A DNA stretch of 61,518 nucleotides, filler included, from Sphacelaria rigidula (taxonomy: Eukaryota), in assembly GCA_964200075.2 (NCBI GenBank). It is 11 parts of 11 records of this genome, joined end to end, with 100 filler letters (N's around TTAATTAATTAA, not from the genome) between each part and the next. Parts side by side here need not be neighbours in the genome. Positions count along the whole stretch, not along the records: positions 50,417 to 55,917 come from CAXNAA020026810.1; 10 more parts are not named here. One strand, 5' to 3'. This document shows positions 1-61,518 of this stretch, piece by piece. Each line of letters starts with the position of its first letter. The first letter of the stretch is position 1. Both the position numbers and the translations under genes were made by a program. Below the pieces are notes generated by a model. The model was not told the origin of the DNA. It was given only the letters and a program-made list of their open reading frames with translations, and did no database searches.

Positions 1-1008
1 CATACACCGACAGGTGTAGACTGGTGCCCAGAATGAATGGGACGACAACACACAACAACACAACAACACATTGTTGTTTTCACATTCAGAAACATTCCGA
101 TATCTGTGCAGTACTCTCCACTGGGCATTTGATGCGGACGCCTTCCGTGGTCACACAATAACTACCCATGCTAAGGTTTGAGCAAATAAAAAAAAAATGT
201 TTGAACCCAGAAAATTTCACACAGGCGCAACAAAAGAACAAAAAAACGAAAGTGAGGCAGAAGAAAAAAATCAAACCTGATGGGTCGTCACCTCAACATG
301 AATGGCCGAAGACACGCACTGAGGAGATATATCAGAAAGTGCAAAGTGGGGCCCGACGACATTGGTCGCTCATGGCAAATTCCATTATGACTTTGTGAGG
401 GGGGCCGTGTCGGCTATATCCACACATAACCGTGCAGGAGGGGTCTGTCTGGACTACGATAGTTACGACAGGCTAGCGGGGTTCGACGACGTCGCAAATG
501 GCTACCGCCAGGCGTTTCAACAGTAGTATGATGTTAATAACGCAGTAAACACCCTCAATAACGCCAACAGGTACGCCGTCGACACGCGCCAGGAACCAGT
601 CATCATGGCTCTCAACGATGACCTTTGCTCTCGGGTAAATGCATACGGTCAGCGTGTTGTCTATGCGATACAGGTGGCATGTGTCGGCCGACACTACTGC
701 CGACAAGGATCGACGAGCTAGGAGTCGATGCTCTTTGACTCCGTTATTGTACATCCGGTGGGGGTTAGACGGGTGACCAGGCGCCATTTTACTCGGTTTG
801 GTGCTTGCTTCTTTGGGATAGATTCTCTATGAATGCAGCGCTGCCGGGTTGGCGCCAACACGGTCAGGGTTCCTTGTTTCTTTCGCAGTGGTTACGGTGC
901 CGCGCGGTTGGAAGTCGTTATGTGTTCATAGGGCCATTATTAGCCGTTTGTATTTTTCATTCATTTTCATGGATAAAAATGATTGGAATTTTTTTTAAAT
1001 GAGGCCCG

Positions 1009-1117
1009 TTAAACCTTACACCGCGATGCGGGTAGTCCATCTGGATCACAAATATTGTTTTCAAGTGAAATTGATGCCGATTCCGCAGGTGACTTACCGT
1101 CGCGGTCAAAGGGTTAA
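1009..1117. mobile_element. Tiny piggyBac-type MITE (TTAA-flanked, imperfect TIRs)
   Basis: Left end TTAA-ACCTTACACCGCGATGCGGGTAGTCCATCTG versus right end reverse complement TTAA-CCCTTTGACCGCGACGGTAAGTCACCTG. Another copy of this TIR lies at about 1682-1716. Confidence 0.55.
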
Positions 1118-1149
1118 TGACGACCCCTATGCTGATTAATTGTGGTTGA

Positions 1150-1300
1150 TGTCAGGGTCACCTTTTGTTCATCATTGTGTCCGAAGTCTCCACGCGTGCG
1201 AGACCAGTGGCGTTGATACCTGCGGCACTGCTGCCACGCGCTTCAGTCGTGGCTTGCCACTACTCAAGTATATTAATGGCGTAGTGTCTCTCCGCCCCGG
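1150..1300 (+). repeat. Dispersed repeat, diverged second copy at about 3455-3605
   Basis: CTCCACGCGTGCGAGACCAGTGGCGTTGATACCTGCGGCACTGCTGCCACGC versus CTCCACGTGTGCGAGAACTATGGTGTTGATGCCTGCTGCACTGCTACCACGC. Confidence 0.75.
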
Positions 1301-2444
1301 TGTTTAATCAAGTGTCGAGTGAAGCCTTTTTGGATGTTTCAATCAGTATAAGGGTCCACCGGAATTATTTCACCCAGTACGCTCCGTCTGTAATAGCAAG
1401 CCGTCACTGTCGATCACCACAAGTGAAACTGTGTCGATGCAACATACGAGCCACCCTGAGGATGATTATATAGACGAGGCCGATTCAAAACGCACAGTGC
1501 AGTACAAGAGTAGTGTAACACCATTACAACGCAATACAGTACAGTACAGTGCATTACAGTGTTGTCTTCTCTCTCCGCCCTGATTCGTTCCTCCTCTTTG
1601 TGTATGTGTATTACGAAGGACGGATTACTCGAAACCTCTGGAGATCAAATTTGAATCGTTTCTTCCGCCACCTTCAAAAGTGAATCCTTCAACCGCGAGG
1701 GTAGGTCATCTGGATCTTGCGTTCATTTTTCAACGGGAGAGTATGCCAAGGCAGTATCTGAGCGACGCTGGAGGGCATACGTGCTCTCATGTTTTGCGAA
1801 TGAAGAAACCGGAAGCTTTGTCGCAGAGAATGGGTGCTGTACAAACGGCACGACGCATATGACGGTACCGATAGACCCAACACGACCAACGAACAGAGGA
1901 ATATAAATACAGATATCATGATGGTGTCTATCCCAGTACGCGCCACGCTCTCTGCCTTGGGTTCCCCGTGCGGCTGGGTACACAGGCGGCAGCCCTTTTC
2001 AAAACCGTAAGTCCTGGGGGTCCATTACATATGGACACACGTACACACCAACACATATACGAAGTAGTTGTTTCAACTCCGACGTCCCTCCCACGTTCCC
2101 CCCCCCAGGCCCCTCCCTCTGTGCTTTTTGTCTATTTGCTTTTATTGGGGACGACGGGTTGGTCGGGAGACCTCTTCGAGGGGTTGACTTTGACATTCCA
2201 GCTCTCCTCGGCCATGTGTGCGCTTCCAGCGATCGTTTTTTTTGCGTTGTGTGCTTCGACGCCGAAAGCACCGCCTTATAGTTTATGTCACGGTACGTCC
2301 TGCGCTTGGGAAAAATCGGAAAATGTCTTATTTTTGCAGGTTTTGAGGGTAAGATTGAAGGTCAATTGAAAAAAAGAAAGTTCAAGCCCGGGATGCGTCA
2401 GCATTGTGGAGTTTACGCGGCGTCTGAATAGGGAGGACATCACC

Positions 2445-3225
2445 TTAACCCTGAGACAGCGAGCGTCGCCTCAGAACCGTTTCACAGGCGGACAGTTCAA
2501 GGACATCCGGAGGTTTCGAAGGGACGGGGGGAGGCGGTTTCCAACAGGGGGGAGGGGATCTGTTCGCAGTACAGCCGAAACACCCACCAAGTCAACCATG
2601 TGCGTTTGGGAGCTTCCCACGGAAAAATAAAAACCAGGAACGAGGCCGAAGAGGAGCAGAGTGACCATTCTGATCAACCACGCCCGTCAAAATGGTCACC
2701 GTATTCCCCTGCAGACAGACTACAGGTAGACTACTTCGCTGTGTAGTCACATTTCTCATTTTGGTCGTGACAATTCAACCATATATCACTTGGGTCAGCG
2801 TGCGCACAAATCACGTGTTTTTTCTCCTTTTACTGTGTTAGTGGTATTTGCTGCCTGCCTGACCCCTCATGTATTATCAACACAGCTTCATACTGCAGTG
2901 TTGTTGTGGAACTAAGAAGAGACATCAGTAGCATGCAGTATCCTGTGTTCAATGGAGACGATGGCACGCTGGCCGTTTCTTGTTGTAATATCCGGCGAAG
3001 ACATACAGCACACACACTGACTCTGCACGCAATTGACCGCAGGGTCAAAGCCGGGCAGGGATTCTCCGGGGCTATTCCATTCTTCGAAGTAAATAATAGA
3101 TGCTGAACATCCACATGTTCATGAAAAAGGGCGCTTCATGTGGCAAGAAAACAGCTGTTCTGAACCCCAAATGTGGCATAGTACATCTCACTCCATTTAC
3201 GAGGGGTTCGCAGTCTAAGGGTTAA
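2445..3225. mobile_element. Non-autonomous piggyBac-type element
   Basis: TTAA-CCCTGAGACAGCGA at 2445 and TCGCAGTCTAAGGG-TTAA ending at 3225. This gives a 14-bp TIR with 2 mismatches, CCC/GGG termini and a TTAA target duplication. Confidence 0.6.
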
Positions 3226-4696
3226 CCCGCGATTTCTCCATGCTGAGGATGTATTAAAAAATCAGGTGTATCCAAGGAAACGAAGAAAAAATATCTGTAA
3301 TCCGTAAAACGTCGCCGAACACGCCGGACACTTTTCGGAGATTACCACCCCCCGATTAGCACTCCTACTTAACGGTCAGACTTTTTTACTTCTCTCGTAG
3401 TGGTCACGGTTCGCCGTGGGGTTGAAAATCCTTATCTGCTCATATTAATATGTTCTGGTCGCTTTTTGTTTTTCGCCATTTTGTTCAAAACCTCCACGTG
3501 TGCGAGAACTATGGTGTTGATGCCTGCTGCACTGCTACCACGCCCATCAGCCGTGGTTCACCACGAGTATTGTAATTATCGCAGGATAGTAGTGCTGTTT
3601 ACCCCGACGACATTTCTGGTCTCCTAGCTTGGTTCAGCCGGCACATCGGGAATATTTTCGCAACACATACACTAATGTACCTTTGCTGTGAAGTGTAAGG
3701 CACAAGAGATTCATCAGTAACTTACTGTATCTCACTCCCTTCGATTGGTCACGTCACACTGCTGCTCATTTTCGATTGTGATTGCCGACGCCGACCACTG
3801 ACCAGTGACAAGGAGCACCAACGTACAGCCGTTGTGCGCGCACCGGCGGTGCTCGTTTTGACTAATTAACCCTGTGAAGGTTCCAGATTGACAACTATCA
3901 CGGACGTCCATCTATCCATTCATGTAAAAATATATCCACGACTCAGCAGGGGGGAAAAGCTTCGACACTCGAGGGTCAAGTCAAGACACTCTCTGTAATG
4001 TCTTCTGTCCTGTACTATACTCCTGACCGCTGTAATTTGATTTTGTGCATTATAGTGCACTGGTGTGCTCACTGACTTGACATACACGTGTACTATTTCG
4101 TTCGAGTTCCCGCAAGCCCTATGATTCTGCACAAAGTAGCAAAACACTGAGGGTAGTTCACCTTATAGGGTAAAGTAGCCGAGCTGAGTATATCAACGGT
4201 GCAGCACAGAGGCAGGAAGGCCCCGTATCCATGAAAGATATGATACTAGATTGGTCGACTTAATGGATTCGGTTCCGATATTTTCACTACTTTCTTCATT
4301 GATCGCATAAGCCTAAGTTCACACCCGCGGTCGGAAGAAATAAGATTCCTGAGAAATGGCTCAGAAATAATATTTGTACGTGCCCTCTTGTGGTACATCG
4401 CTGCAGTGGCGAACTGCGAAATGGAGCTAGTAGTCTTCCATTGTAGAGGAGACCCGCCGCCATATCAACTATCAAATGGGGGAAACCCGAGCGGCCGCAA
4501 ATCGCAGTAAATAACACGGGATGTTACAAATAAATCGTGGATCGGACATGAGGGTGTGGTGGGCAGTGAGTAGCCTTTACCGTTTTGACGCTCTTATTAT
4601 ACTGTGTACAGAGACTCGATTGTGAAACCGACCGCACATTATTACCGACCGGCAACCACCGTGGAGTATGATATGCAAAGTACAGTATCGTACCGT

Positions 4697-4836
4697 ATGA
4701 CAACAGACTGTATCATAGTGTACGCGGCTTCACGAAGATACAACCGTTATGATATGTACAGCACAGCAGCACCGCACCACATGACAGCAGACTGTATTAC
4801 AGTGTACGCGGCTTCACGAAGATACAGCCGTTGCAT
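4697..4836 (+). repeat. Two-copy tandem repeat, period 84 bp
   Basis: ATGACA(A/G)CAGACTGTAT...GTGTACGCGGCTTCACGAAGATACA(A/G)CCGTT at 4697 and 4781. Confidence 0.8.
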
Positions 4837-5227
4837 ATCCTCTGCGCAGCCCGCGCTACACAGGCCGGTAGCTGGATCTGTAGAAGGTTGGCACAGAGCA
4901 GGTGCAGGTGTAGGTGCGGGTGGTACGTTCCGAGCTGACCTAGCGAGTAAGCATGAGCAGCACCAACTGTGCTTCTGCTGCACATAGCGCGATTAATCGC
5001 TCATGTACATTCTCGAAAACAAGAACCCTTCCACCGACTCGGCAGCTGGCGGCCGCACTTGCTTGTGCAGCTGCAAGGTCGTGGCCATTTTCGTCGCACA
5101 CGGCTTTTTAAGCTGCAGCCGTCGTGCCAACACAGCTATGATAGTAGTATCCGTACACGGTGGGTGGTCTGCCGGGACGGCAAAACCGGCTCCTCGTCGA
5201 GATACATCACCCCGATACAGGAGCAGA

Positions 5228-5502
5228 AGTGCGTCGGCGGCAGACGGTGGAGACTCGTCTTGGCGACCGCCTGCAGGAGGCGCTGGAGTAGGTGTTGGGT
5301 CGGCGCCGTTGGCAGGCGGTGTAGATTTATTCGGGCCAGCGCTGGCGGGACGCGACCGAGGTGTGGTTGGGCAGGCGCCGGTGATAATTAGCTAAGACTC
5401 GTTCGGTCGAGCGTCAGCGGGGGGCGGTCGAAAAGGGATTGTTGTGCGGGCGCCGCTTGCAGATGGCGGCGACTTATTCAGACGAGCGCCGACGGGAGGT
5501 GG
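5228..5502 (-). repeat. Degenerate ~72-bp tandem repeat (about 4 copies) encoding Pro-rich 24-aa units on the minus strand
   Basis: Minus-strand units PPVGARLNKSPPSASGA / PPADARPNES*LIITGA / RPASAGPNKSTPPANGA / PPAGGRQDESPPSAADA. One unit has an in-frame stop, and the array runs off the contig end. Confidence 0.6.
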
Positions 5503-5602
5503 NNNNNNNNNNNNNNNNNNNNNNNNNNNNNNNNNNNNNNNNNNNNTTAATTAATTAANNNNNNNNNNNNNNNNNNNNNNNNNNNNNNNNNNNNNNNNNN
5601 NN
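5503..5602. other. Artificial contig linker (44N-TTAATTAATTAA-44N), first of ten
   Basis: Identical linkers at 5503-5602, 11105-11204, 16707-16806, 22309-22408, 27911-28010, 33513-33612, 39115-39214, 44716-44815, 50317-50416 and 55918-56017. The core has stops in all six frames. The intervening contigs are 5502 bp (x7) then 5501 bp (x4), i.e. length-sorted. Confidence 0.98.
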
Positions 5603-5689
5603 GATCTTGAAAGCCATGAAAAGCCTACTCTCAATCGTATCGTAGACTCTCAATCTCACGAAAATACCGTTAGTGGCGAATGATCGTGC

Positions 5690-7335
5690 GCTGCAGACCC
5701 TCACTAACGCATCCAATCTGAGCGCCAGCAAGGAGACCCTTTTCTGGAACAGGTGCGATCGGAACTGAGGGGAAAGCGACCGCAGAAACGGTAGGTGAGA
5801 GGCGATCTGAGTACAAAATAGAAGCGATACCTGGGAGTCGATGATCAGGGGCTGCCGGCGGTTCCAAAAATAATGATAGCCGACCTGTTAGCACTCGTTC
5901 ACATATCCCATGAAAATGTAGCGGTAGGCGCCACCCTATCCATGATTCGTGAACGCTTCCTTTTGTCAACGAGGACGAAATATATCAGGCAAGATGTGCT
6001 GTCATTCAGTTGCAGGAGATCCAAGAGATCAAGCAGTCATCAAACGGCCATGATGTAGGGGCGTGCGGTAGACCCATGGGGCGGGGTGGAAATCAATTTG
6101 CCAATGATTGAGGTAATGTTGCATTCACATACATACATATGTCGGGCAGCTGACCTCGCTTCCCGATGCCCATTTGGTTTTCCACAGCCATCGAAACAAG
6201 CCAACGGGGTAGTTCGTGCCCCCGCGGAATGTGCCTGATTTTCAGTGTCCCTCAAAACATTCGCTACACAGAGGCGGAGAGTCAAGCGTGGAGGTGGTCA
6301 CCCATTTTTGCAGGTGACTGAAAGAGGATATCGCTTTCCTAAGCGTCAGATCTCTCACGCGGTCAGGACGCAGTCGAAAGACCGGGAGGATGGCTGTTGG
6401 ACGTGTTGTTGGAGCCTTACAAGTCATGACGTCAGGTGGGATGAGCATGTTTCATTGGCTCTTTAGATTAAGCGCACATTGCTTGACACGCTGCTTCCCT
6501 CTGATATGTCACTCTCCGAGTTGCCGTGTCGACGCAAAACCGCGCACATCGCTAAGCTGACTTGCACCTATCTCAAGAAGCAGAACCGCGTGTAGGACTG
6601 GACGCTTTCGTAGAAGAGCGCGAACAGCACCTATGCGAGGTGAGACGGGTGATGGATCCTGAGAGTGAGATCCCAACATATCGGGATGGCAATGGCAGGA
6701 AACTAGAGCACCAGTACACCGTACCTTGAAACTCAAGAAGGATAGATTAAGGCACATAGTCTGGAGGTGGTGATGCAAGGACACAAAATACGTACGCGCA
6801 AGATAGTCCGCCATATGTCGAACCGCATATCGTTACCCGCCTCACCTGAGATATTCAATCGCTGATGGGTTCGCCTAGTTTGCCCAAACACCAGACATCA
6901 AGGCGACGCCAACCTTTAGCCCAAAACCTCACCTCCTCACCCCGATAGACCGTCGCGAGTCTAGATCCAGAAGAAAAAACAGGTTGGCAATAGCGAGGAA
7001 ATACCCAGGACGGAGCAATGTCGGAGTGGTTACCAAAAAGCGGAGTCCTGGAAAGCCTCACGCTTCCACGAGTTGACGGGTTCCACGCCCTTTGACATCT
7101 GCACCACCCAGGTAAGTCATTAAGTATGTGATCCCGCCCGAGCACGCCATGTCCCTGTGCCGCGCAGTGATGCTCTAAACATTTTCCCCATAGGTTTTAC
7201 ATTCTGAGGGGATTTCGACGGAGCTGAGCAGATAGGACAAGTCTTCGACGGCGGCAAACGCTTCTGGAGAGTGACGCGACGACGGAGACTACGAGGAGTC
7301 TTCACGTAGAGAGCTCCAGCAAGTGGCCCAGACGA
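5690..7335 (+). mobile_element. Decayed Ty3/gypsy integrase region (zinc-binding domain, core, C-terminal domains)
   Basis: Frameshifted motifs in integrase order: LLALVHISHENVAVGATLSMIRERF..SCRRSKR, DPWGGVEI, AADLASRCPFGFPQPSKQA, RWDEHVSLAL*IKRTL, GWQ*RGNTQDGAMSEWLP, GQVFDGGKRFWRV/DDGDYEE. Many stops. Confidence 0.85.
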
Positions 7336-9289
7336 GCGACCTATACATCAACGAAGCAGAGAAAAGCATTGATATTGTACGAAGGAGAGACCAGAAGATC
7401 GTTTCGTGCTGCACTACAGAAGCAAGCGGCAGTTTTTTTTTTTTTTTTTTAGGAATGAGCAGTAGTTCAGTACTGCTTTTTTTTTCTTATTTGTACCGTT
7501 TTTNNNNNNNNNNACAAACCAGGGAAGAAACAAAAAGACCAAACCTCGGACGAAGGCGAGCCCCGAAAATCGTTTCAAGCAGAAAAAAAGAAGCAAGCGG
7601 CAGTTTTTTTTTTTTTTTTCAGGAATGAGCAGTAGTTCAGTACTGCTTTTTTCTCATCATTGGAACAGCTGTTCATTATTCATCATTTATTTTTTCTACT
7701 CTCTTCGAGTTTTTTCCACTCGTGTTTCCCCGTTGATCATGAGCTCACTTATATATCTTGTTATCGTTTCTATTTTCATGTCTTCACTTTTTAACGTTTT
7801 ATTTTGATTTTTGTGAGGCATGGTATTTGATTTTCGTGAGGCATGGTATTTTCTCGATTTTTTGCCTCGTATTTTTTCGGGTCAGAATTTGCCCCTCAAG
7901 CCCTCACTTTTTCCTCCGTTCGGTTTTCTGGTCTGGTTTTCATGTGTTTTTTTTTCCTTTTCCGTTTTTGTTTTTCTTGCTTTCGTCGGACCTGACCCCC
8001 CTTCTCGTGTCAGTCCTTTTTCAGTGGTTTTCGTGTTTCATGATTTCCCCCCCGTATTATGGACCTGGGATGTTATTTCTACTTTTGTTTCATGTTTCAT
8101 TTTCCTTCTTCCTCTCTTTTTTTGTTTTCCGCGGGTCTGGTTTGTTCCTTTCGCGCAATTTTTGGCTTCTCTTTTCCCCTTCACGTTATCTTGCTCCGTA
8201 TTTTTCGCTTTTTTTCCGGTCTTGCATTCCACGGGGATTGTTTATCGTGTCTTTTCCTCTTGATTTGGTCAGACCTGATCCTACCCTTTGTTTCACGTAC
8301 TCAGTCCGTTCATCACGTTCCTCCGTCCTCGGTGAACGTTGATCCGACTGTAGGGCCCCCACCCTTCTCATGTAAAAATATTGTTAGGTTAGCGCGCCGG
8401 GTGCCTGCTGGGTCACTGTATCGTGAATTAACTGTTGATCTACGATGTAGTCCCCTACTGGCCAGTAGGTTAATGGGTACTGGTCGATAGCAGAAAAGCG
8501 TGCAGCACTTCCATCAGCCAGTTAACGCTTTCTTGGGGTTATTTTTAGTGGGTCAGCTCTTTGCGAGTCGCACACTACCCAGGATTGGTGTTATCAATCA
8601 GGGTTGTCTAAGCGCCGTTAGTATCTGAAACTAGTCACAGTGTCATGAGGAAGGAAGATAGAGAGGCGTTATTTGTTCCTCCAGACAGTTTTGGGGCAGG
8701 TTGGCTCACAGATCACTCGATCCAGCCATGGGAATGCTTCCGAAGTTCTGGGAAAACTGGATGTACAGGCTGTACTCTAGGGAAGATTAGTGTGCAGGCT
8801 GAAATGCCCTGACCCCGAGGAGGCAAACGCCTTCTCGGGCCGAATTTAGATAGGTTGCGTCGCATGTACCCATGCATCCTTGCTCACTCTTGAGCCATCT
8901 TTCGAGCTGGACCATCTGCTCCTACTGTTTACCACTGGTGCGAACAGTGTGCTGGACCATCGCGGGGATAATCAGTGAGAGTTAAAAAGATATCAAGCCT
9001 TTGAGCTCCTTTTGTTGTTGCTACTGTGACCCATGATCACGGAAACCTGCACGTGTGCATTTGCGGCTTGCTTTACTCGGACACCTGGTGCGTTGTGTAC
9101 CTACTCAAGCCTGCAGCGCACTGATCATAGTTAGGAAGGCATTGAACCTTGGGTCACGTTCCATCTATATCACACTGGCGTACGACGAATTGGCCGTGTT
9201 TTGCTTGGGTTTTTTTCAGTAGCCCGCGCGTTTTCTCATAGCCTTGTCGCGTTGTCAAGTGGTCCCCTACTGTAGTCCTCTGCTACTCC

Positions 9290-11040
9290 TCACTTTTGGT
9301 TCATCTGTATTTTGACCCCCAGTTAGTTGCAGTTCCAACAGTCCTTATTTTTCATTTAGCTTTAGAGTGCTTTTTTTTCTCAGTCAGTGTGCCTCCATGC
9401 ATTTGTTTCCGCTACATTTCCGCTGCAGCAGCAACGATTGCAACCTGCCCTTTGCCCTTCCCTTCGTGGATCGCTCCTGTTGTTAGGCGACACCCTTGTT
9501 TGGTAGTGCCGTTGTGCTGTTGCCATCGTCCTTTTCAACCCGCTCCACGTTCGGCCTACTGGCGTACTGTACAACCTTCACGAACAGTTCAACATATCCC
9601 TTACTGAACCGATACCGAACACGCCGCTTCTCTCTGGTGACATCGACTATACCTTTCCTCCCTGAGACCGTCGCCACTTGTGTGTCCCTGTTGTGCTTAT
9701 AGTGCGGTATCCTTTTACTTTTGACACTGACTACTTGAGTGTATTCATACTTTTCTGCACGACTATTTGCGTTGCCAGCTTTACAGCGCAACTGTTTAGG
9801 TCCTCGCGCTTGCCGCCCCAGTTGTGTAGAGTACTGTCGCCCAAATTAATTGTTCTTCCGCGTGATCATCTGCACCAACCTGCTCACTACCTTCGGTGCT
9901 ATCATCTTTGGCCGCACCTCCCCTTAGGTTTTATACCCCACACCGCCCTGCTACGACATTTTTCGTTGGGTGAGCACTACGTGGTCACCTTTTCACCTTT
10001 GAGTGGTGCATTCCCCAGTGCGCTTTTCATCTTTTTGTGCGAGCACTGGTACATACACATATATTATCTTTTCGCGCGGGTACTACACGCACGTTTTCTT
10101 CTCTTCTCCTTTTAGCCTTAGCCAGCGGGCTCCAGTGTTTCCCCTCTGGTGCTGCACCCCCTGGATCCCTTTACATTTCCCTGAATTCTTGTTAGAAAGT
10201 TTTCGCATTTTCTGTAAGCTTTTCCGCTTGGCACCTGACCTGCACCAACAACCCGTGTTTCAGCCCACTGCTACAGCGGTCCTCCCCTGCACTTCAGTTC
10301 TCTGTTTCACGCTTTCGTAGCCGCACTTTTAATCCTCTCTCTGTTTGGACTTTCACGGAGACTTACAGGTCGCCACCCTTTTCAGCAACATATTCTACGG
10401 TAGTATTGGTGCCCTCTTCCGTGGTCTCGAGTAGTGTTTTTCTGCACCTCCTGTGTGCGGTATTTTTTTACTTACCCCACTGCAGTACCCTTCTCCAGCG
10501 TGTGCCTGATCACTACGTATACCTGTCATCCTTGCCGTGCGCAACGCGCTCATCGGACACTTTGTCCAAGTGTCTTCCTTTTCACAGTCGCCTCATTGCT
10601 AGGTTTCACCCTCGCACCCAACCCCTCGTGCGACCACTATTAGGTTTCTCTCGGTATATCTGTGAGCTTGTTCCCTTGCGACTATTTACGCCTTCGTACA
10701 CTCTCCGCGCCCCCCCTCTACTTCCCCATATACCGTTTTCTCTGGAGGTCTTACTTCCGCCGCAGATTCTCCCTTTTTGCGCTTAATCAGCTCTATTTCT
10801 TTCTGCGCTGTTGTTTGCCTTTCAAGACTTGAATTGCCGCAATTACACTGTTTTTTATTATCACAACAGTCTACTCTAGTTTGGTATAACTCCGCTATAA
10901 AATCCTGCAGTCCTTACTGCTTAATTTTTCCTGTTTTTCGGTACTCACCATCTCCTGCCGGGTTTACACTACCTTTGATTATTATTATCCCACAACCTTC
11001 ATACTCTGGTATCTAACGTTTGTTTCTACTTCTTCACCCT
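9290..11040 (-). mobile_element. Possible highly decayed retroelement coding remnant
   Basis: Long purine-rich minus strand with broken coding-like frames (e.g. RKGIVDVTREKRRVR, RHYQTRV..SGNVAETNAW). No intact diagnostic motif was found. Confidence 0.25.
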
Positions 11041-12556
11041 AATATGAAACAACAACAGAAAATAACTTTTCCCTCGGTATTGCCTACTTACGAATCTTTA
11101 CGCCNNNNNNNNNNNNNNNNNNNNNNNNNNNNNNNNNNNNNNNNNNNNTTAATTAATTAANNNNNNNNNNNNNNNNNNNNNNNNNNNNNNNNNNNNNNNN
11201 NNNNAAAATACAGTACTAAACACTGTTGAACCGTCGAAAGATACATGAGGTGCGTATGATTTTTGTATGCGGGAATCTTGGCGTAAGAGTTTGTTTTTTT
11301 TGGGCGTAAGACTGTGCACCTTGTGTGCTGTAGGGATTTTTTTATTTGGGGATGGGGGGATGTAGCGCAAAAATATCAAGACGACAGATATTTATGCGAG
11401 AGGTTTTGCCCAATCCCGTGTTGTAGCACCACAACCGAGCGAGTACAGGGGCACGATGTTTTCCGATTCCGCCGTGCATGTTAAGAAACGTTGGCAAGGC
11501 AAATAGATCGCACGGGGGGGAGGGGGACACGCACACACACAACGCTGTCTTTCGGTGCAGCCTTGAAAGACACAGCCAATTTGAAAAGCTTCACCCCAGC
11601 GAGTAAAAAAATCGTAAAATGGTACGACGGCACGCGACATTACGAATCTCTCGGCTCGGCTCGCTTCAAAAAGGTGAAAGGTGAAAGGTTGACAGCAAAT
11701 GGAAGGAAACCAGATGTACAGGGAGAAAAAGCCTTCCACACAACACGCAACGGAGACTCTCGCTCTCGCGATCCGGCCGCGTCAGACATTACCACAAAGG
11801 GAGAAGATTTCGAGAGCAAAGACGATCGCAAAGTATAAGGGACGAAATGGCCATGTTACAAACGGTTTCTGCGTGCGCATTTTCAAGGTTGGGAAATAGA
11901 CACAAAAGAGAGAAAGGACAACACGATGACACAAGGATCTGTTTCGATGAGTCAAGTCCAACACGGCCACAACACGTACAGCAACAGCAACAAACTTCGC
12001 AGACAGGAAATAGAGGGAGAAAACTTTCGTGCGTTCTCTCTTTCTGCGCCCTTCAACAGCGAACTGGATCGCGAAACGAACGAACACACACCACGTTGCC
12101 AATCTCCGTAAGGGCAGCTGGTCAAGGCATGCATCACACACCATTCAGGCGATCGAAAAAAAACAACGGAATACAAGCAAAAAAAAAAAGAGAGAAAAGG
12201 AAATCAAACTAAATAACGGAGCAAACTGAGAGAGTGACTTCCTTCCAACGCCACACACTTCTCCGACGTTTGCCAACGAACAAGATCACAACGAGAGGTG
12301 ACGGGCTCTAGCATGGCGCGCCCGACATTTTTTTTTTAATATATATCCCAGAGTGTACAAGGGCTTCAACGTATCGACGTCCATGATGACGCACATGTCT
12401 CCCCAGGGAATACTTCCGCCTGTTCACCTTGGATGCACCCACCTCCTCACCTCGGCCGGGTTCGTGTCATATTAGGGTTCACGCGAAGAGGCCAAATCGT
12501 CAATAAACCAAGCAACCAGCCAAACCGACCATGCTGGAGGTCCTACTCGTACTTAC

Positions 12557-12830
12557 CGGCGAGATTTCGTCCCTTTGCCAGGTCCATCGCCTGCCGTGCC
12601 GCATCCGCAATCGCCACTTTTGCGGCGGGGTTCGACACGCCGATGGTTATTCGCCGGTTGGGGTTGTTCGTCTCCACGAGGCGAGACGCGCATCGCACGA
12701 ATGACGCGCGCGTTACACTCTGTCTTCGTTCGTGCACCGACTCTTCCGTCTCGTCCAGGGGCTTGCCGTAGGCCACGCGCGCCATTTTCCCGTTGGGTAG
12801 CTGATGCCGGTGCAACGTTTCTTGGATTTG
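12557..12830 (-). CDS. CDPK-like gene exon (C-terminal extension)
   Basis: Phase-0 acceptor AATACAG and an open frame QIQETLHRHQLPNGKMARVAYGKPLDETEESV...AMDLAKGRNLA. It ends at donor GTAAGT, or reads through GKYE to the stop at 12543. Confidence 0.6.
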
Positions 12831-13444
12831 CTGTATTCATGAAGATTGCAGGAGGGCGGGATGATGGGGGAAAAAAGTAAACGTGGGACCGTGGGCCAAG
12901 GTTGGGGAACAGGCAGAAGACAGACGGTATGCTTTGACGTCCCTGCTGTGTCCTTGCGCACATATTTCTCGGAAAAAAATAACAATAAATGTTCCGAAAT
13001 TAACACTTGATGTGGATATATCTGCGTACGACGGCGCAACCAAGGGCAGGCAATTCTCACGAGCAAAATCACCCTGGGAAATCGTATAGCGGTACGCGGC
13101 GAGACTAGGATCGCGTACCTTCCTCCCGCCACGCGCGCTTGCGCCTTTTTTCGCGAAACGTGTACACCTACCAATCGCCGTGCGCCATGCCTAGTTTCGC
13201 ATTGGTCCAATAGTTGGAGTATGAGCGACGACTGTTGTCTGTGCTACGCCAAAATACGCGATTCTCTCTTGAGGAAACGGACCAACTAGTCAACGGAGGG
13301 GGTGGGGGAGAAAAAAAAAATCCCCACTACCCTACAGGTTGCGAGCTTAGTACAGTATCAGAGCACCGTCACACAGGCCTTGATCCTTAACGGTAGTCTT
13401 ACGCTCGAGGTGAGAGATGCCAAGTTCATAATTGCAGCGCTTAC

Positions 13445-13562
13445 GTTGATATGGGCAGTGAGGTCGAGATTTGGCATGGAATCAGCCCTCGCGGTCGCTA
13501 GTCGAACTACGGGGAAGTCCGCTCCGGGGGCATCCACCTTCCGCATTGCAGTCTTGAACTCT
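13445..13562 (-). CDS. CDPK-like gene exon (end of EF4 and start of C-terminal extension)
   Basis: Acceptor TGTCACAG, donor GTAAGC. Completes IDFE-EFKTAMRKVDAPGADFPVVRLATARADSMPNLDLTAHIN in phase. Confidence 0.75.
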
Positions 13563-14162
13563 CTGTGACAGAAGCACACGAACATGATGTATCGGAGACG
13601 AAGCTGGAACCCGAGTCACCACGCGACAGAAATCTGCTTCGAACTCTCAAGAACCCACCGAACGCATGCGCCTTCAACTCTTTTGGACCCGATTGACGTT
13701 TCATTTTTCCGTGAAAAACTCCGCATTACTTCCAGTCATTTCTCAGGTTAAAATGATGCCGATTCACAAAAAACAAAAATCGTCGATGGGTTCCCCGAGG
13801 GGTAATTAAATACGTCTTCCTCGACATGAACGACAATAACAGACATGACAAACGCAAGGCCGAACAAGGAACAAGCGGATGGCCATGGTCTCAACACCTA
13901 GCACTCCGACAAATACAAAAGCCATCGATATATAGCAGCCGGCTGGCCATCACGATCTTGATGGCAACGCAGCCATTTTGGCTCCCCCCCCGATAGGTAC
14001 GTAAGTGCAGTACAAAATACAGCTAGTGTAACGATGGTGACATCGCAAAAAACTACCCAACCACTGCTCAAATACAATGTGGCGAATGTCCACCCGAAGA
14101 TGCATGTGCAACAAATCACGTCGTGTGTACTTTACGCTTGGTATTGGTGAAGTATTCCTCAC

Positions 14163-14265
14163 TCGAAATCGATGCTCCCGTCCTTGTTCAGGTCGAACTC
14201 GGACATTAACCGAGCCACGGCGTCTTCCTCCAGGTCGACCCCGACGATCAGCTTTAGGTCCGACG
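14163..14265 (-). CDS. CDPK-like gene exon (last EF-hand)
   Basis: Acceptor TTGCCAG, donor GTGAGG. Splices in frame to the 16377 exon: (A)SDLKLIVGVDLEEDAVARLMSEFDLNKDGSIDF(E). Not shown in the ORF track. Confidence 0.85.
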
Positions 14266-16376
14266 CTGGCAACACGATCAAAACGGCAACCATGAGAGCA
14301 GCAAGACACTCTGAGATGTTGTTGAACGCACAGCGGCGCTCAAGATCCTACCCTTCGAGGTTGACCGGTCCGTGGACCGATTGCAACGAAAGAACAGGCA
14401 CAAAAAACTCAGTGATCGTTCCACGAGACGACATGAAACAACAACGGCGAAACGTGCATCATTCAATGGCCAAGCGCAAATAACGATCGGACGCCGAAGC
14501 ACAAGACTTGGGATGGTTTTTCTGGATAGGTGCCTCAGTTTTCGAGAAAAGCGAGGGGTGACAGCGCCGCAGGCGAAATATGATGGGGTTTGGACGTCCG
14601 TTACGCGCATGCCCACGTCGACGCCTCGCGTCAATATATTCAACAAACGTCGAAGGGCGTGGTAGAAACGTCGAAGGACGTCTAAGGCACGCGTACGGGC
14701 GTCTAAAACCGTCAAAAGGGTCTGCTAACGACGCTGTGAGCGAGCGCCTCGGCCATAGACTACGCAGCGCGAGAAGTTGCCTGGATAGAATCGAAAACGA
14801 CTTGGCACGTGTACAAATAAGCCGTATCTGCAGTTTGATGGACCTCATCAAGGGGCCCTACCAACTGCAGGCTGTGAATGACATTCCCCACGATCGGAAA
14901 AAGCTCATAATGGGCGAGAGGCTGAGGGAAAGGGGACAAGGTGGGATATATCCTAGTTTTGAGGTGGGGGTACCCCTCAGATACCAGGTAGATGATAGCG
15001 ATAGTAGGTACTGTATAATAACAACAAAAAAGTCGGGATCCCACAATAGTGCGGTCATACGAGGTTGGCAACCCACCGAACGACACAACACAATATATGG
15101 TGGGACACCTCGTGCACATACATACTGTACTGCACTGCATCTGTTGTACAGTACAAACAGCACAGTACAGTGCAATTTGATAGGTGGTCGGAGAATTTCG
15201 ACGGGTACGTATCGTAGCTTCGAGCAATGATCCCTTTCTGGTGTGGACGGGGATGTGTTGGCACAGCACGTTGACTGATCGCAGTCCTATTGCAGCATGC
15301 GGTGTGCTTGCCGATCCACCGCGCGGCTACAAAGTCGTAACCCAGCGGCAAAAAACTCACGGCCGCGGGCAAAAAAATTGGGAGACACAAAACCTCCCCG
15401 GCTTTGAGCTGCTCATACACAGGCGAATCGTGGCTGGTGAAGACACATCCAGGTGAATCCACGGAGAGCCGATGCGGCTTGCCTACTGCATGCACCTTGG
15501 ATAAGTGGTACTAGAGTCTTCCCAACCGTCGCCAACCAGCTCTCAAGTGTTCAGACATCCTTGGACACAGCCTGCAGCGATGATGCCACAGACCAAGACA
15601 TGCTCGGATGCGATTTGCCTACTTAGGTGCGCCGCTCCTAAAGAAAGGTATCTAAACGTCAATTTGTTTTGTGTACGCGTGTACGAAGACTGTGCCAAAC
15701 GCAGACGTCTTCAATCCAAAATAGACCACACTAACCAACCCACAGTCCAGAGATGGGACGACAACACACACCCCAGACTACCATGTCATCATCCAGACGG
15801 TGAGGAGAGAAAAACTGATTTCAGCATCATGAAACAGTCCCGGGCATCCTTTGCGATGCAAACGCGTTCCGGAATAGATCGTCAGACACAGTGACCCGAA
15901 GCTCGACACAGCTACTTCTACCACGTACAACCCGGCGCTACAGTGCGTCCGGTCCAGATCCATCCCGCCAGAGTCAGGGATCCTCGACGTTCGCATGTAA
16001 AAAAGCTGGCCTACAAACGGCAAGGCAGACAAATATCAGAAACCTGGATACAGGTTGATGTCAACTATACCGTAGAGCGATAATGCTCCGAATCTATGCA
16101 CCAAACATGCTCGTGTGCACTCTCGTGCATGAAGGCTTGGACCCATTCCATACTAAAACCACTGCTACGAATCAACATGAACACATGTAATGCACAAAAC
16201 AAGTATCCATCAAAGATACACACCCTAAAAACAAACGGACGCATGTTACCGCAGTTTCTTGGCGGCTGGTAGGCTCTCATAACATCCGACATCACAGAAA
16301 GTGCACGGTGTTCACATCTACTCCTCCTTCTTTTTTTGTTCTTCAAAAGCAGAAGCAACCCAAGCCGCTCACTCAC

Positions 16377-16538
16377 CATCAATTTTCCCGCTGTGGTCAA
16401 AGTCCAATCTGTCGAATGCTAGCTGTAGCCGCCTATCGTCTAGCTCTCTTCTGCCCAACGTCGCAGCTAGGAACTCGTTGAAGTGTAGCTCTTTCGAGTT
16501 GTCCACGTCTGCGGCATCGAACATCGCCTGGATTTCCG
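16377..16538 (-). CDS. CDPK-like calmodulin domain exon (two EF-hand loops)
   Basis: AG/GT-bounded 162-bp phase 1-1 exon: EIQAMFDAADVDNSKELHFNEFLAATLGRRELDDRRLQLAFDRLDFDHSGKID. Matches the EF2-EF3 pattern of calcium-dependent protein kinases. Confidence 0.88.
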
Positions 16539-16629
16539 CTGCGCAAAATAAAGCAAGAGCCGCGTACATCGACAACAACACAGTGATCCATGCGCCGGGG
16601 CCTCAGGGCAAGAGACATGCTGTACGTGG

Positions 16630-16706
16630 GAGGCGTACTCATTTGTTGCTTGCCTTAGTCGTTTGGCCATTGACCACGCATCCCTTCCAAGACGGAGCAT
16701 GGGGGG
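16630..16706 (-). repeat. 3' tip of a LINE family (other copies at 28300-28390, 44875-44960, 45722-45785)
   Basis: Shared GTACTCATTTGTTGCTTGCCTTAGTCGTTTG(G/A)CCATTGACCACGCATCCCTT; the opposite strand encodes ...GCVVNGQTTKASNK*. Confidence 0.85.
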
Positions 16707-17820
16707 NNNNNNNNNNNNNNNNNNNNNNNNNNNNNNNNNNNNNNNNNNNNTTAATTAATTAANNNNNNNNNNNNNNNNNNNNNNNNNNNNNNNNNNNNNN
16801 NNNNNNTTTGGATGACAGCCAAAAATGAGTTGCTTTATTCCGTGATATCGCTACTTCCAGAGACAGCCATGGCTTATACACTGCCTCATGGTTGAGGGGG
16901 GGAGGGGGGGCTGGCTCTCGGGGCATCACCCACGGTGAACCGCGTCTTTTTCAGATTTATCTGGTATTGTTTTGCCAAAACATTTGAGGAAGCAGTTGGT
17001 AAATATCGTTTTGATTTGTGTTTTTGTCGGGCTGGAGATACGGGCTTCGATCCCCGACGGTGTTCATAGTCTTCGATCCCAATTCAAATTACTAGACCAT
17101 CGACTACCCCTTAGCGCATCTAGCACGCGATTTCGGAAATTGAGCACAGTTTTATGGAGGAATAACGCTGGGACCCGCCACAAGCATCGAAATGTTTCCG
17201 AAGTAGAAATACAAATGCACTCTCGGGCCACAATGTGTTGAGTCGCTCATCATGGGAGAGTACGCCGATCATTTGTAAAATCCCGTGTTTTGTAGGGGAT
17301 TCTGGAATACAAGAGCAGTGTAAAATACAGTAAGGAACGGAGGATTAACTTATTCCGTGTAAGTACAGGATGCCGCAAATCGCAGACGGCCTATTGTTCA
17401 GGAGGAGCCACGCCGCACGGCACAATCGGAGAGGGCAGATTCTTTTTTGCATTGCGTAATTGTAGTGATGCTTACGAAGGTTCCCAACGCTCAACCTCAC
17501 CGAAATATCCATCCCCAATTTTCAATATCGCGTCGTATCTGATTCAGTTCATCAGTCGGATCCGTCCCCCCTGCGAATAGCGTCGCAGAAAGAGGCAATG
17601 CGGTGGATGACAGAACAGATATACGCGCGGGAGCCCAGGACGTAGCGCATCGCGCTTGTGTGCTAGTTGTTTGGCTTCATGCGCACGCTGATGTTGCGCT
17701 AACAACTTCACGCGCGCGCACAATTTTGTAGCCATACAGCGTAACTATCCGGCGTTGCGGGCTCAACTTCCTGCGCACGATCCCTCGAAACACGCGACCA
17801 CCTCACATCCCCAATGACAG

Positions 17821-20800
17821 GAAGTGTATGATGCATTCGTGGAGGATATGCGTAGTACGGGAGGAGGGGCGGCCGCAAGTCTTAGCTATTTTTACACCAC
17901 GATGCGCAAGGACCGACCCCACTATAAGGCCAAGGACGGCGGCACATTCATGAAGTGTAACGCGTGCACTCTGTAGCATGACACCCTTAATGGGAGTTCT
18001 GGTGTGAGGGTCACCGCTGACCCTGGCAAGATGGATGAGGTCGCTATGGAGCAGAAGGCGCACTTGCAAGTGAGTCATCTTCTCGTCGAAATTGTCGGCA
18101 GCTCGTGATGTAACCGAAAAAACGAAGATACGCAATATGTGAGATTGCGCCACGATTTACATCCAACGCAGTCGCGGGTGTATCGAATCAGTCAAGGGGA
18201 GGATATTTCCCGATAACTATATTTCCTCAGCTCGTACCTGCAGCGACCCGTCGATACCAAATGTTTCGACGCGAGTACGCGTGGAAATTCTGTCGAGTAA
18301 ACCTCCATCTCCCTATGCGACCTCGGCTGATTCCGTCACGGTATCGCAATTCGCGAGTGCCCCTCCATTCAATTTTCCCAGGTCCATGCGGCCGAGTAGC
18401 GTTTCCCAGTTTCACGTTGTCTTGGCGGAAACTCTCTCCGCCCGAGCCGCGTATCAATAGCCGACCGTTTTTCTTATCATTTACCTAGCTTTTTTTTAGT
18501 TCGTTATTTCGGATTGGTTTCATTTGTTGTGTGTATGTTGATCCGAATTCATGAGATATGTGTTTTTAATATCTGTGGTTACTTCACGCCTCCCGAGCGG
18601 ATGTTTCTGTGCTTCCTTCAATCCCGGATTCGTCTTTCATGGGACCACGGCTGGAGGCACGTGGTTTGCCCCAATGGTAGATACAGCGCTCGAGATATTC
18701 ATCAACCTTACGATGCGGACCTCCCCTTGACCGTTACAGTTGGTGACTCTAGACCGTGAGCGCCTGGCTTTCATTAGTCGGGCTGCCATCCGAGCGAAGG
18801 CCAATCAGGAGCCGTTGAAGTTCGTGTCTCTACAAGCCGATGCAGCAGCTCAAACGGTGTTCGCTCTACCTATGTGTTCTCCAGTGACGCACGGCACAGA
18901 TAAGTGAGTACGAACGACAAATGACCGTGCATTCGACGGTGTCCCCCTTTGGTTAGCGCCTCCAACACTCGCGCACACCCACGGTCATGGCGCTGGCGGA
19001 TACTCCTTCGCGCGTGCGTCGACGTCGATGTAGATTGTACCGTGTCTGATTCGAGTCCACGATTATGCACGATGCACGATGCGGCAACTGACAGGGGATA
19101 TGCCGAACGCCAAAAAATCATGGCAGTTCTCGTGGAGGGACAGTTCGTGGATTTCTTCCTGGCACCTCAGACCGTCGGAGGCGGTGAGTTCGAGTACGGT
19201 GCTCGTGTTCTGCAGTTGCCGAATCATTCCGTGAGGCGGTCGTCGGCTGGTTCGTTCGCATCTCGATTGTTTTATAGAGTAGTATCGCCGCCCACCCAAT
19301 TCGAAGTAAATAACTGTTCGTTTGCCGAGTCTGTTCGTTCGATACTTCTACCGCCGAGGCGCGTGGTTCGATACAGCACACTGCCCCACAGTCCACAACA
19401 ACATTTATTCCACAAACAAACGAATATCGCACGCTGTCCATCCCGCCATACCGCCATCACCTTGCCGTGACCTTGTTTTGCAGGCAGCAATCTCATATGC
19501 ACCTCCATCCACCGGGTACTGACGCGACTGTTCGACACGCACTGCAGCACCGGCACCCCAGCGTACATCAACGAACTATACGCCCAATTCGACAACTGCG
19601 TGGGCGAAAACAAGAATCACATCGTCTTAACGTACCTGGGTTCTCTGGTGGCGAGGCATCATCGGACGGGTTGAGGTCATTTTCATGATGGTTGGACATA
19701 CCCACATCATGATCGATCAGGTCTTCTCGAGGTGTGTACAAAGATGTGTGCGTCGGAATTTAAGATCGGTATCGAATTGAAGATCAAATCGTGATCAGGA
19801 CAGTCGATCATGCGCACGGACGTGGAAGACGGAGAAGCCGACATTGGTCGATTCGGATCGAAATCTGGAATAGATAATCGATTGTTTACACTCCCTGGCC
19901 TGCTCGTGGCGGGGCTATCCTCTTTAGTTGTTCAGCTGTCTTAGAGTGCCCTCTTACGGTTCTGTTTGGGTTTTTTTACTATGTGGGTGCTTGTTTCTCG
20001 AGAGGCTAAAAAGAAGCAATAAGAACCCTTTTGCAAGGCACAGCAGGGATGGTATTGGCAAGAGTAGCGCACGTCTGTGGTGGGGGACCTCCGACAGCAA
20101 CGCACGATTGCGAAATAAAAAATGCGACTGGATCATCCGGCTGTGATGTATGGCCTCGCTCATCCCACGGTTAGGCCCCGACCCTAACCATAACCCAGCC
20201 CCAATGAGATGGAGAGTTCCTACAAATTCACCCCTGTCGTGGGATCACTCCGTAAACCTTCGTAATTTACCGCGCTTAAGTATCTCGGCACTTGGGCTGG
20301 GCATCGGCTGTAACTTCCAACCTAGATAGAAATATTCAGGACCGAGACCGGGGTTGGGTTCGTATTCGCAAAACCTCACTCTTGCTATTTTGAACGAAAT
20401 CTAAGGCATCAAGTCACAGAATATATCGACGAAATTCCCGCCAACTAAAAAACACGAAACAAAAGCCCGAAGCACATCCTGCAAATAATGCCGTTACACG
20501 GGTGTTTTTTTCCGATGTCAAATTATGTGCGGTATCAGTACGACTCTCGCAAGGGTAAGAAGATATGATGCACAGTACGTGAGCGTCCACACATAACTCG
20601 ATGTCACGAGTTATTTTGGACATTGAAGGGCCAGTGTGCAGGTGGAAGTATGTGATCGATGACCACATCTGGCACTTAGTTACGATTGTTTAACAGGATT
20701 GCCGTACACTGCAAGGGCTCTTGCCTGTTCACAAGACAACAGCAGGAGGCAGAGGCCTTCAGTGCTGCGTGCACGAGGTTGCCCGTCTACACGACCACTC

Positions 20801-21136
20801 TCCGCTCCTTGGGAAACCTCAAAGGGGCCCTGACAGACGGCGGTCGCGTGTTTCCCATCGTTGGCTTAACGTCGCCGCGGTCGTTCGAGATCCGGCCTGC
20901 GGGGCCGGCTCAGGTCAGCGTTGGTATGAAACAGTACATGCACAAGCCTGACTTCACCGGGATGACGGCTCCCAGTGTCTTCGAAGGCCCCCCACACTTA
21001 CGTTTCCGAGCGGGTGTCCTAGATATGGAGTTAGCACCTCCCTTCAAGCTGAAGGTCGTCGATGCAGTCGCGCGGGCATGCGTTCTGGCCCGCTACAACG
21101 CCGTGCACTGTCGCCTGGCGTCCCTCTACCCCCCAG
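17821..21136 (+). mobile_element. Intron-containing Sola-like (DUF7869-type) DDD transposase, pseudogenised
   Basis: Exons 17821-18069, 18740-18903, 19095-19183, 19484-19731 and 20697-21136 all join through GT-AG introns in compatible phase. Motifs: FMKCNAC, HLQ, VSLQADAAAQTVFALP, GGGSNLICT, LYAQFDNCVGENKNHIVL, FMMVGHTHIMIDQVFSRI. One stop (17974-17976) and one frameshift (about 19655). Confidence 0.82.
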
Positions 21137-23560
21137 GTGCGCGTACACCGGAGATTCCCCGTCTTTATATTGTGCCGCACAAACTATCCTCGTGTGATCG
21201 CGCGTGCACGGTTTTTGCTGTCGTGCCCCACCTTGTCGTTATGATTGTTCCGCTTGACGCATCCCCGACTTTATTGACCGGTGTTGATGTAGTCCTTGGT
21301 CGGCGGTCTCACGATGTGCTCGAACCCTAAGTCTGTACCCGCCGTACGGCAGAATATCAAAAGGGTGTGATATTTTGAAGGCTCGTTATCCTCTGTCCTC
21401 TAAGCACATGTTGATTGTTTTCGTGAAAACAATGGCGCTTAGAGATGGAGGACACCCCCAACGCAAGGTAGACAGCGAGGCTGAGGGCAACCGAAGTACC
21501 CAAGAGTACGATACAGGGATAGGGAAAGTGGGCTCTGTCTTGACTCAAAATGGCGTCTCTGCGTTACCCCGGGGTACTCAAAGTTGCACTTGAGGGCCAC
21601 TTTGCGGAGGCTTCAGTACTGACAGTTTCATTTGCGAGTAGGGCGGTCGGGGTAGACCTCTGTTCCCACATTTTGTTTTTGTTTTCGTCGACGTCGTACC
21701 AGTGTGTACTTCTGCGCGCATCGTGTTACGGAAGAGGCAGGCCGCAAAAGCCGGCAACCTCTATTCCAGGTTGAGTATTTATATGTTTTCGTGCTTGGTC
21801 TAGTTATGAGTTTGTCACTACCCCTTTTTTTAACGGTTTGTATATGATTGTCCTTCACTTTTCTCCAACGAGTGTCCCAGTTCCGGTTGTCGATACTGTT
21901 ACCACGGCTCGATTGCTGGGGGATCATTTGCTGGGCGGCGATCAATTAAACAATCATCTTGCCGAACCAAAACCACGAGGAGGTCGCACACTAGCCGCCC
22001 CTGATCCCATCAGACCGCACGCGTGCTCGCAGATTTGGAGAGGCAGGAGACAATCAAAAATGAAATGGCTACCTCCCACAGACTACTCGGCGCAAAGGGC
22101 TCCGTGCCTTGGAATCTACCTTGCCACTGGCTGCGGCGTAACGACATGCAGCCAGACGAAGGGGCGGCGAAAGAGGACACTGGGACAGAAGAATGTAGTT
22201 TCGGCGATGGGTCGGACAGAGAGCTGGATTCTTCTGTTCATGACACCTCGGGGGGTGTCGTTCAGCACTCCGGGGTGTGTGGGCAGGGTGTGGCGGGCAC
22301 CAGCGGTGNNNNNNNNNNNNNNNNNNNNNNNNNNNNNNNNNNNNNNNNNNNNTTAATTAATTAANNNNNNNNNNNNNNNNNNNNNNNNNNNNNNNNNNNN
22401 NNNNNNNNAATGCGGGTACACAGATGGTTCCGGGTCGGGACAACGAATCCCCAAGCGGGCTGCGTCGAGGTCTGTGTGCACACAACGCCGCGGAGCATCA
22501 CCATTCCACTACTGCGCAACTTTGCTCTCGATGTGCACCCTACACCTCTCTCGACGTCTTATTTCTATGTCAGCACTCCCAATATTCCCTTCGCTCACAC
22601 TTCGTCTGCACACATGTGGATTAAATACATGTTGTCTGCAACACGAAAACGCTTTTAGTGTCGTGCCCCAGCGTCGCCCTCCGCGCGTGCGGCACGATAC
22701 GCAGTACAGTACACTCGTACTGCGTGATGTTTTTTCATGACGCTTCGACACCAAAATATCGCTTCATCCCGACGATGGTTCGTGGTCGAAGGAATCCACC
22801 CTCTGACCACTACGCCGAGAACGCCGAAGTATCGCCCGTGTACGGCACTGTACAGCAGCAGCGAACTGATGCCGTGCTCATATAATATTTTCACGTCTCA
22901 AGTTTGTCCGCATTCCGAGTACCTGGATGCAGGTGCAACAATCACGGTGGCTGACAGCGCAGCATTCCTCCGGAGTCCGACGCACCAGCGGCCAGTGTTA
23001 TTCCGTTCATGCTCTCCCGCACTTGTTGGGGGAATTTGCTCTATATCTACTACACTTTCCCGTTTCCCTTCGCGGAATTTGCCCGTTTCTCCGCGGAATT
23101 TACTCTGGGCCCAGTGGTTTCCCTAGCCACCATAACCTCACGTTTCCCTACTCGGATTCACTGCCACCTGTTTCCCTGCCACTTTTCACTTCTTTGTCCT
23201 CCTGGGAATGTAACGCGCGAGACCTCCAACACCAGTGACGTCCAAAGCCGTTTGACTTTCATCTCATCAAAATCTAACGCACCTTATTTCCCCGGCACCA
23301 GTGACTCACTCTTCACCCGTCAATGCACGGAACCTGTATGTCTCCTCATTACCAATGACGTTCTCATCCATTTGACGCCTCTTTCCAGACCCCCCCCCAG
23401 TGACACAGTGGCTTTGGCGCTTGCCAGTTTCACCAAGCAACCCGAAATCTGTCAGTGCGACAGAGTAATATTCTAATATTAAACAGTGGTAGAAAATGAG
23501 GCTGTGGAGCCATGCTGTTCAACGCTTCGTATGGTATTGACTTTATATATATATATGTAG

Positions 23561-23823
23561 TGTTGGAATCGCAGGTACCGGTCACGAAGGTTTGGTCTGA
23601 TGTGGGGGCGTATAATGTGGGATAGCAGCCGTTATACATGAAGTATTCTCCCCTTTGACCGTGTACCCCGGTGGGTTGTTTGGTGTTGTCTTGCCCACAA
23701 GCGGCACCTTGAACACTATCTTCTGCCTACACTCCGAAGCAGACTGTCTGCTTGCTCGGCGTATCCGCCGTTGCGCCAACTCTAGCGACCACGACAAAGG
23801 GGTTCCAAGTGAATCCTCCAACA
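23561..23823 (+). mobile_element. 5' LTR of Ty1/copia element (263 bp), followed by PBS
   Basis: TGTTGGA...TCCAACA terminal inverted repeat, immediately followed by GGTTTATTGAGCC, which resembles the GGTTATGGGCCC half-tRNA-iMet PBS. Gag lies downstream. Confidence 0.72.
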
Positions 23824-24568
23824 GGTTTATTGAGCCTCGATTCGTGTTGGTGCTGACGGAGCGGACGTTGGACCTTGGAAGGAAGGGCAGCAGCAAAAGG
23901 ACAGATCTTTACTGGAAAACAACGTGAGTTGGGTCAAAGTAAGACGGCACTGTGTGTGTCTGGCACTACAACAGGGCGCTGCGTTGCGATTGAGGACGGC
24001 ACTTACTTTGTCCGCATCTGGCATCATCGCAGTACGGAGATATCGCTGCGGTACGAATTGATAATTTTTGAAAAAGCGGGACAAGCGCAGGTGAACAGGA
24101 GTAGCTCTGCAACTGTGACGACACGCATCTACTCTCGACTGGCGCTACAGCAGGGTACCACAACCTGAACCGAGTAGGGCGTGTGATCTATTCTTTGGGG
24201 AGACGACAACAGCATGCGCAGCACCACGGCTGACCTGCGGAAACAGTTACAGTCACTAGTCGGATCCTTTTTCGGCAAGAAATGATTCCGCGCCTACTAC
24301 AGAAGTGCACGACCGTGCGCAGTGGTTGTAACACCTTGTACACTGACTTTATACCTGCACCTGTCAAGCCGCCCAAGTTGAGCGGCGTCGTGTTGGGGCC
24401 GCTATCGTGATGGGGGACAAGTCTGGGTTCGATCCTTCTGCATCCCTTTTCTCCGCGACCTCCCTCGACAAGTCAAGCGGCGGTGATCAAGGCCGATTGT
24501 GTGGTGGTATCGGAACACGTTATATTATACTCGTTATACGTTGGGGCAAAGCGACGAGGAGGATTATC

Positions 24569-27500
24569 ATGGCGGACAATGAGAGTATTCTTGCGGTACT
24601 TAAGTTGCGTACAAAAGTTGATGGTAGAGACAAGGCTAATTTCCGAGAGTACCAAGACAAACTACGGGTGATCCTCTCCCTCCACCGCAATGCGGCCGCA
24701 GAAATGCTGCAGGGGCGGCAGAGACCCGCACGCACGGTAATTGCTGATGAGCCGTCAACCCGTGATACGGCAGCCTCACTGGCTTGGAATCGCGCAAACA
24801 ATGACCTGTTCAGCGTTTTACTTTTTACCCCCGAAAAATCAGCGAACAATACCGTGAGACGTTTCATGGGGAAAACCCAGGAGGACGGGGTTGCTAATGG
24901 CCAAGCAGCGTGGGCAGCGTTGCAAGAAAAAATGACGGCAACACAAAAGAGGCACGCAGGGAACTCCATGATAAACTCCACAAGACGGCGATGCAGTCAG
25001 GGGATGACCCGGAAGATGTTTTGTTTGTCATGGATGGCTACCGTGACCGCCTGGAGGAAATGGGGCAGTCCGTGCCTGGCGAACGATATGAGAACATTAC
25101 CCTTCGAGCCTTACCTGCCGAGTACGATAGGGTTCGCATTGCTACCTGTGAGGGGCGCGATTTTAATTTGTCGGACCTCAGATACATGGTCAGCACCATG
25201 TATGTTGACTACCTTTCACGACCGGACGCCACTAACTCGGTCGCAGGCCGCGGGGTTGCTATGCAGGCTAGTGGACAGAATGACGGCAGCGAAAGCAATC
25301 AAGTAACATGCTACCACTGCGGAAAGCAAGGACACGTGAGGAGAAATTGCCCCGCCCGAAGTGCGACCCGAGCACTGACAGGGGGAGACGGTCAGGACGG
25401 AGGAGACAATGGGAATGTAGGCAAGTGGTGCTCTTTCCACAGGTCAACAACCCACAGCGAAGAAGAGTGCCGTTCCTTGCAACAGCGCAACCAGCAGACA
25501 GCCAGTTTCGCACAACGGTCAGTGTATCCACCAGCCACCGGTACAAGAGAGCACCCTCCCGCCATCTCCTTTCATGCCCTAGAAGCGCCCAAAGCGAACC
25601 ATCCCCAAGCGGACAACCTTTGGCCTTTCGCTTCAACGAACCAACCCGTTGCTTCTTTTGACAGCAGCTGCCTCTTCGGCGCCTTCGAAGGGGCCGACGG
25701 AGAGGAGGCCGGGGGTCCTGGGTTCTGGCGCAGAGCTCGCAACCTACTGCGGGGAATCAGGGAGACACTTTCCCCACTAGTGCGCGCGCTGGCCGTAATA
25801 GCCGTAGTCCACTACGTCTCGTTGATGTTCGGGAACTCATTATACCCCGGGGCCACGTCGAATCTCGACGAAACCGCTGAAACGTGTGCCGAAATCACCG
25901 ATGCTGATGATGGGACGGCTCTCGCGGCAGGACCCGCTCTGGACAAGTGGACTGAGGGTAGCAATAGCCATGTCAGTGTCATGGTAGACAGTGGTCCGTC
26001 GGGGCATTACTTCGACGATACCGTCATCCCGGGGCTACGGTATAAACTCGACAACTACCAAGAACTGGCGACCCCGCGTACGATCACCACCGCAGGACTG
26101 CTCCGCGGACACATCGAAGACGGCGAAGGGGTCCAACGCCTGGTTCAGATTTCGTGTTTGGTCGTGCTTGGCCTGGGGAGGAACTTGTTCTCCGTCAAAC
26201 ACGCGACACGGAATGGAGTTGTATCTATTTTTGAGATGAACAACCCAAGACTCGAGACAAACAACTTCACCGTTCCGCTGCAGGAACTGGAGAGCGACCT
26301 GTATTTCTTCTCTCTGGAACTAAGCAGCGGCAACGACGTATCTGGACTGGCTATGCAAGCTGCAGACGCCGCCACGCTGGGCATCGGAGGATGGGACACT
26401 TGAACAGCAAAAGTTTGAATCTTCTCAAAAACGTCGGAAGCAACGGGGTGGATTCCGGTGGAGCCGTTCCGGACTGTGATATTTGTGCTGTTGGGAAAAG
26501 TCATCAACTGCCCCACCCGAAGACAGCCAACAACAAAGTGCAACGCGCTTTTCAACTAGTCATGACAGATTTGATGGGATCGATCATGCCGGAGGCGCTG
26601 GGAGGCTTCAAGTACGTCTGCAAGATCTCCGATGAGAATACCAGATGGACAGAGATTTACCTCGAAAAAACCAACAACGGCACTCTTCATACATTTCAGT
26701 CCTACATACAGTCAATGATCATTCTTGGCGGTGTTCGGGTCGAACGACTAAGGTCAGACAAAGGCGGTGAGTTCATTGGCAACGAGTTCACGTCGTACTG
26801 CCGACAGACAGGCAAATTGCTAGAGTTTGCAAGCACCAATACACCACAACAAATCGGCCGGTGCATGCGCTTGCAGCCATGGTCCGGTGCATGTGCTTGA
26901 CATGCAGTCGCCTCATAAGATGCTGAAGAGGACAGAACCGGATCTCAACCACATTCGAGTCGTCGGAGCCAGGGTTTTCGTACATATCGAGCAGGATACT
27001 TCGAAACTTGCGACACTTTCTACGATACCCCCCCCCAGAACCAGCCCAAACGTGTCACGAAAAAAATGGCCCTACAGCGCCTGATGTTTTGGTTCAGGCT
27101 GCATGACGCGCCTCGTATTGGCAACATTGGCGAGAACGAACCCAAGTGTGGGAATTCCCAGCTGCTTGTTGTGCTCGGATTTTCCCATTTCGATTCACAT
27201 GAAGATTTTGCCTCCCAAAACCATGCACGTTTGGGGGGGGGGCTGTCGTAGAAAGTGCCTTGCTCTCAAAGCAGTTGAAGGACGACTAGTAGGGTACAGT
27301 GATGACAGTAAGAGCTACAAAGCCTACAACCCGGCCAAGCAAGGTATCATTGAGAGCAGGAGCGTGGTCTTCATCGAGACTCCGACACACCTTACCCCGA
27401 CGGGAGAGCCACAACTTCGGATACACCCATTTTCACTTGGTGACCAGGACTCCAGCAACAGAGAGGGCCACAATTACGTCACCGACGACGACGACTTCTT

Positions 27501-27910
27501 CCATGATCTTCGCCATCACACCTCCGTACTAGCTCAACCGGCTCACGCCTCCGTGGATCATATCACTGCCAGCGGGATCTGTAACGATCCACAGGTGGCC
27601 GAGCCTCTGGAGAGAATCAGCGCCATCACCAAGCGGGACTGCACAACGATGACACACCTTGTGAAGAGACGTCGACACCAGCATCACCGGAGAGCCGTGC
27701 GCCGCTGGGACACACTGCACCCCCTTTTCGGGACGAACTTAGCCAATCCACATCATCAGCCGAATCACCACTGCTCACCCGCTCTCGACACTCTCGCCAT
27801 CAAGTAACTCCCGCCGTGACGCGCGCAGGCATTGCAGCACGCTCCTTCAGGGAACGCAACACCAACAACGACGGCGCAGCTTGTGCGCACCTTTCAGCCA
27901 CTGTGGACGA
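24569..27910 (+). mobile_element. Ty1/copia gag-protease-integrase, frameshifted and truncated by the contig end
   Basis: Gag (DGRDKANFREYQDKL), zinc knuckle CYHCGKQGHVRRNC, WCSFHRSTTHSEEEC, protease MVDSGPSGHY, WHRRMGHLN..CDICAVGK, TDLMG, RLRSDKGGEF, NTPQQIG, KAVEGRLVGYS. Frameshifts near 24930 and 26375. The catalytic-Glu region is deleted, and RT is not reached. Confidence 0.93.
27012..27259. mobile_element. 248-bp MITE inserted in the copia integrase, 4-bp TSD (TTGC)
   Basis: GACACTTTCTACGA...TCGTAGAAAGTGCC TIRs, with TTGC at 27008-27011 and 27260-27263. Removing the element and one TSD restores TSKLALKAVEG. Confidence 0.88.
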
Positions 27911-28010
27911 NNNNNNNNNNNNNNNNNNNNNNNNNNNNNNNNNNNNNNNNNNNNTTAATTAATTAANNNNNNNNNNNNNNNNNNNNNNNNNNNNNNNNNN
28001 NNNNNNNNNN

Positions 28011-28390
28011 TTTGATGCATTAGACAGTCAAGAGAAAACGATGGCTATACTAGGAGATAGACGGTGGCCAGAGACAGCGACACAGGACGGGGATAAGGTA
28101 TGTGAAAGGTTTTTGTGTAATGTTTGGAAGATACGTAATGAGCTATGGAAGAAACGTACACGGGTGGCCACTGGGGTGCCTGCAACCTCAAATTTGGACA
28201 TTACAGACGTTGCACAAGGTCTGTAACGTCCAAATTTGAGGTAACAGGCACGCCAGTGGCCACCCGTGTAATGAGCGCCGCAATGTTAAAGGTGTCTCTA
28301 TGAGGAGTAGAAACGGTGCTCGGTCTCGAAAGGGATGCGTGTTCAATGGTCACACGACTAAGGCAAGCAACAAATGAGTAGCCCCCCTCC
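28011..28390 (+). mobile_element. LINE ORF2 C-terminus and 3' end, interrupted by a MITE
   Basis: KTMAILGDRRWPETATQDGDKVCERFLCNVWK ... NERRNVKGVSMRSRNGARSRKGCVFNGHTTKASNK*. Same family as 44875-45650. Confidence 0.85.
28159..28268. mobile_element. 110-bp palindromic Tc1/mariner-type MITE with TA TSD
   Basis: TA-CACGGGTGGCCACTGG...CCAGTGGCCACCCGTG-TA, with ~50-bp arms and a ~10-nt loop. The pre-insertion LINE sequence AAACGTAATGAG is restored on removal. Confidence 0.9.
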
Positions 28391-28989
28391 CCCCCCTTCG
28401 TAGGATGAATCAAAAGTCTACTCCGGCAATTCAGCGCCGTTTTTCGCCAGATTTTGGGTTTTGGCGGAGTGTTTCACCTCAGAAAGACTTGCCGCTGCAC
28501 TCACTGCGAGGGTTCTAGCGCACTTTTCAGGCCTTAGTGCGCCCAGCTTAAGTTTGGGTCGGACGAATGTTTCCTCTAGTAACGCCGAAAAAAAGCTGCG
28601 CCGTTTCTCTGAGATTATCAACATTATTCTCCACATCAACCTGACCTCTCGACCCGTGGTCACAGACGTAGGCTCGCACTCCAGTACCGCCACTGCTTTT
28701 CCTCACATGATATAGAAGCGATGATCGAGCGGCTCTAAGGCACCGAAAACAAAGCAGAACAAAAATGAATCATCAAGAGAGACGTCAAGAAAACAGAGAA
28801 TGAAAAGCCTCTTCCCGAGTTGGTCGGGGTGTGGTGAAATAAACCAGGTCTGTCAAAGGAGTAAAGGTACGACGTGGAGACCCCGAGCGAATCAAACAAC
28901 ATCCCCAGGTACCCCTCGAGAAAACACTAGAGTTTTGGGAAGACATCAGACACACTACTGTAGTAAGTATACTACGTGATGGGCTACCC

Positions 28990-31300
28990 GTTACGTTTCC
29001 GCGACCTTTGATAGACAGACGGAACTCTCTTATTACAACACAGCAAAACGTTCATTTGCAAGGCGCGCGTTGGTCTAGTCTGCCATGCAGTTCCCAGCCC
29101 CGGCCTCCACGGCTCAGTACCACCCGAAAATATCTTGGGGCAATTTGCGCCCATGACGCCGCTTCTATTCCGAAGGATGAACAGTAATAAGGGATACGGT
29201 GTCGCAAGCATTTCGAGGATTGGCCTGCCTGCTTCTCCTCCCCCAACCTTTTCTCCACGCATGCCGACGTTGGGAAGGTGCTCGTCAATGCACGCGACGC
29301 GGCCGGCGCACAGCACGATTTGCCTCAATACGGTGGCCTCGATGCAATCGCAGTCAGTCCCCTCGAGAACCTCGCAATTTGACACCGTGAGGTAGTGGGG
29401 GGAGCTGCGGGTGAAGACATGCTCGATGAGGCACCCCAGCCGGAACCTGCGGTGGGCTTTCCGCAACGGGCCGAAAATACTGGGCGAGGGCGTTTAGGTC
29501 ACGCAGCCGTGAAGCATGATCTCGATCACTTCTGCCTTCAGGAAACAAACGTTCTTGTCCAGGTCGATGTACGGGTTGTCGTATGTTGGTCTGCCGTACT
29601 GATGAAGCACTTTCAGCCCTGGCCAATCCGGTGGTCAACCTCAATGGTGCCATCGCCAACGCTGCTGATGGTGCCTCCGAGATATACGATGAGACTCCTC
29701 TCGCTTGTACTTTTGTCCTGTAACCTCCACCTCAACCACACCCGCCTTCGCGTTTGGGGAGCACATTTGTATTGTCACCGGCTTCTTTTTCGCCACGACG
29801 AGACCGTATGCCACACACAGACGTAGTTGAGATTGCAAGGCGATACCAGCGTCGTCCGCGCACAGCCTGGCTCAAAGAACCTCGCAAAGCTCGTCCCTGG
29901 TGTTCTCACCCGTGGTATGGATGCGAATGAAGTCATCCACCGCTGCTTTATCGATCGAGAAGTCACCCTCAGCAACGCCGCGAAGAAGAAGTTGAGAAAT
30001 TTGTGAGTAATCACACTGCCTTGGCAGAGGTCCTCTGGTTAACGCCAAACCACTCGGAAGTCTCCCCGCTGTCAACGCGCCCGCACGCCCGCATGCTGTC
30101 GTGTAACCGGCTGATGATGAAACTCATCTTGGCGGGGATGCCGTATCGTGCTAGTACGTTCCAGAGAATAGAGTGGTCAACTGCGTCGTGCGTCTTCTAG
30201 AGATCGATGAAGCACATGTACAGCGAAAGATTCTTCTCTCTGGCCAGTTCTCGAAGTCTGCGCACAACATACATAATGTCGAATGTCGACCGGCGAGGTC
30301 GGAAATTGCACAGTGCTCCTGGTGGGGTTCTCTTCCACTCGCAATATGCGCTGGGGCCAATCGCAGCTATCTTGAGAACCACGTTGCCCTCGTGGGACCC
30401 TAGCGAGATGCCGCGGTAGTCGCCACATTCGTGTGAGTCCTTCTCGAACAGCACCTTGATGGCAGCGTCTTTCCATTCGTGAGTCATCCTGCGACACGGG
30501 GGGGGGGGGGGGGGGGGGGTTTTTTTCGGTTTTTTTTTCCACGAAAACCCCCCTAAAAACCCCGGTGAAGGGGGCAGCCACCTTTTTTTTTATTTTTCTT
30601 NNNNNNNNNNGGCGCCCTCCCTCGCTCGGCTTGCGTGGGGGGGCGGGGGGGGGGGGGTGGGGGGCGGTGGATGTTATTCTCGGTCATTTCTTCCACGAAA
30701 ATCCACTTCAAATCGCCGTTGAAGGCAGCAGCTAGCTATTGTTTCAATTCGCTTGTCACCGATAGATAAGTTCATTCATACTGCTTAATACTGTTTTAAC
30801 CCAAATACAAGCGTAACGCGAGTGTGATAGGTCGTCTGAATTGAGGCCATGTTTTCGTGGAATCAAACACCCGCCCTCCTATCGCAGGATCTCTCTCCTG
30901 TGGGACTACTTCCTGACACCACACTGTAAGCAAGAGGTCGTGGAGGCACTTCAGTGTGGGAGAGCCCTCGGTGAGGCTGAGCTTGAATAGCTCGCCACTC
31001 AGGTTGTCAGTCCCAGCAGCCTCGCCGTGTGCTAGCTTCCCCGACGCTTCCTTCACTTTTTTCCATCGTGGGCTCGGCCGCGAGCGGTGCGTTCCCCGGC
31101 ATCTATTCGATGACATTAATGACAGAGTTGTCGGACGTAGATGAGGTTGCGTTCGAACGCTTCTCGAACCACCCATTCCACCGCTTTAGGATAAATTACT
31201 TGTCGTGCAACAGCTCGACAGACGCACTGCTCATGTAGGTTGAGCCACACCTCTTCTTCCCTTCCATTCCCAAGGACTTCATGTGTTGGTCTAGCATCAC
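28990..31300 (-). mobile_element. Decayed RTE-like LINE reverse transcriptase
   Basis: GEAAGTDNLSGELFK, EWKDAAIKVLFEKDSHECGDYRGISL, FRPRRSTFDIMYVVRRLRELAREKNLSLYMCFIDL, LCADD. Stops and frameshifts throughout; interrupted at about 30490-30880. Confidence 0.88.
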
Positions 31301-31599
31301 CTGGTCCTTCCTCCGTGATAACCCCGCTGTATTGGCCGTGAACTCTAGATTTAGATCACCTTGGTTTCTCTGAGATCGTCGGTGTGTGATTTTTGAGAGA
31401 GACCTCCAAGGTTCTTGTGGGCTGTTTGGGGAATCGACAATCCTTCCAAAAGTCCGAGTGAGCGTACGAAAACCAGGTCCTAAATGGCGCTGAAATTCTC
31501 TCAGAAGAAGTAGAGCAAGATTTTCCGAGGTGGCACCATCCGCACTGTCCCGTATTATCACTATACTTCGGCGAAAAGTAGCACTGAATCACCCAACAA

Positions 31600-32420
31600 T
31601 TCTTCCCATAGGTTGTTTCTGGAGAACTTGTTTTCACACTGCTCATGAAAATTCCCTCGGATCGTTGCGCCGCGATGTTCCCACCCGTTTTTGCCCCACA
31701 CCAGCCACATACCGATACAGTAAGCTCTTCTATATACAACAAGCTTTTCTTCAGTGCCGAGAGACGGTGGTGCGATTCTTCGGTAGTAATGCATTTTTGA
31801 ACCCAAACGTTTTCTGAGGCTACACGCTAAGGCCTAGATGTTTGTTATCGAAAAGCTGCTAAAGTTCAGAACCTCAGAAAAAAGAAGTGCAACCCTATCG
31901 TAGAACCACGCGGTGCGCGTCCCAGCAGTACCAACCACCCAGTCAAATGGCCAAAAACATGTGAAAGCGAAGACACCATCACCAAGCGCAAATTTCGGAC
32001 AGCATTCGCCATACCCTCAGAGCGGAGTTTATGCTTCATGTCGTCGTGGTGGGCAGCAGTACATGTATTGCATCTATTGCCCATATTCAGAGCATCATTC
32101 CAGCTATGGATCACTGCTGGGCTCCTCTGGTATATCGAGATACATTTCTCCACATGTTCGGCACCAACTCACAGCTACACAGTGGCTCCGTGAGATGTGG
32201 AGTCTAGGATACGATTGAGAGTGAGAAGCGGTAATGAAATAGTTTGAGCTCCGAAATGCACCCCCGGCCCTTACACGAGGCTCGATACGCTTTCTGAAGA
32301 AGCTCACCATTGAAGCCTTTGATATCCCTGAGTAGGATACCGACGTGTAGCTGTAAGCACACGGCAGTTTTACAGGTGAAGAAAAGCACACGCCAAATGA
32401 AAAAGTGGTCGAGTTTGAGT
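31600..32420 (+). mobile_element. Possible pogo-like (DDE_1) transposase relic
   Basis: Broken-frame similarity only: HHQAQISDSIR, IIPAMDH, RHQLTATQWLREMW..EAVMK*FE..RGS. Confidence 0.28.
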
Positions 32421-33173
32421 GAACAATAAAACTCACTCTCAATCAGCGCTAGACTCTCAATATCACGAAGATATTTCCAGCCGTCAATTTTCCCAGCTGC
32501 TCGTGACGCAAGTGACCGATGGTTCGCGTAATTTAATTCAAAGCAATTAATTTATTTCAATACGGAATTTACTCGAGCTCGGGAATGGTTTGTCTAACCA
32601 CGGGGCAGCGTGAAAACACATTTTGGACATGTGGATCCCAAAATCGAAAATTTGAGTTTTTGAGGCGGGGGGGGCACCCAGCCGTCTGTCCCCTGTTTCA
32701 TTGCCGAGGCGTTGGCGGATGCGCTCAGCTGCCATGGACAGATGTCCATGACATGGAGACCGCTGATATGGCGAACACGCCCCCTCCCCCAAGCTTATCT
32801 TAGGCAGTTCCCTCTACTAGCGAAGGCTCCGATGTATCTTCTAGAGCGGCCGCTGCCCAGCTCGTCGCCCGTCTCGCGGCTTGGTCTGAGGAACAAGGTT
32901 GGGTGTGCCGCACTTGCAAGCATGTGTTTGGCAAAAACACCGTGAATGATTTCCAACGGGGGGTACTGAAAAACCATGAAGGGAGAAAACACAGAAGGTG
33001 GGTGGCTTCAGAGTTGTCAACCTCGAACGATGATGATCGAAGGCTGAACGTAGATAGCAAAGGTGATATCCATGTCGTTTTGTTTTCAGATATGGTTGAG
33101 AAAACCCAAGCACCTGTGCAAAGATAAACAAACTCTGAATACCACCCCCTCTCAACTGCACGACTACATGATG

Positions 33174-33397
33174 AAGGAGCAGAAGCAAATATATCAAGCC
33201 CGGAAAGCCCACCAGACTTTTCAGTTTTTGTCAGTGTTTATTGATGAACTTCTTCCAAGAAGAAACGGGAAAAAAAATCAGGACAGTATTCGAGAAAATG
33301 CCTCCCGGCATCTGAGGTCATGAGGACAGGACGGGCAAGGAGCAGAAGCAAATATACGAACCCCACAACGCCCACCAGATTTTTCGGCTTTTGTCAG
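33174..33397 (+). repeat. Direct repeat of about 60 bp, two copies
   Basis: AAGGAGCAGAAGCAAATATA...GCCCACCAGA.TTTTC.G.TTTTGTCAG at about 33174 and 33337. Confidence 0.7.
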
Positions 33398-34611
33398 AGG
33401 CGATCAGTTTTTCGCAAAAAAATTAACAGAAAAAAAAAATCAAAACAGTGTTTATTGATCAGTTTTTTTCAACAACGTTGACAAAAAAAAAATCATGACA
33501 ATGCTCGAAAAANNNNNNNNNNNNNNNNNNNNNNNNNNNNNNNNNNNNNNNNNNNNTTAATTAATTAANNNNNNNNNNNNNNNNNNNNNNNNNNNNNNNN
33601 NNNNNNNNNNNNGTTGCGATCGCCAGCGGGGTAAGTGTTGGGTTGGGTTTCCTCCTTCCATCAAGGAAAAAAAAAAACCAACACATAGCAGTCCGATTCT
33701 ATATTGTTGTAATTAATTGCTCACTCAGCAGGGCGTGCATGCAGATCTGTACTACTATTCATGTAATACACATACACTGATGATCCGGTACAAATACAGC
33801 CACGTTCGCAGGGCGGACATCATGAAGGTAATAACACATGATGACTCATTGTGCCAAGAAGAGATACAAAAAGGTACACAAAATTGTTCGAATAGAGAAG
33901 GGCGGCAGAAAAACAGAAACACAAAACAACACCAACATAACATAACAAAACAAAACAAAACAAAACCAACTACAATAAATAACAAAACTACAGAACAGCA
34001 GTGGAGCCACCGAATTTGTCCACGAGGTTACAAGCTCGTGTCACCCTTCGCACCTCTTCAAAGTCACAAGGACTATGATTACTTCGGCTACATCGATATC
34101 TCTTCAAAGTCACAAGGGATACTATTCGCTTGTTCTATGTTTGGGTGTGGTGTCGCGGTGCATGCTACCGTGGCGCTGAACTTGCGCTTACATCGCGTGC
34201 GTAGTATGATGACGTATGCACACTCTTCTTGAACCCATGAATCCTGTCATACGGGTATCACATATGCTCATCTCACACTAATTGTGGTACAAGTTGAGCA
34301 TGTGACGGTTGTGACGTTCATTCAGACGTCACAACCGTGCAATGTAACGTGTAACGTATAAAATACACTACACGTTACAATGAACGTTTCAATATGCAGT
34401 ACGTTGATGTGACGTATAAAAAAATGCGTCACGTCACGTCACATTGGTGACGTCTTCGAAAAACATACGTTACTTCACCTCACACCCTTGTGACGTGAGT
34501 GACGTGTAACGTACGTGTGACATATACCGCAAAGAGCCCTGAGCCCTGAAAAGAACCTATAATACTGATCATGATCAATTGATTTCATCAAGTCATCAAC
34601 CCCCGTTGTTA

Positions 34612-35179
34612 AGGGCCCTTCTTATCGAAGGGGATTTTCCTCTTTTTGAAAATCCTCTTTTTGAAAAGTCACCGCTGATTGGTCGCTGCGATACCACCCC
34701 AAAAACATCCCCAAAACCTGCCGAGAAATCCCCTTTTTGGAGGGGATTTCAGGAACACTTCCTGAAATTCTCTTTCGAAAAGGGGATTTCCGGACACCTC
34801 GAAGGGGAACATATATGTTCAGTTGACAGGGGCACATGCAAAGGCTTACCACACGACCTTACACGATCAGAGGTGAACCTGAGGAACTTGGTGTCCCCGC
34901 AAACCAAAAACATACAGCTCGAGCCGTAGCTGCTCAGCAGCTGAGCGCGTTGTGCGTGACTTTGCTCAGATCGCTTCAGAATTAATTGAGAAATGATGAT
35001 TTGTGTGTGGCGCGCGCACAGCACACGCTTACAAACGGTCAGCAACGACACGTTTTCGGTTGCTTTTGACACGCACGCGGTCGCCATTCGTCCAACATAA
35101 AACGGATTTCCGTCATACAAAGACTGCCGTGTGTAGATCAGCAAGTGCTAGCGGTGGAACTAATGCGCGTCAGTGGTGG

Positions 35180-35220
<41 letters not shown>

Positions 35221-36046
35221 TGTTCTCGGGGCTGGGTGTGTAGGTGTCGTGTTGACTCGTTACGTCTTGCCTGCAGCATTACAGAGTAGTGTTGGATATC
35301 GAACCATTTAGCACTCCGATACGATATCGACTTTTTCAGCGTTCGATAAGGATAATAATATCGATAAATTTCGGCGAACCCGAACCACGGCGAGCGCAGC
35401 GAGTCCGCTCGCTGTGCGAGCCCGGCATTCCCCCCCCCCCCCCCCCCCCCCCCCCGTCAGGGGCTCCCCGGGGGACACCCCCGGGGGGGAGAAAAATTGG
35501 AATTACGGTAACTTCTCCACCAGAAAAAACNNNNNNNNNNGCGTACCCCACCCACCGCGGGCCCGGCCCGGCCGCCCGCGGGGGCCGCCCGCGGCCCCCC
35601 CCCCCCCCCCCCCCCCGACTCGTGAGGGGGGCCCACGGGAGGCGCCGCCGGGGGCAAGAAAATTGGGATTTACGGCTTTATTTCCCATCGAAATTGGCCT
35701 AATCAAGGTCTCCCAGCTCAGGAGAAAACGTTTCCAGATCCGACAAAACCCAATGATCACACCGCACGTATTATCATTTTATGGAAAGGTTTTCGATGCG
35801 ATAACGATGACGATCTTTCGATACGATACATCGAAACTTTCGATACAATATCCAACACTATTTACAGAGACCTTGGACTAACGACCACTTCCAGACCCGC
35901 CGCATTTCTGAACCTGCGTGCATATCTGCAGTTCGATGTGTAAAACTTTCTTCTCGATAGGATTCAAAACTGGTCGTTGTGGGGGCAATCCCCTTTCGAA
36001 AGGCGATGTTAAAAACTGGGAAATCCCCTTCGATAAGGAGGGCCCT
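34612..36046. mobile_element. Non-autonomous TIR DNA transposon (about 1.43 kb including a nested insert)
   Basis: AGGGCCCTTCTTATCGAAGGGGATTT at the left end is mirrored by AAATCCCCTTCGATAAGGAGGGCCCT at the right end (~60-bp imperfect TIR). Flanks are TA (TTAA / TTAC context). Confidence 0.82.
35287..35860. mobile_element. hAT-like MITE nested in the TIR element
   Basis: TAGTGTTGGATAT...ATATCCAACACTA TIRs, flanked by TTACAGAG on both sides (one extra T on the right). Subterminal CGATA repeats. Confidence 0.8.
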
Positions 36047-37091
36047 TACAATCAATTATCCATGATTGATAAACCAGAGGTTGGTTGGACAGATAATGAA
36101 ATAACCAAACCAACCCATGTTTGAGTTGGTCTCGTACTGTAGTCCAAATCGAAGCCCGGATCTGCACACAGGTTCAAAAATGCAGCGGTTCTGGGGTGGT
36201 CGTGAGTTCACCTTGTCTGAACCGCTGCAGACCGGTATAGGCAGATTACCAGAACCTGCTGTCAGAGTAGAACCAGTTCCACAGGACATTTGTGCATAGA
36301 CCCGCCAATCCAACGAACACCACATTTTAAATCCACCCACAGACAACAGAGCCGGCATGGAATACATCACTCGGGAAGCGACGATTGCCCGCGGCAAACC
36401 TGACATAACGCATGATCGTATACGTACTATCGAATCAAAACCAAACCTTGGTGTTTGGTCAACACCACCCTTTGCCGAAAAGGATATTGCGTCGTTCGGG
36501 AGGGTGTTGCGAGGTAGTGTGGAGCGAGGCAGTAAGGTGAGCTGTCGTGTTCGTGTTGCATATAAGGCACCATCACTCGTACACGCCGTGCCAATTCGTT
36601 GGTGGAGACATCTGCCCACGAATGTCTCGAGCAAACGCGCAGAGACGAATCACCACGAGTTAGAGGCAAGAGCATCAGCAGCAGTGTAGCACGAAGCCGC
36701 TGAACCTATCGCACAAGCTTGTGGGCTGCCAATAACACCACCGCGTAGGATTGTTCCCAATTCAACATCGTTGTACGATGAGGCACACACATGTACATAT
36801 GAACTACCGTTGTAGTGCAGAGCAAGAGCCGATCACTGATTACCGTTGCTGCCGCGGCTGCTGCCAACACTTCCTCACACTGTTGTTTCTGAAAAATACA
36901 GAGAGGTTTGTCTGCATTCGTCTTGATTTGAGAGTGCATATGCATGTTCCCAATACAGATATCTTCGTATAATAGTCGTCTTGATTTGAGAGTGTTGAAG
37001 AGTACATATGCATGCGTGACGTACTGCCGTTGCCTGTCCACTGCATTTTGGATGGGGGGTGTTCGCTCTCGCAGCGATACCGCAACCCACG

Positions 37092-37560
37092 AGAGCGACT
37101 GCGTATACGAAGTACTGTTGTAGTCTAGTGCAAGAACCTATAGCGATAAGAGCGACTGTACAGATAGCTGTTGCTCTATGTATCACCCGTCACCGTCGTT
37201 GTGCTTGTCGGGAGAGTCGCCGCCGCAAGCGATGACACAACTCCAAGAGCGACTGCACATACGAAGTTCTGTTGTAGTGTAGTGGAACAGCCGCAAGCCA
37301 CAGGAGCGACTGCACAGATGGCCGTTGTTCTATGTTTTACGGGAATCCAATCAAATTCCATAAAGCCGCAAGCCAGAGCGACTGTACATATAGCTTTTGC
37401 TCTTTTATATAACCGATCCTCACCGTTGTGCTTGTCATGAGAGTCGCTGCCGCAAGCGATGCCCCAAGCCACAAGAGCGACTGTACATATAGTTGTTGCT
37501 CTATATGTTCGACTGTACTCCAATCCCATTCCATAGTCAGAGCGAGTGTAAAATATCGTT
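37092..37560 (+). repeat. Array of AGAGCGACTGYACA(T/G)A core repeats with higher-order structure
   Basis: Cores at 37092, 37149, 37246, 37303, 37375, 37474 and 37539. Confidence 0.8.
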
Positions 37561-37756
37561 CCGAACAGGATCGTTTTCAATTTGGAAAGAGTATGGAAAC
37601 ACCGGACGCAAATGTACATATCTATGTATCGAGCGAAGAGACTTTTTCGCTATTAATACAATTGACACATGAAACAATAGTTATCATACATGAAATAAAA
37701 TCACCTACTCGTAGCCGTTACACTTTACACGTCATTTTAGTTCAGACAGTACTGAC

Positions 37757-37936
37757 CTCCTTGTGCCATCTCCTTCACGACCTGTACCTTGTACATGCCC
37801 ACCGTCATCTCTTGTGTCAGGTACTCCGTCGTGCGCTGCACTGCGTGTCCCACAAAGCCCAAGAGTCCCTTCGTCGCTTTTCCCGCGCCCTTGCTCAGCT
37901 CTTTCATCACGTTGCCCGCCCCCTGACCAGCGGCAC
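37757..37936 (-). CDS. Ser/Thr protein kinase N-terminal exon (NAK/AAK1-like start of subdomain I)
   Basis: 180-bp AG/GT-bounded phase 1-1 exon ending TVGMYKVQVVKEMAQG(G), which resembles the VxVxxxLAEGG entry to the Gly-rich loop of NAK kinases. Confidence 0.6.
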
Positions 37937-38944
37937 CTGCGTCCACAAACAAAGGCGCAGAAAAAACAAAAGTATATAGTCAGTACAGAAGAGCTTGTGC
38001 GAACTGGTCGGCGCAGCAGTCTTTTTAACAAAACAACAGAGTCGAAAATTTATAGTCATGGTTGAACGAACCCAATTTCCATGCACTACTGTACATATGA
38101 TTTGGCGCAGAGACCTCCTCAATAATATATGATGTCATGACCCTCCATTTGTTTTGGGTTTGGCATTGGGGTTACAGGAAGCGTTCTACAGATGGCGCCA
38201 CTACTTGAGAACTCGGAAGCTAGGGACTTGAGTCTCAAAGTTTTCAAAAAATAAGAACTCTTTGCAAAATCGTGATGCCTGAATAAGAACCCCTCACTAA
38301 AAGCCCATTTGATGGCTTCATTGGCAGCCCACGAAGGTAATAAGAAGTCGAGCCTCACACCGAATAGAAGCTTCGTGAGTGATGGCGCCACCTGTATATG
38401 AACCGTTACATTTCGGCCGCTTGCTCAACAGTGCCCTTAACTGGTTGACCAATAAGCCCCTGAATGATTGAACAAATAGTTGGTTTTGAGTATAGACTCT
38501 CGACACATTCGGATCTTTCGGGAGGCTGACAGTCCCTGGTGCCCGCCTCACAGCGCGCGCAGGACGCATTTTGTGCTCAAACCGGCGCCTAGATTTTGAC
38601 ACCTGCAAACTTCAGGGGACACTTCTTCCTGTTGTGATGTTATCATATCCACCACTCCCGTACTTCGAGGGTTCTTTGAGTGCCCTGTATTGGGGGTTAC
38701 GGTTACAAATATGGGGTTGAATAACATCAGGATTGGACAAGAGCAACGTATGTTTCAACCACGGAAATTGTCAACAATTTCGTGTAGGCGTACCTCGCAC
38801 GTAAAACAAACACTGTTCTCAAACAAGGAACTTTTACTGAGTACTGGTAATCTCCGCTGCAGTAGTACTGTACGAGTAAAAGTAGCTCTCTCCCGTGTCG
38901 GTATGGTCATTTTTTTTTCATTATTTTATTACTATTTATTTTTT

Positions 38945-39088
38945 CTTGCACTTTGAACCCCTCCCCTTCCTCGGGACGAGTTCGTGGTCTAACAGCCTCG
39001 AGGGATCAACCCATCTCTCCCCGGTACACGCCTTGAATTTGGGTCTCGCGGATTGGGTCAGCACTCCCACACCGCGTCAACTCACGTC
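38945..39088 (-). repeat. SINE/LINE-tail-like dispersed repeat with A-rich tail (second copy 47685-47835, + strand)
   Basis: GTGAGTTGACGCGGTG.GG.GTGCTGACCCAATCCGCGAGACC...CCCGAGGAAGGGGAGG.GTTCAAAGTG followed by an A-rich tract, on two unrelated contigs. Confidence 0.85.
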
Positions 39089-39297
39089 ACACAAACCCAG
39101 TCAACTACATTGTTNNNNNNNNNNNNNNNNNNNNNNNNNNNNNNNNNNNNNNNNNNNNTTAATTAATTAANNNNNNNNNNNNNNNNNNNNNNNNNNNNNN
39201 NNNNNNNNNNNNNNCGGGGAGCGGTTGATTCTCATTTCAAAATACGTTCTCATTTTTCTGGCAACCCTGTTATTCGTCCAATCATACAGGTATATGT

Positions 39298-39494
39298 GTG
39301 AGAGGACCGCGTGCTTAGAGGACCGCGCCGTAGTTCAAAACACCTCAGGATCGACGTTTTTCAAAAACAATGGGGCCAGTTCCTACAGACATACCACGCC
39401 CCTGACCATAACCCTAACACTAACCCTGACCCTAACCCTAACCATAGGGATATTCAAATTCCGATGCGGTCCTCTAAGCACGCGGTCCTCTCAC
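39298..39494. mobile_element. MITE with 29-bp perfect TIR and internal (CCCTAA)n-like tract
   Basis: GTGAGAGGACCGCGTGCTTAGAGGACCGC / GCGGTCCTCTAAGCACGCGGTCCTCTCAC, with telomere-like hexamers at 39405-39445. Confidence 0.85.
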
Positions 39495-39755
39495 GAATCA
39501 CACAGGGGTAGACAGCGGGAGCGTTACCGACTGTACCACGAATGCCTTCCCAACTGCTGATGCACAGACCCTCTGTTGAGCGAACCCGCTGTCTTGGATA
39601 AGTAATGGAATCCAAACTCGGACATGACCTCAGATAATACTCCTCACTGCTGATATCTATTACCGTGATTGGTGTAGCAGCAATCGCAGGTGCGTAATGC
39701 AACAGTTGTTTCGACTCTGACTCACACACTCGATATTCCTGTCCGAACCATTCAG

Positions 39756-39936
39756 GCTATGGCGGGTGCCGACGCGTCCGGCGACGGAGGTATGACGCTT
39801 TCAACGCTTAAGCTGCATCGTGGGTACTACCGCACGTCTATCGAGAGTGCTATCTTCCTGAAATGCCACCGAGAGGAGGCTTGCGTCGGGGGTGTAAATA
39901 GCAGTCACTACTGCGGAAAGGGTTACAAAGGACCAT
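39756..39936 (+). CDS. Cys-rich multi-pass membrane protein, extracellular Cys-rich exon
   Basis: GMTLSTLKLHRGYYRTSIESAIFLKCHREEACVGGVNSSHYCGKGYKGP, then donor GTAAGA (phase 1). The 5' boundary is uncertain. Confidence 0.72.
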
Positions 39937-40487
39937 GTAAGACAAATCTGTAAGGCGCCTTGCACGGTAAGTGTATAATATTTTCGATGATATTTTGACC
40001 CTTTTAGAACCCGTGAAAAAACGGTAGAAACTCCCATATGCGAGCTCTCGTCACCGGAAAACGTCATGTCGAGTACGGTGCACGAATCTATCACAGTAGT
40101 ACACTTGCACGTGAAGTGATGCTCCGTTTTGGTGGGCTGCATCGACAGTTGCAGAAAAGCAACCATGTGTTGCCGAAAGAAAACGTCAATTGTGAATCTC
40201 CACTTTTCCATCAACGGTTCCAAAGGGTTGAGCGGCTGCCCAAAATTTGCACGTGCAGCTACCAAACCGCGCTGCTCACACCCCGCCATAGGAGAGGCCT
40301 CCGACTCGCGTCCCTCTTGCGTTTTGGGTGTGAAATTGTTTCAAGGTCTCCCCATTAGGGATTTACTTCTCTAAGGACTCGCGCAAGAGGAAACAACCGA
40401 CCTTCCAGGGAATTAACAAACCACGGTTCTTGATGACGCGCATGCCGTTGATCGATACACACCCGCTCCTCTCCCTGACGCATGCAG

Positions 40488-40574
40488 ACTGTGCGGTATG
40501 CGAAGAGGGCTACGCGTCCGGATACCAATACAGCTGCTCCAGCTGCTTCGGCGAGAACAAGCGGTCAGCCATGG
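40488..40574 (+). CDS. Cys-rich multi-pass membrane protein exon
   Basis: Acceptor CATGCAG. T+AC completes Y in YCAVCEEGYASGYQYSCSSCFGENKRSAM. The 3' boundary is 40574 (CT instead of GT) or 40601. Confidence 0.75.
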
Positions 40575-41469
40575 CTAAGCACTTTGCTTTCTGTGTGGAG
40601 GGTAGAGTAAGGACGCTCGGGATATAGGATTCACTCATAATAGAGTGTCTTGCTGTCCGAGGACCTTCGTCGTACGTTGGAGAATGACATCCAGCCACCG
40701 GATCTATTGACGTGGTTTCAGGTTCTGAAATCTTTGATGTAACGCATATTGGCGGGGTTACGCCGGTGCTGCTAGTCGCGTAGGTGCATGAGGATAAAAA
40801 AAGCAGTGGACAGAGAGAGGCGAACGCGTATTTCGCTATACGCTCGACAGCAATGGTCACTACTCCCCCCGTTGTCGTGAGACAGGTCAACTCAGTCGAG
40901 ATGCCCCTTCCTCGCGTCGGCTGCCGTCGGTCGGCCGCTACGTTGTAAAGCATGCATGTTTGCCGGGGAAAGCCAGACAACCAGGTTGAAGCTTTCGCTT
41001 TTCGCGGTAACTATGAATGGTGGTCGAGTTGGGCCATCTTGTGCGGGGTGGGGAACCTCAACCTAGCATCAATGAGGATGCCCGGACTACGTAGCGTGAA
41101 AAGATCATGCGCTCACGAGGTGGTCACGGACTATGTACCCATGGTCGTCTCTGAAAGTAGTGAACCAGAAAGCAAACCAAGTGATGCAAATTTGTCATCT
41201 ATATACGAAAATAGGCACAACTCACCAAACGCACCTTGTGGGATGTAGCTCACCCTTGATGCGACTCGGTAGACATCCCACGGCGCTTCGCGCTTACTAC
41301 AAGGTTTACTAACCTAGTGCGATGGAATCCTTGCGTGCCCCGTTCCGTCGTAGTGAGGCATGCGAGGTTTATGGTCTAACGACCACGGTATGCATGGCCA
41401 TGAGTACCCCCCCGCGCGCCCCGTGCTCGCGCTCTCCCTTGCACCGCGTGGCGTCATGAATTGACACAG

Positions 41470-41672
41470 GCACATCAATAGCTATATTCCTAGCTTCGCT
41501 GATTGTCATTGCCCTGGTGATCGCGGATCTCATCCGGGTGGTGGATGGGAATATTACCGACACGGCATCCACACTGGAGAAGAGGCTCACCTATTGTCGA
41601 GACCGGATCGCCAACATCGTCCCGCTCACGTCGATCAAGATCGTCGTGGTCGTATGGCAAATTGTCACGCAG
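41470..41672 (+). CDS. Cys-rich multi-pass membrane protein exon (first TM helices)
   Basis: Acceptor TTGACACAG; (G)TSIAIFLASLIVIALVIADL...PLTSIKIVVVVWQIVTQ; donor GTGAGG. Confidence 0.8.
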
Positions 41673-41924
41673 GTGAGGGAGGGTGCGGTGGCGCAATATT
41701 TCGACGGCTACTTGTTTCGGGAAGGCAGGCGCACTATCTAAAGATGATCTTAGGCACCGCATTGGGGAGTGATTATTGCAAAGCCCAACTTACAGCGCGT
41801 TATATTTGTTGCAGCAGCGTTCTCTCTGATATTCAACAGCGGTTCGAATTTCGTCGAACTGCTTTGACTCGGGTATCGATCCCTCCCTTCATTTCTGTCG
41901 GTCGTTCTCAAAAAACAAAAACAG

Positions 41925-43031
41925 TTTTCTTCAGTGGTGAACGTGGTGTATCCCGATGTGTACGAGAGATTCCTGTCCACGCTGAACCTGGTGAACCTCG
42001 ATCTCGGCTTCATCCTATCCGTGTCATGTATAGTCGACACCAACTTTTACGTCCGGCTCGGTTTCGTCACAATCAGCCCGCTGGTTGTGTGTGGAGTTCT
42101 AGCAGGGACGAACACCGTGTCTAGGTCAAGGAATCGGCACTCTCCCGCGGCGATGCAAGTTGCCGAACACAAGCATATATCGATCGCGCTCCTTGTTACG
42201 TTTTTTATATACTCCTCGGTGTCGTTCACCATATTCCAAACGTTCGTTTGCGAGCCGCTGGATGATGGGGTAAAATACTTGCGGGCGGACTACAGCCTCA
42301 CCTGCTCAACAGGCCTCCACACGGCGATGCAGGTGTACGCCGGTCTGATGATCTTCGTATACCCAGTAGGCATCCCGGCCTTTTTCGCTTGGTGGTTCAT
42401 TTCTCACCGACACGACCTCGTGAAGGTTGGCGCTACTGGCACCTCCTCAGAAGCATCCACGACGCTGGACCTCTTGAAGCCCATGCGGGATCTCTGGGTT
42501 ACCTATAAACCCCGCCGGTACTATTATGAGGTGGTGGAGTGTTGTCGGCGGATAGCGTTGACAGGGCTGGCCGTATTTTTGATGCCCGGCAGCGCGGCGC
42601 AGGTAGCGATTGAGGTGGTGCTCGCTGGTGTGTTTATCGCGTTGTCCGAAAGGCTTTTGCCTTTTGCGGACCCCTTGGATGCGTGGCTGTACCGTTGCGG
42701 TATATGGGTTGTTTTTTTCTCCATGTACCTGTGTCTGTTGTTGAAAGTCGATGCTTCGGACGAGGACAGTCGAAGCCAAGTGGTGTTTGCGAAGGTCCTA
42801 ATCGCGGCGCATGTTTGCATGATTGTGATGGTAGTGGTCCAGGCCGTGCTCTCGATGAGGAGGAGCCTCGTTTCCGTGCGGGACCAGCCGGTTGCTAATC
42901 AAACTTCCCGAGGGTCGCGTTTCACACAGGTGCGCGATGTGGATGCTACGGTTGATGCTGAAGACAGATACAAGTCACAGTGGTCGTCAGGAGCTGATGA
43001 AACCGCTAGGAGAGTCACAATACCAGGATGA
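41925..43031 (+). CDS. Cys-rich multi-pass membrane protein, terminal exon (multiple TM helices)
   Basis: Phase-0 acceptor AAACAG. Open frame FSSVVNVVYPDVYERFL...FQTFVCE..YLRADYSLTC...YPVGIP...YKPRRYYYEVVECCRRIALTG to a TGA. Resembles a large stramenopile family with an N-terminal beta-helix/Cys-rich region. Confidence 0.9.
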   Translation, partial: FSSVVNVVYPDVYERFLSTLNLVNLDLGFILSVSCIVDTNFYVRLGFVTISPLVVCGVLAGTNTVSRSRNRHSPAAMQVAEHKHISIALLVTFFIYSSVSFTIFQTFVCEPLDDGVKYLRADYSLTCSTGLHTAMQVYAGLMIFVYPVGIPAFFAWWFISHRHDLVKVGATGTSSEASTTLDLLKPMRDLWVTYKPRRYYYEVVECCRRIALTGLAVFLMPGSAAQVAIEVVLAGVFIALSERLLPFADPLDAWLYRCGIWVVFFSMYLCLLLKVDASDEDSRSQVVFAKVLIAAHVCMIVMVVVQAVLSMRRSLVSVRDQPVANQTSRGSRFTQVRDVDATVDAEDRYKSQWSSGADETARRVTIPG

Positions 43032-44874
43032 GTGTTACAGCTTGTATGTCAGCCAAAACCTTGGGTCAAAGGGTGTTTCATGAGACGTATCTGTTTGTTT
43101 GATCCGACCACCCACCGAGTTCGAATGAGATCTTGTTTCCGGATATCTGATGTATTTTGTTGCGATGCGCTACATTGAAAGGCAGAGCAGCAGTAAGGAT
43201 AGGGGAATCGGTATAAGGATAACAAGGGTGCGTTAACTACGCTTATGTTTTGCACGTTTGATTCATCATGATAACACTATTATGGTACAGGATATTGGGA
43301 GGCGGTCATCGATAGTAGGGTGTTGGAGGCGAACTCAACATTATGCATGGGCAAGACTCTGACGCCACGTGTTGTGGAGAGTACATTTTGGTCTCCAGGT
43401 GCTTCTTGAGCTATGAAAGCAAGGCCTGCTGTAGGTGATCCACGGCGGGTGGAGTACTTGGTGAAGGGGGTGGCTTTTTTGAGAAGGTCAACGGCAGGTG
43501 GAGAGGGAGGTTGGAGTCAGTAGGAAGTGGTTCAAGGATGGGAGATGCGCCGGCATGGATCAGCACAGGGGTTGGGGGGTCGAGTGGCTTGCTTCAATGA
43601 CTACGGGAGGGATGAAGTCATACGCGTTTAGAGTTTTTTCAGTTGTTCGCAATGAACGTGAACAACAATGTATGAGAGTAACGACACGGTACCCTTGACA
43701 CGGGGACCAGTGACGGCCTCCGTAGGCCTGGTATCAACGCTGATGACCTAAAAACAAATGCAGAGAGCTTTGATGGGTCCAAGCATTCATTTCCTGGGTT
43801 TCGGCGTGAGTTTGGTTTGGATGAAATGGTCGATCATCAATTCGAAGTAAACAGTATGTATTTTTTCTGTATTTCGTGTCTCTTATTTTCCCGACGATCA
43901 GGGCTGATGTTAATTGTGTTTCGTTGGAACTTTGATCGCTAGTCACCGTTGAAGCAGGCGCTAGGGCATCGATCGAGTTCCCTAAGTTCTCCGAGACCGT
44001 AGGGCTAACGGCGATTTCGAAGTTTGAAACAGCAGCATGCCCGAAGGTTTTGATAGTCTGGGACATTGGTCTAGTGTGTTTCAAGTCACAGTAGCGGCCC
44101 GCTTATGAGAAATGAGGTGGTGAGAAAATCAGTCTGAAATTTCGCAAAAAGCAAAAGATGTATATCCCGCTTCAGCGACGACCGCTACATCAAGTCCAAT
44201 GCAGTAGGCCATGCATGATCAACCTTCGCCTTGGACAAAAAAAGGCTGAGTTCGGGTTTTTGCTTTACCATGAACGGGCCGCTAACGTAGTCGTTCCTTG
44301 AGCAATCAGTGTTTGAGGTACTCGGATACTGATAGCGCGCAAACCTTGTTTCGAAGCTGCTACAAAAGGCATCGTTTCGTGTACACCGTGAACTTGTGAT
44401 GAATATTTATTTGATGTTGCGATTTTCTTGTTCGATACTGTGTTCAACCACTTCAGTACTGTAATCGGAATCACGGTGAGCGCGATGTGATGCCATGATT
44501 CCTCCCGCAGTACAAGCCCAGGTCGGTCTATTTTCGTATTTTCTGGGTAGTTCTATGTTCTTTGTTCATGTTTGGTATTCCTGAGGACATGTAGGGGGGA
44601 TGACCGGCATCGCCACTCCCTCCGGGATCGTGGGGCTAATAACAGCCAATCATCTATATTGAGGATGGTGCTATTGATTGAGGATGAGAACCCGGAGGAT
44701 TAAAATCTTCGTATCNNNNNNNNNNNNNNNNNNNNNNNNNNNNNNNNNNNNNNNNNNNNTTAATTAATTAANNNNNNNNNNNNNNNNNNNNNNNNNNNNN
44801 NNNNNNNNNNNNNNNCATCCCTTTCGAGACAGAGCAGGGAGGAGGGGGGGGGCTTTCGAGACGGAGCAGGGGGG

Positions 44875-45650
44875 GGTACTCATTTGTTACTTGCCTTAGT
44901 CATTCGACCTTTGACCACGCATCCTTTCGAGACGGAGCATCGTCCCTACTCCTGACCTCCTTCCAACATTCGGGCACTCATTACCTTCATTCCATACACT
45001 GCACGAAGACCTTGTACGTATGGTATCCCCTTCCTGTTTTGCCGTCTCTGGCCACCATCCGTCTGCTTGTGCAGCCATCGTTTTCTCGCTACTGTCTAAC
45101 GTATGACACGATTACATGCCACCTCCGTTTACTCACCACGTTTCCCCCTCTAACACGTCCCCTTCCTCCTTGCACACACATTCTGCCACTAGATGAAATC
45201 TTCTCTCTATTGCTTTGCAACATGGGCAATTCTGTGCATCTGCTTCTCCACTTGTGTACTGTACACCTCCTGCCTTCTTTCAGGTAGGTCCAGCTCCCCC
45301 TCGCGGAATCGCAATTTCAATCTTTCGCATAGTCTATTGGACCACGCAGATATTTTTTCATTCCTATCCCCTCACTCGAACCCCGTATATCTCCAGGTGC
45401 TCTTCCTCATCTTCTTGCCGTCTTGGTGCTTATTTTTTCCTTATTTCTATCATGCCTCGTCACTTTGTCTTGTACCATCCACATTCATACATGGGGATCA
45501 TCTCTTGGTTTTCTCCTACGTCCTTCCATACTTTCTCGACTACGCTATCCCACCTCATTCCAGGCTGCCCCCATCAGCTATGGCTGGTGCCTTCTCCTCG
45601 CCATGCTTTCTTTCGATGTTGGTGAAGGTGGTGAAAAAAAGTACGATGGA
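44875..45650 (-). mobile_element. 5'-truncated LINE (ORF2 C-terminus and 3' end), decayed
   Basis: EGIGMKKYLRGPIDYAKRLKLRFREGELDLPERR, DGWWPETAKQEGD..CSVWNEGNECPNVG. Ends in the shared 3' tip. Confidence 0.85.
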
Positions 45651-47009
45651 ATAGATTGTTCGAAAGTACAGGCTTATGCTCCCCGGATTTCCGAGGTGGT
45701 CGGCGCAGGAGGCGGAGAGGGGGGGCGTACTCATTTGTTGCTTGCCTTAGTTGTTTGACCATTGACCACGCATCCCTTTCGAGAAGGAGGCGGAGAGGGA
45801 GCGAGGCGTACACCTCATGCGGTGTAATTCGTTTGATGCAATCCGATAACTTTCATTCGATGTGCCCGGAACAGTTGTTATCGCTTCGACCCGATCCGGC
45901 AAGTTCTGAGTGGAAACAAGTGCGTACCGTGAGTAACGCACAAAAGTGTGCAACACTCCCGCGTGAATATTTCCTGGGGCCCAAAAAAAGTCGTCAAGTG
46001 GGGATGTTTTTCAGGGGCAGAGGGAGGGGATGGGGGTGGTTTATAACGTACCGCGATACAGCACTGTGGAAGCCTACCTGGTGCCAAAAGTAGTAAGGCT
46101 TTTCACAATCAGCGACACAGGTACTGTTTCACGTGTCCATGTTGTCCAATGTTCAACGGTTTAGGAGATGACCATACGAGGTTTCTGGCTCTAGTCGCCC
46201 GGTTGTGAAAATAAGTTTCGACTTTTTATTCCCGTCTGGTTCAGAGATGGTTCTGCTCTGTAGAATATACCTGCTGGGAAAATTGAGTATTTACAAACGT
46301 ACGAAAAGAGATACTTTATCGGAAAATGCCATTTCGAACCATACCGGAAGGTTCGGAATAGGGCTCGATACCCTGCTGTACCATTCCGGAATGTTCGGAA
46401 CACATTCCGCTATGGCTTAGTATGCGAACCAAAAATCCCCCGCTTCTGGGTGTATCCTATTAATACAGGACATGATCTTGCAAGTTTTCAGTTTGGTCGT
46501 CTGGTTCAAAGATGGCCATGTGAGACTTCTATCCGATTCGGATATAGCCACGTGGGAGAGTGCCCTGTACGTGAAACGCCTTGAAAAGCAGCCCAACACT
46601 TCACCACCGTGACGCGTTATTATCCAAGCACCAGAGGAATCCCAAATGCCAAGTACAAATTACAAGGGTTGTGCATCGTGAGCGACACAAAATATTTACA
46701 TATATATATATATATATATATATTGGATATCTTGCTATTCTCCTCCTTAATTCAGTGCCTTGTTCGTTCTAGAGGACGTAGGTTGGTGGCGTGCCTGTAG
46801 ACGTGAACTCAAACGCACACATACACATACCTAGAGCAGCAGAGTGGGCGAATCGAAAGCTGATGATCGTTACATGAACAACAACCCTCCCCCGATGCCT
46901 CAGATCCGTCAAGCACGAAACATGAAGGGATGGGGTTAGATCGCACTGTGTGTGTGTGAGAGTGTGAGAGTGTTTGAGTGTGTGGGTAGGTGAGTGGGTA
47001 TGGGTGTAC

Positions 47010-47090
47010 CTGGAGAACGCAGGTGGCCACCAGCAAATCATCGTGCCAGCCCCCAACCTTGAACGCTACCGCCACCTTCGTTAGCCTGTC
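47010..47090 (-). CDS. PMPCA: Mitochondrial processing peptidase alpha subunit, next exon
   Basis: 81-bp phase 0-0 exon DRLTKVAVAFKVGGWHDDLLVATCVLQ, the segment that precedes the Gly-rich loop of alpha-MPP. Confidence 0.85.
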
Positions 47091-48014
47091 CTGCTCCATA
47101 TCGAACGCAGACGAGAAAAATGCATACAAACGCATATACAAATATCGGGCAACGAGCAAATGCGGCAAGAGAGGAAACGAGGGAGTCCCGAGAGACACGA
47201 CACAGAGCGACCGAAAAAAGAGGAGGGGGGAAGCGAAAGGAAAAAAATGTGGGAAAGAAATGTTAACACAGCAGGAAGGTGTTTACACGAAGTTCGCTCC
47301 TTTCATATCCATGAGTTGATGCACCCTTGAATTTCGTCTGCACAGGTCATTTTCTCTCGATGCCAGCGCTGGATTCGCCCATGACAGTGATTTTCTTGCT
47401 GTTGTTCTGCTTCACTTCCTTGTGTGTTGGTCTCTTCTCATTTATTTTCTGTCCTTGTTCCATTTCGTCTTCCTTCCATGATAATTTTTTTGGTTCCGTT
47501 TTCCTTTTTTTGTTTTGTCTCGGTTGTTTTTCTTTCATTTCTTTTTCTTCTGCCTTCTATTTTTCTTCAGTTCAGTCTTTACTTTCGTCTGTTTTTTATC
47601 GTTTCATTCCCACACATTCCCACGTTCCCTTCTCCTCGAGTCATCTCTCCGCTGGTGTTTGGTTTTTCATTTATTTATCGCACGTCGTGAGTTGACGCGG
47701 TGCGGGGGTGCTGACCCAATCCGCGAGACCAAAATGAAAGGCGCGTACCGGGGTAGAGATGGGTTGATCCCTTGAGACCACGGACTCATCCCGAGGAAGG
47801 GGAGGAGTTCAAAGTGTAGGGAAAAAAAAAAAAACATGGGTCAATTGAATTCGTCTGGACCAGTTACTGCACGACCGCCATTCAACCAATCAGTTCAACC
47901 AAATGATGTGACCTGTTCGTACCTGTCAACCATGAATTTATGGAGATGAACGGGGGGGAACACGGCTACAACAACAACAACAACATCACACACACAAGCG
48001 AAGAAAAGAAAGGC

Positions 48015-48068
48015 AAAGCAGAGCAAAGCAAAGCAAAGCAAAGCAAAGCAACGCAACGCAAAGCAAAA
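48015..48068 (+). repeat. (AAAGC)n microsatellite
   Basis: Direct inspection. Confidence 0.9.
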
Positions 48069-48199
48069 ACAAGGACCAGCCGTGCACACGTTATCGACGT
48101 TCCGGGGACATTTATCGTATTTCCGATCGGTCCTCCCCCTATTGATAAAACACCTTCTGGCCATCTTTCGTGGTGGTCGGGGGGGGGGGGGTTCCTTAC

Positions 48200-48389
48200 C
48201 TTATCTGCACTAATGATATTCCGCACTTCGCCGCCCGAGTACACAGATGGCGTCTCCTTCGAGGCCGCGCTCGAACCTCGCCCCTTGCCCCCCACCGGCA
48301 TCCCGCTAAACAGCTTCTCGCCTAGTCGAACCAGCTCATCGTGGTCTACGCCTGCCCCTGCCAATATCGTATTCTCCGCGGTGAAAAAC
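48200..48389 (-). CDS. PMPCA: Mitochondrial processing peptidase alpha subunit (M16 family) exon
   Basis: AG/GT-bounded: FFTAENTILAGAGVDHDELVRLGEKLFSGMP...PSVYSGGEVRNIISADK. Confidence 0.82.
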
Positions 48390-49514
48390 CTGCGCGCGCG
48401 CGCGTGTGTGTTTGTGTACGTGTATGTGATGGGTAGGATTTGTACAACAGTACGATATTAGATGATGACTACATACTTGCGTACACCAGAAATTCGGTAT
48501 ATCGGCACCATTGACGTTACGATGTACCGCGAAAAGAAATCGGTGGCTGCGCCTTTGCAGGCTAGTGGAAGGTGATACCGCCGCACAAAGGTCGGCGCAA
48601 GCCTGATCGTACTGCTTCATCATCCATTGGGTTCTCCTGTGGATAATGACCTACTATTCTGGCAGGCATTGCACATCGTCATAACGAGCGTAAAACTAGC
48701 GATATTGGCATCAATTAACCATGTGATTCGGTAGGATTCATTGGATAATTGATTGTCGCACATCAAACGATTCCCTAGGGATCCAGCCGCAATTGCTCAA
48801 TATCCACAAGATTGATGTACCCACGGTATACAAACCGGAAACACTCGCTTGAGAAAAGCGACAGAAACAGAAAGATAGACCAGACAAGAGTATACCACAA
48901 AAGAAAAGAAAGCAAACGACACCACGGAAAACAAGAAACGTCCGGCCTCTTCGACGAAGCTTGAGGTGGAAAATATCTTGCGCAAAAGCCGCTGATACCC
49001 AAACGAAAACACGAAAGCCATGGAAATAGATCGTGGCTCAGCTCTTCCAGCCACACGATTTTGGGTACGAGCTCTCACCCGTGAACCCAACGGAAGCAAG
49101 GTGCTAAACTGCGACTGGCATATGCCGAAAGGAAGTAAACACATGGAGAGAGATGGGGAGAGAGAGAGAGAGAGCACGGAAGAAGGAAACTGCGGTAATG
49201 ACGAAGCCCAAGGGCTCAGTACAGTAGAGCAGGTACAAACACACAAACTAGGGAACACCGCAAGATCGCTGACCCAGGACAAAATCAACAACCGACAGGA
49301 GAAGACAGGGGTACATCAGTTTTGGGCGTTAGCCCAGCCTCCCCCACTCATCCCTAGTCGGGTACAAAGCGGGACATTTTCTCGGCCACGTACACCTTGG
49401 AGTCCTCCCGAGCTGTTGTCGTTGTTGTGTTCGACATGATGACATGTTATTATTACATGTGCACCTTGTGTGCAGCCAGTAACGGGCAGCAACCTGGCGA
49501 TACCGGAGCCAAAA

Positions 49515-49680
49515 TACGGATATACGACATGATACGGTACGATATAATACGATACGATACGATATGGTATGATACGATAAAATACGATACGATACGGTAT
49601 GGTTTGAAATGATATGATACGATACGACATGATACGATACGACATGATACGATACGACATGATACGATACGACATATCGG
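49515..49680 (+). repeat. (ACGAT)n-type pentamer repeat with a 20-bp higher-order unit
   Basis: GATACGATACGACATGATAC-like units. Confidence 0.9.
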
Positions 49681-50133
49681 TCACGTCGGTACCGATACAC
49701 ACCCATGTCATAAGTTATCGGGTATCTCTACAGTCAAGCTTGGTAGTGTGGTAACCTCTTTGTTCTCATTGTCGGGTACTGAAGGGAATTCATAAGCGTG
49801 TGTTGGGTATGGTAAATACCCGGATATTTAGTCTCCCGGATTTTGTGTTGCGATGGTCCGACCTCCAAACTTCACCGAGATACTGAGTATAGTTTCGCAC
49901 GATCGCGATACTCCACCCAATATCTGCCTATTGTTGGGTAAGATCGTATTACTTAGGGGACTTGAAGCTACACTTCACAAAAGTCGTTACACGTCAAAAG
50001 TCAAGCCAGGCTATCACTACGGTTGGGGACCACGTGGGGAGTCCTGATTTGACTTGACTTTAAACAGAGCTCCCGACGTGAGTGTGTGTGCGCGTTGTGG
50101 GTTCGAATCTCGGAGCGATTTGGAATTTTCATC

Positions 50134-50204
50134 GCACAATGCCCTACAGTGGAGAGCGACTATGTCGTGAGGAAACCCGAGTTCGATTCTCGGATTGGTC
50201 ACCA
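50134..50204 (+). pseudogene. tRNA-derived relic (tRNA-Gly-like pseudogene or SINE head)
   Basis: Intact T-arm CCGAG-TTCGATT-CTCGG, A-box-like CAGTGGAGAG, 5' GCAC and 3' ...GGTCA-CCA. Anticodon and acceptor stems are disrupted. Confidence 0.5.
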
Positions 50205-50231
50205 TGTCTCAGCAGGCAAAGCCCGTGGTTA

Positions 50232-50263
<32 letters not shown>

Positions 50264-50865
50264 TCCCGGAACGGCAAAAAAAAGAAGAAAATTGAAATTA
50301 AAAAAACGGATTAAAANNNNNNNNNNNNNNNNNNNNNNNNNNNNNNNNNNNNNNNNNNNNTTAATTAATTAANNNNNNNNNNNNNNNNNNNNNNNNNNNN
50401 NNNNNNNNNNNNNNNNCTTTGGCATGCATGATCATGAGTACACCCCCCCCCCGACCCGAACCCTCCAGAAACAAAATGCTGAAAAAATATGCCGACAAAA
50501 GAATTACCCGAGAAATCTGTGGCCGCTCTTATGAACGACCTAATGCCTGATGACCTGGTGAAGAAGTTTGCCTCCACATCTCCCCAAGAAAAAAGCGTCT
50601 CCCCCCTGCTCCCCCGCCAAACAAGTCGGAGATTTCGGGGGGGAAAAAGACCCGCTCACAAGACCCCTGATACACATCATTTTATTCATTTCGAGTGGCG
50701 TACAGCACACATGGGATACGCTCATCCACCTCTCCCCCTTCAGTGCTTGTCCACCGCGACGTCGACGCCTCTTCGTTTTTGTTTTCATTCTCGCCGTTGT
50801 TGCTGTCGTTGCTGCTGCTTTCTCCACGCCACTCGCGGCGTCGCGTTTTATTTGAAAAATCACAG

Positions 50866-50946
50866 GGGTTTCACGGCGATAACTGTGCTACCGTTGCTGT
50901 GGGGGAGATAGATGCTGACGGTCAACGATTAATCGACGCCACCAAG
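50866..50946 (+). CDS. Methionine aminopeptidase type 1 exon
   Basis: 81-bp phase 0-0 exon between CACAG and GTGGG: GFHGDNCATVAVGEIDADGQRLIDATK. Matches the metal-binding G(Y/F)HGD..T..VG......L motif of MetAP1. Confidence 0.8.
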
Positions 50947-51989
50947 GTGGGCTTGTTTTCTCAAGGCCTTTCAGACGACATTAATTCAGTGAAAATCAGA
51001 ACATGATCCATTTTCGTTACAGCAGGGTTGGCACAGGGAGGATATGGAGATCTCAAGCTTTCTATTTCTGTTGTATGCACGTTTATCTAGTAGAGCTCGG
51101 AAATGGTTTGTCCAACCATTTTACCCTTCCGGGACCGGAGTGGACTACCCGGGGGCGAGGACCTTTCGTGAATCAGCATTATTTTCATTTGGAATTGAAT
51201 GAAAAGGATGCCGAGTCGCAAATCGCCCCTGCGTGCAAACCAGGGGTTCATCCCGCGCTTGTTAGAGTCCGGTCCCATAACGATTAACTGGTTAATGGTT
51301 GCGCGATAGTTACGCGTAGCGCAAACATCAACCAGTTGAATGGTGCGTAATGTTTTGCTCATCAAGCGGCACAGTCGCGAGGGAAATCTCCCCCCTCCCC
51401 CTCCCCCCCGGCAGAGGGGGTCCCACGGGAGCGCGCGCCCGGAGGGCCCCGCTGGAGGCACGTGTTGACGCTATTTGGCTTCACGAGCTAAAAAAAACGT
51501 GAAATTGCGCCAGTTTTCATGGGCAAAATCATGGCGCACTTGGCCTGGAATTTTGATTGAAAGAAACCGTAGCCTTTTTTGAATTTACATCGGAAAAATG
51601 GGATTTAAGTAAGGGGCCAGGGCTGCTGCTGTACGTCGTGTGCTGTCTGTTGCAGCTGCGTGCTGTATGTAGCATACGTAGCCGGCCGGTGACGGTAAAA
51701 TATTGTCCGAAACCATTATCCAATTTTTTTCATAAATTGTGACCATTACTACCCCTACGATGATGGCCAGTTACAACTGGTACCATATTTCTGAGCTCTA
51801 ATGTATGTATGTATATATATATGTATATATACGTAGCTGACGGTGAGTTAGCTCGTTGCTCTGGACCCCATGTTCGGTTTTATCTGGAGCGAGCAGATAC
51901 CTAGTGGAACGGCTCCTCCAAGGCATGTTTGCTTCCTTCCCCAGGAGACAGGTAACAACCTTTACCGTGCACTTTGCTTAAGCTGGTTC

Positions 51990-52390
51990 CGTACAGTTCC
52001 TTCGAATGCGCTCCACCTCGCCGCCGCTTCGAACTCGAATCTCATGCTGACTTGCCATCAAGACGCTCCAGTGCACGCGCAGGCACCAAGGTAGGGGTGC
52101 CCCCCCACCCAGGTAGTCTCGAACTCGGATGACGATTCATCCTCACCGAGCAAATCTACTGGCAACGTCCCCCAGCTCGACTCTGCATACGAGTCACCCA
52201 ACACACCCGGGCGTTGGGCTTCAGTAATATGTGCCGTTGGCGTACCTGAAGAATGCGCGATGGTTCGATTCCCTCATGAAACGTTTTATCAAGTTCCCTC
52301 GCAGCGCCATTTTGTCGGACAAGCCATGAGCTCCCCGAAATGACGCATCGAAGAGGATCCCCAGATCAATTGTCCAAGAACACAAAATAC
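51990..52390 (-). mobile_element. Possible hAT transposase relic
   Basis: Broken frames CSWTIDLGILFD...RGNLIKRFMRES...LLKPNARVCW loosely follow the CxxH-L-L / K.F..S / P..TRW order. Confidence 0.25.
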
Positions 52391-52960
52391 CTGACAGCGG
52401 GGTCTGAGAAGCCAAAGCGCTATATTTTTGGTACTCCGCGTTCTCCGCGTCCAGCGTTGCAGGGAGAAAATTTGGGAAAAAACGGGGCCGAATGAGCTAG
52501 CTAGTGATACGAATCAGTACGAGAAGGAGAAGTAGTATTCAGGTAGTTCGTGAGCTTTCTGACGTGTAAACGGTTGACTTGATACTCCTGCTGAACTCCT
52601 AGTTGGGTGGGAGCCGATCAGGTCGGAAGTGATTGAGATGGGGTTCGCAATCTTCATCGAACACCGTGCCTACCGGACTAACTCTTGAGCCACTGTTCTA
52701 GAACGGCCTTCTGGAAACCTTCCAGAGAGCGCTCGGGAACTATCCGCTCATTGATTGACTGAATGATTGATTGAATAATTGAATGATTGAATGATTGAAT
52801 GACTGATCGATTATTTCACATTAGCTGATTGCAACAATCCAGCCCGTGGTCGGGGGCAGCAACAAGAAGCAAAATAAGGAAGAAGGGAAGAAACAGAAGA
52901 CGACGGAAGCAACGGCCACAGATGAGGAAGAAAAAAAAAAGTGGCGACAACAAAAATATG

Positions 52961-52997
<37 letters not shown>

Positions 52998-53264
52998 CAA
53001 GATGATAATCTCGCATTACGTAGCTGATTGCAACAATCCAGCTCGTGATAAAAAGCAGAAACAAGTTGGAGAAAAATGACTGAAACTAGAAATATAACAA
53101 AACGTGGCGAAAGGAATTCGAAAGACAAAGGCAACAGAGCTAAGCTCGCCTCCGGGGGGGAGCACAGACAAAACAAGGAAACAGAGAAGGAACCACCAGG
53201 AACAAAAGGTGAGCAATCAGGGGTGAACCAAATACAGTGCCAGATGCTATGACGAGTTGGTGAA

Positions 53265-53625
53265 TATGCCGCAGCCACTTTTCTGGGACCTCATACTGGA
53301 AATTTCAGAGAACACTCGGAAACTACCCGTACAAAATCTCATGGATACCTTTGTGGAACCTCCCGCTGGAAGCCTTCAAGACCACACTCGAGAAGTACCC
53401 GCGCAATATCACTCAGCTACTGTTTTTGAATCACCTTGTGGAAAATTTCCAGAGAACGCCCGGAAACTATCTGCACAATATCCCGCAGCTACTGTTACGG
53501 AACCTCCGCCCAAGAAACCACTCGGAAACTATCTGCACGATTTTCCGCAGCTACTGTCCTCGAATCTCCTTCTGGGAAACTTGCAGGGATTACTCGGAAA
53601 CTGCCCACACAACATCCCGCGGCTA
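53265..53625 (+). repeat. ~72-bp minisatellite, about 5 copies, plus an outlier at about 52690-52745
   Basis: C(T/C)CGGAAACTA-type cores at 53316, 53387, 53459, 53521 and 53594. Confidence 0.8.
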
Positions 53626-54332
53626 CATGTAGATCTACTGACGTCGGTGCAAGAGCTTTGGAGCAACACAGTTGCTCTCGGTACGTCCTGTCGCGTTCTT
53701 CTCTGTGGTTGGTATCGCAGTGTACGAACTTGGTCAGCGATTATATTCCGCAGATAGTTCAACGTGTACAGCCAGCACGTTCCTTGGATACCTCAGGGCA
53801 CCGACAGCAACAATCTCCTGGCGACTCTATTCCTAGTCGACAGCCGTGGGGGCTATGCTTGGACGTACGAAGTTTGACGTTGCAAAACATGACGCGGAAT
53901 CCCGCGGAATCATGCTGGGATGTTCGGTACACGTGCCGGTATGGTGTGGTATTCTGAGAAAGAATTCCCCACTTCAGGTATGCCCTACTAAGCATAACCT
54001 TCAGAATTCAAGTGTGAACGTTTCATGTCGGTGGAGGGGGGTCCGGGACTCAGAGCCCATGGTAGCTTGTACGAGATGAAGAGAATTTTGATGTATCCAG
54101 CAGGAATTCCATTGCGGAAACGCTGTTGATTTCCCGTCTTCATCACGAACGTTTCAGACTACGGCATCTACGTTGTGCATATCATGTATTGGACATGAAC
54201 CTCATACGTAAATTCTCGGGCACACGTAGTCCACCAGCCTGGTGAACGCCCACACCATTCAGGACGAGGTACTAACGGGAACGGTCCGGGAACCAGTACC
54301 GTAGCTAGTGTTCGGTCGAGCCACAACTGCTC

Positions 54333-54576
54333 CGCGGCTCAATATTGTAAGCTCTGTACTTGAGGCTTAGAGCTGGGATTCAGAGGAAGGAGGTTCAGAT
54401 AGAGCTGTACGCAACGCGGCTCAATATTGTAAGCTCTGTAGTTGAGGCTTAGAGCTGGGATTCAGAGGGAGAAGGTTCAGATAGAGCTGTACGCAACGCG
54501 GCTCAATATTGTAAGCTCTGTAGTTGAGGCTTAGAGCTGGGATTCAGAGGGAAAAGGTTCAGATAGAGCTGTACGC
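54333..54576 (+). repeat. Near-perfect 82-bp tandem repeat x3
   Basis: CTCAATATTGTAAGCTCTGTA at 54338, 54420 and 54502. Confidence 0.93.
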
Positions 54577-54603
54577 GAGCGGGTGACATCTGAATTAATA
54601 ATG

Positions 54604-54953
54604 AAGAGCACGACGATGCAGCGCCCCACTCGGTTCGTCTGCTCAACCCATCAAAATCTCTGGTGACACTTGCCTTGCTCCGCTCTAGAATGGTGCACTG
54701 CGAAGAAGCGCGCCACGGCTTCATCAAACACCCCACACGTGTACATCGCTCGTCCAGACTTGCAACTTGCGTGGGGCCACCTCCGTGCTCCTCGAGGCTC
54801 ACGAACCTGTGCATTTGTGAGGTGTTTGGTGTGGCCGTCGCGCGCTTCCTCGCAGTGCACCGTTTTACAACGGAGCAGGCGAACCGTCTCGAGACATCTT
54901 GATGGGTTGAGCACATGACGTACCAAAGTGAGGGGCTGCATCGCCGCGCTTTT
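54604..54953. repeat. Long inverted repeat / foldback (arms about 150 bp, loop about 48 nt)
   Basis: 54604-54752 is the imperfect reverse complement of 54801-54953 (e.g. TGCTCAACCCATCAA / TTGATGGGTTGAGCA). Confidence 0.9.
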
Positions 54954-55409
54954 GCAGACTCCTACGCTGTCCGATCGCCCATGTGTTCTCGCCGCTGAGC
55001 TTGTTGGAGAAGGGAAAGCTCTTCCCGACTGCCAAGCTGTCCGAGCGCCGATGCAATCTCGCCGCTGAGCTTGTTGGAGAACGGGTGAAGCTCTTCCAGA
55101 CTTTCGAGCTGTCCGAGCGACGATGGGATCTCGCCGGTGAGCTGATTTACGCCAATGTAAAAATGTTGCAGGCTCCTAAGCTGTGTGAGCGACGATATGA
55201 TCTCGCCGCTGAGCTTGTTGGAGAAGAGGTGGAGTTTCGCAGACTCCCAAGCTGTCTGAACGGCGATGGGATCTCGCCGGTGAGCTGAATTACGCCAAGA
55301 TGAAGCTCTCGGAAGCTCCCAAGCTGTCTGAGGGACGATGGGATCTCGCCGCTCAGGTTGTTGGAGCCGAAGTTGGCAAGTTGCAGACTCCCAAGCCGAG
55401 CGGCGAGAT
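54954..55409 (-). pseudogene. Intronless plant-type 24-aa LRR array (about 6 units), frameshifted
   Basis: 72-bp periodic units: NNLSGEIPSSLRQLGSFRELHLGVIQLTGEIPSPFRQLGS / NKLSGEIISSLTQLRSLQHFYIGVNQLTGEIPSSLGQLESLEELH. Confidence 0.88.
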
Positions 55410-55413
55410 GGGG

Positions 55414-55562
55414 ATCTCGTCGCTCGGCTCGGGAGTTTGCAACTTGCCAGCTTCGTCTCCAATGAGCTCGGCGGCGAGACCCCATCGTCGCTCACACAGC
55501 TTGGGAGCCTGCAAGAGCTTCACCTCGGCGTAAACCAGCTCAGCAGCGAGGTCCCATCATTG
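55414..55562 (+). pseudogene. Inverted duplicate of two LRR units
   Basis: LGSLQLASFVSNELGGETPSSLTQLGSLQELHLGVNQLSSEVPS; reverse complement of 55261-55409. Confidence 0.88.
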
Positions 55563-57573
55563 TGATTGACAATAGGATACCCATTTCGCCCACCAATGTC
55601 TATTCAGGGTCACAATATAATCTGAATCGCGACCACCAGTGTCTATCGCTCGTCACAATGCAATTTGAATCGCGGCCATCAATATCTATTGCTGACCACG
55701 AAGGTAGCTGAATGGATCACAGGCGCTTTGTATGCACATTTTTCGATGTATGTTTCCGCCTTCTTCCACAGAGGCTATGGCCAGCTATCGCCTCAGGTCG
55801 TTGCGTGTTCATATGTAAGGGATATTGCCGTTGATATCATGACACCACTGCGGAGAGCAATCTATTTTCCAAAACCGATCGTTGCCGTCACTGGGTGTCG
55901 ATAGGTGCTCCCGAGAGNNNNNNNNNNNNNNNNNNNNNNNNNNNNNNNNNNNNNNNNNNNNTTAATTAATTAANNNNNNNNNNNNNNNNNNNNNNNNNNN
56001 NNNNNNNNNNNNNNNNNGGTACACGGGGCTAATCGGGTACAATCTATCTACCTTCAACCAGCTGCGTCAACAATCCAATCCTGCCTTACCACAACACACA
56101 TTCGACTAGAATCTTTCGATACCTGTCAGTCGTTTTTGGGGATCCGCAAGTCCCAAACTACTTTTGATTCAGACACAGTCATTTAGCATCACATTAGCCC
56201 ACCCTGGATCGTTCAAGTGCAGTCACGTTTCAGAAGGGACGAAGTTGAATCGAGACACACCTCTCCCACACCACAGAAAATTGAGACTCCATTTGAAGAT
56301 CGAGTCCTCTTTGGTACGGAGAACGGGAAGGGGCGATCAACACTAAAAAATAAGAAATAAAAACACAAGCACGAAGCAAAGAGAAAAAAAATCGAACCGG
56401 TACAGTGACTCGGTGTCCTCATGTTCCGTGAGTTCTTCAGACCGGGTCATGGGAAATAAAAAAAACTAAAAAAACTAAAAACTAAAAACTAAAAACTAAA
56501 AAATAACACCCATAATCAACAACCAAACATGTACCATAAAATGCAGTGTCTCCAGAATATCGTAAGCATTTTCGTGATAGGTACAGGAAATCAGAGACCA
56601 ATCATTGAAACGATTATCCTACCCTGCCATAACTATATCATGAATAAATAGTTCGCTCTTTTCCGAATGTCCGATTTGTTTTGGGTCACTGGTAGAAAAA
56701 CAAGCAAGCCCACCGAGGCACTACATCACTTCGACAACCAAGTTCATGCTAATCACTCGCCCCAGTCAATCAGCAAAAGCAAACAACGTACAGCCGAGTT
56801 CGTCGCGGAAATGGTAGTTTCCCGCGAAAACCAGACGTCGATAAAAAAAAACCAAATGAATGATACGGACAAATCAACCCGTTTGACGTGAGTTAATTGT
56901 CGGTACATGTTTGTGAGAACAACGACTTGCTTGGGACGTCTGGGTGATGATCCAGTCGTACAGAACGTTTTTTTCTCACACGACGATACAAAAACAACTG
57001 ACCGGTTTGTGAGGTCAGGTGTCCGTACACGTCAAGAGAAACGTGGTAGACAATACACAACCTTCGGGCCTACTACGTAGTTCCGAGGCGGATCACCTAA
57101 CACATTTTTGAACCACGACAAATACACAGGACAGAGAGGACCAACGCAGCCCACTCCTCACAGTATTTGCCCGTTCGGACTAAAACGAGACTGGCCCGAA
57201 CACAAACTGGAGCAAAACCCACAGCCTCTCGTACCGTCACGTTACTTCGTCCAATAATCCCTGATAAAAACAAAACACCACCGACCAATTTCAGGGGCGG
57301 GTAATCGTACGCAAAAAATGGTAAAAGTGACGGAAAAAACAGCGAGTGGCGGACTCTGAGCCTGTAGGCTGTACCAACGGTCGAGTATCGACATGGCGGA
57401 ACGGACAGTTCCGAAAGAGCGATCTACCTCATCATGATACCTGATGGTCCTGTATGAGGAGACGTTTGCAACCGATCTTACCGCGAATTCAATAACAATT
57501 CTAAAACACCGTTATGTACGATGCGGCCAGTGGTGGCCTCGTTGTAACTTATCAACCACCAAAGTATAAATCA

Positions 57574-58002
57574 TCGAGTAACAGAGGATTCTATAAAATG
57601 AGGTCTATCAATGGAATGAGGTTCGAGCCCAAAACAGTACTTTCTCCACACTTTCAGCGATCGTGCCCGATGACTTTTTTGTCGGCCTAATGCCCCTCGA
57701 TCGCGCATATACTTTTTCAGCGCATTTTACCCAATTTGTGAGCTTACAGCGCTGACCGAAACTGCTGTTTTCCCTGATATCACCCCCTCCTAAAAAAATA
57801 GTAGAAATGGCGGTTTCGGACAGCGCTGTAAGCTCACAGAGTCGACAAAATACACTGAAAAAGTATCTAAGCGATCGAGGGGCATTAGGCCGGCAAGAAA
57901 GTTATTGGGCACCATCGCTGAAAGCGTGGAGAAAGTACTGTTTTGAGCTCAAACCTCATTTCATCGATGAACCTCATTTTATAGAACCCTCTGTTGAGTC
58001 GA
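57574..58002. mobile_element. 429-bp foldback MITE, probable 4-bp TSD ATCA
   Basis: ~190-bp arms (AACAGAGG.TTCTATAAAATGAGG ... CCTCATTTTATAGAA.CCTCTGTT), with ATCA at 57570-57573 and 58003-58006. Confidence 0.88.
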
Positions 58003-58760
58003 ATCACCCGTGACCCTCCTACAAACGGGGTCGGTCACATGCGGCAGGACTCGCAAAAAAGTTTTGGCCAAGTGTTTTAGACTCGAGGGTCAGGAACATT
58101 GGAACACTCGTGGCGAAATTCACGACATAGACGCAGAAACCAAAACCAAAATAAATACAAAACCGGGGGCACGCTGGGCAACAGCGAAAACGAAAACCCG
58201 CAACATGAGGCAGAAAAACAACACGTGGCAACCGTCCTTGTAAACGGGAGCAGTTATCGTGTGTATGAAGCAAGCAGGGCCAAAAATTTCAGCCAAGAAG
58301 GTCAAAACATTTCAGGCAACCCATGTCAACATAAAATCAACGTGGTACGCACACAAAAAGGGGACACGTCATTACCGATCCTACTGGAGGAAGCGGTATG
58401 CGTGTACAGAGCGGTTGGGCACAGGCGCAATTATTCCAGACGGGGAGGTCAGGTATATGCAGCGCTTGCTCCTAAAACTCTCAACCGAAAAGACAAAAAA
58501 AACAAAAAACGACAACATGTGACACAAAAAGCACGTCATGACCGGTCCCGAAGAGGGAGGCGGCATTCGCGTGCGGAGCGATTGAACAAGAACGCAAATA
58601 TTCCAGACGTGGGCGTCAGGTATGGCTAGCGCTTGCTCCGTTAACTTTTCCATCAAAACAAACAAATAGAAAATGCCATGTAATAACAAAGCAAGACAAG
58701 GTGTGCGTACAACGACAAAAAATAAAGACATAAATAACTCGTGGCAACTCGGATGCGGCA

Positions 58761-61518
58761 TCATGAGTCATCTGCCTCCCAAGCGGTGTCCGTGTTCCGT
58801 AGAACGGCTGTTTCGAGTTCGCCTTGGTCGTGTCGTTGGAGGCACCAGGATCCCCTCCGAGCGGTCGGCTCCTCGGTGTAGTATGCATCATCCAAGCGAA
58901 TCTTAAGGGGGCTCGGGTCATCAAGGAAACGGATAAAGTAGGAGTGGTCAGATGCAGGATCGACCAAATGATTTTTTCCCAACCACCACAGTGAATCCAA
59001 GGCCTTATACCAAAAATACGCCCCTTTCGGCAATCGTTTTCCGTGAAAGCACTGCATGTATTGTGAACGCGAAAGAAGGCTATATCCTGTCACAACAAAC
59101 CGCGCTGAGTGTTCACGTGCCAGTTCTCGAGCGGCAGCTCCCTTGCGCATCGACTGGCATCTCTTATTCAACGGGTGGTGTTGGACGTTATTTCCTACCC
59201 AGTACAGCAATATTTCCCGACGAAAATGACGCAAATCAACCTCACGCTCCCATGCAACACGCGTGATACCCTTCCAATGTGTTTGATTCATTACCGCTAT
59301 CTTACTTCCACGACCACGAACCAGTTGATGGCCCGAAATCCTATCTACCTCAACGCGTTCTAGGGGTGCGTCCGCATCCTCGACCGTCATATGATACGGC
59401 GGAGTTTTGATCGCATATTTGGTCAACACATACTGGCTAAGTCCTATCGGCAGGTGTTTGAGCATGTCAGAGGAGTCATGAGGGGGGATGCACGGTTTGT
59501 ATCGTAGCGTCGAGACGCGATTTTTCGGTTTCAAACCAGGTTCATCCGTGGGAAAATCTAAAATACAAAAGTTTCGCTCCCACCGGATTCTTGTCGGGTG
59601 CCGTAGCGCTTGGACTAACGGCTAAAAATTTCCCAAGGATCAGTCCAATTCAAGGATAGCTTCGCCTTCAACACTTTATCCGAAGATCATTTCGAGCTAG
59701 CCCCTTGATTGATGGTCTTCACATCGTTATACACCCATGCCCATTGGCCTACCTTCCACACCGGGCGGTTGTGCACTACATCATCCAACATCGAGTTCGC
59801 CCTGGCCACCTTGGCCAAATTGATTTGGTTCTGTTCTCGTACCACTTCATATGCGAGACGAAGACGATTGCTAACCGAAAAATGATACTCTGCAACATTA
59901 CGATCCAGACTCTGATGTCCACCTGTATTTTTGCGTTCGAACACCGTTAAAGGTAACCGAGGCATGCGTCCAATATGAATTTCATTCGGCGACAACCCCG
60001 TAGCGGCATTGACTGAATTGTTGTAGTTCATCTGAGCAAGAGGCAGGTGCAGATCCCAGTCCATCTGTCTCTCATTCGCTAAAGCAGCAAGCATCTGTGC
60101 CATCGTATGGTTCACTCGTTCCGTTCCACCATTGGTGGAAGGATGATATGAACTAGTAAAAATGTGATGGGCACCCAAAAGATCACTAGCGGTGGCAGAA
60201 AGTTTGCCTGAAAAATGCGGGCCGTTATCAGATAATAAGCGTTTGGGCACACTCCACCGTGGGATGTACATGTAGACAAGAATATTGGCGGTACCTTCCG
60301 CGGTATAACTACTGGGGGGGACGGCGTGCATCACCGCATGTCGACTAAATCAACCCGTAAACAACAAAATATACTTGTTTCCACTATCCGTCAGGGGCAA
60401 AGGACCAAAATAGTCCCACGACATTACTTCACTAGGCCCGTTTGGGAGTGGCATGGAAACAATTGGCCAACGAACTGTTTGACGAGAAGTTTTTCGCGCC
60501 TGACACAAAAGACAACGCCTCACCCACCAACGACAACACTGACCCATACAAATCCACCAATAAAAACGTTCCAACATCTGGGAGGTCCTAATGGCGCCTG
60601 AATGAGTCGATGCCTGTGAATGGCATTCGTGTAGAACCCATGGGCGCAGTAGCATCGGGACGTAGATGCGGACGGGTTCATCACCTAGCAAGCGGGCATA
60701 TCGACTTGTAGGCTTCCCCCTGGGGAGGGCTGCTGTGGGCCGGCGAACTAACAGAGTTTTACCATCATCATCCGTATGCAGCATACCTTTCCTTGAAAGT
60801 TCAGTAACTTCATCCTGTGTGGGCGCTTCGAGACTCCCGACTGGCAAAAGGAATTTAGTTTCTGAGAATGGACATGGACAACGTTTAGATAGATAATGGA
60901 TAGCTGATTTACAAGCAGGTTCTACCTGTTGTTCCCGGGCCCAACCGGCGTGGGAGAAAATAGTCAAACGTTCCTTGAAGACACCTACTGTTGAAGCGTC
61001 TACTTCGTGTTGGGTCGGTTCGGGGCGGGGTTGACACGAAGCGGTGATTTCGGAATCAAGGGTGAGCCTACCAGTTGGTGTACTCTCAGACGGAACGTTA
61101 ACGTCTACTCCTGCGTCGATTAGCGTGGAGAGTGTTGTGGTGGTATTTGCAATATCATCACCACTGGAGGGAGGCACAGCCGTGGTTTCGGCTATGGTTG
61201 GCAGGGGCGGCACGGTCGGGGTCGATTGTTTTGGGGACCTTGCGTCGCGGAGGCTGCGGGGGCGCAAGGAAACTATCGGGGACCGGGGTGGGGGCAGGGA
61301 GGAGAAGGTCAGGACCGGATACGGCTAATTTGGTGGCCGTTTCGGCGGTTCGACGTCCACGAGTCCTATTCGAAATCAAATCTCGAACTTAAACTGGTAA
61401 GACGGAGTCAGCAAAGGACGGTTCTACACCTGCTGCGAAAACCATGCGCTGGCCAGTTGCACGAAAATAATCATAGCCAACAGTATTCGTAGACAGTCCA
61501 TTCCAAACTGAGTACAAC
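58761..61518 (-). mobile_element. Ty3/gypsy pol 3' part: integrase with chromo-like and Tudor-like C-terminal domains, frameshifted
   Basis: HECHSQASTHSG..FYWWICM..VRRCLLCQARK, WDYFGPLP..GNKYILLF, LLSDNGPHF, SSYHPSTNGGTERVN, WDLHLP, KLSLNWT, EVDRISGHQLVRGRG..HWKG..WEREVDL, GAYFWYK..WWLGK..YFIRFLDDP. Confidence 0.93.

Follow-up and report, generated by a model that had tools for sequence, protein, structure and literature searches.

An LRR-derived fold-back hairpin in the Sphacelaria rigidula genome: a probably neutrally decaying inverted duplication and possible siRNA substrate

The DNA analyzed here, referred to as the window, is a stretch of 61,518 nucleotides (positions 1–61518) from Sphacelaria rigidula, composed of 11 pieces of approximately 5.5 kb that are separated by 10 linkers (each N44-TTAATTAATTAA-N44), any feature spanning a linker being artificial. 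The locus of interest is located in the piece covering positions 50417–55917 (5,501 bases; CAXNAA020026810.1), in which a hairpin composed of leucine-rich repeat (LRR) coding sequence lies 355 nt from the contig end. The following features were distinguished on this contig:

50866–50946, plus strand: MetAP1-like exon, bounded by an AG acceptor and a GT donor, the sole recognisable host-gene exon on the contig
54604–54953, no strand: high-copy fold-back element of 350 nt, adjoining the far end of the LRR array and recognised from the inverted pairs I3 and I9
54948–55260, minus strand: rest of the intronless LRR array, approximately 4.4 more units with two frameshifts, recognised from repeat family D1, translation, and an LRR_1 match
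55261–55409, minus strand: left arm of the hairpin, two LRR units, antisense to LRR in a plus-strand transcript
55410–55413, no strand: loop and axis of symmetry, GGGG, 4 nt, within the Pro codon of a GEIP motif
55414–55562, plus strand: right arm of the hairpin, approximately 1.9 LRR units, terminated by a stop codon next to the border of a high-copy repeat
55569–55917, no strand: high-copy repeat, beginning 7 nt past the right arm and reaching the contig end

In a preceding sequence-only reading of this DNA, it was proposed that the LRR array reverses its direction at 55410–55413 (GAGAT-GGGG-ATCTC), and that two indel-free arms of approximately 149 nt enclose a 4-nt loop. Both proposals were confirmed. 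The inverted-repeat finder returned arms at 55265–55409 and 55414–55558 (145 nt, 84% complementary, 4 nt apart), the GGGG loop at 55410–55413 was found to be flanked by GAGAT and ATCTC, and the alignment of the 149-nt arms yielded 26 mismatches out of 149 positions and no indel. Since 18 of these mismatches are transitions, the earlier hand count of about 26 differences, roughly two-thirds of them transitions, proved to be accurate, and the same applies to the reported absence of a strand bias for G·U, as nine G·U-compatible mismatches were counted on the plus strand and nine on the minus strand. A BLASTN comparison of the hairpin with the window gave 13 matches, all inside 54948–55562, and an exact scan of metagenomes for its 24-nt junction yielded 0 matches.

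Folded alone, the 302 nt between 55261 and 55562 were predicted to form one hairpin of −246.1 kcal/mol, compared to −118.0 ± 5.2 kcal/mol for shuffled sequences (z = −24.6; 0 out of 100 shuffles as stable), with a longest perfect helix of 13 bp in the stem. In a 701-nt context, the minimum-energy fold retained just the inner ~42 bp of this stem, and the outer right arm paired with the upstream array period 55122–55227, indicating two nearly equivalent pairings, one of them being the single 300-nt hairpin. The proposed folding of the region into one hairpin therefore holds for the isolated segment, and in the longer context for the inner ~42 bp only. For comparison, the foldbacks of Ectocarpus miRNA loci have a mean length of 170 nt (PMC4513859). 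The hairpin could not be assigned to a curated miRNA family, the best Rfam match, MIR6457, reaching 48.4 bits against a gathering threshold of 140, and the others also being sub-threshold (MIR6297 with 32.9 vs. 114 and mir-967 with 27.2 vs. 70). These matches are considered to be generic, because any long hairpin attracts them.

On the minus strand, the sequence at the axis reads GAC GAG ATC CCC (D E I P), and a short natural quasi-palindrome, GGCGAGAT-CCC-ATCGTCGC, surrounds the Pro codon of the GEIP motif in every LRR unit. Long hairpins as such are not rare in the 61.5 kb of the window, in which three independent inverted repeats with arms of more than 100 nt were detected. On the next contig, a long inverted repeat with 191-nt arms (86% complementarity, 34 nt between them) was found at 57580–57995, adjoined by ORFs with an integrase zinc-binding domain (60350–61324, minus strand, E = 9.9e-12).

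Public-read contigs of several runs were aligned to the whole piece 50417–55917 at a likeness of at least 90%. In run X1, which may be the sample behind the window's own assembly, one contig of 763 nt (depth 19.8) spans 54842–55604, including the loop, with 0 differences and 0 gaps. The neighboring single-copy contigs of this run have depths between 23 and 31, placing the hairpin contig at about single-copy depth. Run X3 originates from a different study, and its contigs (eight pieces listed) featured 16 differences over approximately 4,117 nt; this rate of 3.9 per kb indicates that X3 represents another individual or strain. One X3 contig covers 54842–55387 with 0 differences, and a second one carries a C>T change at 55430, located 71 letters from the contig end. 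Provided that this value is the distance to the nearer end, the second contig should cover at least 55359–55501 and would bridge the loop. The X3 contigs of the junction region showed depths of 13.1 to 26.4.

These results bear on whether the palindrome is an assembly or library artefact, namely, a chimera that arose near a contig end. The position of the hairpin would be compatible with such an origin, as its 5.5-kb contig ends 355 nt further on, inside a high-copy repeat. However, fold-back artefacts have identical arms, whereas 26 out of 149 sites differ here, and independent contigs from two studies hold the junction at single-copy depth (19.8 in X1 and 13.1–26.4 in X3). Taken together, the 26 differing sites and the recovery of the junction in the reads of two studies exclude a chimera for practical purposes, and an artefact is regarded as extremely improbable, being close to refuted already. 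The palindrome read from the assembly thus represents genuine DNA, as evidenced by the X1 contig across the loop and by the X3 contigs carrying both arms with one SNP, and the fold-back locus is single-copy genomic DNA.

Regarding the origin of the arms, a 67-nt core was found six times on the minus strand from position 54948, at spacings of 70, 72, 72, 71, and 72 nt. Because the units abut directly at a spacing of 70–72 nt, there is no room for introns, and the array is consequently intronless; separate 72-nt exons, as known for type I LRR exons, are absent from it. The Pfam family LRR_1 matched the array with E = 1.4e-6 (27.7 bits, above the cut-off of 20.6 bits) and the right arm with E = 0.018 (15.4 bits, under the 20.6-bit cut-off). 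The left arm translates as RLGSLQLANFGSNNLSGEIPSSLRQLGSFRELHLGVIQLTGEIPSPFRQLGSLRN (55398–55234, minus strand) and the right arm, on the plus strand, as RLGSLQLASFVSNELGGETPSSLTQLGSLQELHLGVNQLSSEVPSL, followed by a stop codon, while the array was resolved into three in-frame stretches with two frameshifts between them (...LGSLQLANFGSNNLSGEIPSSLRQLGSFRELHLGVIQLTGEIPSPFRQLGSLRN / KLHLFSNKLSGEIISSLTQLRSLQHFYIGVNQLTGEIPSSLGQLESLEELHPFSNKLSGEIASALGQLGSREELSLL / FPFSNKLSGEN...). The two frameshifts, the missing start codon, and the repeats at both ends identify the array as a pseudogene fragment. Accordingly, the earlier description of a decayed, intronless array of 72-bp LRR units on the minus strand is upheld by the six copies, the LRR_1 match, and the two frameshifts, and the assignment of both arms to LRR coding sequence by their translation, with LRR_1 scoring over the cut-off for the array and under it for the right arm. 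The array may also have originated as a processed (retro-copied) copy.

The arms encode plant-type LRR units of 24 residues. When compared to the consensus published for Ectocarpus type I LRR exons, GxxPxxLxxxxxLxxLxLxxNxLx (PMC3341825), the right-arm unit GETPSSLTQLGSLQELHLGVNQLS fitted 8 out of 8 fixed positions, the other complete units missing between one and three. One LRR protein search resulted in 1,098 hits among 1,527 candidates, the best 120 of which showed 32–57% identity and, where a source was named (many rows being unnamed), originated from plants, bacteria, or one fungus. A separate near search gave no hit among its four candidates. In the representative protein library, 30,582 hits were obtained, the best 150 representing giant multi-repeat proteins with 34–46% identity. 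Judged by these similarities, all three protein searches were uninformative and appear to point to generic plant-type LRR proteins only, with at most 57% identity among the matches listed.

The LRR segment is enclosed by repeats on both sides. The element at 54604–54953 contains arms at 54635–54745 and 54808–54918 (78%) as well as outer arms at 54604–54630 and 54927–54953, and its DNA fold reached −109.8 kcal/mol (z = −14.3). Its summed word depth amounted to 6,130–13,244 in X1, compared to approximately 20–30 for single-copy contigs, and was thousands-fold in both DNA-like runs. We take this element to resemble a MITE. On the opposite side, the summed depth in X1 increased from 141 (bin 55385–55568) to 27,465 and 41,312 beyond, with a range of 27,000–52,000 for the repeat at 55569–55917, and loose contig ends occur at 55569 in X3. 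By eye, this repeat features internal sub-repeats of approximately 46 nt. The right arm was probably cut short by it, and as this arm stops 7 nt before the repeat and the contig ends inside the repeat, the palindrome may at one time have exceeded 149 nt per arm, or may still do so. Further repeats of the same contig are the extremely high-copy contig start, which includes a poly-C tract (50417–50600; depth 449,647 in X1), and an 82-nt unit present three times in tandem at 54333–54578 (94–100% alike; summed depth of the family 3,800–7,700 in X1).

The only recognisable exon of a putative host gene is the one at 50866–50946. All 14 PDB matches obtained for it were methionine aminopeptidases, aligned at the GxHGD region; the E-values were just 0.22–1.2, because the query comprises 27 residues. 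Pfam gave no hit for the ORF holding this exon, nor did it reveal more MetAP exons among 60 plus-strand ORFs of the contig, a scan that also missed the known exon and is weak for short exons, and six MetAP motif expressions produced two hits on the contig, both spurious. The sequence-only reading had described a MetAP1 exon whose continuation could not be located in this contig, and this stands in view of the splice signals, the PDB matches, and the lack of a further exon in these scans. The hairpin is situated 4.3 kb downstream of this exon, which ends with a GT donor, and probably resides in a long intron.

Two further runs, X4 and X6, are only guessed to represent RNA. In these, the bin of the MetAP1-like exon reached depths of 138.5 (X4) and 133.5 (X6), the other non-repeat bins mostly ranging between approximately 2.5 and 60, while in the DNA-like runs the same bin showed values of 50.5 and 45, close to those of the neighboring bins. 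This pattern is consistent with RNA that has a low background along the 4.3 kb downstream of the exon. Contigs of X4 and X6 cover the array up to 55353 and 55138, respectively, with strand and level not being readable, and X4 carries a 1-nt deletion at 55092 within the array. Neither run has a listed contig over the loop or the right arm (bin depths of 0.93 and 0.86), the lack of cover being no evidence in itself. As contigs cannot distinguish pre-mRNA from carried-over DNA, a transcribed intronic location is considered plausible. In X4, a piece of approximately 40 nt at about 55314–55353 (coordinates deduced from the bin mean), which is at least 90% like the SGEIPSSL-coding part of the left arm, showed a word depth of approximately 3,139 (total depth of 3,138.9 at 55350, bin mean of 685), compared to 0.49 in the same bin of X6. 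It may represent a strongly and sample-specifically expressed LRR paralogue.

Relatives of the arms were also indicated by the DNA-like data. In X1, the summed depth over the two arms was 340 and 141, and in X3 it was 276 and 133, compared to approximately 20–26 for single-copy sequence, and contigs with other letters were recorded at 55354 (nine in X1 and six in X3) and at 55357 (seven and six, both in X1). The excess depth and the variant contigs imply that other sites of the genome contain sequences with a likeness of at least 90% to parts of the arms, which makes targets of a hairpin-derived RNA possible.

To place the inverted copy in relation to the tandem copies, 106-nt segments were compared, resulting in 87/106 identical positions between the left and the right arm, 88/106 between the right arm and the period 55122–55227, and 87/106 between the left arm and the same period. 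This three-way equidistance suggests that the inverted copy is about as old as the last tandem duplication, or that the array was inverted and not duplicated, or that the copies were homogenised. Over the inner 39 nt, the arms are identical at 35 positions, and a 12-nt stretch at the unit junction, as read from the unit sequences, is common to both arms and absent from every other unit; near the axis, the fold-back is a true duplicate. The translations, the LRR_1 matches, the identity of the inner part, and the 12-nt stretch all show that the arms are homologous to one protein-coding family, inverted and adjacent. The smaller number of differences in the inner part (4/39 vs. 22/110 in the outer part) was not significant (Fisher p = 0.22).

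Overall, the arms have diverged by approximately 17% (K2P 0.20), roughly 50-fold the divergence of X3 from the window. The arm differences were distributed over codon positions 1, 2, and 3 as 7, 8, and 10, and 21 out of 46 codons differed, 13 of them nonsynonymously and 8 synonymously. Within the hairpin, X3 carries one SNP, compared to approximately 1.2 expected from the flank rate of 3.9 per kb. This SNP (55430 C>T) allows an A-U pair with 55393 in place of an A·C mismatch, which, for a single site, may fit either stem maintenance or an ancestral state. Considering the codon positions, the G·U symmetry, the SNP density, and the equidistance, the arms look neutral, with no sign of coding or stem constraint. 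This pattern argues to some degree against a maintained function; an siRNA source that is young and not under selection would look alike, so small-RNA output is compatible with it.

On balance, the locus is probably a fold-back duplication that decays neutrally within an LRR pseudogene fragment, and as regards small RNAs it is a possible siRNA substrate only. According to the mechanism proposed, one stretch of the array would have been copied or turned in inverted orientation, presumably by replication template switching or fold-back repair at the GEIP quasi-palindrome; both arms would then have drifted neutrally alongside the adjoining tandem copies, and the high-copy repeat would later have shortened the right arm. 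On this view, the locus would be a by-product of the recombination that is known to shuffle LRR units in brown algae. If transcribed together with the MetAP1-like host gene, it could give rise to imperfect double-stranded RNA, and incidental siRNAs would be possible.

Quasi-palindrome template-switch rearrangements and fold-back inverted duplications constitute a known class of mechanisms. The locus resembles such cases in that its axis falls on a short natural quasi-palindrome with a short spacer (4 nt). It differs from them in that the end product alone is seen, and a simple inversion in a tandem array would give a similar junction. A resemblance also exists to the long hairpin (hpRNA) and pseudogene-derived endo-siRNA loci of animals, in which inverted-repeat pseudogene fragments yield long imperfect dsRNA that can act on the parent family; the inverted-repeat pseudogene fragment is shared, whereas lineage and machinery are different.

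In plants, miRNAs targeting NBS-LRR genes arise repeatedly by inverted duplication of the target sequence, MIR472, MIR825, and MIR1885 being NBS-LRR-derived examples (PMC5026261), in accordance with the inverted-duplication model of Allen et al. 2004 (as cited in PMC5026261, PMC4513859, and PMC5381526). Similar to these miRNAs, the Sphacelaria locus consists of coding sequence of a receptor-type family that is folded back, with arm homology extending far beyond 21 nt and with mismatches accumulated in an originally perfect stem. In contrast to them, it belongs to a brown alga, a group for which surveys report no gene-derived miRNA locus (PMC4513859; PMC5381526); moreover, its arms are LRR repeats and not the NB P-loop region, and its 145-nt stem has an alternative pairing register. 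By its structure, the locus appears to have the anatomy of the first step of the inverted-duplication route.

Within brown algae, the closest precedent comes from Ectocarpus, for which Zambounis et al. described type I LRR exons that lie, noncoding and in reverse orientation, within introns of ROCO and further LRR loci, along with intense LRR shuffling and LRR exons once predicted as miRNA targets (PMC3341825). Common to both are the brown-algal host, the 24-residue consensus, the presence of both orientations in noncoding DNA, and decay by frameshifts. In Ectocarpus, however, the LRRs are separate 72-nt exons with splice sites in the LRR domain of their own gene, whereas the units studied here abut without introns, are accompanied by a MetAP-like exon, and build a fold-back in perfect register around a 4-nt loop. 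The small RNAs of Ectocarpus are mostly 21 nt long with a 5' U, and its AGO protein may repress translation (PMC12867755). In a study on the ROCO genes of four brown algae (PMC11378527), miRNA, small RNA, reverse, antisense, noncoding strand, and Sphacelaria are not mentioned.

Against this background, the proposal of the sequence-only reading was that of a hairpin-siRNA or proto-miRNA locus that could silence LRR genes in trans. In the form weighed here, the region would be transcribed, probably in the MetAP1-like pre-mRNA, and its stem would be diced to 21-nt RNAs dampening LRR genes; those from the left arm would be antisense to the conserved SGEIPSSL-coding core of LRR mRNAs. Several of the results described above would suit this proposal, namely, the stable fold (−246.1 kcal/mol, z = −24.6), the antisense orientation of the left arm to LRR coding sequence in a plus-strand transcript, the paralogous sequences that are at least 90% alike (summed depths of 340 and 141 vs. 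~20 for single copy in X1), the increased depth of the MetAP exon in the runs guessed to be RNA together with their cover of the array to 55353 and 55138, and the SNP at 55430 restoring a stem pair. In addition, 75% of the Ectocarpus miRNA loci lie in genes (PMC4513859), and extended hairpins host many of the Ectocarpus candidates (PMC5381526). On the other hand, G·U pairs show no strand bias (nine vs. nine), neither coding nor stem constraint is visible at a SNP density like that of the flanks, the outer stem has an equally good alternative partner in the longer context, and the Rfam matches are sub-threshold only. Furthermore, stringent surveys that compared pre-miRNAs with protein-coding genes reported no brown-algal miRNA of such an origin, neither in Ectocarpus nor in Saccharina (PMC4513859; PMC5381526). 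A small-RNA locus is considered rather unlikely, and its strongest form, a gene-derived hairpin small-RNA locus that would be the first in brown algae, in which an intronic LRR fold-back in a housekeeping gene holds down many candidate immune-receptor genes by 21-nt RNAs antisense to the SGEIPSSL core, is quite unlikely.

Alternatively, the array and its inverted copy could serve as a reservoir of LRR units, acting as donors for exon shuffling or gene conversion that diversify LRR receptors, as proposed for the Ectocarpus ROCO loci. Ectocarpus is known to have noncoding LRR units in reverse orientation as well as intergenic recombination between its type I LRR loci (PMC3341825), the array units fit the same type I consensus, and the three-way equidistance of the copies is compatible with a rearrangement burst or with homogenisation. 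Nevertheless, units that abut without introns or splice sites are unusable as ready-made exons, the copies carry frameshifts, and the noncoding LRRs of Ectocarpus are reported to be confined to introns inside LRR domains (PMC3341825), while the nearest exon here is MetAP-like. A donor role is accordingly judged to be very unlikely, and neutral decay of a fold-back duplication remains the preferred reading.

At present, the locus represents a clean, verified example of LRR arrays rearranging at a built-in quasi-palindrome, and it cannot yet be called a functional element. As a marker locus, it is of use for Sphacelaria rigidula small-RNA data, none of which were apparent from the titles returned by a literature search. 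Should 21-nt RNAs truly be produced, the locus would be a convergent counterpart of the NBS-LRR-derived miRNAs of plants, and it would offer a source for the small RNAs that were formerly predicted to target LRRs in Ectocarpus. If such RNAs were functional, the inverted-duplication route to silencing loci would also work in brown algae, an independently multicellular lineage, and RNA silencing would be linked to the fast-evolving repertoire of LRR receptors.

Two other pieces of the window contain coding sequence of a different kind. Retrotransposon-like ORFs were observed at 24898–27807, encoding a zinc knuckle, a GAG-pre-integrase domain, a retroviral polymerase SH3-like domain, and, under the Pfam cut-off, an integrase core. 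An open frame of 387 residues at 41868–43031 was assigned to no Pfam family; it obtained 280 hits, many of them brown-algal, including one labelled 'probable extracellular nuclease (ISS)' in Ectocarpus.
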